This document shows positions 1 through 59,834 of a stretch of 59,834 nucleotides of DNA, piece after piece. The stretch lies in the NCBI GenBank assembly GCA_016867455.1, contig VGJJ01000002.1, positions 1 through 59,834 of the forward strand, given 5' to 3'. How positions within the stretch are numbered: position 1 is the first letter of the stretch; each line of letters starts with the position of its first letter. Source of the DNA: Candidatus Iainarchaeum sp. GTDB taxonomy: Archaea; Iainarchaeota; Iainarchaeia; Iainarchaeales; VGJJ01. The position numbers were made by a program, and so were the translations under genes. The notes beneath the pieces were generated by a model. The model saw only the letters and a program-made list of their open reading frames with translations. It did no database searches and was not told the origin of the DNA.

Positions 1-5
1 CAATA

Positions 6-80
6 TGCCCCGAGCGGGATTTGAACCCGCGTTTTCACCGTGAGAGGGTGACATCCTTGACCGGGCTAGACGATCGGGGC
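6..80 (-). tRNA. tRNA-Glu (anticodon CUC)
   Basis: The reverse complement folds as a 75-nt cloverleaf. Acceptor GCCCCGA/TCGGGGC, anticodon stem TCACC/GGTGA with loop CTCTCAC, T-arm GCGGG-TTCAAAT-CCCGC. CCA is not encoded. Confidence 0.9.
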
Positions 81-243
81 AACCAGGTTAACGAAAATGA
101 GAAAAACAAGGACCACTTGTACAGGGTTTTATCCCCTGCCGTAGACCGCCTCTCTCACTGGCGTCAATTGGGCTATTTTAGCCAATTATACCATCCTTCC
201 CCACCCAAGCCCTTATATTCGCTTCTTCTCCGACCACTAGTAT

Positions 244-1242
244 ATGGCCAAAAAAACCATGAAAGATGCCTATGCGAGCATTTTCAAGAAGTCCGTGAAA
301 GCCAATGGTGTTCCTGTGTCGGGGATTAATTTTGATGAAAAAGTAGACATCTCCAAACTCATTGCGGGCATTTCTTCCAGCGGTTTCCAAGCCACGCATT
401 TGGGGAAGGCTATTGAGCTTGTGAAGAAAATGCGCGCGGAAAAAGTCACTATTTTTTTAGGATACACCAGTAATCAAATTTCAAGCGGAAATCGTGAAAT
501 TATCCGCTATTTAGTGCAGCACAAATTAGTAGACGCGCTCGTCACCACCGCGGGGGGAATTGAAGAGGATTTTATCAAAACGCATGCGCCTTTTTTTATT
601 TCCGATTTTAGATTAGACGGAGCCAAGTTGAGAGCGAAGGGAATTAATCGCATTGGCAATTTGTTAGCGCCCAATGAGCGTTATATTTGGTTTGAAAAAT
701 TTTTCCAACCCATTTTGGAAGAGCTCGTGCATGAACAAGAAAAAACCAATCATATTTTTTCCGCATCCGAGATTATTTTTCGCATGGGTGAAAAAATCAA
801 CCATCACGACAGCATTTATTATTGGGCCCACCAAAACAAAATCCCTGTTTTTTGTCCCGCGTTCATGGATGGTGCGATTGGAGACAATTGTTACTTCTTC
901 AATTACAATCGCAAGCATGGTAAAAAACTCATTATTGACCAGATTGGCGACCATCACAAACTAATCGAAATGACATTAGATGCGAAAGAAACCGGCATTA
1001 TTGTTTTAGGTTCCAGCCTCGTGAAGCACACATTATGCAATGCTAACATGTATCGAGAAGGTGCCAAGTATGCGGTGTACATGACCACGGCGCAAGAGTT
1101 TGATGGCAGTGATTCCGGAGCGGAACCCGAGGAGGCGAAGAGTTGGGGAAAAATTGCCGCGGATGCGAATACGGTAAAAGTGGTGGGGGATACGACTATT
1201 CTTTTGCCCCTTTTAGTAGTGGGCGCATTTGCTAAAAAATAA
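244..1242 (+). CDS. dys: deoxyhypusine synthase
   Basis: 332-aa ORF with family-typical segments GYTSNQISSGNREIIRYLVQHKLVDALVTTAGGIEEDFIK and DGSDSGAEPEEAKSWGK. A TATA-like CCTTATATTCG lies ~25-35 nt before the ATG. Confidence 0.9.
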   Translation: MAKKTMKDAYASIFKKSVKANGVPVSGINFDEKVDISKLIAGISSSGFQATHLGKAIELVKKMRAEKVTIFLGYTSNQISSGNREIIRYLVQHKLVDALVTTAGGIEEDFIKTHAPFFISDFRLDGAKLRAKGINRIGNLLAPNERYIWFEKFFQPILEELVHEQEKTNHIFSASEIIFRMGEKINHHDSIYYWAHQNKIPVFCPAFMDGAIGDNCYFFNYNRKHGKKLIIDQIGDHHKLIEMTLDAKETGIIVLGSSLVKHTLCNANMYREGAKYAVYMTTAQEFDGSDSGAEPEEAKSWGKIAADANTVKVVGDTTILLPLLVVGAFAKK

Positions 1243-1261
1243 TTTTTGTTTTCTTTTTTTT

Positions 1262-1825
1262 TCACGGATTGAGGAGCACAATGCTCATATTCAGCAAGCT
1301 CGCGAATGAAACCCATGCCCAATAAGGGAGGAGTGGGTACGCGGCTTCTTTTCGAATGCGGAAGAATGCACTTACCGTCATTCCGATGGAGAACCACGTG
1401 AAAATAATGGTTGAGAGTGCAAGTAATGGGTTTTTCCACCCGAAGAAAATAATCGACCATAACACGTTGAGAATGAGTTGCACGGCAAACCAATAATATG
1501 CCGAAAAGAGCAGTGGTTGGTTTTTCTTCACCGCAGTGGAGTGATTATTCCACAGTTGGTAGAGCGACCATCCCATGAATACGTATAACACGGTCCACAC
1601 CGGTCCAAACACCCAATTGGGGGGATTGAAGAATGGTTTGTTGAGCGACGCATACCAGGTGGAAATGCTATCCATCGTGAAAAAGGAACCAATGAATCCT
1701 GCTCCGAGACATATTCCAATGCTCAACGCTAGTTTGAAATAATTGGGAGACGCATTTGGGGAGCGTGTTGAAACGGTTTTCGTTTGGACTGCTTTTCGCT
1801 TGGTGGTCTTTTTTCTCGCTGCCAT
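1262..1825 (-). CDS. tspO: TspO/MBR family tryptophan-rich sensory protein
   Basis: The ORF track gives 1262..1930. I moved the start to the ATG at 1825 (MAARKKTTKRK...), ~26 nt from the centre of a TATA-like box. Trp-rich polytopic signature FFNPPNWVFGPVWTVLYVFMGWSLY. Confidence 0.85.
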   Translation of the reverse strand: MAARKKTTKRKAVQTKTVSTRSPNASPNYFKLALSIGICLGAGFIGSFFTMDSISTWYASLNKPFFNPPNWVFGPVWTVLYVFMGWSLYQLWNNHSTAVKKNQPLLFSAYYWFAVQLILNVLWSIIFFGWKNPLLALSTIIFTWFSIGMTVSAFFRIRKEAAYPLLPYWAWVSFASLLNMSIVLLNP

Positions 1826-1845
1826 GCGTGCTACACCCGTGCGTG

Positions 1846-1856
1846 CCTTATATGGG
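1846..1856. promoter_or_regulatory. palindromic TATA-like box CCTTATATGGG, candidate bidirectional promoter (tspO / hypA)
   Basis: It is centred ~26 nt from the tspO ATG (1825) and ~27-30 nt from the first in-frame hypA start candidate (TTG 1881). Confidence 0.45.
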
Positions 1857-1907
1857 TTTCCGTGTTGAAAGTGAATATTTTTGAACGCGCAAACCGTGTA
1901 TGAGTGC

Positions 1908-2222
1908 ATGCACGAGCAACGTATCCTCAATCAGGTTATTATGGCCGCCAAGCTCGCCGGTGCTACCAAAAAAATTCGGGTGGAAGTGGGAGAACTCTCC
2001 ACCATTTCTCCGGAACACTTGAAGGAACACTTGAAAGGAATGGTCCCCTGGGAAGTGGAGACGCGCTTCGTTAAAGCGGAAGTGAAGTGCGAGTGCAACT
2101 ACAAGGGCTCGCCTAAAATTTTGGAGGAAGGGCATGATTTTGTGTTGTTTGTCTGCCCGAAATGCAGCGCCAAACCCCTGGTGGTGCGCGGCGGAGAAAT
2201 TAAAATTGTGGGTGTGGAGTAA
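1908..2222 (+). CDS. hypA: hydrogenase nickel-insertion protein HypA
   Basis: Starts MHEQRILNQVI, as HypA typically starts MHE. C-terminal zinc motif CECNYKG...CPKCSA (CxC...CxxC). The ORF track start of 1881 (TTG) is an alternative. Confidence 0.85.
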   Translation: MHEQRILNQVIMAAKLAGATKKIRVEVGELSTISPEHLKEHLKGMVPWEVETRFVKAEVKCECNYKGSPKILEEGHDFVLFVCPKCSAKPLVVRGGEIKIVGVE

Positions 2223-2230
2223 GTATTCGT

Positions 2231-2479
2231 ATGTGTCTCGCGATTCCGGGGAAAATTGTTTCCATTGATGGAAAACATGCTATCGTTGATTTTGGAGGCA
2301 TTCGTCGCAAAGCCGATATTTCATTTATTGAAAATCCCGCGGTGGGGGAATACTTACTTGTTCACGTTGGTTTTGGTATCCAAAAAGTAGATGCCGAAGT
2401 TGCGCGTGAAACGTATCGTTTGCTCGCGGAAGTAGAAAAAGAAGAACTGCAGAGGGAACTTTCCAATGACAACCAATGA
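2231..2479 (+). CDS. hypC: hydrogenase assembly chaperone HypC/HupF
   Basis: 82 aa with the N-terminal MCLAIPGKIV signature (essential Cys2). Confidence 0.9.
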   Translation: MCLAIPGKIVSIDGKHAIVDFGGIRRKADISFIENPAVGEYLLVHVGFGIQKVDAEVARETYRLLAEVEKEELQRELSNDNQ

Positions 2480-3485
2480 GTATGTGAAAAAAATTCATGA
2501 TATTTCCCGTTCCATGAACGAGGTTAGAATCATGGAGGTCTGCGGCGGACATACGCATACGATAATGAAGTATGGTATTCGTGAGCTTCTTCCCCAAAAT
2601 ATTAAGCTCATTTCAGGACCCGGTTGTCCCGTGTGTATTACGTCGCAGCGCGACATTGATCAGGTGATTGAATTATCCCTCAATGGAATCAAGATTGCCA
2701 CGTATGGGGATATGATGCACGTTCCCGGAACTAAGATGAGTTTGCGCGATGCACAAGGATTGGGAGCGGATGTCAAGACCATATATTCGACGGATCAATT
2801 GTTGGAAGAAAGGGATCGTGTTTTTTTTGCTGTTGGTTTTGAAACAACAACCCCCATGACGGCTAAATTAGTAGATAAAGGACTCACTATTTTTTGCAGC
2901 CACAAAACCATTCCTCCTGCGATGAGCTTGTTAACGAAGGAGATGAACCTCCATGGTTTCATTGACCCGGGTCACGTTTCGACTATTATTGGGAGCCATG
3001 TTTGGAGTACGCTCGAATTGAATGTTCCTCAAGTCATTTCGGGTTTTCGTCCGGAGCAATTAATCAAATCGATTTATACTCTTCTCGAACTCATTCGAGC
3101 TGAAAAAGTGGAAGTAGTGAATGAATATCCGGAGGTTGTTTTTCCGGAAGGAAATGTTTTGGCCCAGCGTCTTATTCAGAAAACAATGACTCCTGCGGAT
3201 GCAGAGTGGCGCGGTATTGGCACGCTTCCCCTTTCAGGGTTGGCTCCGCGCAATCCTTCACAAGATGCACGCATCAAGTATTCGTCTATTATTCAGCATG
3301 TCGTGAGCGAGGAGAATAAAGATTGCCGCTGCGGAGAAGTCGTTCGTGGGTTGGTGGAGCCCAAGCAGTGTTCATTATTTGGTAAATCGTGCACCCTGGA
3401 TTCTCCTAAAGGAGCGTGCATGGTCAGTCCCACCGAAGGAGCGTGTGCCATTGCATTGCGCTATGGGAAAAGCCTCTCGGAGTGA
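2466..3485 (+). CDS. hypD: hydrogenase maturation factor HypD
   Basis: Motifs MEVCGGHTH, GPGCPVC and GFETT, plus a C-terminal Cys cluster. Overlaps hypC by 14 nt. Confidence 0.92.
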   Translation: MTTNEYVKKIHDISRSMNEVRIMEVCGGHTHTIMKYGIRELLPQNIKLISGPGCPVCITSQRDIDQVIELSLNGIKIATYGDMMHVPGTKMSLRDAQGLGADVKTIYSTDQLLEERDRVFFAVGFETTTPMTAKLVDKGLTIFCSHKTIPPAMSLLTKEMNLHGFIDPGHVSTIIGSHVWSTLELNVPQVISGFRPEQLIKSIYTLLELIRAEKVEVVNEYPEVVFPEGNVLAQRLIQKTMTPADAEWRGIGTLPLSGLAPRNPSQDARIKYSSIIQHVVSEENKDCRCGEVVRGLVEPKQCSLFGKSCTLDSPKGACMVSPTEGACAIALRYGKSLSE

Positions 3486-3491
3486 TCATGG

Positions 3492-4535
3492 ATGAATCAA
3501 GAGGATTGTTTTTTGGATAATTGTCCCCCGTTTGAGGATAGGAGTGTGGATCGAATCAAATTGAGCGAAGGGAGTGGCGGACAAGAAATGCACCGGTTAA
3601 TTCATTGGATTCAAAAAATGCTTCCGCCTTCGACTAATTGGAATAATACTCAGGATGATGCGGCTACGATTCCTTTTCCTTCTACTCACAATGAGAGTGA
3701 AAATAATCACCTTGTCTTTACCACCGACTCCTACGTGGTCACACCACTTTTTTTCCCCGGAGGTAATATTGGGACGCTGGCTTTTTGTGGGACCATTAAC
3801 GATTTGGTCGTCATGGGAGCGGAACCCTTAGGGATTTCATTAGGAATGATTCTGGAAGAGGGTCTTCCCCGCACTCATTTGGAAAGTGTTATTCAAACGA
3901 TTGGTGCGCTTTCGCAAAAATACCATGTTCCCATTGTGACCGGCGATACTAAAGTCATGGAACGAAAATCTATCGACAAGATGGTATTGAACACCAGCGG
4001 AGTGGGTCACGCGGCGCGTGTGCTTAACACCCCCCTGCGTGTGGGGGATGATATTATTGTTTCGGGAAGCATTGGTGAGCACGGTGCTGCTCTCTTAGCG
4101 AAGCGTTTTGATATTGATTCCTCCCTCGAAACGGATAGTCAACCGCTTTTGGATGAAATGCGTGCCGTGCGCCAAAACATTAAACAAGCACGCGATATTA
4201 CGCGCGGTGGATTGGTAGGAGTGCTTCATGAATTAGCGCGAAAAAACAATATTGGAATGCAATTGTCTGAGGAACAAATCCCCATTCGTCGAGAAGTTCA
4301 GCATTTGACCGAGTTATTGGGAATCGACCCTCTTTCACTTGCGTGTGAGGGGCGAATGGTTTGTGCATGTTCACCCGATAATACCCCCGCGGTTGTTTCT
4401 GCTCTCAAAAAGTTTAATGATAGTGCAAACGTAATTGGTCGAGTCACTCAAAAAGAAGGATTGTTTCTTCAAACGTCTTTTGGAAACAAGATTATTCCCG
4501 AACCATCCGGTGTACTAACCCCGAGGATTTGCTAA
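3492..4535 (+). CDS. hypE: hydrogenase maturation factor HypE (carbamoyl dehydratase)
   Basis: AIR-synthase-like fold segments and the diagnostic C-terminal PRIC. Confidence 0.9.
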   Translation: MNQEDCFLDNCPPFEDRSVDRIKLSEGSGGQEMHRLIHWIQKMLPPSTNWNNTQDDAATIPFPSTHNESENNHLVFTTDSYVVTPLFFPGGNIGTLAFCGTINDLVVMGAEPLGISLGMILEEGLPRTHLESVIQTIGALSQKYHVPIVTGDTKVMERKSIDKMVLNTSGVGHAARVLNTPLRVGDDIIVSGSIGEHGAALLAKRFDIDSSLETDSQPLLDEMRAVRQNIKQARDITRGGLVGVLHELARKNNIGMQLSEEQIPIRREVQHLTELLGIDPLSLACEGRMVCACSPDNTPAVVSALKKFNDSANVIGRVTQKEGLFLQTSFGNKIIPEPSGVLTPRIC

Positions 4536-6665
4536 CGCGTAAGCTAGTTGACCAAAGGCTAGTCCCCCGTCTCCGCACGGTACTTTTTCATTTACTTCAT
4601 ACTTTTTCGAAACGAGGAAAGAGGTCATTATTTTATTGTAGGCGCAACCACCCCCGAATACGAATGATTTCCCCCCAGTTGTTTGTGCAATTTCATCTAA
4701 ACCAGTAGCAATGTATTGTTGTACGGTCGCGGCTAAGCGTGAACGATTTTTCATTTTGTTTTCAATCAAATACTCAAATAGTGGAGTAGTCAGTAAAACA
4801 TTATTTTCAATAAATGGAGAAAGGTCATACGGTTCACGTGAATGCGCCTCTAACAACATGGCTGGCCTTCCTTCATACGTTCGCTCATCGCAAAATCCAA
4901 GCAAGTAGGATGCAGCATCGAGTATTCTTCCCGTGCTCGTGGTTAGGGGTGCGTTATATTTTTTCTCCCACTGCGTGGAAAGTATTTCCATTTCATTTGG
5001 TTGAAATGATTGGTGCACATGCTTCGCTGCTTCCTCTCTTGATAAAAATTTTCGTAAAATGGAATAGGTCATTTTGGCCGGTTTCATTGCCGCCGAATCT
5101 CCTCCTAATTGCCATTGTTCCTCGAGATGGCCTATGCGCTTGTTCCCGCTAAACACTTCTCCTCCCCATGATTGACCATCTTCTCCATATCCGGTGCCAT
5201 CGCAAACGATAGCTGTGCATTCATCCATGTTTTTTTCTCCCATCACCGCGTAAGCGTGTGCGGAGTGGTGGTATATTTTTTGGTAAGGAACATTCCATTC
5301 ATCAGCGAGTTTTTGTCCAATATGAGAGGATGCAAACGCCGGGTGAGCATCTCCCACCACCATGCTGGGTTGAATATTCATCCATTTCAAATACTTCATA
5401 ATGGTTTCACGATACCGTTGTTGTGCTTCTGCGCGCGAAACATTTCCAAGATAAGGAGACAAAACAGCTTTTCCTTCATGATAAATGGCAAACGTGTTGT
5501 GTAAATCGCCCCCCATCGCGAGAATAGTTTCATTATTTCCTGAAAGTGCAATGGGTTCCGGAACATACCCTCGGCTCCTTCGCAGAAATAGTTTCTTTCC
5601 GCGAATGAGTTTGACCACCGAATCATCAATAGGATTGGCAATCGTGCGAGTATGGTTGAGAATATACTGCGTGCGCTGTTCTTCTATTTTTGTTGTAATG
5701 GGAATGTCCGGCAAATTTGCGGAAGTTAAAACGATGGGCTCCTCTACCCCTTCAGACAGGAGGGCGTGTAACGCAGTGTAGGGGAGCATCACTCCCACAC
5801 TATCTAATTCGGTCACTCCCGGCATTTTTTTTACTAATGGTAAAACAACAATGGGTCTCGCCGGGGACATCAGAATTTTTTTTTCGGTGTCATCCACGCG
5901 GGCAATTTTTTCCACCATGTGGATGTTCCGGCACAGTACCGCATAGGGTTTGTGTTTTCTTCCCGAAATATGGCGCAACTGACGGACACTATTTTCATGC
6001 GCAATACATGCCCAGTGGAATCCCCCCACTCCTTTGATGGAAACCACTTCACCGGTTTTCAAGAGTTGGATCGTTTTCTGGATAGCATCTCTTGCATTTA
6101 CTGAAATTATTTTTCCAGTATCCAGCAATTGCAATTCGGGTCCGCATGCCGGGCAAGCAATTGTTTGTGCATGATAACGCCTCCCCCCTTCGTGAGAGTA
6201 TTCTTCGCTGCACGCGCGGCACATGGTAAACGCATTCATCGTTGTGGTAACGCGGTCATAGGGTGTTTTTTGAGTCATTGAGTAGCGCGGACCGCACCGC
6301 GTACACGTGGTGAAAAAATAGTGGTATCTTCGATTCGTTGGGGTGGAAAGTTCTTCCTCGCATTCGTGGCAGAGAAACAAGTCGGGTGGAATTTCGGAAT
6401 AACCCATTCCATCGCTTTCTCGAATCCTAAAATCGGAATATTTTTCCTTGTTAAACGTCACGTGATAATAGTCTATGCGCATAGGTGAGGGGAGATTGGA
6501 TAATAGTTCAGCTAGTTTTTCCTGGTTATTGACCTCAATTTTTACAAATCCCCCGCAATTTTGCACATACCCTGTTAGGTTGTTTTCCCTACAAATGGTA
6601 GCAATATAGGGCCGGAAGCCCACTCCCTGCACGAGGCCGTATACGCTGAAGCAGTACATGAACAA
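4515..6665 (-). CDS. hypF: carbamoyltransferase HypF
   Basis: N-terminal acylphosphatase motif VYGLVQGVGFRPY, two CxxC...CxxC zinc-finger pairs, then YrdC-like and Kae1-like parts. It ends with TAG and overlaps the convergent hypE by 21 nt. Confidence 0.92.
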   Translation of the reverse strand: MFMYCFSVYGLVQGVGFRPYIATICRENNLTGYVQNCGGFVKIEVNNQEKLAELLSNLPSPMRIDYYHVTFNKEKYSDFRIRESDGMGYSEIPPDLFLCHECEEELSTPTNRRYHYFFTTCTRCGPRYSMTQKTPYDRVTTTMNAFTMCRACSEEYSHEGGRRYHAQTIACPACGPELQLLDTGKIISVNARDAIQKTIQLLKTGEVVSIKGVGGFHWACIAHENSVRQLRHISGRKHKPYAVLCRNIHMVEKIARVDDTEKKILMSPARPIVVLPLVKKMPGVTELDSVGVMLPYTALHALLSEGVEEPIVLTSANLPDIPITTKIEEQRTQYILNHTRTIANPIDDSVVKLIRGKKLFLRRSRGYVPEPIALSGNNETILAMGGDLHNTFAIYHEGKAVLSPYLGNVSRAEAQQRYRETIMKYLKWMNIQPSMVVGDAHPAFASSHIGQKLADEWNVPYQKIYHHSAHAYAVMGEKNMDECTAIVCDGTGYGEDGQSWGGEVFSGNKRIGHLEEQWQLGGDSAAMKPAKMTYSILRKFLSREEAAKHVHQSFQPNEMEILSTQWEKKYNAPLTTSTGRILDAASYLLGFCDERTYEGRPAMLLEAHSREPYDLSPFIENNVLLTTPLFEYLIENKMKNRSRLAATVQQYIATGLDEIAQTTGGKSFVFGGGCAYNKIMTSFLVSKKYEVNEKVPCGDGGLAFGQLAYALANPRG

Positions 6666-6740
6666 TTACTCTTTTTTGCCATATTTATGCCCACTGCGTG
6701 CAACGATAAGACTCTTAAACGCCAAATTCGACTGCAAACC

Positions 6741-7220
6741 ATGACCCACAAGCTCGCATTGGGATGGTTTTCCTTTTCGTGTTGTGAGGATTCCACCATC
6801 GTGTTTACGGAGCTTCTCAACGACCACTTTGACGAATGGTCGAAAGTCATTGATTTTCAATACATTCGCATTCTCAAGAAAAACAACAAAATACACAATT
6901 TGGACGTGGCATTCGTGGAGGGTGCCATTGTTTCGGAACATGATGCGATGAAGCTTAAGGAAATCCGCAAAAACTGCAAAAAGCTCATTGCCATTGGTTC
7001 GTGCGCCATTAATGGGATGCCTTCTGCTCAACGGAATACGTTTGATGATGGAAAGAAGAAGGAAATAGAATTCCTCATTGAAAAATTTCATTTAGCCGAA
7101 AAAGTCCGCACGCCGGGGGATATTGTTAAAGTGGATGATCGCGTGATGGGCTGTCCCATGTCCGAACAAGCATTCTTGGATGTATTGAACAAGACCTTGA
7201 AGGAGTTTAACATCGTATGA
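6741..7220 (+). CDS. [NiFe]-hydrogenase small subunit, truncated (proximal-cluster domain only), group-3b delta-like
   Basis: 159 aa counted from ATG 6741 (the ORF track gives 6687). FSCCEDS, GSCAINGM and GCPMSE supply only 4 Cys. Segments LDVAFVEGAIVSEHDAMKLKEIRKNCKKLIAIGSCA resemble the sulfhydrogenase delta subunit. There is no medial or distal cluster domain. Confidence 0.8.
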   Translation: MTHKLALGWFSFSCCEDSTIVFTELLNDHFDEWSKVIDFQYIRILKKNNKIHNLDVAFVEGAIVSEHDAMKLKEIRKNCKKLIAIGSCAINGMPSAQRNTFDDGKKKEIEFLIEKFHLAEKVRTPGDIVKVDDRVMGCPMSEQAFLDVLNKTLKEFNIV

Positions 7221-8494
7221 AGGACGTGGACATCTCCATTCAGAATATTACTAAAATTGAGGGTCATGCGAGTTTAGACATTCAGGTGCGCGACAATAAG
7301 GTGAAGCATGTTCAACTCATGTTCACGGAGAATAAGCGTTTTTTCACGCAGGCGATTCGAGGACGCAGTATAGATGTTTTGTCGCAATCCGTGGCGCGCA
7401 TTTGTGGAACATGCTCCATTGCTCACACCATGTGCTGCATTGAGGGAATTGAGAAGGCACTCAACATTATTCCCAGTGAGCAGACGCAGGTCCTCAAACA
7501 ACTCACCATGGATGGACTCATGATTAGAGACCACGCGTTGCATATCTATCTTTTTTCCTTGCCTGACGTGTTTAGCGTGGATAGTGTGTTGGATTTTACT
7601 CCTGAGCACACGCACTTTTTGCATGATTCGTTTGACATTAAGCGCGCGGGAAACAAGTTGAGCACCATCGTCGCCGGACGTGCGGTGCATGCTCCTTTTC
7701 CCGGCGTGGGAGGATATGCTCAAGTTCCCAAAAAGGATGATTTGAAAGCCATTATTCCGGATTTGAAGCTAGCCCGAGAGAAACTCGTGGGTGTATTGGA
7801 TGAATACTATAATTGTCCCGTGGATTATACTCGCTCCACGGATTTTGTCGCATTAGTAGGAGACAAGTTTGATTTTTTGGAAGGAGATATTGTTTCTTCC
7901 GACGGGGACGTGGTGAAAGAAAAAGATTATTTTTCGCACTTGGAAAAAAACGTTGTTCCATATTCTCAAGCCGTGGGATACAAATTTGAAGGAGACACCT
8001 ACATGGTGGGTGCCCTCGCGCGCATTAATTTGAACAAGAAGGGCTTGCATAAGGATACGAAGAGGGATGCTAAGAAGTATTTGCGCGTTTTTCCTTCCAA
8101 AAATATTTTTCACAATAATTTGGCTCAAGGCATTGAAATCATGCACTGCATTGATCATGCGCTCGAAACCATTGAGTCATTTGATTTCAAACCCGAACCC
8201 AAGCAAACGTTTGAGAAGAAAGCATGTGAGGGCGTGGGTGTTATTGAGGCGCCGCGCGGAACATTGTATTATCACATTGACATGGACTCAAATGGAATGG
8301 TGAAAGAGGGAAATATTATTGTTCCGACTCAACAAAATCAAATCAACATGGAGCAGGATATCGCCGTATTAGTGGAGCGTTTGCTCAAAACGCATTCGAA
8401 AGAACAAATAAAGTATGAGATTGAAAAACTGGTTCGCGCCTATGACCCGTGTATTAGTTGTGCGACTCATTTTTTAGAAGTGAATTGGACATAG
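7217..8494 (+). CDS. [NiFe]-hydrogenase large subunit, group-3b alpha-like
   Basis: N-terminal RICGTCSIAH (RxCGxCxxxH) and C-terminal DPCISCATH, followed by a 7-aa tail FLEVNWT. 4-nt overlap with the small-subunit gene. Stop codon is TAG. Confidence 0.9.
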   Translation: MKDVDISIQNITKIEGHASLDIQVRDNKVKHVQLMFTENKRFFTQAIRGRSIDVLSQSVARICGTCSIAHTMCCIEGIEKALNIIPSEQTQVLKQLTMDGLMIRDHALHIYLFSLPDVFSVDSVLDFTPEHTHFLHDSFDIKRAGNKLSTIVAGRAVHAPFPGVGGYAQVPKKDDLKAIIPDLKLAREKLVGVLDEYYNCPVDYTRSTDFVALVGDKFDFLEGDIVSSDGDVVKEKDYFSHLEKNVVPYSQAVGYKFEGDTYMVGALARINLNKKGLHKDTKRDAKKYLRVFPSKNIFHNNLAQGIEIMHCIDHALETIESFDFKPEPKQTFEKKACEGVGVIEAPRGTLYYHIDMDSNGMVKEGNIIVPTQQNQINMEQDIAVLVERLLKTHSKEQIKYEIEKLVRAYDPCISCATHFLEVNWT

Positions 8495-8861
8495 TTTGTT
8501 TCAATTCGTGGAAGATTTCTTCTTTTTTTCTTTCATCATGCGCGGGGGGAATTCCAAAAATAGTGACTCGTTTCAATTTACCCATTTTTTGCATTAATTT
8601 GAGCGTCATTCCCAAATCAAAATCGTGCAACGAATAGGAGGGGGAGGATTTGATCGCGTTCACATCCGTCCACACCATTACGCGAGGGATGTTGATGATT
8701 GTGTCAATGATGATGAGGTGTTCTTCCTCCGGAAAGTTTTCCGTGGGATCAATCTCCACAAAATGCAATGAGGGAAATGCTTCGCATAAACGAGGCAGTA
8801 ATTGGATGGGTAACGCGTCCACTTCTTCGAGGGGGTTTCCTAATACGTAGAGTCGCACCAT
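8454..8861 (-). CDS. hydrogenase maturation endopeptidase (HycI/HoxW/FrhD family)
   Basis: Start moved to ATG 8861 (MVRLYVLGNPLEEVDALPIQ...). Segments HLIIIDTI and SLHDFDL are typical of the family. Its 3' end overlaps the convergent large-subunit gene by 41 nt. Confidence 0.8.
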   Translation of the reverse strand: MVRLYVLGNPLEEVDALPIQLLPRLCEAFPSLHFVEIDPTENFPEEEHLIIIDTIINIPRVMVWTDVNAIKSSPSYSLHDFDLGMTLKLMQKMGKLKRVTIFGIPPAHDERKKEEIFHELKQTMSNSLLKNESHN

Positions 8862-8892
8862 ACCTGTTTTGTGCAGTATGACTAAAATAGTA

Positions 8893-8964
8893 TGCCTCGG
8901 GGGTGATTTGAACACCCGACCTCCGGGTTATGAATCCGGCGCTCTACCACTGAGCTACCAAGGC
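8893..8964 (-). tRNA. tRNA with CAU anticodon (elongator Met or Ile2)
   Basis: 72-nt cloverleaf: acceptor GCCTTGG/CCGAGGC, D-arm GCTC-AGTGGTA-GAGC, anticodon loop TTCATAA, T-arm GGGTG-TTCAAAT-CACCC. Confidence 0.9.
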
Positions 8965-8994
8965 GAACTTTTTAGAAAAAAGTTCGATCAAAAA
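8965..8994 (-). repeat. palindromic intergenic element, copy a
   Basis: On the minus strand it reads TTTTTGATCGAACTTTTTTCTAAAAAGTTC and ends directly at the tRNA 5' end. The arms GAACTTTTT/AAAAAGTTC are 9 bp. Confidence 0.8.
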
Positions 8995-9068
8995 TGGACT
9001 ACTTCGCAGGGTTTCCTTCGTCAACCCCGCAGTAGGCCTTTCTTACTAATTTCGCCCAATGAAGGCTT

Positions 9069-9185
9069 AAAAATGGGGCGATTTATTGACTGCAAATTCT
9101 TGTGAAAGACGTGGGATTGCGAAGCTATTCCCACTATATCGGGATCGAGGAACGAAACCCTCGAGGTTCAAAAATGGGGCGATTT
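9069..9185. repeat. 16-nt exact direct repeat AAAAATGGGGCGATTT (9069-9084 and 9170-9185)
   Basis: Two exact copies lie 101 bp apart. On the minus strand each reads AAATCGCCCCATTTTT(G/A)A. The proximal copy continues as TTTTTAAGCCTT, which also occurs upstream of tRNA-His. Confidence 0.7.
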
Positions 9186-9196
9186 GACCATTACAT

Positions 9197-10528
9197 TTAC
9201 CACGTGAAATAGGCTAGTATGGCGAGCAAAATGATTCCTGCGAGGGAGACTAATATTCCGCTCTTGAGTAAGTCTTTCGTGTGAATATACTTTGTTGAGT
9301 AAGCAATGGTGGTGGGTGGCGTTCCCATGGGTAGAATGAAATCCAAACTCACTCCTAGCGCGGTGGCGGTGACGAGGTTCGTCACGTTCACTCCCAAAAC
9401 GGTGGCAAGTGAGGCAATCACGGGGAGGAATACCGCGGATGCCGCGGTGTTGGAGATGAAGCTCGTTAATAGTACGCCCACCAGTCCTATTCCTCCTAGC
9501 ACGACTACGTAGGGTTGGTTTTCCCACACTGTTGAGAGTGTTTGGGCGAGGATAGTGGATAGTCCGCTGGTTTCAATCGCCATTCCTAATGCGATGCCTC
9601 CCCCAATGAGGATGAGGGAGTCCCATCCCATTTCTTTGAAATCATTTCCCTTGATGAGTCCAAGAATAGATAACAATACCACGGGCATGAGTGCGATTAC
9701 GCTGTTGGACACGCCATGAATGCTTTCCGTGATCCATAGTAATACGGTGAGCAAGAATATTCCGGCTACCATCCATTGTTCACGCGTAAAGGGTTGGTCG
9801 TGTTTTTTCATGATTATTTTGAATGGTTCAGGTCGGAAAACAAACAATAAAATCATCCACGTGACCAAAACCATGATCACAGTGAAAGGAAACGCGCGCA
9901 TGCCCCATTCGATAAAACCATACGATATTCCTTCATTCGTCAAGAATTTTTGGGCTAAAACATTGGGGGTGCTTCCGATGAGGGTGCCCATTCCTCCAAT
10001 CGTTGCTCCATAGGCAACGGCAATGACTATGGCTTTAGCAAATGTTGATTCTCCTTGTTTTCGATGATTCATTTTCAAAATGACTAATACGAGTGGCATG
10101 GCCAGTGCGGCCGCGGCCGAGTTGGCAATCCATAGTGAAATAGCCGCGGTCACGCTCAATGCGCCTAATACGAGTATGTTGGGAGAGTGGGCAAATTTTC
10201 CTAATAATTTGTGACTCAAATATTCGTCCAAGCGGTGTTTGTGCATGGCCACCGCGAGGGCAAATCCTCCCAATACGAGTACAACCACCTTGTCAAAGTA
10301 TGCCGGAAACACTTTTTCGGCGGGGTATGGAACCAATAGAATGAGCAGGAATCCTACTAACAATGCAGTAATGTGGAGTGGAATGATTTCACTAATCCAG
10401 AAAACCAGGGCAAAGAATGCAATGCTTAGCACCATTTGGGCGTGCGGGGGAAATGTAGGAGTGAGGGTGTGGAGTACATATGCTCCTCCAATGGCTATGA
10501 GTAAAATGAATAATCGTCGCAAGAGCAT
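9197..10528 (-). CDS. DASS/SLC13-type (ArsB/NhaD superfamily) anion transporter
   Basis: 443-aa polytopic protein with two hairpin-tip-like motifs, WIANSAAAALAMP and FISNTAASAVFLP. Confidence 0.7.
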   Translation of the reverse strand: MLLRRLFILLIAIGGAYVLHTLTPTFPPHAQMVLSIAFFALVFWISEIIPLHITALLVGFLLILLVPYPAEKVFPAYFDKVVVLVLGGFALAVAMHKHRLDEYLSHKLLGKFAHSPNILVLGALSVTAAISLWIANSAAAALAMPLVLVILKMNHRKQGESTFAKAIVIAVAYGATIGGMGTLIGSTPNVLAQKFLTNEGISYGFIEWGMRAFPFTVIMVLVTWMILLFVFRPEPFKIIMKKHDQPFTREQWMVAGIFLLTVLLWITESIHGVSNSVIALMPVVLLSILGLIKGNDFKEMGWDSLILIGGGIALGMAIETSGLSTILAQTLSTVWENQPYVVVLGGIGLVGVLLTSFISNTAASAVFLPVIASLATVLGVNVTNLVTATALGVSLDFILPMGTPPTTIAYSTKYIHTKDLLKSGILVSLAGIILLAILAYFTW

Positions 10529-10594
10529 GGGTTTTTCATGCTCAACATGGATGTGGGGAATAAAAAAGGGATATTGAAACGGGAAAAAAATGGA

Positions 10595-11269
10595 TTATTC
10601 GGTGTTTTCCAACCGGCTTTTCACGCTTATTTCTTTTTCTCCCACTAAGACCAGCCTATCGGCGCTTCCCAGGAATAATCCGGTTTCCAATACTCCGGGG
10701 ATTAATCGTGCTTGCGTGTCAATATCTTCCAAGCTCAAACTGGGATCCATGTCTAATTCGACTAAGTAGTGTCCGCTCTCGGTCTTTTCCGGTTCATTCA
10801 CGTATTTTTGGTAATCCACGCGCCCGACGCGTTCCAATAGTAAAAGCGTACGTTTCCACCCGAATGAGCTTATTTCAACGGGCATTCGTCCGTGGATGTG
10901 TTCAACGAATTCTTTTTGGGATAGTATCGTGATGAGTTCTCCCGCGGATTGGGCAATCATTTTATCTCGTATGAGCGAAGTAGAGAATCGTTTGATGAAG
11001 TTGTAATCGCTGTCCGCTTGGTCAACGAATTCGAATGCAATATCCACTTCTCTCTCGTTGAGCGTGGTGAGGGGGAGGTGAAACGTTTTAGCGGTAGCGA
11101 TTTGTCCCGTGGAGGTGGGAATGATTTCAATATTCCAATGGTTTTGTTCGCACACCAAACCCAGTTTTTTCAAAAAGAGTTCCCCTAATTGGTTGGTTCC
11201 CACGGCCACGACGTGTCCATCTTTCACGTATCGTGTCACGAATGCATCGACTTGTTCTTCGGAGAGCAT
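10595..11269 (-). CDS. ribose-5-phosphate isomerase A-like protein (divergent)
   Basis: The C-terminal IPGVLETGLFLGSADRLVLVG and the VDQADS / IKRFSTSLIRDK segments align by eye with the RpiA motifs DGADE / KGGGAALTREK. The Gly-rich loops are degenerate. Confidence 0.6.
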   Translation of the reverse strand: MLSEEQVDAFVTRYVKDGHVVAVGTNQLGELFLKKLGLVCEQNHWNIEIIPTSTGQIATAKTFHLPLTTLNEREVDIAFEFVDQADSDYNFIKRFSTSLIRDKMIAQSAGELITILSQKEFVEHIHGRMPVEISSFGWKRTLLLLERVGRVDYQKYVNEPEKTESGHYLVELDMDPSLSLEDIDTQARLIPGVLETGLFLGSADRLVLVGEKEISVKSRLENTE

Positions 11270-11353
11270 AATTCACTCATTCTCAACGATTTAGAGCATT
11301 TAAGGGTTTTTGAGTCGAAAGAACATGTTCAATCAAGCAAAAATAGTAAAATT

Positions 11354-11378
11354 CCAGGAACCCGCGTCCGGGTCCTGG
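11354..11378 (-). terminator. GC-rich hairpin followed by T-runs
   Basis: The minus strand reads CCAGGACCCGGACGCGGGTTCCTGG followed by AATTTTACTATTTTTG, downstream of the two small ORFs. Confidence 0.4.
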
Positions 11379-11416
11379 TAAAAATAGTATTGAGAGTCAC
11401 CTTCGCGTTCCCTTCA

Positions 11417-11506
11417 TTATCGGGCGGAGCGGCGGGTGGTGCGGCGTCGGCTGCTGGAGCGTGCACTGGATGAGCGGGCACTCGAGCGGCGTGATGATGC
11501 GGCCAT
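11417..11506 (-). CDS. candidate 29-aa Arg/Ser-rich basic peptide
   Basis: ATG preceded by GGAGG at a 9-nt spacing. Translation is MAASSRRSSARSSSARSSSRRRTTRRSAR. It is below the ORF-track length cutoff and lies in a different frame from the listed 74-aa ORF. Confidence 0.4.
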   Translation of the reverse strand: MAASSRRSSARSSSARSSSRRRTTRRSAR

Positions 11507-11568
11507 TTTGTTTTTCCTCCTTTTTTTGGGTTTTTTTTTCTATTTTTTTTCAAAGCATGCGAACAAAT

Positions 11569-11652
11569 TTAGCGTTTTTTGGTCTTGCGCTTGGTTGTTC
11601 GTTTAGCCGTCTTCTTGTGAGCGGCTTTGTGTGCTTTTTTTCGTGTAGCCAT
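11569..11652 (-). CDS. candidate 27-aa Lys-rich basic peptide
   Basis: ATG preceded by AGGAG at a 9-nt spacing. Translation is MATRKKAHKAAHKKTAKRTTKRKTKKR. Confidence 0.45.
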   Translation of the reverse strand: MATRKKAHKAAHKKTAKRTTKRKTKKR

Positions 11653-11946
11653 TTTTGAAATCTCCTAATAGTGATTTTTTCACGAAGAAAAAATCTGTTA
11701 TGCTTTATGCGTTCTCGTATTTAAGGGTGTGCCTATTTTTGTGTTTTCGTTGAATAAAAAATAATAAAAAAAATAGTTTGAAAATAATTGTTGGTTTGAT
11801 TTTCCACGATGAACGAAGAAAATTAGAAAAAATTGAATTGGTTGAAAAAAATTAGGTAATGATTTGCAGGCTTTTTTAGTAGAAAAAAGTGGTGCCACTT
11901 GTTGGCACCACGAGGACGACCCGCCAGATGTCAATGGCGCGAAGAA

Positions 11947-12019
11947 AGCCCCTGGCGAGAGTTGAACTCGCGACCTCCACATTACCAATGTGGCGCTCTA
12001 ACCACTGAGCTACAAGGGC
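11947..12019 (-). tRNA. tRNA-Thr (anticodon GGU)
   Basis: 73-nt cloverleaf: GCCCTTG/CAGGGGC, D-arm GCTC-AGTGGTTA-GAGC, anticodon stem CCACA/TGTGG with loop TTGGTAA, T-arm GCGAG-TTCAACT-CTCGC. Confidence 0.92.
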
Positions 12020-12079
12020 ATTCGTTGAATGGTAGTGATTTTCGATGGAAAAATGCATTTAAACCAGGCACTAGTCCCC

Positions 12080-13360
12080 TTATTTTTTGGCTAAAATGCC
12101 CTTTATTTCATCCACAATCTTGCTGATGGGGGCAAGGGGAACCATTTTCTCTTCCCCTGTTTTCATGTCGCGTATTTTCACGCTTTTCTTTTGTAATTCG
12201 TCTTCTCCCATGAATAATACAATAGGCACTTTCTTCGTGTCTGCGTATTGCATGTTCTTTCCAATATTGCGTGTCATGAGGTCGACTTCGACTTTTAGTC
12301 CTTGTTCGCGCAGCTCGGAAGCGAGTGCCTGGGCTTGCGTGAGCGTGTTGCCAATGGGAATAATGTAAATCTCCGCGGCAACATCGTCCCATCGCTCGAC
12401 GAGGATGTCCATGAGCCTATCCACTCCGAATGAGATTCCTACCGCGGGCAAGTCCGGTCCCCCTAGGGTTTTGATCAAATTATCATACCTTCCCCCGCCC
12501 CCCACGGCCACGTTGACTCCGGCGAATATTTCCACGACCATTCCTGTGTAATAGTCTAATCCTCGTATGAGTGAGGGGTCGTATTTCACGTATTTCATTT
12601 TTTGTTGCACGGAGAGTTGGGTAAACACTTGTTCTAATGCTAATACTCCTTCCATGTTTCCATTGTTGGATGCTATTTCTTTTTTGATTTGGTCAAAGTC
12701 TTTGTTCAAAAAGCGCATTACTTGAGTGGAGATGTTTTTTTCTTGGAGTTCTTTTTCTACCCCTTCGATGCCAATCTTGTCTAATTTGTCCAGTGTTCGC
12801 ATGGCTTCTTTTGCTTTGTCTTCGGGAACGTTTCCTAGGGCGAGGATGGAATTGATGATTCTCCGGTCATTCACGCGCAAGTAATAGTCGGTGAATCCTA
12901 ATTGTTTCATCACATCCATTGATAGGAGGAGGCACTCCGCGTCCGCTGCGGGTTTGTTGCTTCCAATAATGTCACAATCTCCTTGCGTGAACTCGCGGTA
13001 GCGCATGAATTGGGGATTGTCGTAGCGGTACACCGTTCCCATGTTGAGTGTTTTGATGGGTTTGGGCAAGTCGGGGTTTCCCGCGACCACGCGTGCCAGA
13101 CTGGTGGTAAACTCGAATCGCATTCCTAGTTTTCGTCCGGATTGATCTTCCAGCGTGAACAATTCTTTCTCCGCAGCCTCTCCTCCGCCGCCTTTCACGG
13201 TGAGCACGGCCAAGTTTTCCAACACGGGAACTTGCATGGGGTCGAACCCGTATTTTTGGGCGGTTTGCGTGATAATGAATTCTATCTTTTTTTTCACGCG
13301 GGCTTGCTTTCCTAAAATGTCTCGCATTCCCTTTACTGGTTGCGTGGAGAGGGTGGTCAT
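12080..13360 (-). CDS. hisS: histidyl-tRNA synthetase
   Basis: 426 aa. The N-terminal PVKGMRDILG, the class-II motifs (YRYDNPQ..RYREFTQ) and the C-terminal anticodon-binding domain pattern are all present. Confidence 0.9.
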   Translation of the reverse strand: MTTLSTQPVKGMRDILGKQARVKKKIEFIITQTAQKYGFDPMQVPVLENLAVLTVKGGGGEAAEKELFTLEDQSGRKLGMRFEFTTSLARVVAGNPDLPKPIKTLNMGTVYRYDNPQFMRYREFTQGDCDIIGSNKPAADAECLLLSMDVMKQLGFTDYYLRVNDRRIINSILALGNVPEDKAKEAMRTLDKLDKIGIEGVEKELQEKNISTQVMRFLNKDFDQIKKEIASNNGNMEGVLALEQVFTQLSVQQKMKYVKYDPSLIRGLDYYTGMVVEIFAGVNVAVGGGGRYDNLIKTLGGPDLPAVGISFGVDRLMDILVERWDDVAAEIYIIPIGNTLTQAQALASELREQGLKVEVDLMTRNIGKNMQYADTKKVPIVLFMGEDELQKKSVKIRDMKTGEEKMVPLAPISKIVDEIKGILAKK

Positions 13361-13440
13361 ATACGTTTAACACGAAAAAAGGCCTATAAATCCGTCCCTG
13401 TGAATAATGCGGGTTTTCCCCGGGCTTTCTCAAAAGGCCG

Positions 13441-14229
13441 TTACACCACCGCGCGGTCGTGCCACCATACGCTTTGGATGAATGCTCCCGCACTCAGAAT
13501 GAGTAATAGTCTTCCCGCCCAAGAATAGATGTCTCCGGGCATGGTGGAGAGTAATAGGTTGAGGAATGTTAGGCTAATCATCATGATTCCAATGAGGAAC
13601 CATTGTCCGGAGAATGTTTCTTTTCCCCACTCGGACAAGGCGAATCGGACCGCTCCTAAGGTGAATAGGATGAGGACAATGGTTACGAGTTGCTGCCTCA
13701 AAAGGGAGGGTAATCCGTATCCCGCATACAAGTTGGGGAGGACATTCTGGAGGGCACTTAATCCGGATACAAAGAGGATGAAGAATACTAATGCGAGGAC
13801 TATTTTTTGTTTACCCGAAGTAAGTTTTCGAGTGGATGGGGAGGCTATCCAGAATACGCCTGCGGTTCCTGCTCCAATGAGCAGGAGGAATAATCCCGTG
13901 TTCAATAATTTTCCTTTCACGGGGCCGAATGTTCCTAACAATCCTAATCCCACTAATGCGAGCGTGACGAACAATGCGGTCATGCCTAATCCCATGAGCA
14001 GGTATTGTCGTGAGGCATTTTGCACGCCTTGTTCCAGCCAGTATGCGGCCACGAGGAAGAACAAGAATCCCGCGACGAGGTAAATGAGGCTCGCCACGAT
14101 GGAATTTTCACTCACGTCTAATCCGAATGATAGAATTTGAAGAGAAATGTGCACGACTACCGCGAGTGCAATAAACCACGGCATGAGTCGCTGCGGGTCA
14201 CGAAGAAACGTACTCATGCGTGGGTTCAC
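13441..14229 (-). CDS. polytopic membrane protein, paralog B (unknown function)
   Basis: 262 aa with ~7-8 hydrophobic segments. It shares LPSLLRQQL..LILF.L.A.RFAL and PGDIYSWAGR...SAGAFIQ..WW with the upstream gene. Confidence 0.75.
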   Translation of the reverse strand: MNPRMSTFLRDPQRLMPWFIALAVVVHISLQILSFGLDVSENSIVASLIYLVAGFLFFLVAAYWLEQGVQNASRQYLLMGLGMTALFVTLALVGLGLLGTFGPVKGKLLNTGLFLLLIGAGTAGVFWIASPSTRKLTSGKQKIVLALVFFILFVSGLSALQNVLPNLYAGYGLPSLLRQQLVTIVLILFTLGAVRFALSEWGKETFSGQWFLIGIMMISLTFLNLLLSTMPGDIYSWAGRLLLILSAGAFIQSVWWHDRAVV

Positions 14230-14999
14230 TCACCCTGCTTGTCCCACCACAAGTATTGAATAAACGCCCCTGAGGCCATGACGTGGAAAAATCTCCCCGC
14301 CCATGAGTATGCATCTCCTGGATACGTGGAGAGTAAATAGTTCAGCATCACTAATGCGAGGATGGACATTCCAATCACGTACCATTGCACGCTTTCTTTC
14401 GTATTTTTTCCTCCGCTGTATAATGCGAATCGGAGTGCGGCGAGGAAAAATAGTATCAATACTCCTGTGAGTAATTGTTGGCGCAAGAGGGTGGGAACTC
14501 CTGCCGCGGCATATAATGGGGGGAGGAATTTGTGCAATTGGTATAATCCCACGACTAGAACGAGGAGCAAAAACAATGCTACCACCAGCATGACTGCTCC
14601 CGAGCGCTGCTTGTTGGGAGTGGGGGATGCGGCAAAGAATAATGCGGAGAGTCCGCTTCCGATAATGAGCAAATATATCGCCACATCCACATTTTTGACG
14701 GTAGCAGGGCCGAATAATCCGATGACGCTCCATCCTAACAAGACAAAGGTCATTCCGAGGAGACACAACCCTATTCCCATTCGCATGAATTGTTGTGATT
14801 TTTCTTCAATCGCTTTTTTCAGCACGTGAGCGGCAACCACGATATCGAGTGCGCCTCCCAGCATGTACAATAGGGTTCCTAGCGCGGGAATTTCGCTCGT
14901 GTAAAACTGTGCTGAAATAATCTGTAAGGCAAAGTGGACGATGGCCGTAAGCAGTACCAGTGCGGGCATCGTTGGTTTAGAGGGAATGAGTATGCGCAT
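14226..14999 (-). CDS. polytopic membrane protein, paralog A (unknown function)
   Basis: 257 aa, colinear with paralog B (VPTLLRQQLLTGVLILFFLAALRFAL; PGDAYSWAGRFFHVMASGAFIQYLWW). 4-nt overlap with paralog B. Confidence 0.75.
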   Translation of the reverse strand: MRILIPSKPTMPALVLLTAIVHFALQIISAQFYTSEIPALGTLLYMLGGALDIVVAAHVLKKAIEEKSQQFMRMGIGLCLLGMTFVLLGWSVIGLFGPATVKNVDVAIYLLIIGSGLSALFFAASPTPNKQRSGAVMLVVALFLLLVLVVGLYQLHKFLPPLYAAAGVPTLLRQQLLTGVLILFFLAALRFALYSGGKNTKESVQWYVIGMSILALVMLNYLLSTYPGDAYSWAGRFFHVMASGAFIQYLWWDKQGE

Positions 15000-15099
15000 G
15001 TGTTAGGCATCATTCCTGCGTTTAAAATCACGCGGGTTGTGCGTTCCCGCATAAAGCCCTTTTTAAGCCTTGAGAGGGATTTTCATATAGTAGACGACT

Positions 15100-15171
15100 G
15101 GCCCGCGCAGTGTGGTGGTCGCATACAAGCCTGTGGAGCTTGTGGTACGGGTTCAAATCCCGTCGTGGGCA
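15100..15171 (+). tRNA. tRNA-His (anticodon GUG) with encoded G-1
   Basis: Acceptor GCCCGCG/CGTGGGC, anticodon stem CAAGC/GCTTG with loop CTGTGGA, T-arm ACGGG-TTCAAAT-CCCGT. G at position -1 (15100), and the discriminator is A. Confidence 0.88.
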
Positions 15172-15271
15172 CTAGCTCGCCAGTTTCGGCTGGCGGGTGC
15201 GATGGACTACAATGTGGGTTTTTCAAACCCACGTAGGCCTATCAGTATAGGAATAGGTTTTTGGGTGAAAG

Positions 15272-15300
15272 TTTTTGATCAAACTTTTCTCAAAAGTTTG
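15272..15300 (+). repeat. palindromic intergenic element, copy b
   Basis: TTTTTGATCAAACTTTTCTCAAAAGTTTG ends 1 nt before the tRNA-Arg 5' end. The arms CAAACTTTT/AAAAGTTTG are 9 bp. Confidence 0.85.
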
Positions 15301-15301
15301 T

Positions 15302-15375
15302 GCCTCTGTAGTTTAACCTGGATAGAATGCGAGCTTGCGGAGCTTGTGATCAGGGTTCAAATCCCTGCAGAGGCG
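15302..15375 (+). tRNA. tRNA-Arg (anticodon GCG)
   Basis: 74-nt cloverleaf: GCCTCTG/CAGAGGC, anticodon stem CGAGC/GCTTG with loop TTGCGGA, T-arm CAGGG-TTCAAAT-CCCTG. Confidence 0.9.
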
Positions 15376-15448
15376 CTAGAAAAAAAGAGAGGTATTTGTC
15401 CAACGATACCTCGACTTCGGTGCAGCCGGACGAAAACGGCTGTTCCCG

Positions 15449-15464
15449 AATCCCTGCAGAGGCG
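15449..15464 (+). repeat. exact 16-nt duplicate of the tRNA-Arg 3' end (AATCCCTGCAGAGGCG)
   Basis: Identical to 15360-15375. The flanks show weaker similarity extending into the T-arm (CTGTTCCCG vs CAGGGTTCA). Confidence 0.8.
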
Positions 15465-15500
15465 TACAGGGTTTCGGCCCCCATTTTTTTCTTTTTTATT

Positions 15501-16019
15501 CTATTTTCGCGTGTAAATAAGTTCAGTCATTCCGTTCGAGTATTTTTTTGTTTTTTTAAGATTCAAATTGATTTGTTTATTCACTTTTGAGTAGAGGGAA
15601 ATTCCTTTTCCCAGAATGATGGGGTGGACAAAAAGGTAATACTCATCAATGAGGTCACGGTTCAGCAGTTCGGAAGCAATTTCTCCGCCTCCCACGACCC
15701 AAATGTCTTTTCCTTTTTCTTTTCGAATTTTTTCAACAAACTCGACCGGGTTTTGCGTCGTATATTCGACGTTTGAATAATTTTTCAATTTTTTATTGCG
15801 TGTGAATACAATGCATCGTTTTCCTGCAAATGGTTTTTCTTCTAGTTTTCGGGAAACATCAAATGTGGCGCGACCCATGATTACGGTGTCAATGCGCGCG
15901 AACATTTTTTCGTAACCGTAATCGTTTCCGTCCGGCTAAAAGAGCCAATCAATTTCTCCTTTTTCGCGGGCAATATGTCCATCAATAGATGTAGCAATAT
16001 ACAGGATTATTTTTCGCAC
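15501..16019 (-). pseudogene. dihydrofolate reductase family (RibD C-terminal domain) gene interrupted by an in-frame TAG
   Basis: The upstream in-frame reading (GTG 16019 or ATG 16040) gives ..RKIILYIATSIDGHIAREKGEIDWLF*PDGNDYGYEKMFARIDTVIMGR... The TAG lies at 15936-15938. The downstream 134-aa ORF lacks the family N-terminus. Confidence 0.7.
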
Positions 16020-16062
16020 ACACTCACCTTTGTCACTCATATCAAAAATATATTAAAAAAAA

Positions 16063-17229
16063 TTATTGGTTGGTCGCAGGTGTTGGTTCGGGTTCATCCA
16101 CGTGCGTGTACGTGGGCACCGCGGGTTGCGTGTCGGGTTGACTTGAAATGCTGGCCGCTTCTTCGGGGGGAGCTTCCCATCCGGTGTTGGGTTGAGCGGG
16201 TGTTGTTTCGGGTGTGGCCCATCCCCTGTTCACGGGTTCGGGAAGGGTATATGATTTAGGAGACAAGCGTCCGTCGGGCAATGCGGTATAGATTACGCTT
16301 CCAAACACGGCGGACAAGGGTTGGAGTACAAAGGATGCTACTCCGAAAAAGATGAGTCCTCCAATGACTGCGGAGAGTGCCCAGTAATATTCGCGCAATT
16401 CTGAATAACCCGGCACGCGGTTTTGGATTTGGGAAAGCAATGCTTGCGTGTCCAGTTTTTCTTGCTGTGAATTAACTTGCGCGATTATTTTATCGCGGTA
16501 TTCGCTCGAGTTCACGTTTTGGAGGGTCGCGTCCATGAGTTGTACAAACGATTGGACTTCCGGGTCCGTGTTGTCACGCAGCTGTACGAATGCATCCGCG
16601 TTCACCACTTGTGTTAACGTATTTTTTTGAGTCGTGATCAAAAAGTCCGCGGTTATTTTTTGCACGTCTAATTGTTGCACGACTTTTCCCGCGAATAGGG
16701 ATGATTCAAACGTGTCATACAGCGTGGATGATTGGGGCAATGCCGTCACGGCCAGTGTTACCAGTACTCCTATTCCTATTATTTGGATTCCGCGCTGCGC
16801 TCCAGCGTAACTGGATCGAATGGATGCAAAATTCTTGAGTTCTAATCGTTTCAATCGTGCGGTTTCAATCATCAGGGGGATGCATCCGAAATAGAATAAT
16901 GCGAGGGGATACCATTGCGCGAAGTTGGTGAAAATAATCGCAGAAACGGCACTCGCGAGCAGGGATGGAATGATGCTGGCGAGATACACGCGCGTGCGAT
17001 CGTCTTTGTCCGCGTATGCCGTGATGAGTCCAATGGTGGTGGAAAAAAGGATGGCAAATCCGGCGAATGCGACGGAGAAGAATAATTCAAGTACGCGTAC
17101 GTTCCCAATACTCGTGAGTAAAAAGTCCGGGGTCACTCCCATTTGGTCAAGGAAAAAGGACCATCCTAGTGTGAGGATGAACAAGCTTACTCCCACGAGG
17201 ATGGATTTTTGCTGCGAATCTAACGACAT
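16063..17229 (-). CDS. membrane protein with a large Gln-rich loop and a Pro-rich C-terminal tail (unknown function)
   Basis: 388 aa. N-terminal block of ~5 TM segments, a ~130-aa polar segment, one further TM, and a tail rich in P/T/E (PEPVNRGWATPETTPAQPNTGWEAPPEE). Confidence 0.7.
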   Translation of the reverse strand: MSLDSQQKSILVGVSLFILTLGWSFFLDQMGVTPDFLLTSIGNVRVLELFFSVAFAGFAILFSTTIGLITAYADKDDRTRVYLASIIPSLLASAVSAIIFTNFAQWYPLALFYFGCIPLMIETARLKRLELKNFASIRSSYAGAQRGIQIIGIGVLVTLAVTALPQSSTLYDTFESSLFAGKVVQQLDVQKITADFLITTQKNTLTQVVNADAFVQLRDNTDPEVQSFVQLMDATLQNVNSSEYRDKIIAQVNSQQEKLDTQALLSQIQNRVPGYSELREYYWALSAVIGGLIFFGVASFVLQPLSAVFGSVIYTALPDGRLSPKSYTLPEPVNRGWATPETTPAQPNTGWEAPPEEAASISSQPDTQPAVPTYTHVDEPEPTPATNQ

Positions 17230-17230
17230 G

Positions 17231-18139
17231 CTAAACCAAACGGATGACTTTTCCCTTGTTTATTAACATGGTGGTCTCGAACTGCGCGACGATAGCACCT
17301 TTCTTTTCTTTCAGCACGCCGTGGGCTTCCAATGCCCCGTATTTCACGAGTTCGCGCAGCGCTGTTTTTCGGGCAAATGCGCTCATGTCTAAGTCTCGGG
17401 CAATCCATCGTTCCGCGAAGGGCAATCCGTCATAGGTTTCGGCACAAAAGTCTAATAGTTTTCGCGCGTTCACGTTTCGTATTCCGGGCACGAGTCCGTT
17501 GACTTCAAAAATTTCAACGATTCCTGCGTCACTAATGCGGCCGTTTCCATGAATGGATGCGAAGGGCTCCATCGCGTACGCTTGTCCGTTTTCTAACACA
17601 TCGGTTTCTCCCGTGTCCACGTTGGGAATGGATGGAGAACAATGCGCCGTGTATTCGTCAATGCCGTGTCCGGATAAATTGGCGATGGGGTCCACGCCAA
17701 ATGAACGTAGAGATGTTTCAATTGCTCGGCCAATGGTTCCCACTTCCACTCCTTCTTGGATGGTTGAAAATCCTGCTTCTAATGCGGCTTGCGTGGCGGT
17801 AATCAAATTTTTGGTTTCTTTTGTTTGAGCAAAATCAAGTGTAATCGCCGCGTCCACGAGATAACCATTTTTGTGCACGCCAATGTCGACTTTCAACACG
17901 TCGCCTGTTGACACGCGGGTTTCGTCTTTCTCGCTCGGAGTATAGTGTGCGGCCACATCATTCAAACTCAAATTCAATGGGAACGCAATTCCACATCCGT
18001 GTTTTTGAGTGAGTGCTTCTATTTCTTCTGCGATATCAAGCAGCTTCACGCCGGGCTGAATAAAGTCCCGCGCGCGCTTTCGGCACAATTCATGCACTTT
18101 TGCGGCGGTCTCATAGTTTTCGATGATTTTGGAGTCCAT
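17231..18139 (-). CDS. map: methionine aminopeptidase, type 2
   Basis: 302 aa with a pita-bread fold pattern (AFPLNLSLNDVAAHYTP, VLKVDIGVHKNGYLVDAA, SGHGIDEYTAH, YAMEPFAS). Confidence 0.9.
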   Translation of the reverse strand: MDSKIIENYETAAKVHELCRKRARDFIQPGVKLLDIAEEIEALTQKHGCGIAFPLNLSLNDVAAHYTPSEKDETRVSTGDVLKVDIGVHKNGYLVDAAITLDFAQTKETKNLITATQAALEAGFSTIQEGVEVGTIGRAIETSLRSFGVDPIANLSGHGIDEYTAHCSPSIPNVDTGETDVLENGQAYAMEPFASIHGNGRISDAGIVEIFEVNGLVPGIRNVNARKLLDFCAETYDGLPFAERWIARDLDMSAFARKTALRELVKYGALEAHGVLKEKKGAIVAQFETTMLINKGKVIRLV

Positions 18140-18149
18140 ATGTTTCTCT

Positions 18150-20573
18150 TCACATGAACGAACTTAAACCTGTTTGTTTTCCCCCGCGTTCCAAGTCCGT
18201 GGAGTCAATTCCCAGTTCCGCAAATATTTTTTCCACCGCTGGGATGATTTGATTCTTCACGTAGTACTCGGCATCATAGTCTCCTTCTTTCACGAATTCG
18301 TCTAGTTCGGCGCGGTCGGAAATGCTTTTGCCATTTTTGGTGATGATGAATCCGAGCATTTGTCCCACAAAAATTTCTTTTCCTCTTTTTTGGGCTTTCA
18401 ATGCGGCTGAAACGTGGGGTGCCGTGGTGTGATAACTCTCGGGTTTGCGCTGCAATTGCGTGAGTATCACGAGTTCTTTTTTGGGAACGTTTCCGGAGCG
18501 TAACCGTTTGATGACATCCATCACGGCATCGTGTGCCTTGTTGGGAGTTCCATTCACGAGTATTTCGTGGAGAACTTTCTTTTGTGTTTCGCGCGCGATA
18601 ATGCTTACGTCCCTCCTCACGTATTCAAATCCAACAATCGTGAGTGCATTTTCGTTGTCCGCTAATGCGTATCTTTTTTTGGCCACGTGTCCTTCTTTCC
18701 GTGTTACAAATAGTCCCCGTTTGTAGAGTCCTTCGAATTCTAGTTCCATTCTTCCGGGTAATTTGGCATTGACTTTTTCGACGAATTTTTTGATATCATT
18801 TTCGGTTTTGTTTCTGGGAAGGAGTACGAACGCAGAGTCGGTGTCTCCGTATACGGGCGTGTATCCGTCTTCTTCCGCCCATTTGAGTGTTTGCCGGATG
18901 TAGTGTCTCGCCCACGCGGTGATGGCTTGTGCGGAGTCGCGGGAATACCATCTAAAGCGTGGATAGGCGAGCGTTCCGAAAAATGAATTCAAAACAATTT
19001 TGAGTGCTTGTTTTCGTGCTTTCAAAAACACTTGTTGGGGATCCTTCTTGGGGAGTGCGTCCATTTGTTTTTGTACCTCAATGCGTTGATCGAGAATTCG
19101 TTCGATTACACTGGTAAAGAGTCCTTTTTTTTGGGTGCAGAACCAGCTCCCATTGGGTGATTTGTTTTCTCCTTCTTTGCACACGTTGTGCGTGCAGTTC
19201 AATGCGTCCGGGGAGATGTTGTGCGATATCATGATGCTTGGATAGAGGGAGCGGAAGTCTAGCACCGCTAGGTTTTCGTGCAGTCCCGCAACGGGTTCTT
19301 TCACATACCCTCCTTCGATGGGGTTTTGCAACCGCCCTTCGACTTGTTCATCGGTGGGGGGATTTGGAAATAACACGTTTCGGGAAACGCTTTCGTGCAT
19401 GAGGGTAGTTTCCACGAGTTGAGACGCGGATGCCCGGTTCACGTCGAATAGTGTTAATCGCACGAGTCGGGATATTTCTAATAACAATGGTAAAAATTCG
19501 TCTCCTAATCGTTTGGTGTATTGGGCGTCGGTGAGATTGTATTTCGCAAGTTTGTCTAATCCTTTTTGGGTTTTCCATGTTTCCCATATTTGCGTGTGGT
19601 TGAGTGTCTTTTCTCCTTCATTGAATACGGCTTTCATCACGCTTTCTAAATCCAATCGCGGCGATTTGAAGAATTGGAATCGTGTTAAAAGTCGAGCGAG
19701 TTGGTACACGTCCACGTGTTGGATGCCGTGTAATCGTGCTTCGGATTCGTTTCCTTTTCCGGTGATGATGGCGTGTCCGAATCCGAAATCTATTTCCACG
19801 TGATTTTTTTTGCTTCGTTCGATGATGAATGGGAAATCAAATCGGTCCCCGTTGTAGGTGTACAATACATCGATGTCTGAAACGTTGCAGAATGTTCGGA
19901 ATCCTTCCAGCATTTTTTTTTCGTTCTCGCATGCTTGGGTAATTTTGTCCTCGTACGCGTTGGCCATGAATACTTTTTCTCCTGCACTGGTTGAGAGTGC
20001 GATGGAGATGATTTGGTCTTTCTCGGGTTGGGGTATTTTTCCGTTGCCGAATGTTTCAATGTCAAATGCGCCGGTGCGAAACGACGTGAATGATTCGTTA
20101 GTGAGTGTAATTTTTTTCACGTTTCCTTCATCATCGAGCGTGCATTCCACGTGTTGCGTGGGCGTGAGTTGTTTGTCTAAAATGTATCGTTTGGTATAGG
20201 GAATGTTGGCCTCCCTCAGGGTTTCGACAAAAGGGTATGCCTGTATTTTTTCGCGCGAGGGAACGAGTTGTCCAATCGTGGAGAATCCCATTTTGATGTA
20301 GGCTTTTCCTTCTTTCGTGACTTTTTCGACTAAAATGGGTTTGACTCCCCCGGGGAGGGTTTCATCCTTGAGTTGCTGGGTTATCTTTCCTACATCCGCG
20401 TTTTCGACTAATTGGATGTAAAAATAGGGGGGAAAATGGGGATCGGTTACTCGTTGGATAGGCCCTTTGCCCCCTTGCGTACGGATAAACAGGTCGATAA
20501 CGCTCTTTCCACCTATTTCCCGTGTTTGGACGTCGAGGAGGGGTCCTTTTATCACGTTTAATGAACGAGGCAT
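18150..20573 (-). CDS. polB: family B DNA polymerase
   Basis: 807 aa. Exo motifs FDIETF and YNGDRFDFPF, and polymerase motifs DFRSLYPSIM, KIVLNSFFG and YGDTDS. No intein-sized insertion was seen. Confidence 0.95.
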   Translation of the reverse strand: MPRSLNVIKGPLLDVQTREIGGKSVIDLFIRTQGGKGPIQRVTDPHFPPYFYIQLVENADVGKITQQLKDETLPGGVKPILVEKVTKEGKAYIKMGFSTIGQLVPSREKIQAYPFVETLREANIPYTKRYILDKQLTPTQHVECTLDDEGNVKKITLTNESFTSFRTGAFDIETFGNGKIPQPEKDQIISIALSTSAGEKVFMANAYEDKITQACENEKKMLEGFRTFCNVSDIDVLYTYNGDRFDFPFIIERSKKNHVEIDFGFGHAIITGKGNESEARLHGIQHVDVYQLARLLTRFQFFKSPRLDLESVMKAVFNEGEKTLNHTQIWETWKTQKGLDKLAKYNLTDAQYTKRLGDEFLPLLLEISRLVRLTLFDVNRASASQLVETTLMHESVSRNVLFPNPPTDEQVEGRLQNPIEGGYVKEPVAGLHENLAVLDFRSLYPSIMISHNISPDALNCTHNVCKEGENKSPNGSWFCTQKKGLFTSVIERILDQRIEVQKQMDALPKKDPQQVFLKARKQALKIVLNSFFGTLAYPRFRWYSRDSAQAITAWARHYIRQTLKWAEEDGYTPVYGDTDSAFVLLPRNKTENDIKKFVEKVNAKLPGRMELEFEGLYKRGLFVTRKEGHVAKKRYALADNENALTIVGFEYVRRDVSIIARETQKKVLHEILVNGTPNKAHDAVMDVIKRLRSGNVPKKELVILTQLQRKPESYHTTAPHVSAALKAQKRGKEIFVGQMLGFIITKNGKSISDRAELDEFVKEGDYDAEYYVKNQIIPAVEKIFAELGIDSTDLERGGKQTGLSSFM

Positions 20574-20608
20574 AGGCTTTTTTTAAGGGCCAATTTGTCT
20601 TTTAACCT

Positions 20609-21070
20609 ATGGCCGACCCCTCCGCGTATACTTCCTCCAATACGGGTTCTCCCGCTTCCAAAGGGGGGGATTACTTGTTTTCCTTGAATCGGGACCTCAA
20701 GGCCCTGAATGCCTCTGTTTTAGTGATTACTCAGAAAATCAAGTTTTTGGTGAGGAATGAGAAAATCCTTGGAAGAAATCTCATTGTTATCAACAAGCGT
20801 GTGCGGGACATTCAATCCCAGGTCGCGAGTTCGGAAGCCCACGGCGTGTCGGATGAAGTGCGTGCATCCTTACAGGAATTGGATAAAAAAGTGGGGGCGC
20901 TTTCCCAGCGTTTGATTGAAGTCGAGGCCAAGGTGGATGATGTTGTTTCACGTTCGGCGAAAGAGGAAGAAGTCAAAGAGTTGAAGTATATTGTGGAAAA
21001 CATTAATCCCCTGCACTTAGTCACCATGGAACAAGCCGAGCAAATGCTTGAAAAGAAAAATAAAAAATAA
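20609..21070 (+). CDS. coiled-coil protein (unknown function)
   Basis: 153 aa. Disordered S/T/G-rich N-terminus, then heptad-like segments (LKALNASVLVITQKIKFLVRNEKIL...LIEVEAKVDDVV). Confidence 0.7.
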   Translation: MADPSAYTSSNTGSPASKGGDYLFSLNRDLKALNASVLVITQKIKFLVRNEKILGRNLIVINKRVRDIQSQVASSEAHGVSDEVRASLQELDKKVGALSQRLIEVEAKVDDVVSRSAKEEEVKELKYIVENINPLHLVTMEQAEQMLEKKNKK

Positions 21071-21090
21071 GTAAAATAAAAAAAACGCGT

Positions 21091-22644
21091 TCATAATTTA
21101 GCAAAGAAATCTTTCACCACGGGTTGCGAGTACGTGTCTCGTATCGTTGCACGATAATTTTTTCTCCCGGTGAGAGTGACCGCGGCTTCTCTTCCGCTCA
21201 CCACGGATAGTTTTGCTTCCGCGAGAGCAACGATGCTGCGCGGCAAATCGATTTCGTGTGCGGCCGAGAACAAGAATCCCACATCCTGCGTGAGGCTTTG
21301 TGAGAATAATTGTTCCATTTCTTTGGCGAGAATGGGCTCATGTTTCGCGTCAAATAATTGGTTGGCTTCCGGCACCATGATGAGCGTTTTGACTCGCCCC
21401 GATACTCCTTTGCGGGTGTACATTTCATACACGCCCTTCAACACGGTGTACACGAGCAAGTTGCGCAGTTTGGGGGGCGTGTTTCGCAAACGTAAAACGC
21501 CTATTCTTCCAATGGATTGGAACCACGCCTTGGATATTTCTTCCGTGGGGTTGATTCCGTTGTACATGTTGGGGAATGTTTGATCGAGTAATGTGAACAC
21601 GCGCATGAGCGATGAAATAGTGAAAGGGGCGAGATTTTCCGTTGGAGGAAGTTGTCGCAGTATTCCTTTGGCTTCATCGATGGAACTTACTTTGTGTTCG
21701 CGCAGGAAGCGAATAAGGTTTACTCCTAATTCGTGGGTGGAAATCCCAAGTATTTCGCACAAACTCTCCGGGTGTATCATGGATAATTCTAGTTTGAGGT
21801 TTTCTCCGGGCAAGAATTCTTTTAATGGAAAACCCACGGGGTCTCCTTCAATTTTTTGTTCTTTTAATAATGTTGAGAGTGGGTTGGGGGAGCGCATGCA
21901 TGAGTATTCGTTTTCCCAGTCCACGATAACTAATGGGATGTTGGAGAATAATGCTCCTTCGGCAATGACCTGTAGCAAGTGTTTGCGATGCTCCACGCGT
22001 CCATTGAATATCGTTGAGCGTTTGAAGAAGACGATGGGTTCCTTGACCATGAGTCCATTCGTGGTTGTTCCTAATACGAATTCTCCGGGGAGCGCGCCCA
22101 TATGTTGAGCGGCCGAATTGTCGGATGGTTTTCCGGAGTTGTTTGATTCGATGGCGTGTGCGTTGGTTGCGAGCAGGGGCATGAGCAATGGCATCGTGAA
22201 AAATGCCTCGCTCACATTTGAAGGAAATTCGTTCATGGTTTTGAGTTGCACATCGTATGCGCGTCCCACTTCAACTAATAACGAATGGCTCACTTCCATT
22301 TTTTTGAGGAGAATATCCGTTTGTTCTAATACGATGCTTTCTTCCCACACTAATGATACGGGCGCGGATCCTAACAAGAGGAATGTGTTCGTGTCATCGA
22401 GCAAGTGTTTCGTGACCACGATGACTTCTCGCGGAAGCGTTTGAATGAATCCATTCACATCACCGGTGGCCACGAGGGGTTGGTAGAATTCGCTCACGCA
22501 CTCGGAAATGGACCCATTCTCATTTCGGAGTATTTGCACGTAAATCATTTTTTGGGGGTTCGTGTATATTTCTAATTCATAGTTTTGTAGTTCGCCCTTC
22601 ATGAGCAGTGTCCACGGTCCTTGGGCTATTTTGAATAATGGCAT
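21091..22644 (-). CDS. HerA/FtsK-like (DUF87-type) P-loop fold protein with degenerate Walker motifs
   Basis: 517 aa. It has IFNGRVEHRKHLLQVIAEG where a GxxGxGK[ST] loop is expected, LVIVDWENEYS, LIMVPEAN in the Walker-B position, and a GFLFSAAHEIDLPRSIVALAEAKL tail segment. The assignment was made by eye only. Confidence 0.5.
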   Translation of the reverse strand: MPLFKIAQGPWTLLMKGELQNYELEIYTNPQKMIYVQILRNENGSISECVSEFYQPLVATGDVNGFIQTLPREVIVVTKHLLDDTNTFLLLGSAPVSLVWEESIVLEQTDILLKKMEVSHSLLVEVGRAYDVQLKTMNEFPSNVSEAFFTMPLLMPLLATNAHAIESNNSGKPSDNSAAQHMGALPGEFVLGTTTNGLMVKEPIVFFKRSTIFNGRVEHRKHLLQVIAEGALFSNIPLVIVDWENEYSCMRSPNPLSTLLKEQKIEGDPVGFPLKEFLPGENLKLELSMIHPESLCEILGISTHELGVNLIRFLREHKVSSIDEAKGILRQLPPTENLAPFTISSLMRVFTLLDQTFPNMYNGINPTEEISKAWFQSIGRIGVLRLRNTPPKLRNLLVYTVLKGVYEMYTRKGVSGRVKTLIMVPEANQLFDAKHEPILAKEMEQLFSQSLTQDVGFLFSAAHEIDLPRSIVALAEAKLSVVSGREAAVTLTGRKNYRATIRDTYSQPVVKDFFAKL

Positions 22645-22724
22645 AGCGTTTAACGTGCCGCGAGCACATGCTCGGGTTTTTATAGCACCCCTTGCTCGTA
22701 TATAAAACCGCTTTTGGGGTTGTT

Positions 22725-23291
22725 ATGGTTAATGAGGAGATGGTGCTGAACACCATTCAGAAGATGCGCGACGCTGGGTTGTCGGATGCGATTATTTCGT
22801 CCACGCTCGCGGACTTGGGACTCACTCCAAACCAAGTGCAAGGCTTTTTGTCCGGGCGCGGGAGTGGTTCTTCGTCCGCGCAGCCTGTTCCTGCTTCTCG
22901 TGGAATGAGTTCCATGAATAATCCTCGGGCATTAGAGCATGAGGAATTGGCTACTCGCACGAGTGAGAAGATTTTGTCTCAATTGGATGAGCGAGACGCG
23001 TTGGATAGTGACGTGGATGAATTGAAGGACAATATTACGCGTATTGCGTTAGAGCAGCATGGAGAGCAATTGAAGGACACGCACAACGCGGTCATGGAGC
23101 TGCATGATAAGTTTGATTCTACGGCAATGGATACGCTCAACAATCGTGTCATGAATATGAATGCGCGCATGGAGCAATTGAGTCGAGATGTGGTGGAGAT
23201 TAAGTCTATGAGTTTAGCATTGCAATCATTGCTCCAGAAAATTTTGGAAGCGAATCAGCAATTATTGTTTGAGATGAAAAGCAAGAAGTGA
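22725..23291 (+). CDS. coiled-coil protein with a small N-terminal helical domain (unknown function)
   Basis: Start moved to ATG 22725, ~22 nt after the TATA-like GTATATAAAAC. The C-terminal heptads IKSMSLALQSLLQKILEANQQLL resemble a segment of the 20609 product. Confidence 0.7.
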   Translation: MVNEEMVLNTIQKMRDAGLSDAIISSTLADLGLTPNQVQGFLSGRGSGSSSAQPVPASRGMSSMNNPRALEHEELATRTSEKILSQLDERDALDSDVDELKDNITRIALEQHGEQLKDTHNAVMELHDKFDSTAMDTLNNRVMNMNARMEQLSRDVVEIKSMSLALQSLLQKILEANQQLLFEMKSKK

Positions 23292-23420
23292 TTTTTTAGT
23301 AACTTTTCAAAGTAGTTTTTTGATTATCGTTTTTGATAAAACTTCATGGCAAACCAAAAAGGTTTGTCATGCCAGCAAACCATTGGTTTGCCTGGTTTCC
23401 ATAAGTTTGTTTGGCAGGGT

Positions 23421-23490
23421 ATTGATAAAACTTTTCTCAAAAGTTTTACTGGTGAACGTTTTTTGATCAAACTTTTTCCAAAAAAGTTTG
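23421..23490 (+). repeat. palindromic intergenic element, copies d1 and d2
   Basis: ATTGATAAAACTTTTCTCAAAAGTTTTAC (23421-23449) and GTTTTTTGATCAAACTTTTTCCAAAAAAGTTTG (23458-23490), located between convergent genes. Confidence 0.85.
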
Positions 23491-23492
23491 TT

Positions 23493-23906
23493 TTACTTGC
23501 TGAAAATTTTTCCCAAACTATCAAGTATTTTGTTGGCAATGTCGCTAATCAATAGTCCGGGGTTTTTTTCTTTGACTTTCCATACAAAATTTTCCGTATC
23601 CTTGTATGATTTTGCTTTTCCGGGAACCAAGTGCTCATTTATTTTTTCAGCCGCTGCTTTTCCTACTGAATCATAGAATTTAGCAGGATATTTTCCCGTT
23701 AGTTTTTCGATTTCACTCATTTCTCCCGTGTACACGGCCTTTGCTTTCGTGTACGTGGAATGAATTCCCCGTCGCGTGGATCGTGCGGCGAAGGCGAATG
23801 AGTAGATCAATAGTGTCAATGCCGCGAGGATGACCCAGAATACTTGCTTCGTGTTGAATAGAATCACGACCACGATGAGTAAAATCAGGAGAGTGGAGGC
23901 TTTCAT
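23493..23906 (-). CDS. small membrane protein with 2 TM and a Lys-rich soluble domain (unknown)
   Basis: 137 aa. Adjacent to the upstream ORF with no gap. Confidence 0.65.
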   Translation of the reverse strand: MKASTLLILLIVVVILFNTKQVFWVILAALTLLIYSFAFAARSTRRGIHSTYTKAKAVYTGEMSEIEKLTGKYPAKFYDSVGKAAAEKINEHLVPGKAKSYKDTENFVWKVKEKNPGLLISDIANKILDSLGKIFSK

Positions 23907-24260
23907 TTAGTATCCTCCCATTCCACCCATTCCGCCCATTCCTCCGCCGCCTCCGCCTCCTAATCCTTGGAGTGCGGCCATCATTTCGGGGCTCATTCCT
24001 TCGGGTTGTTCTTCCGATGGTTTGACTCCCACGAAGTAGGCTAAGACAACGAGTCCTATCGCGATGTAGAGCATTTCTCCTTGCAAGTCGCTTCCCAGCA
24101 TGACGAATATGACGCCGGTGACAAGGGTGAGTAATATTCCTGAGAGGGAGCGCAGACTAATGAGTAGGAAAATGAGGATGGCGAGCGCGGCCCAGAGTAT
24201 TTGGTATTGTACCGCGAATGCGAGCAGGAATATTGCCACTAAATAGGTGAACGTGTCCAT
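23907..24260 (-). CDS. small polytopic membrane protein with a C-terminal Gly/Met repeat tail
   Basis: 117 aa with 3-4 TM segments. Ends LGGGGGGGMGGMGGMGGY. Confidence 0.65.
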   Translation of the reverse strand: MDTFTYLVAIFLLAFAVQYQILWAALAILIFLLISLRSLSGILLTLVTGVIFVMLGSDLQGEMLYIAIGLVVLAYFVGVKPSEEQPEGMSPEMMAALQGLGGGGGGGMGGMGGMGGY

Positions 24261-24283
24261 GTTTTTTTCGCCCCGTTTTCGTG

Positions 24284-24529
24284 TTACTTGTCAAATGCTC
24301 CTATTTTTGCAAAGATGTCTTTTCCAAATGTGGCGAATGCCCATAATGCAACGAGCAGCCAAACCAAATCGGGGAATTGGTAAAAAGTCAGAAACATGAT
24401 GATGATAGCCGTTACCAGTGCGAGCTTTGCGCTTCCCACATTTCCTTTGGCCCAATTGTATATCCAGATGAAGATGAAGATGGATATGGCTAAGTGAATG
24501 CTATCTCCCAGCGCGTCATAGATGATCAT
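24284..24529 (-). CDS. small membrane protein (3 TM, unknown)
   Basis: 81-aa hydrophobic ORF on the same strand, downstream of purF. Confidence 0.6.
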   Translation of the reverse strand: MIIYDALGDSIHLAISIFIFIWIYNWAKGNVGSAKLALVTAIIIMFLTFYQFPDLVWLLVALWAFATFGKDIFAKIGAFDK

Positions 24530-24598
24530 ACGTATTTCGAGCCAGAACCCCTATTTAATGCCCCCTCGTTGAGCATGTTTACGTGTGAAAAGCGGGTT

Positions 24599-26173
24599 TT
24601 ATCGGTCGTATATTCGGCCGTGCATCTTTTGCTGGTGCCTAAACCACGCTTCCGTGACTAAGGATTGTCCCGTGGGGGTGGGGTATTTTCCCGTGAGGCA
24701 GGCCGTGCAAAGTTGTTGCGCATCAATGCGGAGGGCGCGGTATAATCCCTCCATGGTTTGATAATGGAGTGAGTCGGCTCCTAATTCTTTGGCAATGCAC
24801 CCCATTTCTTCCGCGTTGAGCGACACATTTTCGCGCGTGGATTCCTGCGCGGCGTGTTTGGCGGCGATGAGTTCGTTGAACGTGGTCATGTCGATTCCAT
24901 AAAAGCACGGGTTGAGAATGGGCGGGCATGATATTCGCGCGTGGACACTCAACACGTGTCCTTCTTCCTTGAGTTTGGTGACTAATTCGCGCATTGTGTT
25001 CCCGCGCACGATGGAGTCTTCCACTAAAATAACGTTTTTTCCTTCGATCGCGCTCTTGTTTATCGTGAATTTTTCTTTGACTTTGTCCTGCCACTTTCCT
25101 CCTTCAATGAATGTTCTTCCCACATACCGGTTGCGCAACAATCCTTCTTTCGCGGGCAGTTTGAGTGTGTACGCGTATCCATCCGCGGCGGGTTTGCTCG
25201 TGTCCGGAATGTTGACCACGACAAAATCACTTGGATTCGTTGATAGTTTTTCGGCGCGAGCGAGTTCTTCTCCTAATCGCCATCGTGCCTCATACACGTT
25301 GCTGTTTTGCATCGTGCTTCCCGCGGAGGCAAAATACACCCATTCGAACATGCAGTGGGAGACTTTTTGCGTCGATGGAGCGAATCGCGAATGGATGAGT
25401 TTGTTTTGGCTGAGTTTAATGAGTTCTCCCGCGCGCAAATCGGTTACACCATTTTTGACAAATGGGTGTAATGCGACACTTTCACTAGCGGCGAGGAAAA
25501 AGTCCGGTGTGTCAACGTAAACGAGGGGTTTGAATCCGTGTTTGTCGCGCATCACGCATAATTCTCCGTGCGCGTTTACGTAGACAATGGAATAGGCTCC
25601 ATCGGCGCGTTCCGCGACATGGGTGAACATGTTTTCCAGCGTATTCGGTGTTTCTGTTCCGGTGTGGTGCGCGAGTAGGTGCATCAGCACTTCCGTATCC
25701 GTGTTCGTGCGGAAATGGTATTGGTTTTCTTTCAACTCGTTTCGTATCTCGGGAGCGTTGGCGATGTTTCCATTGAATGCGAAGGAGAACCATTTCCATA
25801 ATCGCGAGTGCACGCGTTCAAATGGCTGCGCCACGTCGCATGATTCGCTTCCGCTGGTGGCATAACGGACGTGTCCGATGCCTATTTTTCCCGTGTAATC
25901 ATTCAAGAGTTTGGTTGCTTTTTCTTCATCGCTAAGTTGGAATACTTCATTCACTAATCCATTGGCCTTGTACGTGCGCAATAATTCAGGGTGCGTGTCA
26001 TCATACACCGTGAATCCGGCGGATAATTGTCCGCGGTGCTGTAATTGTAACAACATTTTTTGGAGGAAAAACAATGCTCCTCCCTCCGGATAGTGGGAGG
26101 GGTCTTTTTTCAAGTACACGGCTGCAATCCCGCATTCTTCACGGGGGTGATCATCGCGGGGGGAGTTAGCCAT
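24599..26173 (-). CDS. purF: amidophosphoribosyltransferase (class II glutamine amidotransferase + PRTase)
   Basis: A 13-aa propeptide precedes the nucleophile Cys (EECGIAAVY). PRPP loop VILVEDSIVRGNT and a C-terminal CTACLTGKYP. Confidence 0.88.
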   Translation of the reverse strand: MANSPRDDHPREECGIAAVYLKKDPSHYPEGGALFFLQKMLLQLQHRGQLSAGFTVYDDTHPELLRTYKANGLVNEVFQLSDEEKATKLLNDYTGKIGIGHVRYATSGSESCDVAQPFERVHSRLWKWFSFAFNGNIANAPEIRNELKENQYHFRTNTDTEVLMHLLAHHTGTETPNTLENMFTHVAERADGAYSIVYVNAHGELCVMRDKHGFKPLVYVDTPDFFLAASESVALHPFVKNGVTDLRAGELIKLSQNKLIHSRFAPSTQKVSHCMFEWVYFASAGSTMQNSNVYEARWRLGEELARAEKLSTNPSDFVVVNIPDTSKPAADGYAYTLKLPAKEGLLRNRYVGRTFIEGGKWQDKVKEKFTINKSAIEGKNVILVEDSIVRGNTMRELVTKLKEEGHVLSVHARISCPPILNPCFYGIDMTTFNELIAAKHAAQESTRENVSLNAEEMGCIAKELGADSLHYQTMEGLYRALRIDAQQLCTACLTGKYPTPTGQSLVTEAWFRHQQKMHGRIYDR

Positions 26174-26273
26174 ACGAATGAAACGCCCCGGATATTCTTA
26201 AATTGCCTTGAAAATGTGTCAAAACACGATTGATTATGTAAAAATGTCTCGGAGAAGCCGTACAATTATCGAG

Positions 26274-26281
26274 TTTAAAAG
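26274..26281 (+). promoter_or_regulatory. TATA-like box TTTAAAAG for the giant gene
   Basis: It ends 22 nt before ATG 26303, with no SD in between, which fits a leaderless mRNA. Confidence 0.45.
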
Positions 26282-26302
26282 CCCTGATTGAGTATCCAGA
26301 CC

Positions 26303-29300
26303 ATGCGCTCCTTCACGCACAGTACTCCTTTGATGGGTGTCCTCCTCACGGGGCTTTTGTTCGTAGCAATGGCATATTCAGGGGTTGCTCAAGAAGTGGT
26401 TGAGACCGCTGCCGAAGTGGCGGATGCTATTTCATCAAGCGATATTGTGGTTGATTCGGTCTCTCCTGATTTTTCAGTGATTGCACCATTTGATGGGGAT
26501 GTTGTTTCGAATTCGCTGATGGTGATGATTCTTCCTGCATCACCGGATGCGATTACGCAGGCATACACCACCCTAACGTTTCGGGACCCGATTGATGGCA
26601 GTGATAAAAAATATCGGAATGATTTATCATCGGCTGATAATTGGACAACCGCATTTGATTCTACTCTCATCCCCAATGGAAAGGCACGCATTGCGATGCA
26701 CCTTTGTATTAATGTCGTGTGTGCGGACAAAGAAGTTGATGTGAGTATTGACAATACGCCCGCACCTGCATCATCAAACACGAATGAAGCGAATGCCGAT
26801 ATTTATTTTCCGGAAGTGAATGAGAAAGATCCTCTCTCCTCCGAGACGAATGATCCTGTTCCGGTTGAACCATCCGATACTGGCACCTCGACTTCCATTG
26901 ATCCTGCGCCTGTTGAACCGGTTCCTATTCCATTGGTTATTTTTACTCCTTCGAATGTTGCGGGGGCGTTTCTCATTTTTGATTCGAAGGGAGAATTGTC
27001 TGCCCGCACGTCGGGTGATTCGGTGGAGTTGCCCGTGGGAGAATATTCGGGTGAATTTGAATTTTTTAATCGATTAATCTCCAACATTAGTATTGGTTCA
27101 TTTTCTCTTGCTGAAAACGCGGTTGGAATTTCTTTTTTTGATGATGCGGTGACGCAGCGTTTTTCGATTGGGGGCAAATCATTCCAGCCGGTGGCGAGCA
27201 CGGGCATATCATTCGGCGTCAAGCATGATGGAGCGAGCATTGCGTGGGGAAACACTCCTGAGTCGCTGGACCTTATTTGGTGTACGAATTGGAATCGAAA
27301 CGCTTCCACATGTGATGATGGAGAAATCATCTCCAAGATTTCTGACAGTAAAGAAGTGATTATCAAAGATCGCGAGGCCGTTTTTGTTGTAGCCAAACCG
27401 CTGGGTGACACGAATCCGGGGGCGGGCGAGCTTCGATTGGTTGTTCCTTCCAACATTGGTGGTTTTTTTTCATGGACGGATGAAGTTGGAAATATTTTCT
27501 CCTCGCGCGGAGAGGCCGTCGAGTTGCCGCAAGCATCGTATGATGTGAACATGGAATTGTCTTCCTCGGCTATTTCGCAACTATTTTTCGATAACATGGT
27601 GCTTGATCACAATGGGACAATGGTGCAGGTTATTCCCATTCTCACTTCCGCGAGGGGAGTGCACATTACGACAGTGAATATTGATTATCCTTTTGAAAAT
27701 GGTTTTTTTACATTGGATCCGGATTTTAATGCGAGTAATATCCAGAAGTGTTCGTCGTGGGATCCGGTTGTTCAGATTTGTTCGGGTGAATGGAGTAATA
27801 CTGATTTTTCACTCGCGCGTGGTCTTACTGCTTACCAGTTTTTTCCGCGGAGTGATTCCGCAGAACCTTCTCCTCCGGATGTGTCAAACATTCCTCTCTC
27901 GGAGCGGCAGCAGCTCAAGAATTTGATTGAGCAGCTCAAAAAATTATTCAAGAATAGGCAATACTATATTTCAGATTTGGATCATTCCTCGTCGCCGGTT
28001 CTTTCGTCGTTGTTTAAGAAAATGGAGCTCTCCCTCGAATGCGGTGTTCCGGCAAAACCAACAATCTCGGATGCGGACCGAGTTCCGGAAGATAGCAACG
28101 CGGCAGCGGATGTGATCGTTCCATCACTTGAGGCATCGGTGGATGAATCGCCTTTCGCCACCAACGCAGTGGAATCCCCCGCGATTCTCGTGCAAGAGAC
28201 GAATGAAAACGCTTCTCCCGTTCAAGTGGATTTGCTCCCGGGAGAAAATCCATTAGAGAGTGCGTGGGAGGATGTTTTTCCAGAGAAGTTTAATGGCAAG
28301 CAAGAAGAAGGAATTCTCTCCTGCGACGGTGTCACATTGTTGAATGAGTTTAGGGATGTCTTAGATAGTGTGGATGATGAAAACACCACTTACTTGGGAG
28401 ATCTGGGCCCCTACACGAAGCAGACGCTCACGCTTTCTAATTTGAATTCGGTTCCCGTGACGCGCATGGTGAATGTTCGTTTCATTCTTCCTAATCCAAA
28501 GCTTGCTACTGAAAATAGGACCATGGAGCCTTTTTCGTTGTACCAGTTGATTAAGACGGAAGAGGTTGAGCTCGTTAAAGATGTGAACGTGGACGCGAAT
28601 ACCATGGTCACTGAAAAAGTGGTTCAAAATCATGAAGTGGAATTCATTGACTCGCAGGAGGAAGTGGATGGTTCGTATGATTGGGAGGATTATTGGCACG
28701 CGGGAGTATATCCGATTGGTCTCGTTCACCGTGCGAATAATCGAATGGTGTTGGACACACTCTTGACGATTTCGCTACTCCCGAATGAGACTAAAATTAT
28801 TGATCCTATTTTTGAGTTGGCTGAAACCCCTGCGTTTACGGCGGCGTGGGATGGCAACAGCAAATTTGATTTCATTGGTGGCGCGAGTGATATTAATGGA
28901 GTACTAATCCTCGACTTAGACAATAATGGCGTTCCTAATGACATGATTATCACGGCTCCCTTTGCGGACACGAATGGTAAGTTTGACAATGGTGTTGTTT
29001 ACGTGATTAAGGATTTCAATAGACAGACTGATATTAAGGGCTTGGGTAATCCGGATAATTTTTCTATTGCATTTGCCGCGCCATTCACGGCAGACATGTT
29101 GGGAAGAGGATACTTAGCGGCTATTCCGGGTTCAATCGGCGTTCAAGTGTACAACACGGATGGTAATGCGTATGCGAATGATTTGATTATTACGGCCACA
29201 CGCTCGGACGCGAATAACGCCGGAAAAACAGATGCGGGTGCGGTGTATTTGATTAAGGATGTTGATCGCAAAACGGGTTTTAGGAGTTTGTTGGATACAA

Positions 29301-32300
29301 CCAGTTTTGATGCCATGTGGACGGGTTCCAGCGCCTCCGACTCTATTGGTGGAACCAATGGTGGTAATGGAATCATTGTGGCTAATTTAGATGGAAATTC
29401 ATCCGCGAATGATTTGATTATTTCTGCCTATAACGCGCTTTCGGGTAAAGCAGGGAATGGTTCGGTGTACATGATTCTGGATATTAATCGTAAAGTAGGA
29501 AGATATGATTTGAATCACACGCAAAGCTTTAATGCGCGGTGGGATGGTAACGCGTTTGTCGCCACGGAAAACTTGGGAAGCACCAACAATAGTGGACAGG
29601 GCGTTCAAATAGTCAATATTGACAAGAATACGATTGCGAATGATTTGATGATTGTTTCGTATTTAGCGGATTATAATGGTAAAGCAGATTCGGGAAATAT
29701 TTACATTATTAAAGATATTAATCGCCGGTCCGGAATTCTTCCATTTTCGAGCACGGCTAATTTTGATGTCATGGTCACGGGCGGAGGATTAGCGGCGGGA
29801 ACGGGTGCCCAATTAGGGAGCACGAATGGTTGGGGTAATGCTGCGCGATTCTATGATATGAATGGTGATGGTTTCGTGAATGATTTGTTGTTGACGAATT
29901 ATCAGGCTGATTTTAACGGAAAGACTAACAATGGTGCAATCTGGTTGATTAGTGATATTAATTCCAAGTCCGGCGTGATTGATTTGAACACCACGAGGGG
30001 GGGACTGTATAATGCACTGTACTATGGCGGAGCCCTCAACGACCAAATTGGCGCATACAATACCGCGTATACGCTTCCAGGAAATCCGGGCGAAACCGTT
30101 TTAGTGGTTAATTTGGATGGAAATGCCACGGCAAATGATTTGATTATCATCGGCGATGCGGTTGATTCGAATGGACTTGCCAACGCGGGGGCGGTGTACT
30201 TAATCAGGGATATCAACGCCAAACCGGGAACATTTGATTTGAATAATGGAAACGTGTTTAATGCTCGTTGGTTGGGTGCCGTCGCACAGGATTTTTTGGG
30301 GTATAATGATTCCATCAACACGGGCGTTCAAGTCGTGAATATTGACAACAATTTGTACGCCAATGACTTGTTGATTGGTTCTACTTTCACGGATATTAAT
30401 GGTAAAACGAGCTCGGGCGGAGTGTATTTGATTCGTGACATTAATGCATTAAATCCCGGGCTGTACGGTAATCGCCGCTACCTTGGAAATTTGGATCATT
30501 TTAATGCTCGCTGGAATGGCGGCGCGGGTGATTTGCTTTCAGACAATAACTTGAGTGGTCCTTCAATTATGGTCATTAATGCCGATGGTAACGCGTACGC
30601 GAATGACTTGTTGATTTCCGCGAGTTCGGCGGATGTGAATGGTTGGACGGACAATGGTGCCGTGTATTTAGTGTTGGACGTGGATCGAAATGGTTTAACG
30701 GGCGTTTTGTATGATTTCAATTCCATTGCCCGCGGAACGTACAAAACTCGTTTTAGTGGGAGAAATAATTTTGACCAGTTAGGGGATACGAATCGCGGCG
30801 GTCCGGCAATGATCGTGGCGAATATCAATAACACGGCTTCCGCGAATGATTTGATTTTGGTTAGTCCAAAGGTTGACACGCATAAACGCGATGCTGGAGC
30901 AGTAACGTTGTTTATGGATATTAATTCGTTGGACTTGAATGTGGGTATTGATAACAACCTCATGCTCTATCACCAGTGGAGGGGCGATTTGAATTCGGAT
31001 GCGGTGGGTGATGGTAACGTTCAGAACACGAGTGTATATTTGGTCAACACTGATTTGAATACGCGTGCAAATGATTTGATTATTTTATCCGCCAATAAGG
31101 ATGCGAATGGGTTGATTAACAATGGAGCGGTATTCTTTATCAAAGACATTTCGACCGCGCGAGAGGGCCGGGGTTCGTTGACGTTTGTGTTAAACCAACC
31201 AGGTTTTGATGGTAATTCGGTTCGCGTGGGGGGCGATATTAATGTTTCGGCTCGCGCCACGTGTATTCTTGCTAACTGCGGAATTGTATCCAGCTCCGTT
31301 CAATACTGTAAGAACGACCTCAACACGATTACGTGTGCAAGTTTTATTGACATGAATAATGATAGTGCGAGTCCGCTGTATGTTACTCAAGGCAGTGTTA
31401 CCGTCATGAGCGGACCGATTACAATAGATCAAGCATTTGATGTTAATTGGACGATTCGCGGAAGTGATGTGAATAGTTATATGATTCGCGTCATTTCTCG
31501 CGGTGCCAATGTTACAAACGCCACTTCTACTGAAAGACGATTAGTTGTCGAGCCTGTAAATTCATCTGATTTGCAATTGAATTACACATTTTCGGCAAGG
31601 CTTTACGGTTTGGTTAATGATACGATTGGTTACACTAATTTCAGCCGCGACGGGGTGAACATAGTTAATGTGGATAACGGTTCGTATGCCAATGATTTGA
31701 TTATTACGGCTCCCTTCGCGGATGTAAATGGTAAGGCGGACAGTGGGGCTATTTATTTGCTCAAGAATATTGACCAAAACACAGGATTAATCGACTTGAA
31801 TCATTTTACGCAGAGTTTTAGTGCCCGTTGGAATGGGGGCGCAGCCAATGATCGTATTGGAGACATGAATGGTTCCGGCCAAGGATATCGTTTGGCCGAC
31901 ATGGATGGAAACGGTTACACGAATGATTTGTTGATTGGTGCACCGTTTGCGGATGCGAATCAGAAAACCAATAATGGGGCGCTTTATTTGATTAAAGATA
32001 TTGACAAAAAGGGCGGTGCGTTTGATTTGAATATTCCCACGAATTCTTCGCTTCGTTACACGGGAAATATTACGGGTGACGCCCTTGGTTTTGTGATGGG
32101 TGGCGGAAGCGGAATGAGTTTGTCCAACATTGATGGGAATGGGGTGTTGAATGATGTATTAGTTGGTGCGACGTATGCGGATGCTAATGGTAAAGTGGAC
32201 ACGGGACGTATTTTCTTGCTGCGTGACATTAATCGTTTTGATGGATTGCGGGATTTGAATAACACTACTTTCTTCAGCGCCGCATGGAATGGAGGAGTGG

Positions 32301-34354
32301 TGCGTGAAATACTCCCTCATAATTCGCGTGGTTTGCCATCATTTTCGGATGCGATGCAATTGGTAAACGTCGACCAAAATGCGTCGGCAAATGATTTGCT
32401 CATTACGGTTTCGCAGGCGGACATGAATGCTAAATCCCGCGTGGGAAAAATTTATTTGATAAAAGACATCAACGCGAAAGCGGGATCATTTGATTTGAAT
32501 AATACTAATTTTTTCAATTATGCGTGGAATGGTCCGATGGCCGGTGATGAAATTGGTTTCACCTCATTAAATGGTCAAGGGGTTCAATTGTTTGACTTGG
32601 ATGGGAATGGGTACGCGAATGATTTGTTGATTACGGCATCATTTTCTGATTTGCGAAAAAGTAATGGGGGTGCCGTGTATATGATACTCGATATTGATCG
32701 GAACACGGGTGGTATTCGTGATCTCAATCAACCGTCATTCTTTAATGCGGCGTGGTCAGCGGTGAACGCGTCCGACCTGATTGGTGACACGAGCGGGAGC
32801 GGCAATGCGGTTCAAATTGGAAACCTGGATGGCAATGCGAACGCGAATGATTTGGTGTTGAACGTGCCGCTGGAAGACTATAATAGTGGAACCAACAACG
32901 GCGCCGTGTACGTGATTCTGGACATCAACAAGAAAGTGGGTCAGCAGGATTTGAATATTCGTACGAATTGGAATGCTAAATTTTATGGGTTGACTGGAAA
33001 TTTGCTCGGGGACACGGAAAACGTTACATACACGTTCTCGGATGCTAATGCGAAAGGTGTTCTCATTACGAACGTGGACGGGAATACTTTTTCCAATGAC
33101 TTGTTGATTGGCAGCGCGCTGCATGATTTCAATAATAAAACGAATGTGGGTGGAGTCATTTTGATTCGCGACGCGAATAGTGTGGCAGAGCAGCGTCTCA
33201 TTTTGAATGATTTGAATTATTCCGCGGGTTGGAGCGGCGGGGTGGCGTCGGATTATTTGGGGGACACGAATCGTTCAGGCCCTGGTTTCCAAGTTGGCAA
33301 TTTTGACGGGGGATCATACGCCAATGATTTGGTTATTTCGGCACCGAGTGCGGATGTGAATAACAAGAATGATAATGGTGCCGTTTACGTGATTAAAAAT
33401 ATTGATACGTTCCGCGGGCAACGAGACTTGATTGCTCCTGTAAAATATGATGCCCGCTACGTTGGACAGGGTTCCCTTGATTATTTAGGTGAAACGGTTT
33501 TCGGCGGCTTTGGTGTTCAGATTGTTAACGTAGATGGCAACGCGTACAGTAATGATCTTATCATTACTGGCGCACGTGCGGATGCGGGTTTTATTAGAGA
33601 TTCGGGCGCCACTTATTTAGTGAATGAAATTCAGAATGATGTGAATGATAATGATTTTGCCAATAATAATAATTATACGTGGAGATGGCGCGCATCCTCT
33701 ACCAATGCGTATTTAGGCCAGACGTTCAGCAATGCCCGCGGTGTTCAAGTCACTAATATTGATAATGGTTCCACGACCAATGATTTGATTGTCATTGCCG
33801 CGTATGATGATGTGAATGGCCGCACCAACTCGGGAGCGGTTACCCTCATTGAGAATATTTCATCGGCATCCACGCTGGATTACACGTTTGCCGTGCTTCT
33901 TCCTTCGTCTGGTTGCACGAATGGAAAGGGAAATATTACTGGGGGAACCACGTGCCAGCGGGCGTGGATTGAACCGTTGGTTGATTTGAATGGCACTACC
34001 ACTGAGACAGGATTAGTCCCGGAAGGACAGTCAACAATAGATGCTACGTCTCCCTTCTTTCGGATTGATAATCAGTCCACGAGTTCGACGAGTTTCACTA
34101 TTTTGTTGGATTTGAATCAAGCATATCCTGCAGAATACACCCTAAAAGCAAGTCAATTATTTTCGGGTTGGGAATCCACCTGTTCTGGGACCCCGTCAAC
34201 CGGTTGTATTACCTTAACCACCACTCCCACGAGTGTGGGCACCGCCACGTATTCGGCGGGAACCAATGATTTGAGCATCTTTTTCTTCGGTGATTTCAGC
34301 AGTGCGAACGCTGGACGAGTTGATCGTAATGTGGATACGAATTATACTCCGTGA
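26303..34354 (+). CDS. giant secreted repeat protein (FG-GAP / integrin-alpha-like Ca-binding beta-propeller blades)
   Basis: Uninterrupted frame of ~2,683 aa from ATG 26303 (the ORF track gives TTG 26288). Signal-peptide-like MRSFTHSTPLMGVLLTGLLFVAMAYSGVAQE. There are 20 repeats of consensus N.DGN..ANDL[IL]I.A..AD.NGK...GAVYLI.DI. No C-terminal TM. Confidence 0.9.
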   Translation: MRSFTHSTPLMGVLLTGLLFVAMAYSGVAQEVVETAAEVADAISSSDIVVDSVSPDFSVIAPFDGDVVSNSLMVMILPASPDAITQAYTTLTFRDPIDGSDKKYRNDLSSADNWTTAFDSTLIPNGKARIAMHLCINVVCADKEVDVSIDNTPAPASSNTNEANADIYFPEVNEKDPLSSETNDPVPVEPSDTGTSTSIDPAPVEPVPIPLVIFTPSNVAGAFLIFDSKGELSARTSGDSVELPVGEYSGEFEFFNRLISNISIGSFSLAENAVGISFFDDAVTQRFSIGGKSFQPVASTGISFGVKHDGASIAWGNTPESLDLIWCTNWNRNASTCDDGEIISKISDSKEVIIKDREAVFVVAKPLGDTNPGAGELRLVVPSNIGGFFSWTDEVGNIFSSRGEAVELPQASYDVNMELSSSAISQLFFDNMVLDHNGTMVQVIPILTSARGVHITTVNIDYPFENGFFTLDPDFNASNIQKCSSWDPVVQICSGEWSNTDFSLARGLTAYQFFPRSDSAEPSPPDVSNIPLSERQQLKNLIEQLKKLFKNRQYYISDLDHSSSPVLSSLFKKMELSLECGVPAKPTISDADRVPEDSNAAADVIVPSLEASVDESPFATNAVESPAILVQETNENASPVQVDLLPGENPLESAWEDVFPEKFNGKQEEGILSCDGVTLLNEFRDVLDSVDDENTTYLGDLGPYTKQTLTLSNLNSVPVTRMVNVRFILPNPKLATENRTMEPFSLYQLIKTEEVELVKDVNVDANTMVTEKVVQNHEVEFIDSQEEVDGSYDWEDYWHAGVYPIGLVHRANNRMVLDTLLTISLLPNETKIIDPIFELAETPAFTAAWDGNSKFDFIGGASDINGVLILDLDNNGVPNDMIITAPFADTNGKFDNGVVYVIKDFNRQTDIKGLGNPDNFSIAFAAPFTADMLGRGYLAAIPGSIGVQVYNTDGNAYANDLIITATRSDANNAGKTDAGAVYLIKDVDRKTGFRSLLDTTSFDAMWTGSSASDSIGGTNGGNGIIVANLDGNSSANDLIISAYNALSGKAGNGSVYMILDINRKVGRYDLNHTQSFNARWDGNAFVATENLGSTNNSGQGVQIVNIDKNTIANDLMIVSYLADYNGKADSGNIYIIKDINRRSGILPFSSTANFDVMVTGGGLAAGTGAQLGSTNGWGNAARFYDMNGDGFVNDLLLTNYQADFNGKTNNGAIWLISDINSKSGVIDLNTTRGGLYNALYYGGALNDQIGAYNTAYTLPGNPGETVLVVNLDGNATANDLIIIGDAVDSNGLANAGAVYLIRDINAKPGTFDLNNGNVFNARWLGAVAQDFLGYNDSINTGVQVVNIDNNLYANDLLIGSTFTDINGKTSSGGVYLIRDINALNPGLYGNRRYLGNLDHFNARWNGGAGDLLSDNNLSGPSIMVINADGNAYANDLLISASSADVNGWTDNGAVYLVLDVDRNGLTGVLYDFNSIARGTYKTRFSGRNNFDQLGDTNRGGPAMIVANINNTASANDLILVSPKVDTHKRDAGAVTLFMDINSLDLNVGIDNNLMLYHQWRGDLNSDAVGDGNVQNTSVYLVNTDLNTRANDLIILSANKDANGLINNGAVFFIKDISTAREGRGSLTFVLNQPGFDGNSVRVGGDINVSARATCILANCGIVSSSVQYCKNDLNTITCASFIDMNNDSASPLYVTQGSVTVMSGPITIDQAFDVNWTIRGSDVNSYMIRVISRGANVTNATSTERRLVVEPVNSSDLQLNYTFSARLYGLVNDTIGYTNFSRDGVNIVNVDNGSYANDLIITAPFADVNGKADSGAIYLLKNIDQNTGLIDLNHFTQSFSARWNGGAANDRIGDMNGSGQGYRLADMDGNGYTNDLLIGAPFADANQKTNNGALYLIKDIDKKGGAFDLNIPTNSSLRYTGNITGDALGFVMGGGSGMSLSNIDGNGVLNDVLVGATYADANGKVDTGRIFLLRDINRFDGLRDLNNTTFFSAAWNGGVVREILPHNSRGLPSFSDAMQLVNVDQNASANDLLITVSQADMNAKSRVGKIYLIKDINAKAGSFDLNNTNFFNYAWNGPMAGDEIGFTSLNGQGVQLFDLDGNGYANDLLITASFSDLRKSNGGAVYMILDIDRNTGGIRDLNQPSFFNAAWSAVNASDLIGDTSGSGNAVQIGNLDGNANANDLVLNVPLEDYNSGTNNGAVYVILDINKKVGQQDLNIRTNWNAKFYGLTGNLLGDTENVTYTFSDANAKGVLITNVDGNTFSNDLLIGSALHDFNNKTNVGGVILIRDANSVAEQRLILNDLNYSAGWSGGVASDYLGDTNRSGPGFQVGNFDGGSYANDLVISAPSADVNNKNDNGAVYVIKNIDTFRGQRDLIAPVKYDARYVGQGSLDYLGETVFGGFGVQIVNVDGNAYSNDLIITGARADAGFIRDSGATYLVNEIQNDVNDNDFANNNNYTWRWRASSTNAYLGQTFSNARGVQVTNIDNGSTTNDLIVIAAYDDVNGRTNSGAVTLIENISSASTLDYTFAVLLPSSGCTNGKGNITGGTTCQRAWIEPLVDLNGTTTETGLVPEGQSTIDATSPFFRIDNQSTSSTSFTILLDLNQAYPAEYTLKASQLFSGWESTCSGTPSTGCITLTTTPTSVGTATYSAGTNDLSIFFFGDFSSANAGRVDRNVDTNYTP
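28840..33865 (+). repeat. in-frame coding repeat lattice: 10 + 10 units of ~77 aa (~230 nt)
   Basis: Run 1 spans ~28840-31150 and run 2 ~31570-33865. They are separated by a Cys-containing, non-repeat insert of ~140 aa. Confidence 0.85.
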
Positions 34355-34369
34355 TGGATGGGATCATGA

Positions 34370-35194
34370 ATGAAAAAAATGAATAATTGGCGGATGGATT
34401 CGGCAAAAAATTCGGCGTGGCCGCGCATGGCAATAATGGTTATTGGAATAATAGCATTAGTCATTGTTTCGTGGTTGGGTTGGAATTATTTTTCCTCTTC
34501 TCAAAATCAATCATTGCTTGTTCAAAATTGTTCATCCATTAATCGCGAATCCTATGGGGTGAATCCGGTTATTTTTGAAGAACTTCCTTCCCCGCCGGCG
34601 TGTTTTTACACGGTGGTAGATGCGTTTCGCAGTGGTGATTTTTTGAATCCATTCTTTTTTGATAAAACGTATTATTTGCAGCCGGAATTTTTTCCATTAT
34701 TTGAGAGAGAGGGTCTTGCAGCGTGGAAATATCCTTCAGCGGGAGTGTGGGGAGCCGTAGGGTATGGCGCACACCCCTCGAGTTTATCCTTTTCTCTCCT
34801 TCCGGGGCAGCGTATTCGTACTCGTTTGTTTATTTTTTCGAGCATGGGTATTCGTACGTATCAGGGAATGAGAATAGCTCCCTTTTTTCCAAACCCTGTG
34901 GATGAGGCGCATGTTACTATTTCTATTCTCGGGAAAGCGGGCAATGGTTTTATTGTGGGGCCCAATTTTCCTAAATTTAGTAGCATGTGGGTGCAGCCGG
35001 TAGATATTGAAATCAGGGCTGCTGAAAATATTCCTCCTGAAACCTTGCGCGCGCGGCTCGTGGTTAAATCACCTGAATCGGCTACAGACGAGCAGGGAAT
35101 AGAGAAGTATGGTAGTAATTATTTTCCTGCCACTGCGTATGTGGGAGAGCGGTCTCCGGCGGAGATTACTATTACTATTCTTCCAGAGAAATAG
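34370..35194 (+). CDS. single-pass membrane protein co-oriented with the giant gene (unknown)
   Basis: 274 aa with an N-terminal TM (MAIMVIGIIALVIVSWLGW). Starts 15 nt after the giant gene stop. Confidence 0.7.
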   Translation: MKKMNNWRMDSAKNSAWPRMAIMVIGIIALVIVSWLGWNYFSSSQNQSLLVQNCSSINRESYGVNPVIFEELPSPPACFYTVVDAFRSGDFLNPFFFDKTYYLQPEFFPLFEREGLAAWKYPSAGVWGAVGYGAHPSSLSFSLLPGQRIRTRLFIFSSMGIRTYQGMRIAPFFPNPVDEAHVTISILGKAGNGFIVGPNFPKFSSMWVQPVDIEIRAAENIPPETLRARLVVKSPESATDEQGIEKYGSNYFPATAYVGERSPAEITITILPEK

Positions 35195-35236
35195 GTTGAT
35201 GATTAAAAAAAATGAATGATGGGGCGAGAATAATGG

Positions 35237-35971
35237 TTATTCTCGTCCGCCGACTAATCCTGCGGCTTCTTCTAATCGATTTCGTCGTCCGCGGAATTCT
35301 CTGCGTTTGCGTTTTTGTCCTTGGTCCTCGGATTCTCCGTCTTTCAAGGGGTATTCGAATTCTTCGATTGTTTTGGGAAACGCTTCATCATTGGGAATGT
35401 TTCCGCTGGCTTTCAAGTATTCTTTTGCCAAGAGCCAATATACTAATGCTAGTGACTTGCGTCCCTTGTTGTTGATGGGGATGGCAATGTCGATGTTGGC
35501 GAGCGAGTTGTTTGTGGAGGCGAGTGCCACGACCACGGCTTTGGCTCGTGCGGCTTCGGCGATGGCTTGTGCATCGGACTCGGGTTCGGTGATGATAACC
35601 ACTTGCGGTTGGATGAATTCTTTTCCTTGTGGATTAGTGAATGTTCCCGGCACAAACCTTCCAGTGAGTGCTTTTGCTCCAATAGCGTTGGCGAATTCTT
35701 CGGCGGGTGTTTTTCCATATACTTTTCGTGAGACCACGATTATTTTTTTGGGAGAGTATTTGGACAAAAACAATCCTACTTGTTTTACTCTCTCGTCAAT
35801 GACTTGTACGTCCAACACTTTCAATCCGTCTTTTCGCTGCTTGTAGATGTATCGGGACATGTCTCCTGACTTGAATCGGGTGCCAATGTGTGCTCCCGTT
35901 GTGAGATATTTTTCGATTACCGGATTGGTGGCAACCACTTGTTGCGTGTTTTCGTCCATTTTTTCAGTCAT
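35237..35971 (-). CDS. rps2: 30S ribosomal protein uS2
   Basis: LTTGAHIGTRFKSGDMSRYIYKQRKDGLKVLDV; acidic/basic C-terminal tail. Confidence 0.93.
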   Translation of the reverse strand: MTEKMDENTQQVVATNPVIEKYLTTGAHIGTRFKSGDMSRYIYKQRKDGLKVLDVQVIDERVKQVGLFLSKYSPKKIIVVSRKVYGKTPAEEFANAIGAKALTGRFVPGTFTNPQGKEFIQPQVVIITEPESDAQAIAEAARAKAVVVALASTNNSLANIDIAIPINNKGRKSLALVYWLLAKEYLKASGNIPNDEAFPKTIEEFEYPLKDGESEDQGQKRKRREFRGRRNRLEEAAGLVGGRE

Positions 35972-35985
35972 TGTTGTCCCTCATT

Positions 35986-36180
35986 TTAAGCATTATATTT
36001 GAGCACGTCATCCATGACATCCACGTGTGCGAGGAGCATGCGTCGGCAGCAGTAGCGGGTGATTCCCATGTGTTGGAATATCTCGTCCAATTTTTCTCCT
36101 TTCTTCATGCGTGACTTCATCTCTTCGTAGTGCCCCGCAATGGGTTTTCCGCAGGAAAAGCATCGGACTGGGATAATCAT
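35986..36180 (-). CDS. rpoN: DNA-directed RNA polymerase subunit N (Rpb10)
   Basis: Start moved to ATG 36180 (SD GGTGG upstream). MIIPVRCFSCGKPI...RYCCRRM zinc motif. Confidence 0.92.
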   Translation of the reverse strand: MIIPVRCFSCGKPIAGHYEEMKSRMKKGEKLDEIFQHMGITRYCCRRMLLAHVDVMDDVLKYNA

Positions 36181-36205
36181 GGTTGTTCCACCTCGTTTTC
36201 TCCGT

Positions 36206-36616
36206 TTATCGTTTCGAATGCTGCTTCTTTCTTCGAGCCTTGGGTCCAAGAGGTTTCTTGGGTTCAGTACGTCGAGGATCGTCAACGAGCAACATTCGGT
36301 CGTATTCTAAGTATCGTTTGCGGAGTTTTTCATCCCCCGTGTATTCGACTAATGCTTTGGCAATAGTCCCGCGTGCGGCGATGGCTTGTGAGATGGGTCC
36401 GGACCCGTGAACGTGTACGGAGATGTTGACTCCTTGGGCTGCCTCTCCTGCAAGGACGATTGGTTCTTGGATGAGTGCGCGCAGCGATGCGGGTTCCACG
36501 AGTTCTAAGTTTCGCGTGTTGATGCGTACAACTCCTTTTCCCGCGTGGATAGTGGCTTGGGCGGTGGCCTCTTTCTTTTTGGCTTTGAATAGTGTTTGTT
36601 TTTTTCGCTTAGCCAT
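36206..36616 (-). CDS. rps9: 30S ribosomal protein uS9
   Basis: 136 aa; GSGPISQAIAARGTIAKAL, ends ...RRKKQHSKR. Confidence 0.92.
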   Translation of the reverse strand: MAKRKKQTLFKAKKKEATAQATIHAGKGVVRINTRNLELVEPASLRALIQEPIVLAGEAAQGVNISVHVHGSGPISQAIAARGTIAKALVEYTGDEKLRKRYLEYDRMLLVDDPRRTEPKKPLGPKARRKKQHSKR

Positions 36617-36625
36617 GGGTGATCA

Positions 36626-37117
36626 TTACTCCTTGATTTCGTTGTATCCTAATGCGTTGGCGAGTTTTAACACAGTGGTTGTTCCTTTGGTCTTCGTGTT
36701 TTGGGCCTCGTTCATTCCCTTGAATGTTTTTCCCTCATATTGGGCGGGTTTTCCGATGAATGTTTTGAGTCGGCGCATGGCTTCGACTCCGCGTTGCGTG
36801 CGGTGGGGGACCATTCCTTCAATGACTTCTCTCACAATGCGATCGGGCACGCGTGAGAAGCGGGGTCCTGTTTCAGGGTTTCCGCGGGGTCGTAAATCGA
36901 GTCGTGTTTGCCATAGTTTTTGTAGCACAACGGGGTTTCCCGTAAATACTGCTTTTTCGGTGTTGATGACAACCACGCTTTCTCCGCGCAATAATTCTCC
37001 GGCGACTAAGCTGGCGAGTCGTCCGACAATCATGTTGTTTGCGTCCACGTATTTTGTTTCGCGTGCAGGCGCCTTGCTGGTTGAGCGTGTTTTGGTTGTT
37101 TCTTTTTTGGCAGTCAT
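36626..37117 (-). CDS. rpl13: 50S ribosomal protein uL13
   Basis: 163 aa; VDANNMIVGRLASLVAGELLRGESVVVINTEKAVFTG. Confidence 0.92.
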   Translation of the reverse strand: MTAKKETTKTRSTSKAPARETKYVDANNMIVGRLASLVAGELLRGESVVVINTEKAVFTGNPVVLQKLWQTRLDLRPRGNPETGPRFSRVPDRIVREVIEGMVPHRTQRGVEAMRRLKTFIGKPAQYEGKTFKGMNEAQNTKTKGTTTVLKLANALGYNEIKE

Positions 37118-37118
37118 G

Positions 37119-37487
37119 TTATTTCACCAGAATCATTTTGGATGCGGGAACTTTTTGTTCGACGATTTCATTCAATGTCATGGCTTTTCCTTTGGCCGCG
37201 AGGATTTTTTTCTTGGCGGTTTCCGAATAGGCATATGCGGCCACGTGCAGGGGGGCTGATAATTCTCCCTTGGATAATACTTTTCCTGCTACGACGAGTA
37301 TTTTGTCCTTGTAGAGCGTGCTCATTTTTTCTAAGTGAGCTAAGCTGACTTCTGCCCGTTCACGTGTGGAAACACCCATGAGGGCGGTTAATACTCCGTA
37401 GGCGTTTTCGTTGCTTGCCTTGCGGTGCTTATCGAGTTTCACGATGAGTTCGCGCGTGCTTGTTTTGGTGGGTCCGGTTCGTTTCAT
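37119..37487 (-). CDS. rpl18e: 50S ribosomal protein eL18
   Basis: The ATG 37487 product starts MKRTGPTKTSTRELIVKL, a typical eL18 N-terminus. The ORF-track TTG 37559 lies inside the palindromic element. Confidence 0.85.
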   Translation of the reverse strand: MKRTGPTKTSTRELIVKLDKHRKASNENAYGVLTALMGVSTRERAEVSLAHLEKMSTLYKDKILVVAGKVLSKGELSAPLHVAAYAYSETAKKKILAAKGKAMTLNEIVEQKVPASKMILVK

Positions 37488-37547
37488 AATGATCAGTTGT
37501 TGGCTGCGTTTTTTTGAGCGTTTTTCTTTTCCATTAACATTTTTTCC

Positions 37548-37607
37548 GTTTTTGATCAAACTTTTTTTGAAAAAGTTTGTTTTGATTAAACTTTTCTCAA
37601 AAGTTTA
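37548..37607 (+). repeat. palindromic intergenic element, tandem copies c1 and c2
   Basis: GTTTTTGATCAAACTTTTTTTGAAAAAGTTTG (37548-37579) and TTTTGATTAAACTTTTCTCAAAAGTTTA (37580-37607). c2 abuts the tRNA-Leu 3' end. Confidence 0.85.
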
Positions 37608-37691
37608 TGCAGGAGACAGGATTCGAACCTGTGAAGGCACTAAGCCACGGGATCTTAAGTCCCGCCCCTTTGACCGCTCGGGAACTCCTGC
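37608..37691 (-). tRNA. tRNA-Leu (anticodon UAA), class II
   Basis: 84 nt: acceptor GCAGGAG/CTCCTGC, anticodon stem CGGGA/TCCCG with loop CTTAAGA, long variable arm, T-arm ACAGG-TTCGAAT-CCTGT. Confidence 0.92.
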
Positions 37692-37750
37692 GATGGGTAA
37701 ATCAACAGGGTTCCGATGCGATTAAGAAGCCTCCTTTTTTACGCGTTTTT

Positions 37751-38518
37751 TTAGAGCCCCTCCTTGATTTGTTCCATGAATTCGTCTGCTTTTGTAGAGA
37801 TGATTTCGCACGCGGTGTGGAGTATTTCTTTCGTGGAGAGTGCTCCCGTGCTTTCCATCATGAGGATGAATCCCGTGTCATCGGCATCCACTTGGATGTT
37901 TTGGCTCCCGCCTACTTCTTCGCAGGCGCCGCAGAGTGTACAATCAGCTTCTTGCGTGATGGAGAGTTTCTTTCCTTTGACTTCGATTATTTTGACGGGG
38001 CAGCTGGCAGCGATTTTTTGCATCGTGTTCGCGTCAATGGTATCATTAATCGTGAATGTGGGGAGTGCTCGGAATCCGATGACGCAGGGTTGGTATTTGG
38101 CGTGGTCTTTTCCTATTCCCACGACGGCCTCTCCTTCAATGCGTATGCGTTGATCCGCCTTGAGTTTGGTGAGGAGGATTTTTTTGTCTAACACGTCTAC
38201 TACGGCGTCGTTGAATTTTATTTCTGATGAGTACACGGTTCCCGGTCCCGTGGCGTCGAGGGAGAATTTTACTTTGTCTCCTAATCGGTATCCCTTGGCG
38301 TCCATTTTGATGGGGATGAGTCCGAGTCGGTGTCCTAAGAATTCGTCGAACAACACGCCGTTGTTTTCGTAAATGCCCAATTCTTCAATGGCGAGGATGG
38401 GGACTTCGCTCATGGATACTCTTCGGAGTGCGTTAATTGTGGCGGTGCTCGTTCCTTTAATCAAAACGTGGGCAGTATTTCCTTTGTCTTGAAGCACTTT
38501 CACTGCGTTTCGGGCCAT
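37751..38518 (-). CDS. rpoD: DNA-directed RNA polymerase subunit D (Rpb3-like) with a 4-Cys ferredoxin-like insert
   Basis: Start moved to ATG 38518 (SD GGAGG 7 nt upstream). MARNAVKVLQDKGNTAHVLIKG...; Cys set ASCP...CTLCGAC. Confidence 0.9.
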   Translation of the reverse strand: MARNAVKVLQDKGNTAHVLIKGTSTATINALRRVSMSEVPILAIEELGIYENNGVLFDEFLGHRLGLIPIKMDAKGYRLGDKVKFSLDATGPGTVYSSEIKFNDAVVDVLDKKILLTKLKADQRIRIEGEAVVGIGKDHAKYQPCVIGFRALPTFTINDTIDANTMQKIAASCPVKIIEVKGKKLSITQEADCTLCGACEEVGGSQNIQVDADDTGFILMMESTGALSTKEILHTACEIISTKADEFMEQIKEGL

Positions 38519-38530
38519 GGTTTCTCCTCC

Positions 38531-38557
38531 AACTTTTGATAAACGTTTGATCAAAAA
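38531..38557 (-). repeat. palindromic intergenic element, copy e (degenerate)
   Basis: The minus strand reads TTTTTGATCAAACGTTTATCAAAAGTT, 12 nt before the rpoD ATG. Its T-run is shared with the preceding hairpin. Confidence 0.65.
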
Positions 38558-38573
38558 CCCTCTTGGGGGTTTT
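38554..38573 (-). terminator. hairpin AAAACCC-CCAAGA-GGGTTTT plus T-run after rps11
   Basis: 7-bp stem followed by TTTTT on the minus strand, 14 nt after the rps11 stop. Confidence 0.4.
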
Positions 38574-38586
38574 AGTCAATCAATCA

Positions 38587-38982
38587 TCAAACTTTTTTGC
38601 TCCTGTGTTTTTTCTTCTTTCGTGTTCCATCGTGCGGTGTCGGCGTGACGTTTTCGATGGAGATGATTCTCATTCCGTTGCGCGTCAGGCTGCGGATGGC
38701 GGCTTCTGCACCTTGTCCGGGGTTGCGGGGTCGAATTCCACCTTTGGCGCGTACGCGCACATGCACCGTGGAGATTCCTTTTTCGCGTGCTTTCTGCGCG
38801 ATCGTCTCGGCGATTTTCATGGCGGCGTAGGGGCTGCCTTCTTTGTGTTGTGTTTTCACCACGACTCCACCCGAGCATTTGGCGAGGGTTTCTGCTCCCG
38901 TCAAATCCGTTAAGAGGATAATCGTATTGTTGTGCGTCGCGAAAATGTGCACCAATCCTACTTTGTTTTCTTTGTCAGCCAT
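38587..38982 (-). CDS. rps11: 30S ribosomal protein uS11
   Basis: 131 aa; GLVHIFATHNNTIILLTD...GPGAEAAIRSL-like segments. Confidence 0.93.
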   Translation of the reverse strand: MADKENKVGLVHIFATHNNTIILLTDLTGAETLAKCSGGVVVKTQHKEGSPYAAMKIAETIAQKAREKGISTVHVRVRAKGGIRPRNPGQGAEAAIRSLTRNGMRIISIENVTPTPHDGTRKKKKHRSKKV

Positions 38983-38988
38983 GGTGAA

Positions 38989-39639
38989 TCACTTTCCTTC
39001 CTCTGCTTCTTGGGCTGCTTCGGCCGCTTCGGGAGAGATGGGGTTTTCTTCCTGTTCTCCGGCGAGTTTTGTTTCGGTTCCCGCGGGTTCTCCTCGCATT
39101 TGGGCAAAGTCTTTAGCCAATTGTTTGGCGTCCTTTTGCTTTTGTTGAGGGGATTGCAGCACCATGGGTTTTCCGTGATACGTAATCGTGGCTTCTTCGT
39201 CTTTGCTCACGAAGAAGGATGGCACCGTTACTTTAGTTCCGTTCACTGAAATGTGTCCGTGCGTGATGAATTGTCTCGCTTGCTTGGGGCTATTCGCGAG
39301 GTTTTTTCTCCACACGATGGTTTGTAATCGTCTTTCGAGGAATGATTCCAGGGAGAGGGATAGAACATCCTGCAGTGCGGGTTTTCCTCGCATGACACCC
39401 ATTTTGATGAGTGAATCCAATAGTTCTTTTTCTTTGGCTGCGCGTTTTTCTAATGGCAATGCTAACACGTTCTTAGCGTTGCGTCGCTTCGCTCGAAGAG
39501 TGGCTTCCATTCCTCTGATTTCACGCTTGTTGCGTAAACCATAGAGTTGTCGGAGATTGCGTTCCGTCTCCAAGAGTTTCTTGTCCCATGGCTTCTTGGG
39601 AGTTCCGTATTTTTTGGTTGCGAATTTTGGGTCACCCAT
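38989..39639 (-). CDS. rps4: 30S ribosomal protein uS4 (with an acidic C-terminal extension)
   Basis: MGDPKFATKKYGTPKKPWDK...; S4 RNA-binding domain; ~55-aa Q/E/A-rich tail. Confidence 0.92.
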   Translation of the reverse strand: MGDPKFATKKYGTPKKPWDKKLLETERNLRQLYGLRNKREIRGMEATLRAKRRNAKNVLALPLEKRAAKEKELLDSLIKMGVMRGKPALQDVLSLSLESFLERRLQTIVWRKNLANSPKQARQFITHGHISVNGTKVTVPSFFVSKDEEATITYHGKPMVLQSPQQKQKDAKQLAKDFAQMRGEPAGTETKLAGEQEENPISPEAAEAAQEAEEGK

Positions 39640-39651
39640 GATTGTTCACCT

Positions 39652-40149
39652 TTACTTCTTTCCTTCTGCTTTCGCGGGCGCGGCCGGTTTGGCTTCGACT
39701 TTCTTTTCGACTCCCACTGAAGATCCTCGTTTTCTTCCACTGGTGCGGGTTCGTTGTCCTCGTACCGTGAGTCCGAGCGAGTGTCGCAATCCCTTGTAGG
39801 ATTTGAGTTTCTTCATGGTTTGTAAATCGTTACGTATCGCGAAGTCTAAATCGTTCATCACTAAGTGAACGTTCTTTCCTTCGTGCATTTTACTCCTGTT
39901 GGTAGTCCACGCGGGAATGCCGTGTTTCTGTGGAGCGAGCACGATGGCTTCGAGTTGAGCGTCCATGCTTTCGGGCAATTGTCCTAATGGTGTGTTGTAG
40001 GAAATGTTGTGTTCTTTTTGGAATTGGTAGGCAATCATTCGTGCCATGCGGATACCGATGCCCTTTATTCCGGTCAATGCACGATAAATGGGAATGCTTC
40101 CGTTCAAGTCTTTGTTGGCAATACGCACAATGTATCTAATTTCGGCCAT
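39652..40149 (-). CDS. rps13: 30S ribosomal protein uS13
   Basis: IRYIVRIANKDLNGSIPIYRALTGIKGIG; K/A-rich tail. Confidence 0.93.
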   Translation of the reverse strand: MAEIRYIVRIANKDLNGSIPIYRALTGIKGIGIRMARMIAYQFQKEHNISYNTPLGQLPESMDAQLEAIVLAPQKHGIPAWTTNRSKMHEGKNVHLVMNDLDFAIRNDLQTMKKLKSYKGLRHSLGLTVRGQRTRTSGRKRGSSVGVEKKVEAKPAAPAKAEGKK

Positions 40150-40152
40150 GAT

Positions 40153-40386
40153 TTATTCACCCTTTCCTAGCATTTTTTTCAAATCGTCTCGTGTGTGGTT
40201 TGCGTGCACGTTCAACACGTTTGTTGTTGGGAGCAAGTGGTTCACGTTGCATTTTCCTTTCTTCGTGTACATTCCTTCCACCATCGCGAATCCGTTTTTG
40301 GCGTCTTCAATGATGATGACTTTTTTTCCGGCGTCGCGTCCAGTTGTCTTGTAGCAGACTCTTCCTTTCGTGTAAACGTTTGACAT
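40153..40386 (-). CDS. rpl14e: 50S ribosomal protein eL14
   Basis: 77 aa; KOW-like GRVCYKTTGRDAGKKVIIIE. Confidence 0.85.
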   Translation of the reverse strand: MSNVYTKGRVCYKTTGRDAGKKVIIIEDAKNGFAMVEGMYTKKGKCNVNHLLPTTNVLNVHANHTRDDLKKMLGKGE

Positions 40387-40390
40387 AGTG

Positions 40391-40729
40391 TTATTTCACC
40401 TGCTTCTCAATTTGTTTCATATAATTGCGAATGGAAATATCCGTGTCGGACATTTTTTTGATGCCTGCATCGACTTTGGCTACTTCAGTAATAATGATTC
40501 GTTTGCACGTGTTGCATAAAATTCCGCTCATCATGCCGGTCGGTCTACGCTGCGTTTTGGATATTTTGGCCATGCGTGAACGATTGGCTCCGTGGGCGAC
40601 TCCGTGCAATACGGCATTGCAGTTGGCGCAGCGGAGTTTTTTGTGTTTTTTTCCTTTGGTAATCATTCGCGTGGCTTTGGCTGTGCGTCGGAAGCCGCGG
40701 AGTTTTCGTCGTTCGGATTTGGATGGCAT
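40391..40729 (-). CDS. rpl34e: 50S ribosomal protein eL34
   Basis: 112 aa; basic N-terminus and CANCNAVLHGV...CNTC zinc ribbon. Confidence 0.85.
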   Translation of the reverse strand: MPSKSERRKLRGFRRTAKATRMITKGKKHKKLRCANCNAVLHGVAHGANRSRMAKISKTQRRPTGMMSGILCNTCKRIIITEVAKVDAGIKKMSDTDISIRNYMKQIEKQVK

Positions 40730-40730
40730 A

Positions 40731-41204
40731 TTATTGTTTCACCGTCATTGTTTGTTTTTTTTCGAGATGATTATCATACGTGTTGAGAACGTGGTTCACA
40801 ACCATGGAGATGAGGAAGCTGCACAACACGTAGAACCAGAACCAGTCTCCCTGCGCCCATACCATGTTGAGCGGGTAGAATAGTTCGATTTTGGTTCCAT
40901 TGTAGGCGTGGGAGACCAATCCAAATAGGGGGAGAAAAACAATCATGTTGACAATCATCAACTTGGGCATGTTTTTCATCGTGCTCGTTGAGAGTTCCAT
41001 CATTTCGCGTTGGACTCGCTCAACTTCATTTTTGGCGGATTCTCCTTTTTTCATCAACTCCTTTAGTTCGGCGTTTTTTTCCTTCATGTTTTTTTGGATA
41101 CGACGGGTTTCCTTTCGGTTTCCCATCACCAATTGCACGGTCTGGCTAATTACCGCAAATAGTGCGGAAATGACCACCAAATCCATGGCAGGGTTGGTAA
41201 ACAT
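40731..41204 (-). CDS. DUF106 / EMC3-TMCO1-like membrane insertase homolog (Oxa1 superfamily)
   Basis: 157 aa: TM, then coiled-coil (KNMKEKNAELKELMKKGE..), then 2 TM. It sits in the conserved position after secY in archaeal spc operons. Confidence 0.75.
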   Translation of the reverse strand: MFTNPAMDLVVISALFAVISQTVQLVMGNRKETRRIQKNMKEKNAELKELMKKGESAKNEVERVQREMMELSTSTMKNMPKLMIVNMIVFLPLFGLVSHAYNGTKIELFYPLNMVWAQGDWFWFYVLCSFLISMVVNHVLNTYDNHLEKKQTMTVKQ

Positions 41205-41315
41205 AGGGGGTTTAACGGTTCTCCTTTTTTTCCCTATTTTTAGGGGTTTTCCAAGGTAATTCCCTTGGAGAACGTTTTAAAACATTGGGAATGGAACCGT
41301 CATTTTCCTCCTCTT

Positions 41316-42701
41316 TTATTTCTCTCCGAAGAAGCCTTTCAGCGCGGGATGCATGTCCATGAGCTGAGCCTTGGCTAATTCTTCGTATAATCGATAAACG
41401 ATTCCGCATGTCAATAGAACACCTGTTCCAGAGACGAGGGATGCGACGGTGATGTCCGATAATCCGGCAAGCAATGCCACGAAAATGGATCCCATGACCG
41501 TGACTTGGGGAATATACCGGTCTAACACTTTTTGCATGATTCGGGGATCGCGTCGGAATCCAGGGATGGACATTCCGCTCTTGTCTAATTGTTCGGACAC
41601 GGCTTTGCTTCCTTGTCCCCCTAACTCGATCCAGAATTTACCAAAAATGATACACGTGATCACGAGCACCACCAAGTATACGATGGCTTGGGCAACTTCC
41701 ATGGCGGTGGTGGATGTTATTCCGAGGGTTAAGAGTCCTTCCAGCAAGGAGAAGCTTCCTCCCACACGCGGGGAGGTGGTGGCCCATGATAATCCTGAGA
41801 AGATGGTGTTCACGTAGGGAATTCCTGCCGTGAGAGTGGACCATAAATGAATATTAGCAAATAATGCGGCGGCGAGAATCACAGGCATGTTGGACACATA
41901 CAAGAATTTCACAGGGTATCGTCCTCCCGCACCGCTTTGTCCCATGGCGATGGGAATATTCACGTGCATTCCTTCCGCGAATACCACGGCGAGGAAAATT
42001 AATATGACGAATAAAATGGGGACAAATCCCACGAATGCTGAATACGCATTTCCTTCGAGGAGCGATTGAGCAATGGTGAAAATTCTTCCAGCGCTGCCGA
42101 ATTGGTCCGCGGGTCGGAATACTTGCCAGAAGAATCCTTGAGCGACTCCTCCAGCAATGAATAATCCAATTCCGCTTCCGATTCCCCATTTGGAAACCAG
42201 TTCGTCTAAGTATAGGAGGATGATGCTTCCGAGTGCAATTTGGAGCACGACAAAAATGAACATTCCGGGAGAAGCGGACAAAAATCCTACTCCGGGGATG
42301 CCAAATCCTAAGAATGCGGCTCCTTCAAAGAATGATAAAATAATCGCGAGCAATTTTTGAGTCGCTGTAAATCGTGCTTTGTTTTCGGGAATGCTCAAAT
42401 CCAATTGGATGAGTCCTCCTCCCACGAGTAATTGTAATACGATGGATGCTAATACAATGGGTCCAATTCCAACCGTGATGAGCGACCCAATGTCGGATGC
42501 GAGAATGGTTTGGAGTGCTTCGACCTGTTGGATGGAACTTCCCGAGAGTCCAATGAGTTCGATTTGTCCCATGACAAAAAATAATAGTAATGCGAGTCCC
42601 GAGAAGAGCAGTTTTTGCATCAACGGGGGCGCGGTCGTCGGTCGATGTACTTCAGGCAATAATTTGAGAATGGGGTCGAGACGCTCGAAGAATGATGTCA
42701 T
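41316..42701 (-). CDS. secY: preprotein translocase subunit SecY
   Basis: 461 aa with 10-TM architecture. Operon position is after uL15. Confidence 0.93.
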   Translation of the reverse strand: MTSFFERLDPILKLLPEVHRPTTAPPLMQKLLFSGLALLLFFVMGQIELIGLSGSSIQQVEALQTILASDIGSLITVGIGPIVLASIVLQLLVGGGLIQLDLSIPENKARFTATQKLLAIILSFFEGAAFLGFGIPGVGFLSASPGMFIFVVLQIALGSIILLYLDELVSKWGIGSGIGLFIAGGVAQGFFWQVFRPADQFGSAGRIFTIAQSLLEGNAYSAFVGFVPILFVILIFLAVVFAEGMHVNIPIAMGQSGAGGRYPVKFLYVSNMPVILAAALFANIHLWSTLTAGIPYVNTIFSGLSWATTSPRVGGSFSLLEGLLTLGITSTTAMEVAQAIVYLVVLVITCIIFGKFWIELGGQGSKAVSEQLDKSGMSIPGFRRDPRIMQKVLDRYIPQVTVMGSIFVALLAGLSDITVASLVSGTGVLLTCGIVYRLYEELAKAQLMDMHPALKGFFGEK

Positions 42702-43189
42702 TCAGCATCTCCTGCCCCAGCGGACGGGTCGCGGACTTTGGTCTCGCCGCCGGCTGTTTCATATTCATCTGCAATTTCTCCATTTGCTTCTTCAATTTTG
42801 GATCGTGCTTTTTCCGTTACGCGCACGTTTTTCACGTACCATTCTCCTTTCACGTCTCCGCTTCCGAGCAACGTGGAGAGTCCTACTTTGGCTCCGTCGA
42901 TGACAATCATATCGTCTTCTTGCGTGACTTTTCCTTGTTTCATCCATTTTTCAATTTGTTGAGAAACTTGTCCCACGTTTAATGATTTTCCTTTGATATG
43001 GAACGAGTGCATGCGGACTTTGTTTCCGAATGTCATCCAGTATTTGGAGAATTTGTGCTTGTGGCTTCCGGCGCGTCCAACTCCTCCGCGGTTTCCGGAA
43101 CCTCTCCAGTTCTTCGTGTCTCCGTGTCCGTGAGTCCGTTCACCCAACTGCTTGTTGGCGCGTCTTCGTTTTCGTACAACCATGTTCAT
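42698..43189 (-). CDS. rpl15: 50S ribosomal protein uL15
   Basis: RRANKQLGERTHGHGDTKNWRGSGNRGGVGRAGSHKH. Confidence 0.92.
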   Translation of the reverse strand: MNMVVRKRRRANKQLGERTHGHGDTKNWRGSGNRGGVGRAGSHKHKFSKYWMTFGNKVRMHSFHIKGKSLNVGQVSQQIEKWMKQGKVTQEDDMIVIDGAKVGLSTLLGSGDVKGEWYVKNVRVTEKARSKIEEANGEIADEYETAGGETKVRDPSAGAGDAE

Positions 43190-43199
43190 TCCCCTTTTT

Positions 43200-43661
43200 T
43201 CACATCATTTGCGTAATCATTTCATCTAACCCGTTCTCGTGGAATCCAAGTGGTCCTTTTAATCCCACTCCTTTCTTGATTCCCACGTGACCATACCCCT
43301 TGCGTGGAGAGTTGAGTCGCATGACAGGCTTTACTCCCACTTTAGAGAGGGTTGTTTTTTCTTCGTGCAATGCTTTCGCCAACGCGGCAATGGAATCTAG
43401 TTGGTGTTTTTTCAAAAAGTCCATTGAGAGTGGTTTATCTCCTTCTAATCGTGCGCGTTTCTGCAATAAAGTTGAGAGTGTTTCCACTTTTAGGGTGCCG
43501 AATGCCACGTAGTCTTTGACTTGGTGTAGCAATCCCTTCGTGCTCTCGTTTACGGGAACGAGTACGCAGTGGTTTTTGCGGTCTAATTGCAATGTTTTGA
43601 GTGCTGTCTTCGTGGCGGGACGAATGTCCTTGAGTCCGCGTACTCGTACAATGGCGTACAT
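43200..43661 (-). CDS. rpl30: 50S ribosomal protein uL30
   Basis: MYAIVRVRGLKDIRPATKTALKTLQLDRKNHCVLV. Confidence 0.92.
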   Translation of the reverse strand: MYAIVRVRGLKDIRPATKTALKTLQLDRKNHCVLVPVNESTKGLLHQVKDYVAFGTLKVETLSTLLQKRARLEGDKPLSMDFLKKHQLDSIAALAKALHEEKTTLSKVGVKPVMRLNSPRKGYGHVGIKKGVGLKGPLGFHENGLDEMITQMM

Positions 43662-43663
43662 AC

Positions 43664-44563
43664 TTATTGTCCTCCCACAATTTGACTAAATTTTTTCTGC
43701 ATATCCGGCGACATGCGTACTTGGTTGAGTCGCTCCATCGCATTGTAGGCCGCTCTCACGTAATTGAGTTTCGTGTCCGAGCTTCCTTTGGTTTTTCCCC
43801 AAACATCCGTGATTCCGGCGAATCGGAAAACGTCTTGGATTTGCTTTCCTACAACGAGTCCGGTTCCTTTGGGGGCAGGGTACAACGTTACACGTACGGA
43901 TCCTGATTTTCCGGTGACTTTGAATGGTACGCTGCGCGTGCTATTGGAGAAGTCTTCCCAGCTTCCGCTTCCTACGCGGACGGGCATGAGTTTCAATCGT
44001 GCATCGCGTCCGGCTTTTCGTATCGCGGGGAAGCGTTCCTTGTCGGAGCCCATTCCTAATCCGATGTATCGTTTTCCATCCCCTACTAATACGAATGCGG
44101 CAAAGTTGAATTTTCGTCCGGATGCGCGAACATAGGTTGTTTTGCGCGTATCAATCATTTGTTCTTGCAAGTCCGGAACAAGCATGTCGACGATTTCGCT
44201 TTCGAGAACGGGCAAGTGTCTCGCCCATAATTCTTCCATGGATTTTATTTCTCCACTTTTAACGAGTCTTCCGGCTTCTGTTTTGGGAACCCAATCGTCA
44301 ATGACGCGTTGCTGTTCGCTCGTGAGTGAACCCGTGGCGGATGCTTCCATTTCTTTCAATTGTTCATCCGTCATGAGTTCTTTTCGAAAAACTTCTCCTC
44401 GGCGTGGTCCGCGAGGTCCTCCGCGTGGTCCGCCTCTTCCTCCGAATCCGCCGCCGCGTCCGCCAAATCCGCCGCTTTTTCCGCGTGCATTTGCTGCGAA
44501 TTTTCCTCGTGGTTTGAATCCGCCGGGTCTTCCGGATCGCGCTGATTTCTTTTCGTCACTCAT
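43664..44563 (-). CDS. rps5: 30S ribosomal protein uS5 with an N-terminal RGG-rich extension
   Basis: 299 aa. The first ~58 aa are Arg/Gly repeats (GGFGGRGGGFGGRGGPRGGPRGPRRG), followed by canonical uS5 dsRBD and C-terminal domains. Confidence 0.92.
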   Translation of the reverse strand: MSDEKKSARSGRPGGFKPRGKFAANARGKSGGFGGRGGGFGGRGGPRGGPRGPRRGEVFRKELMTDEQLKEMEASATGSLTSEQQRVIDDWVPKTEAGRLVKSGEIKSMEELWARHLPVLESEIVDMLVPDLQEQMIDTRKTTYVRASGRKFNFAAFVLVGDGKRYIGLGMGSDKERFPAIRKAGRDARLKLMPVRVGSGSWEDFSNSTRSVPFKVTGKSGSVRVTLYPAPKGTGLVVGKQIQDVFRFAGITDVWGKTKGSSDTKLNYVRAAYNAMERLNQVRMSPDMQKKFSQIVGGQ

Positions 44564-45147
44564 GCTTTCACCCGTTCAGTAATCGTTTTCTTGGTTGTTT
44601 CCACCATGTGGGAAAATGTTTTCGTGTCCACGTGGTTTTTCAAATATGATTGGAATTGGGTCCGATTCATTTTAGAAGGCTCCTTCGCCGCGAATGCATC
44701 AACGTGTTTTCCGTGCACGCGTTCTTCTTTGGGGAACGACACCGCGTCAGCTTTGACTTTTACTCCTGCGTCAACAATTCCTTTGATGGCTGCAAACAAT
44801 CGGGTGCCGTGAATCACGGGTTGTATTCCGAAGTCAACAATGGTTTCGGCATCTTTTTGCACGCTCAACATGCGTTTTCCAGCCAAATATCCTGCCAAGT
44901 ATGCTGCGGGAACATTTCCGCCGTGTCCTTTGTATGTGTACTCGTTCAATTCTTTCGTGTGCGCGGACGCAACCACGGAATCTTTTCCATCGGTTGTTTG
45001 AATGAATTGCACGCTCAAATGGTTAGTTGATTTTCTCACTACGGCACGGGGCATTCCACTTTTAACGTATGCTAATCGTTTCGCGTAATTGGTTCTTCCT
45101 TCGTGTCGGCGTCGGAAGGGTGTTTGGTATGTGCTTGTTTTACTCAT
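44560..45147 (-). CDS. rpl18: 50S ribosomal protein uL18
   Basis: FRRRHEGRTNYAKRLAYVKSGMPRAVVRKSTNH. Confidence 0.92.
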   Translation of the reverse strand: MSKTSTYQTPFRRRHEGRTNYAKRLAYVKSGMPRAVVRKSTNHLSVQFIQTTDGKDSVVASAHTKELNEYTYKGHGGNVPAAYLAGYLAGKRMLSVQKDAETIVDFGIQPVIHGTRLFAAIKGIVDAGVKVKADAVSFPKEERVHGKHVDAFAAKEPSKMNRTQFQSYLKNHVDTKTFSHMVETTKKTITERVKA

Positions 45148-45581
45148 TTGGATTCACCTTCCACGACTTGCAATAAGTGTTTGGTTCCTCGGAAATAATT
45201 TCCTTTGACTTTGCGGTAATGCTGTGCATAATTTCCTTTGATTTTTCCGCTTGTCTTGAGTGTGCGCAATGTTTTTCGGAGGGCGCGGACGCGGTCAACC
45301 CATTGTTGTTTGGGTTGAGATCGTGCTTTCTTGGTTCCCGTTCGTTTACCGGGTCCTTTCTTTCGTCCGAGGACTTTCTTCGCGTGCAGGATGCGTGCGG
45401 CTCCGCGCGAATGTTGAGCGTCTCTTCGTTTGCGTACGATGCGTTGGGCAATCAAGTTGCGCACATCATCGCGGGTCATGGCTTCTACTGCTTTAGTCAT
45501 TTGAGCAGCGTCAATCCAGATTTTGCTCTCTCCAACGTTCATTATGTCGGCGGCCATTCGTTTGAGTTTTCTCGGATTCAT
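45144..45581 (-). CDS. rpl19e: 50S ribosomal protein eL19
   Basis: LKRMAADIMNVGESKIWIDAAQ...; basic C-terminal half. Confidence 0.92.
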   Translation of the reverse strand: MNPRKLKRMAADIMNVGESKIWIDAAQMTKAVEAMTRDDVRNLIAQRIVRKRRDAQHSRGAARILHAKKVLGRKKGPGKRTGTKKARSQPKQQWVDRVRALRKTLRTLKTSGKIKGNYAQHYRKVKGNYFRGTKHLLQVVEGESK

Positions 45582-45596
45582 ACGTTTTCGTCCTCT

Positions 45597-46286
45597 TTAG
45601 TTAAGCACCGGGATTTTTTTCTCGTTGGCTAATTTAATGAGTGCTATTTTCTTTTTGCGCCCAATGGTTCCGGAAATGCGCGCGGCTTGGTTCTTTTTGA
45701 CGTTGCTAAAGTCTCGCGCGGATTGGATGAGCACTTCTTTATATCCGGAGGGGTGCATTCCGCGGATAGCGCGTGGAGTGCGGTATCCTGATTGGACAAT
45801 CATTCCGTCGTCTTTGCGCAACAGCATGTCTTCTCCTCTCGGTTTGCGCCACTTGTCATACTTTGGATTTTTACGCGTACGAATATTTTTTTTACCGAAT
45901 CGTCCCCAGAATGTGGGTTTCCATTTTTGGATTAATTCGTTTTGCATGTCTTTGGCTTCGCTCGTTTTAGTGACTTTTTCTTTCTTCACCCATACTGCTT
46001 TCACGCCTTTTTTCTTCGCGGGTTTGTTGCTCGCGTGCTCTTTCTTGTCAGCATCTTTTTTCGCAGATGTTGTTTTAGCAGATGAGGCGGTTTTGCTTGT
46101 TTTTGCTTCAACTTTTGCTTCCGCTTTGGAAGTGTTTTCCGCGTGCGTGTGAGCATGTTCATGCGTTTGTTGAGCATTCGCTACGTTTGCAGGCGTGTTC
46201 GTGTTTTCTTTCGCGAGTTTCATGTTCGCGTGTTTGGCGGGCGTGACGACCGTGTTTTCCGTGTTCATTGTTTTTTCCGTACTCAT
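45597..46286 (-). CDS. rpl32e: 50S ribosomal protein eL32 with a ~110-aa N-terminal low-complexity extension
   Basis: The C-terminal core WRKPRGEDMLLRKDDGMIVQSGYRTPRAIRGMHPSGYKEVLI is eL32. The N-terminus is K/A/T/H-rich. Confidence 0.88.
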   Translation of the reverse strand: MSTEKTMNTENTVVTPAKHANMKLAKENTNTPANVANAQQTHEHAHTHAENTSKAEAKVEAKTSKTASSAKTTSAKKDADKKEHASNKPAKKKGVKAVWVKKEKVTKTSEAKDMQNELIQKWKPTFWGRFGKKNIRTRKNPKYDKWRKPRGEDMLLRKDDGMIVQSGYRTPRAIRGMHPSGYKEVLIQSARDFSNVKKNQAARISGTIGRKKKIALIKLANEKKIPVLN

Positions 46287-46825
46287 GCGGGCACCCCTTT
46301 GCTAGTAATGTAAATTCCATCTTGGAAGACGCGTTGGTCTTTCTTCACGTCGCGCGTGGCTTTTTCCATATTTGCAGCGGTTTGTGAAACATCTTCGAGA
46401 TTGTTTCCTGTTACGGTGATGTCTTTTCCTTTGATATCCACTTTCGTTTCTTTTCCGACAATTTTGCTTAATCGCGGGTTTTTTTCTCCTAAATAATTGG
46501 ATATTTCCACAATGTCTCCTTTGACTTTGATGTTCATGGGGAAGTGTGAGTGCACGACGGCAAGTTTGTAGGTGTATCCTTTTTCTAGTCCCTGAACGAG
46601 GTTTTTGACGTGGGATTCGTACGCGTTGAGCGTGGCAAATGTTAATCGTCGTTCATTCGCGGGGGTTAGTTTGACTTCTTGTCCGTGGGTTTCCACTTTG
46701 ACTTCAGGCGTTGAGAGTTCTTTGTGCACACTCTTTCCATTTTTGGTGAGAGTGAGCGTGTGATGGGTATACGTCACGCTGATCCCTGCCGGAATGGCAA
46801 TCGTGGTGTGTGTTGTTTTAGCCAT
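46283..46825 (-). CDS. rpl6: 50S ribosomal protein uL6
   Basis: 180 aa with two-domain uL6 pattern (IPAGISVTYTHHTLTLTKNGKSV...). Confidence 0.92.
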   Translation of the reverse strand: MAKTTHTTIAIPAGISVTYTHHTLTLTKNGKSVHKELSTPEVKVETHGQEVKLTPANERRLTFATLNAYESHVKNLVQGLEKGYTYKLAVVHSHFPMNIKVKGDIVEISNYLGEKNPRLSKIVGKETKVDIKGKDITVTGNNLEDVSQTAANMEKATRDVKKDQRVFQDGIYITSKGVPA

Positions 46826-46850
46826 ATATGTAACCTCGAGGGAATGTTTT

Positions 46851-47243
46851 TTAGTAGATGTACGCGAGTAAGCGTCCTCCGATGGCCTTTTCCTTACTCT
46901 CGGCGTGAGTCATGACTCCTTGCGAGGTGGAAACGATAATCGTTCCAATGTCTCGCGCAGGCAAGTAACGCATTTCGAATCGTTCGAATTCGTTTTTCTT
47001 GACCGCGTAGCGTGGCTTGATAGCCGACACGTGGTTTATTTTTCCGAGTAATTGTACGCGGTACATTTTTTTGTGTCGCTCTACCACTTCTTCCACATTC
47101 ATAATGTATCCTTTTTCTTTCATGACGCGGAGTATTTGTCCTAACAACTTGCTTCCAGGCGTAATCGTGATGGTTCGTTTGGAGGCGGCTTCGCTGTTCT
47201 GGATGTGCGTCAGCGCGTCGGCGATTGGGTCGATTTGGCTCAT
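46851..47243 (-). CDS. rps8: 30S ribosomal protein uS8
   Basis: DPIADALTHIQNSEAASKRTITI...GGRLLAYIY. Confidence 0.93.
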   Translation of the reverse strand: MSQIDPIADALTHIQNSEAASKRTITITPGSKLLGQILRVMKEKGYIMNVEEVVERHKKMYRVQLLGKINHVSAIKPRYAVKKNEFERFEMRYLPARDIGTIIVSTSQGVMTHAESKEKAIGGRLLAYIY

Positions 47244-47258
47244 CTTTTTTTTCCTCCA

Positions 47259-47453
47259 TTAACTGTATTTTTTGAATCCCATCATGGGTGCGAATTGCTT
47301 GAAGCAGCGTCTACACAAGTTGATGCCGTATTTGTGCACCATTCCCTTGTTGTTTCCGCAGTTCTTGCAGTAACTGTTTCTTCCTTCTTTCGGGCGTTTT
47401 TTTTGTTCCGCTTTCATGCGGGCTTTGGCTTCGTTCATCATGCGCATGTTCAC
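47259..47453 (-). CDS. rps14: 30S ribosomal protein uS14 (zinc type)
   Basis: CKNCGNNKGMVHKYGINLCRRCF. GTG start overlaps the rpl5 stop (GTGA). Confidence 0.9.
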   Translation of the reverse strand: MNMRMMNEAKARMKAEQKKRPKEGRNSYCKNCGNNKGMVHKYGINLCRRCFKQFAPMMGFKKYS

Positions 47454-47986
47454 CCTTGTATTTTCTCCACAATGTTTGTTCCAAATGTTGAATGCACAAA
47501 TTGCATGGCTTCATCTTTGGTAATCATGTGTTTCTTTCCCACACTCGCAGGTCGTACGCGTCGCTTCTTGACGCGGTAGCCCGGTCTTTCAAGTGTTACA
47601 AGTACATCAAATCCGCGGATTCCTAATTTAGGATCGTATTTTGCTCCGGGCAAGTCAATGTATTCTTTGATTCCGAAACCAAAATTGCCGGCCTTGTCAA
47701 AGCATCTCTTCGTGAGCGTGTTTTCCTTGGCTTGCAACGCGGTCTTGAGGAAGGATAATGCTTTTTGCTTGCGCAGCGTCACCTTGAGTCCGATAGGTAA
47801 TCCTTCGCGGATTCCCCATGCGGGAATTTTTACTTTACATCGTGTTTGCACGGGGGTCATTCCGGTGAGTTTCTTCATGATGTCCGAGGCTTTGTTCAAT
47901 GGTTCGCCCGTCTGTCCGACTCCCATGTTGATTGTGATTTTTTCCACGCGAATGGTCTTCATGCTTGTGTTTGTTTCCGTAGTCAT
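47450..47986 (-). CDS. rpl5: 50S ribosomal protein uL5
   Basis: Start moved to ATG 47986 (ATGA overlap with the rps4e stop). IRVEKITINMGVGQTGEPL. Confidence 0.92.
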   Translation of the reverse strand: MTTETNTSMKTIRVEKITINMGVGQTGEPLNKASDIMKKLTGMTPVQTRCKVKIPAWGIREGLPIGLKVTLRKQKALSFLKTALQAKENTLTKRCFDKAGNFGFGIKEYIDLPGAKYDPKLGIRGFDVLVTLERPGYRVKKRRVRPASVGKKHMITKDEAMQFVHSTFGTNIVEKIQG

Positions 47987-48732
47987 TTGGCTTTCACCCC
48001 ATTCCATGCGGTTTTCAACCACTCGGCAGTATTCGTGTCAATCACCATGACGTTGGATGCGGTGGTTTGGAATTTTTCGCTTCCTTCGGATAAGTTCACG
48101 AGCTTGTCGCGCTTCATGGTTCCTTCCACGATGGATTCGACTTTGGCGAGTTCTCCGACGTGGGATCCTCCCGTAATGAGAACGCGCCCTCCTTTGGCCA
48201 ATGATAAGTGTTCGGTCACGTTCTTTCCATCACTCGTCGTCAGGACAGAGTCTCCCACACTCACATCATTTTTGATGCCGCGGAATGTTTTTCCGTCATG
48301 TGTTTGAATGAGTAGTTTGTTTCCTTTGGCGAGGACTTTGTTGACTACTTTCACGGGCTTGTGTTTCAATTGACTCTCAACCAACTCCACGCAGACTAAT
48401 CTTCCTTTCGTGTCGAGGATGAGTCGATAATTTTTCTTCAAGCTGGGAATCGTTACCGTGTCGAACAATCCTACGGAGAATTGGTGCGTCTTGCGCACGT
48501 TTCCGTCCACGTGAACTAATCCTTTCGTGATGATTTGTTTAGCTTCTCGTAATGTGCGTGAGAGTTTGAGCATGTCGCGCACGACGAATCCTAATGGTAC
48601 GCTCGTTTGTTGGGAATGGGCGCCGGGTTTTTGTCGAATCGTCCACGTGGCTTCCTTTCTATTCAAGTGACGAATGGTTCCCACGGAGAGGCGTTTTTGT
48701 TTGTTTACAGTTCCTTTGTTTGCCATACGCAT
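47983..48732 (-). CDS. rps4e: 30S ribosomal protein eS4
   Basis: 249 aa with an S4 RNA-binding N-domain plus a KOW. Confidence 0.92.
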   Translation of the reverse strand: MRMANKGTVNKQKRLSVGTIRHLNRKEATWTIRQKPGAHSQQTSVPLGFVVRDMLKLSRTLREAKQIITKGLVHVDGNVRKTHQFSVGLFDTVTIPSLKKNYRLILDTKGRLVCVELVESQLKHKPVKVVNKVLAKGNKLLIQTHDGKTFRGIKNDVSVGDSVLTTSDGKNVTEHLSLAKGGRVLITGGSHVGELAKVESIVEGTMKRDKLVNLSEGSEKFQTTASNVMVIDTNTAEWLKTAWNGVKAK

Positions 48733-49118
48733 TACTCCTTTTTCCCACTCGCGAGTGTTTTAGTGCTCGTTGTTTTTTTCTTGATTCGTTTTTTGTCTTT
48801 CATGTCAATTCCAATAATCATGACGTTGCTCGGTCGGAATCCTAAGAAGGCTTCTTTTCCGTCTGTTTTTTTGCGCATGACTCCTTGAATGTACACTTTG
48901 TTTCGTTTTCGGTCCACTTGATTGACGTTTCCGCTCTTTCCTAAGTAGTCTCCGCGGAGTACTTTGACAGTGTCTCCTACGCGAACGGCGAGTGATCGCA
49001 CACCGTGTTTCGTGCGCAATTCCTTTGACAAAGGGGCAGCCATGTTTTTTCCTTGCATGCGTAAATCGGCCTCGTATTGGGCTTTTCGCTGCTTACCGGG
49101 ATTGATGGTTCCATTCAT
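48732..49118 (-). CDS. rpl24: 50S ribosomal protein uL24
   Basis: KOW motif VRVGDTVKVLRGDYLGKSGNV. TAATG junction with rps4e. Confidence 0.92.
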   Translation of the reverse strand: MNGTINPGKQRKAQYEADLRMQGKNMAAPLSKELRTKHGVRSLAVRVGDTVKVLRGDYLGKSGNVNQVDRKRNKVYIQGVMRKKTDGKEAFLGFRPSNVMIIGIDMKDKKRIKKKTTSTKTLASGKKE

Positions 49119-49130
49119 AATCGTTCACCT

Positions 49131-49529
49131 TTACACGACACCCGCGGATATTCCGGCAATTTTGGGGAATCGTTCCGCGACTTCTTTAGCAATAACTCCT
49201 TTCACTTCGGATGCTTTGGGCAATCCTTTTTCATCGACTAATACCACGGCATTGTCTTCAAATTTGATGCGCGTTCCGTCGGGTCGCTTGTATTCTTTCT
49301 TCACGCGCACAATCACGGCTCTTTCGACTTTGGATCGGATTTGGGGTTTTCCTGTTTTCACCACAATGTTCACCATGTCGCAGATTCCGGCTTTGGGTTG
49401 CATACGCTTGCGTGCCGTATGTCGGAACACGGAGATGATTTCGACAATCTTGGCTCCGGAGTTGTCGGCGCAGAAGCAGCGCGATTTTTTGGTGAGTCCC
49501 TTGACGGGAGAGGCACTAATGGCTTTCAT
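49131..49529 (-). CDS. rpl14: 50S ribosomal protein uL14
   Basis: CADNSGAKIVEIISV...VVLVDEKGLPKASEVKGVIAKE. Confidence 0.93.
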   Translation of the reverse strand: MKAISASPVKGLTKKSRCFCADNSGAKIVEIISVFRHTARKRMQPKAGICDMVNIVVKTGKPQIRSKVERAVIVRVKKEYKRPDGTRIKFEDNAVVLVDEKGLPKASEVKGVIAKEVAERFPKIAGISAGVV

Positions 49530-49903
49530 GCGGTTTCCTCCGATTTATTTTTTTCCTTTAGTTGAGCGTGTTTTGTTTCTTGATTCATTTCTTCGTGCAC
49601 CACATCTGATCGCGAGTGTCCCACGATTTCGGTGACGATGAATGCTTTCGTCTTGCTGATTTTTCGTGTTTCTCCTATTTTGACGATGTCGTTTTCTTTA
49701 GCGTTAATGTAATCCGGATTGTGTGCTCGGACTTTGGAGCGGACTTTCTTGTAACGTTCAAATTTGGAGTTGTATACCACAATCTCGCGCATCACGGTGA
49801 CTGTTTTGGGGGCTTTGGCACTCACGACGCGTCCAACGAATTCGTTTCCGCGCACAGGGTATTCGGGTTGGTGAACCGTACTTGTTTTCGTGTTTTTAGG
49901 CAT
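49526..49903 (-). CDS. rps17: 30S ribosomal protein uS17
   Basis: FVGRVVSAKAPKTVTVMREIVVYNSKFERYKKVRSKVRAHNP. Confidence 0.92.
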   Translation of the reverse strand: MPKNTKTSTVHQPEYPVRGNEFVGRVVSAKAPKTVTVMREIVVYNSKFERYKKVRSKVRAHNPDYINAKENDIVKIGETRKISKTKAFIVTEIVGHSRSDVVHEEMNQETKHAQLKEKNKSEETA

Positions 49904-50195
49904 AGTATTTTCCCCCGTTCTTTAATCGTTCAATCGGATTTCCCACGAGTTCGCTTCCTTCAATTTCGACGACTTCTCCGTCTAAGTCGAATGCGAACGT
50001 GCTCTCATTTTTGGGCAGTGTTTTTTCCATGTTATTCATATCTATCACAAATGTTCGTTGAGTTTCATTAATTATTTTTCCAATCAATCCTTTTTTGCTC
50101 GCGTCTACACTCTCAACCACTCTCATGGTGAGTCCGATGAGTTCGTGGATGGGAAGCACTTCCCTGTTGAGCGTGTAGTGGTTTGTTTTAATCAT
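49896..50195 (-). CDS. rnp1: RNase P protein component 1 (Rpp29/Pop4)
   Basis: ELIGLTMRVVESVDASKKGLIGKIINETQRTFVI. Conserved operon position between uL29/SUI1 and uS17. Confidence 0.85.
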   Translation of the reverse strand: MIKTNHYTLNREVLPIHELIGLTMRVVESVDASKKGLIGKIINETQRTFVIDMNNMEKTLPKNESTFAFDLDGEVVEIEGSELVGNPIERLKNGGKYYA

Positions 50196-50487
50196 GGATT
50201 GAGTTCTCCTTGAAGCCTTCTTGGATGAGGATTTTTTTCACTTCTTTTTTATGGTTTCCTTGCAACTCAATGCGGCCGTTTTCAATGGTTCCTCCGCACG
50301 CGAGTTTGCTTTTCAACGTTTTTGCCACTTCTTTTGCGATGGATTCTTCCAGACCTTCAACAATGGTGATATATTTTTTGAATCGTCGTTGTTCTGTTCG
50401 AATCGTTATTTTTTGGGTTTCCTTGGCGATTTGTCCGCAAACACAAATGTTTTTGGGCAATCCGCACGTGGCGCATACCGTTTCCAT
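50188..50487 (-). CDS. sui1: translation initiation factor aSUI1 (eIF1)
   Basis: CGLPKNICVCGQ...RRFKKYITIVEGL...LKSKLACGGTIENGRIELQGNH. Confidence 0.9.
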   Translation of the reverse strand: METVCATCGLPKNICVCGQIAKETQKITIRTEQRRFKKYITIVEGLEESIAKEVAKTLKSKLACGGTIENGRIELQGNHKKEVKKILIQEGFKENSIHD

Positions 50488-50489
50488 CC

Positions 50490-50747
50490 TTAGTGTTTCA
50501 CCTCTCCTTTTTTACTTGCTTTAATTTTCGCGGGCTTATTTTTACTCGCGTTCATTTCTTTTTCTTTCATGACTGTAAAAATGCGCGCGACTTGTTTGCG
50601 CAATCCTTTGGCTTTTCCAGGATTTTCAGGCCTTGTATTCGTTGACTTGGTGGCCTTTTCGCGCGCGAGTTCATTCTTCAAGTCTTTCAACTCGAGCAAT
50701 AACTCAGACGTTCCCATTCCTCGGATGTCATTCAGCTTTTTGTTCAT
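50490..50747 (-). CDS. rpl29: 50S ribosomal protein uL29
   Basis: LNDIRGMGTSELLLELKDLKNELAREKA; K-rich tail. Confidence 0.9.
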   Translation of the reverse strand: MNKKLNDIRGMGTSELLLELKDLKNELAREKATKSTNTRPENPGKAKGLRKQVARIFTVMKEKEMNASKNKPAKIKASKKGEVKH

Positions 50748-51565
50748 GCGGCATGACCTCCTTCGTGAGCGGGTGTGACGTTTTCGGCCACTGCTTCTTT
50801 TGTTTCCGTATTTTCAGCCTTGGCTTTTTTGGCGCGGGGCTTTTTCTCGGTTTTTGTTTCGGTTTTTGCTTCAACCGGAGTTGTTTCAACCGCGGGTGTT
50901 TTTTCCGTTGTTGGAGTAGTTGCGTCAACGGCTTTTGTTTCGTTGGCTACAACCGATTTTCGGTCTTTGAATACTTGTTTAACGTCCACTTTGTCCGGGA
51001 AGAAAACACCGGGTCGGATAATTCTTACTGTAACACCAATCGCACCCACTTTTGGGTAGGTGGTAACCTTGGCTTCGTCCACGAGCTTGGTTTGGTCTCC
51101 TACTTTCTTCATGTATCCTTTGATGAAGCGCACTTGTTTCTTTCGTCCGCCTTTTCCAGCGAGTTTTCCTGATAAGATGACTTCCATTCCTTGCGCTCCC
51201 GCTCGTTCGATATCTTGCACGGTTCGGAATGCAACGCTTCTCCAGGCGAATCCGCGTTCAATCATGTTCTTCATTTTGTCGCACACACTCTTCGCGTCCA
51301 AATCGGGTGTGGGTATTTCTTTGATCTCGAGTTGAGGGTTGTCTACTCCATACACTTTGGAAATAGTCTCCGTGAGTGTGCGAATGTTTTGTCCGCCTTT
51401 TCCAATAGCTAATCCAGGGCGTGAGACGTTCACAATAATCCTTGTTACAAGGGGTGTTTTCACCATGTCGAATCCGGTGAATCCTGCGCGTCCGAGTTCC
51501 TTTTTCAAGTACTGGTGCAGTTGGACTTTTTTGAGTCCTTGTTTTACGAACATTTTTTCGATCAT
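50744..51565 (-). CDS. rps3: 30S ribosomal protein uS3 (with a T/K/E/A-rich C-terminal extension)
   Basis: KH-domain N-terminus (FVKQGLKKVQLHQYLKKELGRAGF..) and a ~65-aa low-complexity tail. Confidence 0.92.
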   Translation of the reverse strand: MIEKMFVKQGLKKVQLHQYLKKELGRAGFTGFDMVKTPLVTRIIVNVSRPGLAIGKGGQNIRTLTETISKVYGVDNPQLEIKEIPTPDLDAKSVCDKMKNMIERGFAWRSVAFRTVQDIERAGAQGMEVILSGKLAGKGGRKKQVRFIKGYMKKVGDQTKLVDEAKVTTYPKVGAIGVTVRIIRPGVFFPDKVDVKQVFKDRKSVVANETKAVDATTPTTEKTPAVETTPVEAKTETKTEKKPRAKKAKAENTETKEAVAENVTPAHEGGHAA

Positions 51566-52039
51566 TTATCGCACCTCTCGGACAATAACTTCAATGTGAG
51601 CGCTCTTTGATTTTCGTGATTTTCCGCTGATTCTTCCTTGAGCTTGGTTTCGGATGCGTTGAAATCCATGAGTAGCGTTGGCGTGTACGATTTGTAGTTT
51701 TTTGACATCTAATCCTTTCACGTCCGCGTTTGCTCGCACCGTATTCAAGATGTTTAACCACACTTTACACGTGCGTTGAGGGTATCTTCCGGATTTTGTT
51801 CCCACGATGGCTTGTCCTTTGCGGTGAGGGACTTTCTTGTGGTACGTTCGCAAAGGTAAAAATGTTTTTTGCGATGCAACGTCGTTCAAGAATTTCACAC
51901 TCTCGTCTAAACTTTTTCCTTTAATCATGCGTGAGATTTCCAAGCTGTATTTTACACTCGCTGCTTGGTTGGTTGAGAAGGCACGCGCCATTCGTTGCGC
52001 GTCATACGTTCCTGCGTAGTTGTAGTTTGTTTTAACCAT
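51566..52039 (-). CDS. rpl22: 50S ribosomal protein uL22
   Basis: 157 aa; RMARAFSTNQAASVKYSLEISRMIKGKSLDESVKFL. Confidence 0.92.
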   Translation of the reverse strand: MVKTNYNYAGTYDAQRMARAFSTNQAASVKYSLEISRMIKGKSLDESVKFLNDVASQKTFLPLRTYHKKVPHRKGQAIVGTKSGRYPQRTCKVWLNILNTVRANADVKGLDVKKLQIVHANATHGFQRIRNQAQGRISGKSRKSKSAHIEVIVREVR

Positions 52040-52051
52040 ACATTCACGTCC

Positions 52052-52459
52052 TTACTTTGCTGTCACCGCGGATGAACTCTTCGTACTTCCGATTCCGGCC
52101 TTTCCGTGTTTGACTTGTTTGCGTGTCAACACGTATTCTCCCAATCGGTGTCCCAACATTTCGGGTTGGATTTCCACTGCTTCGAATGAATTGCCTTTGT
52201 GTACGGCAAATTTCAATCCGATCATTTGGGGGATAATGACAAAGTCCCTTGAGTGTGTCTTGATAGCCTTGAATGTAGGACCGGGTTTTGCTCCCTTGTG
52301 TGCGTTGTATGCTTCCTGCACCTTGTTGAGCGTAGCCTTGTCGAGTCCTCGCACCACGCTTCTTCGCGCGCGTGCGTTCGTGAGCTTGGCAAATTCCTCG
52401 AGCGAGAGCTGCTGCAATTCGTTGAGCGTTTTTCCCATGTACGTGAATTCTTTGGCCAT
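52052..52459 (-). CDS. rps19: 30S ribosomal protein uS19
   Basis: IKTHSRDFVIIPQMIGLKFAVHKGNSFEAVEIQPEMLGHRLGEY. Confidence 0.93.
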   Translation of the reverse strand: MAKEFTYMGKTLNELQQLSLEEFAKLTNARARRSVVRGLDKATLNKVQEAYNAHKGAKPGPTFKAIKTHSRDFVIIPQMIGLKFAVHKGNSFEAVEIQPEMLGHRLGEYVLTRKQVKHGKAGIGSTKSSSAVTAK

Positions 52460-52477
52460 GTTTTTCTCTCCTCGGGG

Positions 52478-53203
52478 TTAGTTCTTCTTTCTCCTTCCTG
52501 TGCGAGAGGAAGCAATGGCTCCAACCTTTCGTCCAGCCGGGGCGTTTCGTGCCGTTGACTTGGACTTTCCGGGGTGGTGCTGACTTCCTCCGAATGGGTG
52601 TGAGTTCGGGTTCATTGCGACTCCGCGAACAATCGAGTGTCTCTTCTTGCGAGCTTTCATCGCGTGGTGTTTCTTTCCCGCTTTGATGAATGGTTTTTCG
52701 ACGCGTGCACCGCAGGAAACGCTTCCAATGGTTGCACGTGCATCGGGGTGAACGCGAATCGTTTTCGTACTGGGAAGTTTGATGAGTACGTTGTTGGCTT
52801 CCTTCGTGACCACGAGTCCAAACACGCCGCTTCCGCGAACGAGTTTTCCACCGTCACCGGGGCGAATTTCCACGTTGAACACGGGCGCTCCTTCGGGGAT
52901 GTATTTTACAGGTAAAATGTTTCCAATTTTGACTTCGGCTTCTTTTCCCATTTCGATGCGTTGTCCCACGCTCAATCCTTCCGCAGCCATGTTGTATGTT
53001 TTGCGATTGTCTTCCAATTGGATGAGTGCCAGTACGGCTGTTTTCGTGGGGTCGTCCACGATGTCGATGACTTGTCCCAATACTTTTCCTTCTCGCTGAA
53101 TGGGAGAGTAAGGAACGTAGTGAATGTCTGCCACACCATTAAAACTGGCTTGGAATCGGTTGCTTCCTTTTCCTCGGCGCTGGTGGATGAGTCGCTTACC
53201 CAT
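52478..53203 (-). CDS. rpl2: 50S ribosomal protein uL2
   Basis: GSVSCGARVEKPF..MNPNSHPFGGSQHHPGKS. Confidence 0.94.
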   Translation of the reverse strand: MGKRLIHQRRGKGSNRFQASFNGVADIHYVPYSPIQREGKVLGQVIDIVDDPTKTAVLALIQLEDNRKTYNMAAEGLSVGQRIEMGKEAEVKIGNILPVKYIPEGAPVFNVEIRPGDGGKLVRGSGVFGLVVTKEANNVLIKLPSTKTIRVHPDARATIGSVSCGARVEKPFIKAGKKHHAMKARKKRHSIVRGVAMNPNSHPFGGSQHHPGKSKSTARNAPAGRKVGAIASSRTGRRKKN

Positions 53204-53204
53204 A

Positions 53205-53618
53205 TTAGATCACTCCCAACTTGGCGGCGAGTTCTTCGGCCTTGAATTTCTTGTCTAATTTAACAGTGACTTTCTTTCGTCCTTTCATGTCGTTGACGAC
53301 ATTTACTTTTTCGACTTTGACTTTGTACACTCGTTCAACGAGTTTCTTAATATCCGTCTTCGTGGCTTTTTCCGTTGCAATAAAGGAGAGTTTGTTTTCT
53401 TTTTCAATGAGTGTAATGGCTTTTTCAGTCATTAAGGGATATTGTAGCAAACCAAAGTCTTCCAATTCCATGGCAAATCCTTTCGTAGATTTGGCAGACG
53501 ATTTTTCTTCCTTCTCGGACTTTGTTTCCTTCGCGGTTTTTTCCTCGGAGACTTTTGCTTTCGCTTTTTCTTCGAGTTTAGCCTCTTGTGAGTTTGCCGC
53601 AAATGTTTTTTCAGCCAT
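53205..53618 (-). CDS. rpl23: 50S ribosomal protein uL23 (with a K/E-rich N-terminal extension)
   Basis: Start moved to ATG 53618 (TAATG junction with rpl4). Core LQYPLMTEKAITLIEKENKLSFIATEKATKTDIKKLVE. Confidence 0.9.
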   Translation of the reverse strand: MAEKTFAANSQEAKLEEKAKAKVSEEKTAKETKSEKEEKSSAKSTKGFAMELEDFGLLQYPLMTEKAITLIEKENKLSFIATEKATKTDIKKLVERVYKVKVEKVNVVNDMKGRKKVTVKLDKKFKAEELAAKLGVI

Positions 53619-54424
53619 TAGTGACCACCCTTCTTCGCGAGTGCATGTACGGCGTTTTCCGTCCAAATGGTTAATCTTCCGGCGAGTGTTCCTGGAGCTA
53701 AGTGTTCCGCATTCAAACTCTGCACTTGAACGACTTCAACGCCTGGCAAATTTCTTCCAGCGCGGTAAACAGGTTTTGTTCCGTCGGTTACAATCAGAAT
53801 GGATTTTTTAGTTTTGAATCGCTTTCCGCGGTTCTTGTTTTTTCCCGCGCGTGTGCGTTTCGAATCTTTAGCCATTTCCACGTCTTTGTTTACATGTAAA
53901 GCGGATAATGCTTTGACAATTTCATTTGTCTTCGCTGCGTTTTCAAAGGATGAATCCACAATCAGTGGGAACATTTTCTCATCGAAGTGGTGGCCGCGTT
54001 CTTTGACGAGTTTCACATTCATGGATGCCGCGATGGCGGATGCAATAGCTTTGCGTCGTTCTTTCACGTTGATGCGTTCTTCCGTAACTGTTTCCACTTT
54101 GGGCGGGTGAGGGCGAGGTCCTCCTACTGCTTGCGGGACGGCGGCGACTTTTCCGTACAAAATTGCTCGGCGATTCCGCAAGCGGGGCAAGCGAGCGTGT
54201 CCCACGTTGATTGTTTTGTGGGGCGTGGGCTTTCCGCGGACACCAATGTATTCGGCGGTATTATTTCGTCCGCTTCCGCGTTTATTTCCAAAAGGCTGGA
54301 TGCGTGTGGATTGCACGGCGAGCACGGCTCGTTTGATGAGTGCGGGATCATACGTGGTGGAGAAAATGGTGGGGAGCTGAATCTCCTTGACTTTGCTTCC
54401 TTCACGTGAAAAAACGGCAGGCAT
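53618..54424 (-). CDS. rpl4: 50S ribosomal protein uL4
   Basis: Start moved to ATG 54424 (TAATG junction with rpl3). MPAVFSREGSKVKEIQLP... Confidence 0.92.
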   Translation of the reverse strand: MPAVFSREGSKVKEIQLPTIFSTTYDPALIKRAVLAVQSTRIQPFGNKRGSGRNNTAEYIGVRGKPTPHKTINVGHARLPRLRNRRAILYGKVAAVPQAVGGPRPHPPKVETVTEERINVKERRKAIASAIAASMNVKLVKERGHHFDEKMFPLIVDSSFENAAKTNEIVKALSALHVNKDVEMAKDSKRTRAGKNKNRGKRFKTKKSILIVTDGTKPVYRAGRNLPGVEVVQVQSLNAEHLAPGTLAGRLTIWTENAVHALAKKGGH

Positions 54425-55461
54425 TACCACGCACCCCCAGTCGTTGAAACGTATTTGACGGCGCCAATCTTGTAATGGTTGGTGGCATCTGGTCGAATGC
54501 ATTCGCGCAAACCCACGAGTCGTTTTACAGGCCCAGGAATGCTTCCGGCGAGTAAAATGAATTCGTTTTGCACGGGACCATAATGTTCAAATCCGGCTTT
54601 GGGATTGAGTTTGGCCGTTTCGTTGGTAATTTTCAAAATGCGTTTGTTGAATTCAGTACGATTGTGATATCCTAATTGTCCGGGTCGTGCAACCGAGAAC
54701 TGCACCGTGCGAGGGTTGAGTGGAGAAATACTTCCAACGGTACGAATGTACTTTGCTTTAGGTCGGAATGTCTTGATTCCAAATCGAGCAATCACACCAC
54801 CCATTCCAAATCCGCGGGTCACGGCTTTCACGTCAACGTCTTGATTGTCTTTGAAGACTTCCGATACGGCAATGGTTTGTCCGAATTTTTGTTTGGCGAA
54901 CGCTATTTGTTCATCAATGGTTCCGGACAATGCTACTTCGGCCACTTCAGCTTTCTTTTTTCCAAAAGATGTTTTCTCCGGGTGCGTGTGAACGAGCAAT
55001 CGAATCTGGTTGAGAGTGGATTTCATCTCTTCCATTTTTTCAAACGTGAAAGGCGTTGTGTTAGAACGAGGTTGAGCGTGATTTTTTTTGTGAGCTGATT
55101 TCTTTTTGAAATGGGTTAATTTTTTTTGTGCAGATTTTTCAAGTTTATCCACACTCATTTCGGCGGCGACGTGCAAACCATAGGCATCGTGCGTGTATGC
55201 GCGCACACCAAAAACGTGGACGGGTGGGCATTCAATCACAGTCGTGGGGATTTGCATGTCTTGCTTGTCCATTTTTCCCCCTGCATGCTGGGATTGTGCG
55301 ATAAGGTGAATCATTCCCACTTTGTATCCGTAGAAGTTCATGGGCTTAGCCGGTCCCTTCATTTCGGGGAATGAGTTGAATGAGGGGGTTTCTTTGTAGG
55401 CTCGCTTGCGGGGCCTGTGCATCAGGCTTCCCTTACGGGGATTGTGTCTCGCGCGAACCAT
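54424..55461 (-). CDS. rpl3: 50S ribosomal protein uL3
   Basis: 345 aa; HRPRKRAYKETPSF...FYGYKVGMIHL. First gene of the superoperon. Confidence 0.93.
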   Translation of the reverse strand: MVRARHNPRKGSLMHRPRKRAYKETPSFNSFPEMKGPAKPMNFYGYKVGMIHLIAQSQHAGGKMDKQDMQIPTTVIECPPVHVFGVRAYTHDAYGLHVAAEMSVDKLEKSAQKKLTHFKKKSAHKKNHAQPRSNTTPFTFEKMEEMKSTLNQIRLLVHTHPEKTSFGKKKAEVAEVALSGTIDEQIAFAKQKFGQTIAVSEVFKDNQDVDVKAVTRGFGMGGVIARFGIKTFRPKAKYIRTVGSISPLNPRTVQFSVARPGQLGYHNRTEFNKRILKITNETAKLNPKAGFEHYGPVQNEFILLAGSIPGPVKRLVGLRECIRPDATNHYKIGAVKYVSTTGGAW

Positions 55462-55537
55462 GTTTTTTTCCTCGTGAATGGCTTAGAAAGGCAGACTCGA
55501 GAATGCGCCAAAAAGAGTGTTTTTGACGGCATTTACT

Positions 55538-55573
55538 CAAACTTTTGAAAAAGTTTGATCAAAATCGATCAAA
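55538..55573 (-). repeat. palindromic intergenic element, copy f
   Basis: The minus strand reads TTTGATCGATTTTGATCAAACTTTTTCAAAAGTTTG. It lies between a TATA-like GCTTTATATAGC (55627-55638) and the rpl3 ATG (55461). Confidence 0.85.
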
Positions 55574-55697
55574 CCCTTCGTAGTCGAGCAGTCTACCTTC
55601 CGATACTACTAAATTCCTCAAAGAAAGCTATATAAAGCAACCGTACAACCCCTATCGAATATAACCTCTTGAATTGGCAAAATGAGGGGTTTTATCC

Positions 55698-57710
55698 CTA
55701 CTTGCGTCGGGTGGGCATCCAAATGGGGTCAATTTCGTTCATGTCAGCGAAATCTTCCGAATTCGTTATGTTGCCGTTGGTGGGGGTTTGTCGCGTTGAA
55801 CGTGCTTCTTCGCTGTCTTGTTCTTTTTTCCAGGAGAACCAAATCGTCAAACCAATGACGAGCAATAACACACCAATCCAGAATCCGCCGGCCTGCGTGA
55901 CGAATCCGGTAATGGCACTCGCGGCCACGGACACGGGAGGGTTGGTCGACGTCGCGTTGGACGCGGGTTGATTCACGTCAGCGTTTTCATTTTCCAATTG
56001 AATCGTTTGCGTGACCGTGTAACCCGCACTCGTGAGTTGTATAATGGCAATGGTTTTTCCCGCGAATGATTGGGCGGGAATAAAGATGAGTGATTCATCC
56101 AATCCGGGGAGTGAAAATGTTTTGGTGAATGTTTGCGTGCCGGGTTTTGCCATCACATTCAGTGTAACTTCTTGCGTGTACGCGGATTGATTGTACACTT
56201 GTAGCGCGAATTCGGTGGCGCCGTTTACATTAAGTGTTGCGGGTGGATTGACAAATTGTACGGGCGCATTATCTAATCCTGAAAACAACAGCGTGCTTGT
56301 TTTTTCAGTAATGGTGCATCCATTAATGCTTGTGTTCACGCGAATGGTTTGTGTTTTTGCATTTTGTGTCACGTAAAATGATTGTAATTTGGCCGAATTG
56401 GCAGGAACAACAACATGTGTAGGAGAAATCTTTCCTGCATCCGTTGAAATGGTCAACGTGGCATCCGTTGAAAGGGGATTGTTGAACAACACGTCAATAT
56501 TTTTTTCTCCTTTCATGATGATTACGGGCTGAATGTTTGCGTAAAATGATTCGCATGTAGCGTTTTCATTTCCTACGAAAGTATAGCGGAATCGTTTCGC
56601 ATTCACGAGGCAGCTTCCCCCATCCGTGAAGTGTCCTTTCAGCGTGAGGAATGCATTGGCGTCAAAGCTTCCTGTGTTAGAGTATCCGATAGCGTTGAAT
56701 GCTATTTCTTCCATGGAATCGAAGTCAATGGTAACGGGATTTGACACGGGTTCAAAGGAGACTTGGTAATTCGTGTCTTTGAACGTGTATTCGTCCACGT
56801 AGAAGTTTTGACTCGATGTATTCGTGAGTGTGAATGCGTGTTCGGTGGTTTGTCCCGCGTAAATAGTTACCAGTGGCATGTTCACGTTTAATTCGGTGCA
56901 CACGCCTGTTTGCACTCCTGTGTCTTCCACTGTCACGTCAAACGCGTCGGAGATGTCGGAGAATGAACAATCGTATCCGTTTTCGAATTCTCCTCTAATC
57001 TCAACATACGTTGCGTCGGTTTCATCGTCGGAAACTCCTTTTGCGTCAATTTCAATCGTATACGTGTTCGTTTGGTTTCCTGAAATATTTTTTTGAAAGT
57101 CCGTATCAGTGAATGGGGGTTTGGCGCGTGACACGTAGGAGTCGCCGTCATCAAATACATCAAATCCTTGCATGGTAAAATCGTTTGATGAATGATTGGT
57201 CACGCGAATCGTGTGCAAAATGGTGTCGTTTTCTGAAACAGTCATATCGTCCGCATCGATTTGGATGAGTGAGCAGACGTCGTCTCCATCTTGTATGGTT
57301 ACATCAATCGTGAATGTCAAATCGCTGAAGTCACAGTCCGTGTCATCATCATCGTTGAAGTTTCCTTCGAATTGAATGCGGAATGTTTCGCTCTTGTCTC
57401 CGTTCACATCTACCGTGTCGTAGCGCAAGCGCAGGGTTTCGGTTTCGTCTTCATTTATTTGGGATGGAAAATCGTCCACGCTCACATCCAAGTAGGTACT
57501 GGATTCTTGCACGCGCACATCGTCTAAGTCAAAATCATCATCCGCGTTGTTTTCAATGTCAAATGTAATAAGTCGGTTGTCTCGATCCTCCGAGAATGTC
57601 ACGTTTCGTGGACTAATGTCAATATCATTACAAGAGGTCGCCGCGTGCGTGGGGGTGACGAAAAGGGCGAGTATTCCGAGTACGATGAGGGTGCGCAGAA
57701 ACGTTTTCAT
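55698..57710 (-). CDS. cell-surface protein: signal peptide, ~5 Cys-bracketed beta-rich modules, C-terminal TM anchor
   Basis: 670 aa. Starts MKTFLRTLIVLGILALFVTPTHA. Recurring Cys pairs (SCNDIDI..DCDFSD; VCSLIQI..DCSFSD; VCTELNV..SCLVNA; TCESFYA..GCTITE). C-terminal GGFWIGVLLLVIGLTIWFSW plus a ~45-aa tail. Confidence 0.75.
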   Translation of the reverse strand: MKTFLRTLIVLGILALFVTPTHAATSCNDIDISPRNVTFSEDRDNRLITFDIENNADDDFDLDDVRVQESSTYLDVSVDDFPSQINEDETETLRLRYDTVDVNGDKSETFRIQFEGNFNDDDDTDCDFSDLTFTIDVTIQDGDDVCSLIQIDADDMTVSENDTILHTIRVTNHSSNDFTMQGFDVFDDGDSYVSRAKPPFTDTDFQKNISGNQTNTYTIEIDAKGVSDDETDATYVEIRGEFENGYDCSFSDISDAFDVTVEDTGVQTGVCTELNVNMPLVTIYAGQTTEHAFTLTNTSSQNFYVDEYTFKDTNYQVSFEPVSNPVTIDFDSMEEIAFNAIGYSNTGSFDANAFLTLKGHFTDGGSCLVNAKRFRYTFVGNENATCESFYANIQPVIIMKGEKNIDVLFNNPLSTDATLTISTDAGKISPTHVVVPANSAKLQSFYVTQNAKTQTIRVNTSINGCTITEKTSTLLFSGLDNAPVQFVNPPATLNVNGATEFALQVYNQSAYTQEVTLNVMAKPGTQTFTKTFSLPGLDESLIFIPAQSFAGKTIAIIQLTSAGYTVTQTIQLENENADVNQPASNATSTNPPVSVAASAITGFVTQAGGFWIGVLLLVIGLTIWFSWKKEQDSEEARSTRQTPTNGNITNSEDFADMNEIDPIWMPTRRK

Positions 57711-57783
57711 GTATATATTGGGGCACTTAACCCTTAAATAGCAACACTTTTCCCGTGAATTAGTTAATTTTCTGACTTTACGT

Positions 57784-59811
57784 TTAATGGTGTTCTTCTT
57801 CCATCATCTGCTTCAACCGTTTCAAAATCTCTTGTTTTTCGTCATTTGTCGGTTTTGTGTCTTTTTTGAGGGCTCCTTCTAATTCGCTCGTTTGCCGCTG
57901 CAGCGTATCCTTCAATGCGCGCGGGTCGCCTACGTCTCCTTCTTCTTTCTCTTGGATGGCGCGGTGTTCTTTTTCTTTGCGCGACAAATAGTCTAAATCC
58001 GAGTCCGACAATCCTTCCACTTCTTCGAAGGGGAGTTTTTCCAATGCTTCTTCTTCACTAATTTCCTGTTCCATCACATGATCGGTTTGCGCAGGAACTT
58101 TTTCCGCGGCGAATGGGGCGGCTCGTGTGTTTTCTTTTTCTAATTCATCAAAAATAATTTCTCCCGAAGCCGCTTTTTTCTCGCGGGATAGTTTTTCAGC
58201 GTCGCGTAATAAATCCGCAGGCATTGCAGAACTTTTTCCGGCTTTTTCCCCAGAAGCAGCATCACTCGTTCCAAATGGTTGCTTCCACGGCAATGTGTTC
58301 GTGGACGTGTTAGCAGTTGATGACGATGGTAATGGTGTGAGTGAATTAATTTCACGCACAGAAGTGGGAGTCATCGTTGTTGCGCCAGAATTTTTCGTCG
58401 GTACAATTGTTGCCGTGTTGCGCGAGACCCAGGGAGGAACATACTTGGTTGATTCACTCGCGGAAGTAGGAATGGTTGGTTGTTCGGATCGTGTTACGGG
58501 CCGTGGGGCGGGATTGGATGCTGGGGCAACGGCCTTGGGTGCGAGTGATTGTAATAATTCTGCACGCTTCGCACGCTGTTCTTCTTCGGCACTCTTTTTT
58601 TCGACGCGTGAAAATTCCATTGTTTTCGTGGGAGAAACCAGTGAAACAGTTTGGTTGGGAGTGGAAACAGGAAGTAATGGATTAGTATCTCTCGGCGCGG
58701 GCGCGGATGGTTGACTCGCTGTTCGCAGTTCATTGCTCGCAGTGGGTTTCACGAATGGTGTTGATGAAGTTGTCTTGGTTACGGGAGGAATAGCTTCGGT
58801 CGCGGGGTTCTTTTTCACGGATGATGTGGGTGGAATGGGCGCGTATGCCGATGGTGCGTTAGTCAGTTTGACGGCGGGAGTAATTGGAACAGTAGCGGAT
58901 GATCGTGCGGCTGGTTTAGGGTTAGTTGTTTTTTCTCCTAATAGTTTTTTCCAAAATGGAATTGGTTTTGGGGAAGATGCACTCGCAGGTGTTTTAGTTG
59001 GAGTTGAACGCTGCGCCGCGGGAATGGGTGAAGCGGGAAGTGATTTTTGAGGCGAATAGGCGGGAGCGGTAGAAATTGGGGGAGTCGGCGAAACGTTTCG
59101 TGTTGGCGAAGAAGCAGGGGCGAATGGAGGAGCAGGTGGCCGCGCAGGTGCTGATGTTGAAATTGGTACAGTCGCAGGTTTCACTGGCGACATTTGATTT
59201 ATTGGTGCGGCGCTTTTGGCAGTTGCTGGCCAGCGCGGCGCCGGGGCAGGTGCGGGCGCGGATGCACTAGTGGGGAGTGGAAGAGTGGCAGTGGGTGGTG
59301 CGGCATTATTCGATTTTTTTTGGAATTTGGCATAATTAGCTAGTCCACGTTGAATGTAGGGTGGATACGGCATGTCCGCGTAATAATGAGGAACACGTGG
59401 CATGGGCGGTGAGTTGGTGGAAAGACTCGTCTTCGCAGGTGCTGTCACGGGTGGGGATGAAGCAGTCGTATTTTTGGGTGGCGTGGGTGCGTACGCGGGG
59501 CGAATCGTATTTTTTACGTGCGTGTCCATGATTTCATCTAATTGTTGACGCATCGCGGCCTGGGCTTCCGTACTGGCATACGTGGGCTGTATGCTTTTCA
59601 GTAATGGTTTTTCTTTCTCGCGGGGTTTTCCAAAAATGGCGAGTGAAATTTTCTTGGCAATTGCCGGCGTGTTATCATCGCGGGGGAGTTCTCCTAATCG
59701 TTGTTTCTCTCTTCTTTTTTGGAGAAACTCATTGATTTCATCCACTTCTTCGGGCACGGGCATGCGTGAAGAATCGAGTTTGAGAATAAAAACGGAGTAT
59801 ATTCCTCTCAT
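57784..59811 (-). CDS. P/A/S/T-rich low-complexity protein with charged helical termini (unknown)
   Basis: 675-aa uninterrupted frame with no TM or signal peptide seen. The central ~450 aa are dominated by P, A, S and T. The C-terminus is E/K-rich. The start is uncertain (ATG 59763 is an alternative). Confidence 0.6.
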   Translation of the reverse strand: MRGIYSVFILKLDSSRMPVPEEVDEINEFLQKRREKQRLGELPRDDNTPAIAKKISLAIFGKPREKEKPLLKSIQPTYASTEAQAAMRQQLDEIMDTHVKNTIRPAYAPTPPKNTTASSPPVTAPAKTSLSTNSPPMPRVPHYYADMPYPPYIQRGLANYAKFQKKSNNAAPPTATLPLPTSASAPAPAPAPRWPATAKSAAPINQMSPVKPATVPISTSAPARPPAPPFAPASSPTRNVSPTPPISTAPAYSPQKSLPASPIPAAQRSTPTKTPASASSPKPIPFWKKLLGEKTTNPKPAARSSATVPITPAVKLTNAPSAYAPIPPTSSVKKNPATEAIPPVTKTTSSTPFVKPTASNELRTASQPSAPAPRDTNPLLPVSTPNQTVSLVSPTKTMEFSRVEKKSAEEEQRAKRAELLQSLAPKAVAPASNPAPRPVTRSEQPTIPTSASESTKYVPPWVSRNTATIVPTKNSGATTMTPTSVREINSLTPLPSSSTANTSTNTLPWKQPFGTSDAASGEKAGKSSAMPADLLRDAEKLSREKKAASGEIIFDELEKENTRAAPFAAEKVPAQTDHVMEQEISEEEALEKLPFEEVEGLSDSDLDYLSRKEKEHRAIQEKEEGDVGDPRALKDTLQRQTSELEGALKKDTKPTNDEKQEILKRLKQMMEEEHH

Positions 59812-59834
59812 TGAACGTGATGATAGTCACCATT

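Follow-up and report, generated by a model that had tools for sequence, protein, structure and literature searches.

How is a very large secreted protein that ends without a membrane anchor held at the surface of an archaeal cell? The question is raised by a locus in DNA of Candidatus Iainarchaeum sp. (59,834 nucleotides, the whole of which we call the window), where the gene for a secreted protein of 2,683 aa (26303..34354, + strand; the giant, or cargo) is followed by a gene for a membrane protein of 274 aa (34370..35194, + strand; the partner). The host is probably an uncultivated archaeon of DPANN type. To our knowledge, the ways in which ultra-small DPANN archaea build their surface and attach to other cells are largely unknown, and almost none of these organisms has been cultivated. 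The pair is flanked by purF, PolB and a ribosomal protein operon, a setting on the strength of which a phage or plasmid origin was rejected.

An uninterrupted frame for a secreted giant

The giant is read from a single open frame (26288-34354, +) in which the ATG at 26303 gives 2,683 aa; orthologs share the identical start MRSFT, which fits this ATG. The first-pass annotation, made from the DNA alone, had described just such a frame of ~2,683 codons, and it stands. The encoded protein consists of a signal peptide, Cys-paired N-terminal modules, ten FG-GAP repeats, an insert with four Cys, ten further FG-GAP repeats and a C-terminal domain (CTD) of 160 aa.

Twenty repeats in one gene on a metagenome-type contig invite the suspicion of faulty assembly. 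No tandem array was called within the ORF, and its DNA repeats, which extend over 20-95 nt, share no more than 60-80% identity: repeat collapse or chimeric assembly is therefore unlikely. In addition, run 1, insert, run 2 and CTD line up in the same order in an independent ortholog of 44% identity, a shared layout that argues against an artefact and answers the worry, voiced in the first-pass annotation, that the frame might be broken or chimeric. That the long frame is an artefact of repeat assembly, or that the adjacency of the two genes is functionally meaningless, is in our estimation scarcely credible; dozens of loci show the linkage, whichever of the two genes comes first.

Upstream of the frame is a TATA-like box (TTTAAAA, 26274..26280, +), with 22 nt between box and ATG, exactly as had been claimed; A/T-rich boxes are found 20-30 nt 5′ of the pair's first gene in most of 11 loci examined. 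The position of the box implies a leaderless or near-leaderless transcript, and the giant gene would be transcribed from this putative promoter as an mRNA that probably lacks a leader. The N-terminus, MRSFTHSTPLMGVLLTGLLFVAMAYSGVA followed by QE, is a predicted Sec-type signal peptide (aa 1-29; 26303..26389, +) with putative cleavage between VA and QE. The sequence [AG]-Q-E after the hydrophobic core is kept in orthologs, which strengthens the earlier reading of a signal-peptide-like start. The giant contains 16 Cys in seven local clusters, and its N-x-S/T sequons number 18.3 per 1,000 aa (5.6 in the rest of the window); judged by its clustered Cys and sequon density, the cargo is extracellular in character. 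It would be exported via Sec, stabilised by local disulfides and probably N-glycosylated.

The N-terminal region (aa 30-835; 26390..28807, +) matches no Pfam family. Besides a Cys135/140 domain and a Pro/Thr-rich linker, it contains two Cys-paired modules that resemble each other weakly (aa ~205-345 and aa ~372-505), a helical stretch and one more domain. It is collinear with two relatives (L003 and L008) at 24-30% identity; the first ~450-500 aa of the giant are also collinear with L004 and L006. The two modules had been presented as duplicates, each with a Cys pair. The Cys pairs are as described, one closing each module (327/337 and 483/493), but the similarity is weak: a BLASTP self-comparison of the region returned no match, and Smith-Waterman scoring of aa 210-272 against aa 376-437 gave 72 (z=7.3), a value reached by none of 500 shuffles. 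The modules, which would be beta-rich, matched nothing in Pfam, NCBIfam or PDB sequences.

Two units of ten FG-GAP repeats

The repeats form two runs of ten, each repeat ~77 aa long: run 1 spans aa 836-1625 (28808..31177, +) and run 2 aa 1776-2522 (31628..33868, +). The profile check that the first-pass annotation called for bears out its assignment to the FG-GAP family: Pfam FG-GAP (PF01839) matches the giant with 73.1 bits (cut-off 22.1; E=1.5e-20) in five stretches, and FG-GAP is also precomputed for four relatives (P0154, P0158, P0159 and P0173). The division of the 20 repeats into ten plus ten likewise holds, and it is more than a peculiarity of this protein: ten is a unit conserved throughout the family, with exactly ten repeats per unit in 16 to ~20 relatives, two of which (P0172 and P0173) consist of a signal peptide and ten repeats and nothing else.

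The repeat core reads N/D-x-D-G-N-x-x-x-N-D-L, with the N-D pair in all 20 repeats and Asp at position 3 in 18 of them. Compared with the integrin motif Dx[DN]xDGxxD, the loop has one residue more, and positions 1 and 5 are mostly Asn; given that Asn occupies most ligand positions, Ca2+ binding is at best a tentative assignment. The repeats would be propeller blades of the integrin-alpha type, and each unit may close into one ring, which would then be 10-bladed: the giant has ten repeats per unit, twice, not the seven blades of an FG-GAP/integrin-alpha propeller. A PDB sequence search with run 2 gave no match.

Relatives of ~1,700 aa have a single run, and the part of the giant nearest to it is run 2 with the CTD (42% identity to L003 over aa 1784-2680). 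Compared repeat by repeat, runs 1 and 2 show a weak diagonal (permutation p=0.04). Between them lies the insert domain of ~150 aa (aa 1626-1775; 31178..31627, +) with four Cys (1654, 1659, 1669, 1678); the ortholog P0154 has it too, and in L004 and L006 a related domain precedes the CTD.

A conserved domain at the C-terminus

An alignment covering run 2 and the CTD served as query and brought up ~20 relatives of the giant. Their labels are exclusively archaeal: Ca. Diapherotrites/Iainarchaeum, unclassified 'archaeon', one Micrarchaeota and one MAG labelled Thaumarchaeota. The CTD (aa 2523-2683, ~160 aa; 33869..34351, +) carries four invariant Cys and the motifs DYxF-x3-LPSSGCTxGKG, PEGQ, DNQS, LDLN, LKxS, WGDF and D-x-NVDS. 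Far from being unique, as had been thought, it is the best-conserved part of the giant (46-56% identity) and the module that defines the family: it stands at the extreme C-terminus in 11 relatives, adjoins a partner gene at ~20 distinct loci and is found also on proteins without FG-GAP repeats.

The first-pass annotation had further noted neither a transmembrane (TM) segment nor a recognisable sorting signal at the C-terminus. The first part is right: the giant ends in ...RVDRNVDTNYTP, with no hydrophobic stretch and no NCBIfam match to a sortase- or archaeosortase-type signal (PGF-CTERM, PEF-CTERM, LPXTG), and such a signal was rejected for want of a C-terminal helix. The second part needs revision, the CTD serving in practice as a signal. 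No match to the CTD was obtained in Pfam, NCBIfam or PDB sequences; its AlphaFold model (12 sequences) has a pLDDT of 50, and Foldseek with this model gave no match below E=6.

A membrane-tethered partner

The partner gene begins 15 nt after the giant's stop and in the same frame, and the 274-aa product with a single N-terminal TM helix that had been described is indeed encoded there. The spacer, TGGATGGGATCATGA (34355..34369, +), contains a purine-rich Shine-Dalgarno-like element; similar GGAG/GGTG/GTGA spacers of 1-51 nt (most <30) occur in nine loci with the order cargo then partner. At just 15 nt the spacer leaves no room for a separate partner promoter, and giant and partner are probably co-transcribed.

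The TM helix (aa 20-41; 34427-34492, +) is preceded by a basic N-terminus and followed by a conserved ectodomain from aa ~49 (34514-35191, +). The partner would thus be tethered on the outer face of the membrane through its N-terminal helix. Only ~13 residues separate helix and conserved domain, which implies that the cargo would be held very near the membrane, beneath any S-layer. Across members of the family the ectodomain is tethered in three ways: by an N-terminal TM helix, by a lipobox Cys, or by a signal peptide with a C-terminal TM segment.

The partner family comprises at least 331 sequence clusters, all unannotated, and the partner matched nothing in Pfam, NCBIfam or PDB sequences. 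Near-invariance is seen at Pro, Gly and aromatic positions and at R59, Q104, E106 and Q165. An AlphaFold model (3 sequences; pLDDT 60) resolves the TM helix and a generic beta-sandwich (aa 131-270), and leaves aa 46-130, the most conserved half, without defined structure; Foldseek returned generic Ig-, PapD- and MSP-like matches with TM-scores of ~0.3, from which no assignment was made. Because aa 46-130 lack resolved structure, an enzymatic or chaperone role is possible, and the conserved Q104/E106/Q165 could be catalytic. Taken furthest, this would make the partner a processing enzyme, sortase- or PorU-like, that cleaves or covalently attaches the CTD. The CTD is indeed a conserved C-terminal recognition module, pairing is cognate, and the near-invariant R59, Q104, E106 and Q165 (the last in a QPEF motif) accompany a most conserved half that the model leaves without defined structure. 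Against this, no Cys, His or Ser that might act as nucleophile is conserved family-wide, no peptidase or transpeptidase match was found in Pfam, NCBIfam or PDB, and known sorting enzymes are one gene for many cargos, not one per cargo. We consider such an enzyme very improbable.

The partner tracks the C-terminal domain

The partner family was gathered independently of the giants, from genomes, from metagenomes (scanned with an 18-sequence alignment) and by exact look-up. A second cargo domain, S405, enters here: S405-only proteins are small (170-250 aa) and secreted, and each has its own partner paralog. The 58 loci contain 84 partner genes. The upstream neighbour of 39 of them, on the same strand, is a gene of CTD or S405 type, and the downstream neighbour of 10 is a gene of cargo type (with CTD, S405 or repeat run); in 8 cases the contig does not extend to an upstream neighbour. 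Of the rest, most come second in a tandem pair of partner genes or fall into distant clades, several of which have no detected adjacent cargo, the cargo HMMs having been built from close sequences and so perhaps being too narrow. Giants looked up by their own sequence have an adjacent partner in three cases out of three. Adjacency outlasts order: giant precedes partner in the window, and partner precedes giant in L001 (55% identity). The adjacency of the pair in related genomes, proposed at the outset as a check, is thus strongly conserved.

An extreme C-terminal CTD with an adjacent same-strand partner is found in the window (CTD HMM 8e-78, partner HMM 4e-82) and also at L003, L009, L012, L014, L015, L017, L018, L020, L022, L024-L026, L028, L029 and L031. 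CTD cargos without FG-GAP repeats keep their partners, be the passenger MG2/Ig-like (L006) or DUF2341 (L049), and within 5 kb of P0168 and P0171, ten-repeat FG-GAP proteins that lack a CTD, there is no partner. What the partner accompanies is the CTD, not the FG-GAP repeats. Moreover, partner clades in an NJ tree follow cargo type, and genomes with two cargo types have one partner per clade (L014, L024, L026, L028).

Anchoring, assembly or another role

Together these data suggest a leaderless two-gene operon whose products form a display pair, the CTD-bearing cargo being presented at the surface by its cognate, membrane-tethered partner; to this reading we give an even chance. The partner ectodomain would recognise the CTD of its own cargo and hold the cargo at the cell surface; physical contact between CTD and partner is what the pairing of the two sequences leads us to infer, and the role of the partner would be anchoring, as opposed to assembly or processing. 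If the partner holds the CTD at the surface, the propellers would point away from the cell and serve to bind ligands. Giant and partner would form part of a wider archaeal cassette, a secreted CTD- or S405-type protein plus its cognate partner, in which the passenger is exchangeable.

The S405 proteins suggest a different role. Several genomes carry two pairs side by side: giant, partner, small protein, partner (L014, L024). Directly after their signal peptide, S405 proteins have a conserved alternating strand, TTFTFNVP, whose equivalent in the giant, DYSFVLxLP, is internal. One ORF (L059) matches both the CTD and the S405 HMM, and hhalign places the C-terminal halves of the two domains in the same register, the support being weak (probability 14%, E=0.002); S405 is possibly related to the CTD. 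It matched nothing in Pfam, NCBIfam or PDB sequences. On these grounds the partner might be an assembly factor and the CTD/S405-type domain the polymerising subunit of a fibre, pilus or lattice: S405-type proteins would be bulk subunits, the giant a terminal adhesin of FimH type, and the partner a chaperone or base working, for example, by strand complementation. Small proteins each with its own partner paralog are in keeping with this, as are the side-by-side pairs, the free N-terminal strand, and the fact that the partner model matches PapD-like chaperones and major-sperm-protein (MSP) folds. Yet those matches are generic Ig-like sandwiches at TM-scores of ~0.3, the hhalign support is weak, no sequence match to TasA, AbpA, thread, cannula or pilin proteins was found in Pfam or PDB, no usher-like or ATPase gene is conserved nearby, and the window has no S405 gene. 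We regard assembly as an unlikely, if serious, alternative. Less likely still is its boldest form, an undescribed archaeal surface-assembly machine in which S405 proteins polymerise or dock, giants are terminal adhesins and partners are chaperones or bases, the whole building a cell-contact organelle; DPANN archaea would then have their own counterpart to the chaperone-usher or WxL systems.

A separate matter, granted display on the partner, is what the passenger does. By analogy with integrins the giant may be an adhesin. Giant surface repeat proteins are most often adhesins, and no catalytic domain was detected in its 2,683 aa (Pfam, NCBIfam). FG-GAP propellers, however, occur in enzymes too, for example in the non-adhesive rhamnogalacturonan lyases. 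Proteins made of a signal peptide and ten repeats only also exist, and the cassette takes unrelated passengers. The window carries hydrogenase-maturation and purine-synthesis genes, which do not imply an obligate episymbiotic lifestyle, and no feature of it speaks to the episymbiotic attachment to a host cell that the first-pass annotation had suggested as an example. A displayed passenger that is not a cell-cell adhesin, and instead binds or processes polymers or ions (glycan capture, enzyme scaffold, envelope component), is thus conceivable; we think it improbable, though worth keeping in view.

Significance

The locus defines a CTD that marks secreted proteins with very different passengers, and a cognate membrane-tethered partner from a family that has no database name. 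Should the pairing serve for anchoring or assembly, the CTD would allow the surface proteome of these lineages to be predicted. CTD and partner are also two small domains suited to binding and structural studies. The locus is also a handle for finding host-contact proteins. It extends FG-GAP/integrin-type repeats to archaea as an unusual, strictly conserved ten-repeat unit, and offers a concrete, testable module for DPANN surface biology.

Comparison with known systems

In its repeats the giant resembles integrin-alpha/FG-GAP propellers, including those of bacterial integrin-type proteins (PMC3192720): the Pfam match, the succession of hydrophobic strand, Asp/Asn-rich loop and strand, and the tandem units are alike. 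It differs from integrin-alpha in having ten repeats of ~77 aa per unit, not seven of ~60 aa each; in a loop (N/D-x-D-G-N-x-x-x-N-D, mostly Asn) longer by one than Dx[DN]xDGxxD; in lacking thigh/calf domains, TM segment and beta-subunit; and in its archaeal host.

The FimH/PapG tip adhesins and the archaeal TasA-superfamily filaments (PMC12518558) share with the giant a passenger followed by a C-terminal subunit-like domain, and with the cassette at large the stand-alone small proteins (here S405) with a free N-terminal strand and a dedicated partner with an Ig-like sandwich. Set against this are the lack of a sequence match (TasA, camelysin, AbpA, thread and cannula in Pfam or PDB), a cassette without an usher gene and a CTD model with a pLDDT of 50.

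In WxL loci of Firmicutes, genes for proteins with a WxL domain, small ones and large ones, accompany a gene for the membrane protein WxLIP. The likeness is one of organisation only: small and large cargos, membrane-tethered beta-sandwich partners and a variable passenger, with a shared domain weakly supported; an aromatic W-x-[WL]-type motif near the cargo's C-terminus (WGDF, WLWADF) adds to it. WxL domains bind peptidoglycan, which these archaea lack. CTD, S405 and partner had no Pfam match to WxL/WxLIP (DUF916/DUF3324) at E<=0.1-1; WxLIP_PGBD on one small cargo (E=0.13) is at noise level, and the WxLIP structure 9i1y among the partner's fold matches is generic (TM-score 0.29).

In the Type IX secretion system of Bacteroidota, cargos with diverse passengers end in a conserved domain that earmarks them for attachment to the surface, a role that the CTD appears to share. 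A Type IX tail was nonetheless rejected: there is no Por_Secre_tail match and no outer membrane. A further difference is that the partner is encoded one per cargo, adjacent to it.

A comparable arrangement is SlaA/SlaB of Sulfolobales, in which a large anchorless secreted protein and its small membrane-anchored holder are encoded side by side. SlaB has a C-terminal TM segment and a coiled-coil stalk, whereas the partner has an N-terminal TM helix and almost no stalk; a lattice is no part of the features observed here, and genomes carry several copies of the cassette, each specific to its cargo. As to homology, repeat run, CTD and partner gave no PDB sequence match, and the partner's fold matches are generic sandwiches.

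Giant surface proteins are known in DPANN and CPR symbionts, the SPEARE proteins of Nanohaloarchaeota being an example. With SPEARE proteins the giant has in common its very large size, secretion, a small-genome archaeal lineage and a proposed role in contact, but their domain content is unrelated. We know of no DPANN or CPR giant surface protein for which a defined C-terminal module with a cognate partner has been described, and the pairing reported here points to an undescribed archaeal way of mounting large surface proteins.

A secreted giant protein with two runs of ten FG-GAP repeats

The window is a piece of archaeal chromosome, with a ribosomal-protein cluster in archaeal order, a family-B DNA polymerase, purF, hyp-like genes and six tRNAs. 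A single open frame extends over positions 26288-34354 of the forward strand and, read from the ATG at 26303 (giving the MRSFT start common to orthologs), encodes a cargo protein of 2,683 aa, hereafter the giant. A TTTAAAA box (26274-26280, +) lies 22 nt ahead of the ATG. Behind a Sec-type signal peptide come an N-terminal region of ~800 aa, ten repeats of ~77 aa (run 1), a 150-aa insert with four Cys, ten further repeats (run 2) and a C-terminal domain (CTD) of ~160 aa that has four invariant Cys and no hydrophobic tail. The next gene (34370-35194, +), 15 nt past the stop codon, encodes a 274-aa protein, which we call the partner; its N-terminus is basic and it has a single TM helix. The features listed in the first-pass annotation (long frame, TATA-like box, signal peptide, 20 repeats, C-terminal domain and TM partner) are all present, and its assignment of the repeats to FG-GAP is borne out by Pfam (73.1 bits against a cut-off of 22.1, E=1.5e-20). 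Two modules of the N-terminal region, there described as duplicated, are indeed both Cys-paired; their mutual similarity is weak yet above chance (Smith-Waterman score 72, z=7.3), and BLAST between them returned no match.

The FG-GAP loop consensus of the giant is N/D-x-D-G-N-x-x-x-N-D-L, in which N-D is invariant. The loop is a relative of the Ca2+ loop of integrins, with one extra residue and a higher Asn content, and could plausibly bind metal. The 16 Cys of the giant fall in seven local clusters, and N-x-S/T sequons number 18.3 per 1,000 aa, as against 5.6 in the other ORFs of the window. At two related loci (L012 and L013) a DsbA-like thioredoxin (PF13462/PF01323) and a glutaredoxin are encoded near the giant and its partner, as two genes 3′ of the pair. 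These thiol genes could have a bearing on the cargo's many Cys pairs of disulfide type; the window does not share this arrangement.

Several other ORFs of the window deserve mention. A 670-aa acidic secreted protein (55698-57710, −) has a signal peptide, five or six Cys-containing modules of ~100 aa with motifs of the type T-N-x-S-S-x-x-F, a weak DUF1573 match, and, at the C-terminus, a TM helix followed by a basic tail. Unlike the giant, this protein has its own anchor; it may be a component of the envelope or S-layer. Beside it lies a Pro- and Ala-rich ORF of 675 aa (57784-59811, −) with no match in Pfam or NCBIfam. Small polytopic membrane ORFs of 137, 117 and 81 aa, one of them with a weak Peptidase_M50B-like match, stand between a 188-aa ORF and purF (23493-24529, −). 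Judged from N-terminal sequences, a cluster of ORFs at 244-8861 resembles hyp maturation genes and [NiFe]-hydrogenase subunits; these genes, if real, would suggest more metabolic capacity than that of typical obligate DPANN symbionts.

A ten-repeat family in archaea

Searching with an alignment of run 2 and the CTD recovered 33 proteins. The organism labels among their source names are all archaeal ('Candidatus Diapherotrites archaeon', 'archaeon' and one 'Candidatus Micrarchaeota'). Among the metagenomic relatives, several stem from Hainich groundwater (0.1-µm filtrates). Judged by its relatives, the organism of the window is most likely a DPANN archaeon close to Iainarchaeota. Counted with a repeat HMM, 16 relatives of the giant have exactly ten repeats. 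The commonest layout is a protein of ~1,650-1,760 aa with a single run followed by the CTD; two relatives consist of a signal peptide and ten repeats, and nothing else. The integrin-type FG-GAP propellers described to date are seven-bladed, those of bacteria included (PMC3192720). Our literature search found no paper joining ten blades with FG-GAP, nor one joining FG-GAP with DPANN. With ten repeats in place of seven, the FG-GAP part varies a known fold family in a new way.

The first-pass annotation had allowed that the frame might be a chimeric assembly of repeats. At the DNA level the repeats are only 60-80% identical to each other, so assembly collapse is not a concern. Moreover, a homolog from a third lineage (P0154, 44% identical) is collinear with aa 1011-2680 of the giant through run 1, insert, run 2 and CTD; the doubled architecture is therefore inherited and not a chimera.

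The C-terminal domain is the hallmark of the family

Described at first as unique, the CTD (aa 2523-2683) is instead conserved, being 46-56% identical in relatives; for the rest of the giant, identity to relatives beyond the window's subclade is ~24-43%. The CTD stands at the extreme C-terminus in 11 relatives and also terminates proteins without any FG-GAP repeats, among them a 1,525-aa protein (locus L006) with MG2/Ig-like matches. It is the conserved hallmark of the family. No relative of it was found in Pfam, NCBIfam or the PDB; its predicted structure is poor (pLDDT 50), and a fold search with this model gave no match.

On three contigs of 831-844 kb (L015, L016 and L027) the CTD of a 1,943-aa giant is interrupted by an insertion of ~175 aa (HMM positions 5-126 and 125-167). 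Here the partner is followed by P0172, a protein of 828 aa with ten FG-GAP repeats only and no CTD.

The partner defines a large family

Searched exhaustively with HMMER, the partner alignment gave 331 cluster representatives at E<=0.001 (208 of them at E<=1e-10), nearly all listed matches being ~200-370 aa long. In a scanned genome collection the partner was found in six MAGs, all archaeal and one of them named Candidatus Iainarchaeum. None of 100 members scanned matched any Pfam family (0/100), nor did the profile match the PDB. The ectodomain is tethered, depending on the member, by an N-terminal TM helix, by a lipobox Cys, or by a C-terminal TM helix in combination with a signal peptide. 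An AlphaFold model built with three sequences resolves the TM helix and a beta-sandwich (aa 131-270) but not aa 46-130; with the partner model Foldseek returned generic Ig, PapD and MSP-like sandwiches. Near-invariant positions are R59, F69, L72, P73, P76, Q104, P105, E106, F107, G131, G133, P136, Q165, G166, P198, P201, W207, P235 and Y251. No Cys, His or Ser is conserved family-wide in the alignment; that the partner is an enzyme is the less likely reading.

Distant homologs occur as tandem pairs (L036, L041, L042, L048-L053, L055, L057, L058, L061 and L062), a long copy of 337-379 aa preceding a short one of 271-317 aa. Where inspected (L036, L048 and L049), the short copy combines a signal peptide with a TM helix at the C-terminus. 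The pairs of L036 and L049 are preceded by a small gene resembling S405 (a second secreted cargo-type family) and by a secreted protein of ~1,000-1,200 aa ending in W-x-W-x-D-F, which in L049 carries DUF2341; the cargo of L048 has the same C-terminus and is cut by the contig end.

Partner and cargo are linked across loci

Exact look-ups, genome and metagenome scans and look-ups of giant homologs together yielded 64 loci, all ORFs of which were scanned with HMMs for the partner, CTD, repeats and S405. A CTD- or S405-type gene lies immediately upstream, on the same strand, of 39 of the 84 partner genes (58 loci), the gaps ranging from -42 to +290 nt and being mostly <70 nt. For ten of the 84 a cargo-type gene (CTD, S405 or repeat run) is immediately downstream, and for eight the upstream side is off the contig; the remainder are mostly second members of tandem pairs or belong to distant clades, for which the cargo HMMs may be too narrow. 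The partner adjoins the giant in all three cases in which a giant's own sequence was used for the look-up; no partner lies within 5 kb of either of two ten-repeat FG-GAP proteins that lack the CTD. In the window the giant gene comes first, in the closest relative (L001, 55% identity) the partner gene does: adjacency survives rearrangement. The downstream gene, whose co-conservation was in question, thus adjoins cargo across dozens of loci in either order.

In a neighbour-joining tree of 70 partner ectodomains the split follows cargo type, and where a genome has both cargo types, each clade contains one of its partners. Taken together, the linkage counts, the CTD-less controls, the swapped order and the partner clades tie the partner to the CTD-type domain. 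The tie is cognate and one-to-one, and the FG-GAP passenger is not the link.

S405 proteins come in a form of ~405 aa (L002, L003, L004, L006 and L007) and a minimal form of 170-250 aa (L010, L011, L014, L024, L026, L028, L030 and L032), the latter being the same domain minus an insertion of ~210 aa. The CTD and S405 are alike by eye in motif order (an N-terminal strand ending in Pro, a Cys pair, a D/N-rich strand, LKA, and near the end [WF]-x-x-D-F). In that register hhalign aligns their C-terminal halves weakly (probability 14%, E=0.002), and a 232-aa ORF of L059 matches both HMMs. A common origin of the two is possible.

Expression signals

An A/T-rich box is present 20-30 nt ahead of the pair's first gene in most of 11 loci examined, and partner genes are preceded by short spacers rich in purines (GGAG, GGTG or GTGA); in the window the giant-partner spacer is TGGATGGGATCATGA. 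This fits a single transcript whose first cistron is leaderless and whose second is led by a Shine-Dalgarno element. On the 3′ side of the partner gene no clear T-run was found on the forward strand of the window. An A9 run at 35203-35211 (T9 on the reverse strand), just 3′ of the convergent gene for ribosomal protein S2 (35237-35971, −), is probably the terminator of the latter.

A putative surface-display cassette

The giant gene belongs to a cargo-partner system that is conserved in DPANN-type archaea but unannotated, and this system is of more interest than a giant gene on its own would be. Of the mechanisms considered, a two-gene surface-display cassette has the best support: the CTD of a secreted cargo would be recognized by its cognate membrane-tethered partner, which would keep the cargo on the cell surface, the functional end being the passenger (in the window, two ten-repeat FG-GAP units). 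S405 genes have their own partner paralog, located 3′ and in the same orientation at nearly every locus, and the S405 unit is frequently beside, or divergent from, the giant-partner pair; in the 60-kb window no S405 gene was found. The main rival keeps the pairing but casts the partner as an assembly chaperone, or as the base for a polymer of S405-type subunits, with the giant as terminal adhesin. Under surface display, our preferred reading, adhesion of the giant to a host cell is suggested by analogy only, and it is quite possible that the passenger is non-adhesive. SlaA/SlaB, WxL loci, tip adhesins and T9SS cargo resemble the CTD-partner cassette, the likeness being one of organization only.

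Follow-up and report, generated by a model that had tools for sequence, protein, structure and literature searches.

A short intergenic element of a Diapherotrites (DPANN) archaeon has a defined anatomy and polarity, covarying palindrome arms, a recurrent geometry with respect to neighboring genes, rapid turnover among relatives and a phyletic spread that reaches viruses and bacteria. We tentatively favor, with somewhat less than even confidence, reading it as a portable cassette that would mark transcription-unit boundaries at the level of DNA, stopping one transcript and restarting the next; we infer the termination, the initiation and the reason for the kept stem pairing alike. The window, by which we mean the whole analyzed stretch of 59,834 nucleotides, contains eight copies in six separate intergenic regions (Table 1), all within the 6.7% of the window that is noncoding and none within a coding sequence. 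The original prediction listed these eight copies with their positions and strands and placed none inside a gene, and both statements hold; decayed half-copies at about 23314-23345 and 38582-38596 extend its inventory.

Table 1. Copies of the element, their remnants and adjoining features in the window.
Feature	Position	Strand	Description
Copy 1	8964..8994	-	TTTTTGAT-CGAACTTTTTT-CT-AAAAAGTTCG; final G is base +1 of tRNA-Met
Copy 2	15272..15300	+	TTTTTGAT-CAAACTTTT-CTC-AAAAGTTTG; ends 1 nt ahead of tRNA-Arg; purine-rich GTGAAAG lies directly upstream
Copy 3	23421..23449	+	Tail ATTGAT, arms AAAAC/GTTTT; convergent spacer
Copy 4	23458..23490	+	Tail-less foot 2 nt from the stop codon of an opposite-strand 137-aa gene
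Two decayed half-copies	23314..23345	+	Tail and left arm only (TTTTTTGATTATC, TTTTTGATAAAACTT)
Copy 5	37548..37579	+	In tandem with copy 6; between tRNA-Leu and rpl18e, genes on the minus strand
Copy 6	37580..37607	+	TTGATT variant; tail-less foot 0 nt from the tRNA-Leu 3' end
Copy 7	38529..38557	-	Degenerate (CAAACGTTT / AAAAGTTGG); followed by GGAGG and the rpoD ATG at 38518
G+C hairpin CCCCCAAGAGGG	38558..38569	-	3' of rps11; shares a T-run with copy 7
Decayed right arm and tail, AAAAGTTTGATGATT	38582..38596	-	Overlaps the rps11 stop codon
Copy 8	55538..55573	-	Extra partial tail TTTGATCGA in front; 76 nt upstream of the rpl3 ATG
Canonical TATA box TTTATATA	55629..55636	-	Upstream of copy 8; context, outside the repeat
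tRNA-Met (CAT)	8893..8964	-	5' end adjoined by copy 1
tRNA-Arg (GCG)	15302..15376	+	5' end adjoined by copy 2
tRNA-Leu (TAA)	37608..37691	-	3' end adjoined by copy 6

Anatomy and polarity of the element

The unit, about 30 nt long, consists of a T4-5-GAT tail followed by a palindrome with 9-10-bp arms, laid out as Y-R-AAC-T4-8, loop, A4-6-GTT-Y-R. With at most two mismatches, the strict palindrome CAAACTTTT-N3-AAAAGTTTG has 4 matches in the window against 0.00 expected from 100 shuffles, and AAAAGTTTGATCAAA with at most three mismatches has 21 against 6.4 expected. A generic scan of the window for T4-loop-A4 hairpins with fully paired outer arms returned seven, all of them intergenic, which are copies 1-6 and 8. 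The claim that every copy is a perfect palindrome fails at the imperfect copy 7. Likewise, the self-complementary TTGAT(C/T)AA box (TTGATCAA) ascribed to each copy is present in some, while others have TTGATT, TTGATA or TTGATCG variants.

The two arms covary, with 35 of 43 paired against 15.7 expected and with compensated pairs that include AAAC/GTTT, GAAC/GTTC, AACC/GGTT and AAGC/GCTT. Mismatches in the stem number 7 of the G-T type, 9 of the A-C type and 18 others; as a guide to a selected RNA strand this count is uninformative. Neither strand has a G-U wobble bias. The RNA hairpin anticipated for both strands is indeed predicted, as a plain stem-loop without interruption, but it is weak rather than robust (-2.6 to -7.8 kcal/mol, z-scores mostly > -2). 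No Rfam family matched the element at the gathering threshold in the window and 12 further loci, where only tRNAs and one 5S rRNA were returned, and nothing matched at relaxed thresholds across 8850-9250. A scan for bacterial-type promoters and terminators flagged 0 copies, as expected for A/T-only stems, and full-text literature searches with the element's sequence strings gave only chance primer matches.

The element is polar. Its T-GAT tail is present on one side of the palindrome only, and pyrimidines predominate in the tail-strand loop of archaeal (121 vs 67, p=1e-4), viral (143 vs 73) and bacterial (46 vs 13) copies. The 5' tail has a T-run of at least 4 in 83 of 88 copies, and this run ahead of TTGAT is itself conserved. 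Within the stem, the T-run measures 4-8 and the opposite-strand A-run mostly 4-5 (range 4-7). Depending on orientation, the flanking RNA tail would read UUUUUGAU or AUCAAAAA.

Placement relative to genes

The placements originally proposed within the window are borne out. Two copies stand at tRNA 5' ends, copy 1 overlapping tRNA-Met by 1 nt, and one at a tRNA 3' end; two (copies 3 and 4) occupy a spacer between convergent conserved genes. Copy 7 ends about 12 nt ahead of the rpoD ATG, its T-run fused with the hairpin after rps11, which resembles an intrinsic terminator, and copy 8 sits in the presumptive rpl3 leader about 65 nt downstream of the separate TATA box TTTATATA. The two copies ahead of rpl18e exist as described, but they are the same two that follow tRNA-Leu and are not additional. 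Overall, the element is found at the 5' end of 2 of the 6 tRNAs in the window and is absent from 4.

Across the wider set of about 75 archaeal copies, about 15 have a start on the same strand or a gene end on the opposite strand no more than 3 nt from their tail-less foot, compared with about 2 for the tail side, and this abutment recurs among the 140 viral copies. Five tRNA 5' ends, four tRNA 3' ends and at least eight 5' splice sites have the hairpin foot at a distance of 0-3 nt, and reverse copies are found directly 3' of stop codons. All tRNA-intron copies (n at least 8) are reverse, with T4 in 7 of 8; in these introns the element is an internal stem, and it is the intron's 3' portion that base-pairs with the anticodon region. 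Copies inside ancestrally co-transcribed pairs are also reverse, as between S11 and rpoD (L125, L126) and between tRNA-Leu and rpl18e in the window. Doublets are direct tandems, both in the window (copies 3-4 and 5-6) and elsewhere (L021, L072, L083, L128). We considered and rejected the idea that the element ends the 5' half and starts the 3' half of a split tRNA: anywhere between 10 and more than 70 nt separate it from exon 2, and the 3' portions of the introns still pair normally with the anticodon.

A proposed stop and restart

In the forward, tail-first direction, RNA polymerase would meet U4-5, then 8 nt, then U4-8, and this double U-tract, a hallmark of efficient archaeal termination via oligo-U and aCPSF1, would end transcription. 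Two U4-tracts are the minimal efficient aCPSF1 site, with termination rising with tract number (PMC8716108), and T5 is the minimal termination signal in vitro (PMC2253867). Oligo-U termination is marked by one or more sense-strand runs of at least 4-5 T directly 3' of a gene; the element has such runs, and copies sit 0-3 nt after tRNA and CDS ends. The earlier suggestion of a bidirectional terminator fits in that there are T-runs on both strands, and the two directions are unequal: two U-tracts when read tail first and one in the other reading. In the reverse reading, the single, shorter U-tract would lie 5 nt after the 3' end of the abutting gene or tRNA and act as a leaky terminator. The reverse orientation seen in the examined operon-internal orthologous spacers and in tRNA introns may arise because the reverse reading is leaky, as proposed.

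For the restart, TTTTTGAT would serve as a TATA-like box, with transcription resuming at the palindrome's far foot, about 23 nt away. The products would be tRNA-Met and tRNA-Arg with little or no leader and an rpoD transcript with a short one, and the rpl3 operon would gain a second start. What the original prediction missed is that the tail TTTTTGAT occupies this genome's TATA-box position for both tRNA-Met and tRNA-Arg, spanning -30..-23 of each; in 11 of 13 ordinary genes of the window a TATA-like 8-mer ends -21..-25 from a leaderless ATG, in a comparison that takes the mature tRNA end or the ATG as the start. Two of those ordinary boxes have G at position 6, like TTTTTGAT. A promoter 26-27 nt upstream of every tRNA gives rise to leaderless tRNAs in Nanoarchaeum equitans (PMC10100707). 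The forward geometry recurs independently at a tRNA-Leu (L128, 1-2 nt), a micrarchaeotal tRNA-Ala (L027, 2 nt) and two leaderless ATGs (L020 at -1, L069 at 0). Upstream context akin to the ..AGG/..GGA of ordinary promoters is seen at copy 2 (GTGAAAG), copy 7 (AAGAGGG), copy 8 (CGAAGGG) and the L128 copy (GAGGAAAGG), and at the BRE position copy 1 has GTAGTCCA and copies 4-6 are pyrimidine-rich.

At two sites, an upstream promoter seems to have been displaced or blocked. At L128, five T5-6 runs and three tandem copies now stand between tRNA-Leu and its ancestral TATA box, which has been moved to about 210 nt upstream, and in the window tRNA-His and tRNA-Arg are separated by three T5 runs, while the 47-49-nt spacer of relatives is free of T-runs.

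Several observations count against the cassette reading. The box TTTTTGAT is a non-canonical TATA box, and a BRE is not obvious at copy 1. Canonical promoters stand 65-200 nt upstream of copies 1, 2 and 8, and the window encodes the RNase P subunit p29; therefore, read-through plus RNase P processing could suffice. The p29 gene also led us to reject a "life without RNase P" reading for this host. If all of copies 3-6 fired, antisense transcripts would run into tRNA-Leu and the 137-aa gene. A stem would be needed neither by a promoter nor by a U-tract terminator, yet the arms covary strongly, and a purely archaeal transcription signal would not predict the exact motif in giant viruses and Clostridia. 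Methanosarcina has tandem arrays of 3-5 copies, whose appearance suggests a satellite or stacked terminators rather more than promoters. Finally, some genes start 9-12 nt beyond the tail (L015, L021, L054, L072, L101), and these starts fit a central symmetric TATA box better than the tail box.

Turnover among relatives

The cassette comes and goes, duplicates and is reshuffled at a rapid pace, much as bacterial REP/BIME sequences do. A check of related genomes found the element in some of them, but their orthologous spacers mostly lack it. Copy 2 has no counterpart in the 47-49-nt tRNA-His/tRNA-Arg spacer of L129-L131, the tRNA-Leu/rpl18e spacer of L126 and L127 is 24-30 nt without the element, and the rps11/rpoD spacer has no copy in L127 and L128 and an opposite-orientation copy in L125 and L126. 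The convergent spacer of copies 3 and 4 is a case of sharing, its L128 orthologue also having copies in the same orientation. Density ranges from 0 copies in 20 kb (L127) through 8 in 60 kb (window) to 6 in 20 kb (L128). At polymorphic sites (L129 vs L130, window vs L002), the change looks like a segment replacement with no duplicated flanks, and tandems, half-copies and mosaics with other hairpin modules occur. L001, a contig of the same genome that is 100% identical to the window, is comparatively uninformative.

Spread beyond the host

Beyond this host, the motif is found throughout Euryarchaeota and DPANN, and also in contigs of giant viruses and virophages and in repeat mosaics of Clostridia. 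Its cultured carriers include Methanosarcina sp. MSH10X1 and Methanobrevibacter curvatus DSM 11111. Copies in NCLDV and virophages are intergenic in 129 of 140 cases and lie directly after stop codons or before ATGs; scrambling the tail reduces viral matches from 110 loci to 13. A plasmid database gave weak 29-34-nt intergenic matches in Bacillus cereus-group plasmids (E-values 0.01-0.6). We rejected a CRISPR leader or array as the explanation for the clostridial copies, downstream of which is a mosaic of different hairpins and no repeat-spacer array.

Conservation of a tail and a paired stem across archaeal phyla, with reuse in viruses and Clostridia, is unusual for promoters or terminators and points to a common recognition factor or a common mobilizing mechanism. 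A broader proposal, which we consider unlikely, is that the element is a cross-domain portable gene-boundary module of Euryarchaeota, DPANN, giant viruses, virophages and some Clostridia, either read by TBP/TFB-type machinery as terminator plus promoter or spread by a hairpin-specific enzyme. In the TBP/TFB case, RNase P-independent leaderless tRNAs would occur in an organism that retains RNase P. In either case, no REP-like family would have been described in Archaea before it, and this one colonizes tRNA introns.

Alternative explanations

The foremost alternative, improbable but to be taken seriously, is a selfish palindrome without host function, REP/BIME-like or related to IS200/IS605, which would be copied by a hairpin-recognizing enzyme such as an HUH/Y1 transposase and would persist wherever it is tolerated. 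Much of what we observe suits it: presence and absence vary at orthologous sites, density differs widely (L127, L128, window), there are tandem copies, half-copies and hairpin mosaics, stem mismatches lack an RNA-strand wobble bias, and the motif is found in archaea, Clostridia and giant viruses. Covarying arms with a conserved 5' single-strand tail are the architecture of REPs and of IS200/IS605 ends. The REP/MITE-like repeat that had been suggested fits in its repeat-like behavior, from gain and loss at orthologous spacers to mosaics, but not as a MITE. Nor did a crude HxH...Y regular-expression screen for a RAYT, HUH/Y1 or transposase-like gene, such as that prediction called for, find any in about 240 loci (8-20-kb genome pieces). 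The tandems are direct, unlike the inverted pairs typical of REPINs, and the polymorphic sites look like replacements lacking target-site duplications. The conserved T-run suggests that TTGAT is more than a target site, near-identical sequence across phyla is unlike species-specific REP families, and neither the strand-asymmetric loop nor the fixed TATA-like distance to tRNA 5' ends would be predicted from selfish spread alone.

Less probable is a symmetric BRE-TATA-BRE bidirectional promoter, in which the central TTTT-N-AAAA would serve as a TATA box between two BREs formed by the AAAC/GTTT arms, and transcripts would start about 25 nt to each side of the center. The pattern AAA-C-TTTTnnnAAAA-G-TTT mirrors the bidirectional AAA-n3-TTTAAA-n3-TTT motif of Pyrococcus furiosus, which has paired starts separated by 49-50 bp (PMC6640164). 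The starts 9-12 nt past the tail noted above form a cluster without Shine-Dalgarno sequences, and others cluster 10-14 nt past the opposite foot (L045, L047, L090, L116, window rpoD). However, this arrangement would place a start about 14 nt inside tRNA-Met, tRNA-Arg, the L128 tRNA-Leu and the L027 tRNA-Ala. The center of the supposed box is the variable loop, exact arm complementarity would not be needed for BRE function, and tandem arrays and intron copies would be left unexplained.

Quite improbable, in our judgment, is an RNA-level signal, in which a transcribed hairpin would guide or insulate cleavage at tRNA ends and intron junctions or stabilize mRNA 3' ends. The foot's proximity to tRNA ends and 5' splice sites, the covarying arms and the reverse copies right after stop codons, placed like 3'-end hairpins, are consistent with it. 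Against it stand the weakness of the hairpins, the lack of wobble bias on either strand, the absence of a bulge-helix-bulge and the presence of tRNAs without the element, both in the window (4 of 6) and among orthologues in relatives. One RNA-binding factor could not read both UUUUUGAU and AUCAAAAA, and the three kinds of site would imply three enzymes (RNase P, RNase Z and the splicing endonuclease). Of the processing or insulator signal once proposed to flank tRNAs, the insulator half comes close to the geometry and the processing half does not: the logic looks DNA-level because a gene abuts the TTGAT-less foot in either direction, while the RNA tails of the two orientations are complementary rather than identical.

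An operator for a dimeric transcription factor over translation-apparatus genes, or a GATC methylation site, is very improbable: the element is palindromic, its forward copies lie between a TATA-like box and a gene start in the classic position of an archaeal repressor and several flank tRNA, r-protein and RNAP genes, yet compensated arm variation would not be expected of a sequence-specific dimer, copies also follow stop codons of unrelated genes and occur in convergent spacers, tRNA introns, viruses and bacteria, orthologous translation-gene spacers in relatives lack it, and GATC is not conserved (23 TTGATC vs 20 TTGATT among unique exact-pattern archaeal copies), with GATT, GATA or GATG in its place in about half the copies from archaea.

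Implications

If the stop-and-restart cassette is real, streamlined DPANN genomes would rewire operons by inserting a 30-bp module, as in the splits of tRNA-His/tRNA-Arg, tRNA-Leu/rpl18e and rps11/rpoD. It would also provide a second, independent example of tRNAs whose transcription begins at base 1, here in a genome that retains RNase P. For the annotation of metagenome-assembled genomes of DPANN archaea and methanogens, the motif may offer an inexpensive way to mark where transcription units begin and end, and it is a candidate compact terminator or promoter part for archaeal genetics.

Comparison with known systems

Among mobile and repeated sequences, bacterial REP/BIME elements are similar in being imperfect palindromes of 25-35 nt with a conserved single-stranded 5' tail, strictly extragenic, multi-copy and often intercistronic or at 3' ends, in forming mosaics with other short modules and in turning over quickly between relatives. 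In addition to the direct tandems and the near-identity across phyla, the element differs in its T(4-5)GAT tail, which is not GTAG, and in hosts that include archaea and eukaryotic viruses. TTGAT is the target of ISDra2; IS200/IS605 elements are common among archaea and Clostridia, and giant viruses have relatives of TnpB. The element resembles IS200/IS605 ends in having TTGAT directly 5' of a hairpin. Unlike these ends or PATEs, it is a single hairpin of about 30 bp with no second end and no TnpA/TnpB or transposase ORF nearby, the hairpin adjoins TTGAT directly and the preceding T-run is conserved. A MITE would have terminal inverted repeats, a target-site duplication and a length of 50-500 bp, unlike this ~30-bp unit without duplicated flanks. 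Similarly, its uninterrupted stem-loop is unlike the bulge-helix-bulge, with two 3-nt bulges and a 4-bp helix between them.

Giant viruses mark 3' ends by a "hairpin rule" in which the palindrome sequence is gene-specific, and promoter and terminator motifs are common to giant viruses and virophages. Our element is likewise intergenic, after stop codons or before ATGs, but it is one specific sequence, reused often and in common with archaea. It shares with the Thermococcales bidirectional promoters (PMC6640164) a symmetric AAA, T/A-rich core and TTT, with some genes starting about 25 nt from the center on either side; it differs in a variable loop that splits the core, an extra polar tail, exactly complementary arms and tRNA-proximal copies that are off the central-TATA spacing.

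Known archaeal oligo-U terminators need no stem and have no conserved sequence past the U-tracts, whereas the element keeps its TTGAT tail and YRAAC/GTTYR arm across phyla. It is like them in that its tail strand has two U4+ tracts in a span of about 20 nt and the opposite strand has one, in lying directly after tRNA and CDS 3' ends and in convergent spacers, and in sometimes sharing its T-run with an upstream G+C hairpin. Compared with archaeal BRE/TATA promoters, the box is TTTTTGAT rather than TTTAWA, and a conserved, covarying palindrome takes up all of the sequence between TATA and start site. Compared with N. equitans, the arrangement is restricted to the 2 of 6 tRNAs noted above, an RNase P subunit is kept, and the element is also found after genes and inside introns. 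Nevertheless, like the N. equitans tRNA promoters, it presents an A/T-rich 8-mer centered about 26-27 nt upstream of tRNA base 1, in the same position as the ordinary TATA boxes of its host genome, and the predicted RNA start is a G after a pyrimidine.

Copies of the element in the window

All eight copies of the original prediction were found, at the positions and on the strands it had assigned; its placements beside tRNA-Met, tRNA-Arg, tRNA-Leu and rpoD and its TATA box near copy 8 proved correct, and, as it had noted, none of the eight lies within any CDS. The observation as a whole is confirmed. A strict palindrome with up to two mismatches matched four times, against 0.00 expected from window shuffles, and a 15-mer over arm and box matched 21 times in the window, against 6.4 expected. 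A separate, independent search for T4-loop-A4 hairpins of any kind whose 5-nt outer arms pair completely returned seven sites, copies 1-6 and 8, all of them intergenic in a window whose non-coding share is 6.7%; the copies are spread over six separate intergenic regions.

Copies of the element and other features, in window positions
Feature	Position (strand)	Remark
Copy 1	8964-8994 (-)	palindrome's final G is base +1 of tRNA-Met
Copy 2	15272-15300 (+)	ends 1 nt 5' of tRNA-Arg
Copy 3	23421-23449 (+)	
Copy 4	23458-23490 (+)	
Copy 5	37548-37579 (+)	
Copy 6	37580-37607 (+)	flush against tRNA-Leu 3' end
Copy 7	38529-38557 (-)	T-run shared with CCCCCAAGAGGG hairpin after rps11; ends ~12 nt before rpoD ATG
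Copy 8	55538-55573 (-)	~65 nt downstream of canonical TTTATATA
Decayed half-copies	~23314-23345	
Decayed half-copy	38582-38596 (-)	at rps11 stop codon
Hairpin modules	11877-11946 (-), 15173-15230 (+)	
Promoter-like boxes AAATCGCCCCATTTTT(G/A)A	~9181, ~9080 (-)	duplicated, upstream of tRNA-Met
RNase P/MRP subunit p29 gene	49896-50195 (-)	between SUI1 and rps17 in r-protein operon; Pfam PF01868, E=8e-20
2688-aa ORF	26288-34354 (+)	N-terminal signal or transmembrane-like segment; true ATG probably 26303
hypC/D/E/F-like, NiFe-hydrogenase large-subunit-like and maturation protease genes	2231-8915	from N-terminal sequence only
PolB	18150-20573	no intein; L131 orthologue (2923-6606) has one inside (Pfam Intein_splicing)

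The final rps11 codons (AAA AAA GTT TGA) and the subsequent TGATTGAT resemble a decayed copy fused to the CDS, also in the 86%-identical relative (L002-L005). Other short hairpin modules, such as GCGCCA..TGGCGGGTCG and GTGGTGCCAACAAGYGGCACCAC followed by T6-7, recur beside the 3' ends of tRNAs, both in the window and in relatives (in L129, downstream of tRNA-Arg), as a BIME-like mosaic. Just 5' of tRNA-Met and tRNA-His, loci L129 and L130 carry different T-run/A-run palindromes at the same position (GGGGTTTTTTGC-GAA-GCAAAAAAGGCC and TTTTCCCGAGGCTTTT-TTC-AAAAGGCTCG). In L131 the proximal promoter-like box is kept, ~100 nt 5' of tRNA-Met, and a ~70-nt spacer upstream of this tRNA contains a conserved hairpin, with similar sequence before tRNA-Glu (82-150). 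The region has no Rfam match; the spacer might serve as a structured leader or be a small RNA.

A selected, polar palindrome

The unit reads T(4-5)-GAT, Y-R-AAC-T(4-8), a short loop, and A(4-6)-GTT-Y-R. Its stem is under selection, because the outer pairs are Watson-Crick beyond expectation and the arms change with compensation. Although the last two bases were unconstrained in the search, both outer pairs were Watson-Crick in 35 of 43 unique archaeal copies, against 15.7 expected (permutation, p<5e-5). When the scan was relaxed, all four Watson-Crick forms were seen at the outermost pair (C-G 24, T-A 13, A-T 6, G-C 3), and compensated changes extended to whole arms: GAAC/GTTC, AACC/GGTT, AAGC/GCTT and GAAAC/GTTTC.

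The element is polar: the tail stands on a single side, the T-run of the stem is longer than its A-run, and the tail-strand loop is pyrimidine-rich in archaeal (121 versus 67), viral (143 versus 73) and bacterial copies (46 versus 13). Predicted RNA hairpins are weak (-2.6 to -7.8 kcal/mol, z-scores mostly between -1 and -2), stem mismatches have no wobble bias on either strand, and the element matches no Rfam family. The interpretation first offered is partly supported; its terminator and REP-like roles find some echo below, while its GATC core is not conserved, with TTGATC in 23 and TTGATT in 20 unique exact-pattern archaeal copies and TTGATA in copy 3.

Distribution and abutment

Scanning GTDB representative genomes with TTGATYRAACTTTTN{1,7}AAAAGTT gave at least 119 loci, about half of them archaeal among the matches listed. 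Carriers listed include Methanosarcinales, Methanocellales, Methanomicrobiales, ANME-1, Methanobrevibacter, Thermococcus, Hydrothermarchaeota, Altiarchaeota, and Woese-, Pace-, Nano-, Micr-, Aenigm- and Iainarchaeota. Five identical 83-bp tandem units contain the element in Methanosarcina sp. MSH10X1 (L088, 3919-4278), and in other Methanosarcinales MAGs it lies within ~68-nt tandem units with a GCCCTTCGGGT hairpin (tandem-unit loci L088, L105, L011, L050, L089, L090, L097, L104, L106).

Among the matches listed, ~15 of ~75 archaeal copies have a feature no more than 3 nt from the tail-less foot, and ~2 have one that close to the tail side. The abutting feature is either a same-strand gene start, as at tRNA 5' ends (window, L128, L027) and leaderless ATGs (L020, L069), or an opposite-strand gene end, as at tRNA 3' ends (window, L070, L075, L102) and stop codons inside the TAAAC arm (L015, L045, L066, L082, L091). 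At least eight copies occupy tRNA introns (L009, L014, L022, L027, L056, L065, L026 twice, L117), all reverse, that is, read from the tail-less foot, and each beginning 0-2 nt past the 5' splice site. One Woesearchaeota tRNA (L026, 89-190; tRNA 6515-6637 (-)) apparently has two introns with an element in each, and in a tRNA-Arg (L014, 4152-4339) three hairpin units stand in tandem within an intron of 115 nt. Because the same DNA end abuts a gene whichever its direction, and the tails, as RNA, would be complementary between the two orientations, not identical, the logic of the element is most simply one of DNA.

The same pattern occurs at 110 IMG/VR loci (L132-L241, for example L158 and L159) with 140 copies, most contigs having 22-35% G+C and often several copies. 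Major capsid proteins of NCLDVs are encoded on the contigs of L194 and L154, and a Sputnik-type virophage capsid protein on that of L136. Control patterns of identical composition matched far fewer loci, 6 when the arms were permuted and 13 when the tail was scrambled, so that arm and tail are both specific. The archaeal geometry recurs in viral copies: 129 of 140 lie outside ORFs, in 17 of 54 cases an opposite-strand stop has the tail-less foot at -3 to +7, in 10 of 61 a same-strand ATG has it at -1 to +9, and no viral copy has a start within 26 nt of its tail.

Bacterial matches are repeat families, among the matches listed from Oscillospiraceae and related Clostridia (for example L025, L058, L074, L080, Oscillospiraceae/Eubacteriales), an Aminicenantes MAG (for example L023, L028, L086) and Cloacimonadota, and none matches Rfam. 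A three-arm version, AAAAGTT-TTGATCAAAC-TTTTT-CAAAAGTTTG, with AAAAGTT as the upstream third arm, sits in mosaics followed by varied G+C-rich hairpins. CRISPR arrays are ruled out for these repeats by the different hairpins downstream.

Orthologous spacers in relatives

Locus L001 is the same genome as the window; the informative relatives are L002-L005 (86% DNA identity), L125-L128 (RpoD 87-63%) and L129-L131 (HisRS 85-74%), and the RpoD and HisRS homologues bear the names Candidatus Diapherotrites or Iainarchaeum, which makes the host a DPANN archaeon. Across these relatives, orthologous sites generally do not keep the element. The S11-rpoD spacer is 12-18 nt without a copy in L127 and L128, in L125 and L126 has a reverse copy immediately behind the S11 stop, retains a remnant in L002, and holds a forward copy, read from the tail, only in the window. 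Between tRNA-His and tRNA-Arg, 47-49 nt without T-runs in L129-L131 correspond in the window to 129 nt that hold copy 2 and three T5 runs. The tRNA-Leu-to-rpl18e spacer is 118 nt with two reverse copies in the window; since L126 and L127 have an A-rich spacer of 24-30 nt here, the two genes were ancestrally co-transcribed. In L128, three tandem forward copies end 1-2 nt 5' of tRNA-Leu, whose ancestral TATA (CCTTTTAACCG) is displaced ~210 nt upstream, behind five T5-6 runs.

Downstream of tRNA-Arg, L129 has an ~85-nt segment, composed of the element together with two G+C hairpins and a T7 run, that sets it apart from L130; the two differ by replacement, without a target-site duplication. One site is conserved, a convergent spacer between 199/201-aa and 137/134-aa genes, with same-orientation tandem copies in the window and L128. 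Copy density ranges from 0 per 20 kb in L127 to 6 per 20 kb in L128.

A possible boundary cassette

The best reading, which we infer tentatively and put slightly short of an even chance, is that the element is a terminator-plus-promoter boundary cassette, because of its U-tract pattern and, in forward copies, the presence of TTTTTGAT at the site TBP would need to occupy for a start at the palindrome's foot. Oligo-T stretches terminate archaeal RNA polymerase, T5 being the shortest that suffices in vitro, and need no hairpin upstream (PMC2253867); in Methanococcus, more U4-tracts give higher termination efficiency, and two form the minimal efficient aCPSF1 binding site (PMC8716108). The forward element has this published two-tract arrangement (U4-5, 8 nt, U4-8), often behind a G+C hairpin that shares its first T-run, and would terminate incoming transcription, while TBP at TTTTTGAT would direct a start at the palindrome's foot.

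The reverse element has a single U4-5 tract beginning 5 nt after the abutting gene, only T4 in seven of eight tRNA-intron copies. A single tract would explain the reverse orientation in introns and in the operon-internal orthologous spacers examined, S11-rpoD (L125, L126) and tRNA-Leu-rpl18e (window); it would also explain why forward copies are distant from the upstream gene and tight to the downstream one. In Nanoarchaeum, every tRNA has its promoter 26-27 nt upstream and is thereby made leaderless (PMC10100707). Ordinary window genes are leaderless, and 11 of the 13 examined have a TATA-like 8-mer that ends at -21 to -25 relative to the ATG; TTTTTGAT spans exactly -30 to -23 of both tRNA-Met and tRNA-Arg, and its G at position 6 recurs in two ordinary boxes, TTTAAGAA and TTTAAGTT.

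The tRNA ends may instead arise by read-through and RNase P processing, a possible account given the canonical promoters upstream of copies 1, 2 and 8 and the p29 gene, whose presence shows that the organism has not lost RNase P. A central, symmetric BRE-TATA-BRE bidirectional promoter, an arrangement described for Pyrococcus (PMC6640164), is unlikely, even if it fits better for five genes starting 9-12 nt beyond the tail. The stem pairing is left without explanation by terminator or promoter function.

Relation to known systems

To our knowledge, no earlier description exists of a specific, polar palindrome with covarying arms that recurs in different archaeal phyla and is also found in tRNA introns, giant viruses and virophages. 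A crude HUH/Y1 regular-expression screen of ~240 loci in partial genomes found no mobilising enzyme. Unlike REPs, the element lacks a GTAG tail and inverted pairs, and this screen of ~240 loci found no RAYT. It differs from MITEs in its short unit and lack of target-site duplication, from IS200/IS605 ends in its single hairpin without transposase genes, and from bulge-helix-bulge motifs in its plain, unbulged stem. In function it may, with just under even confidence, be likened to a TATA-type promoter joined to a U-tract terminator of the archaeal kind; in evolution it behaves like the bacterial REP/BIME elements.
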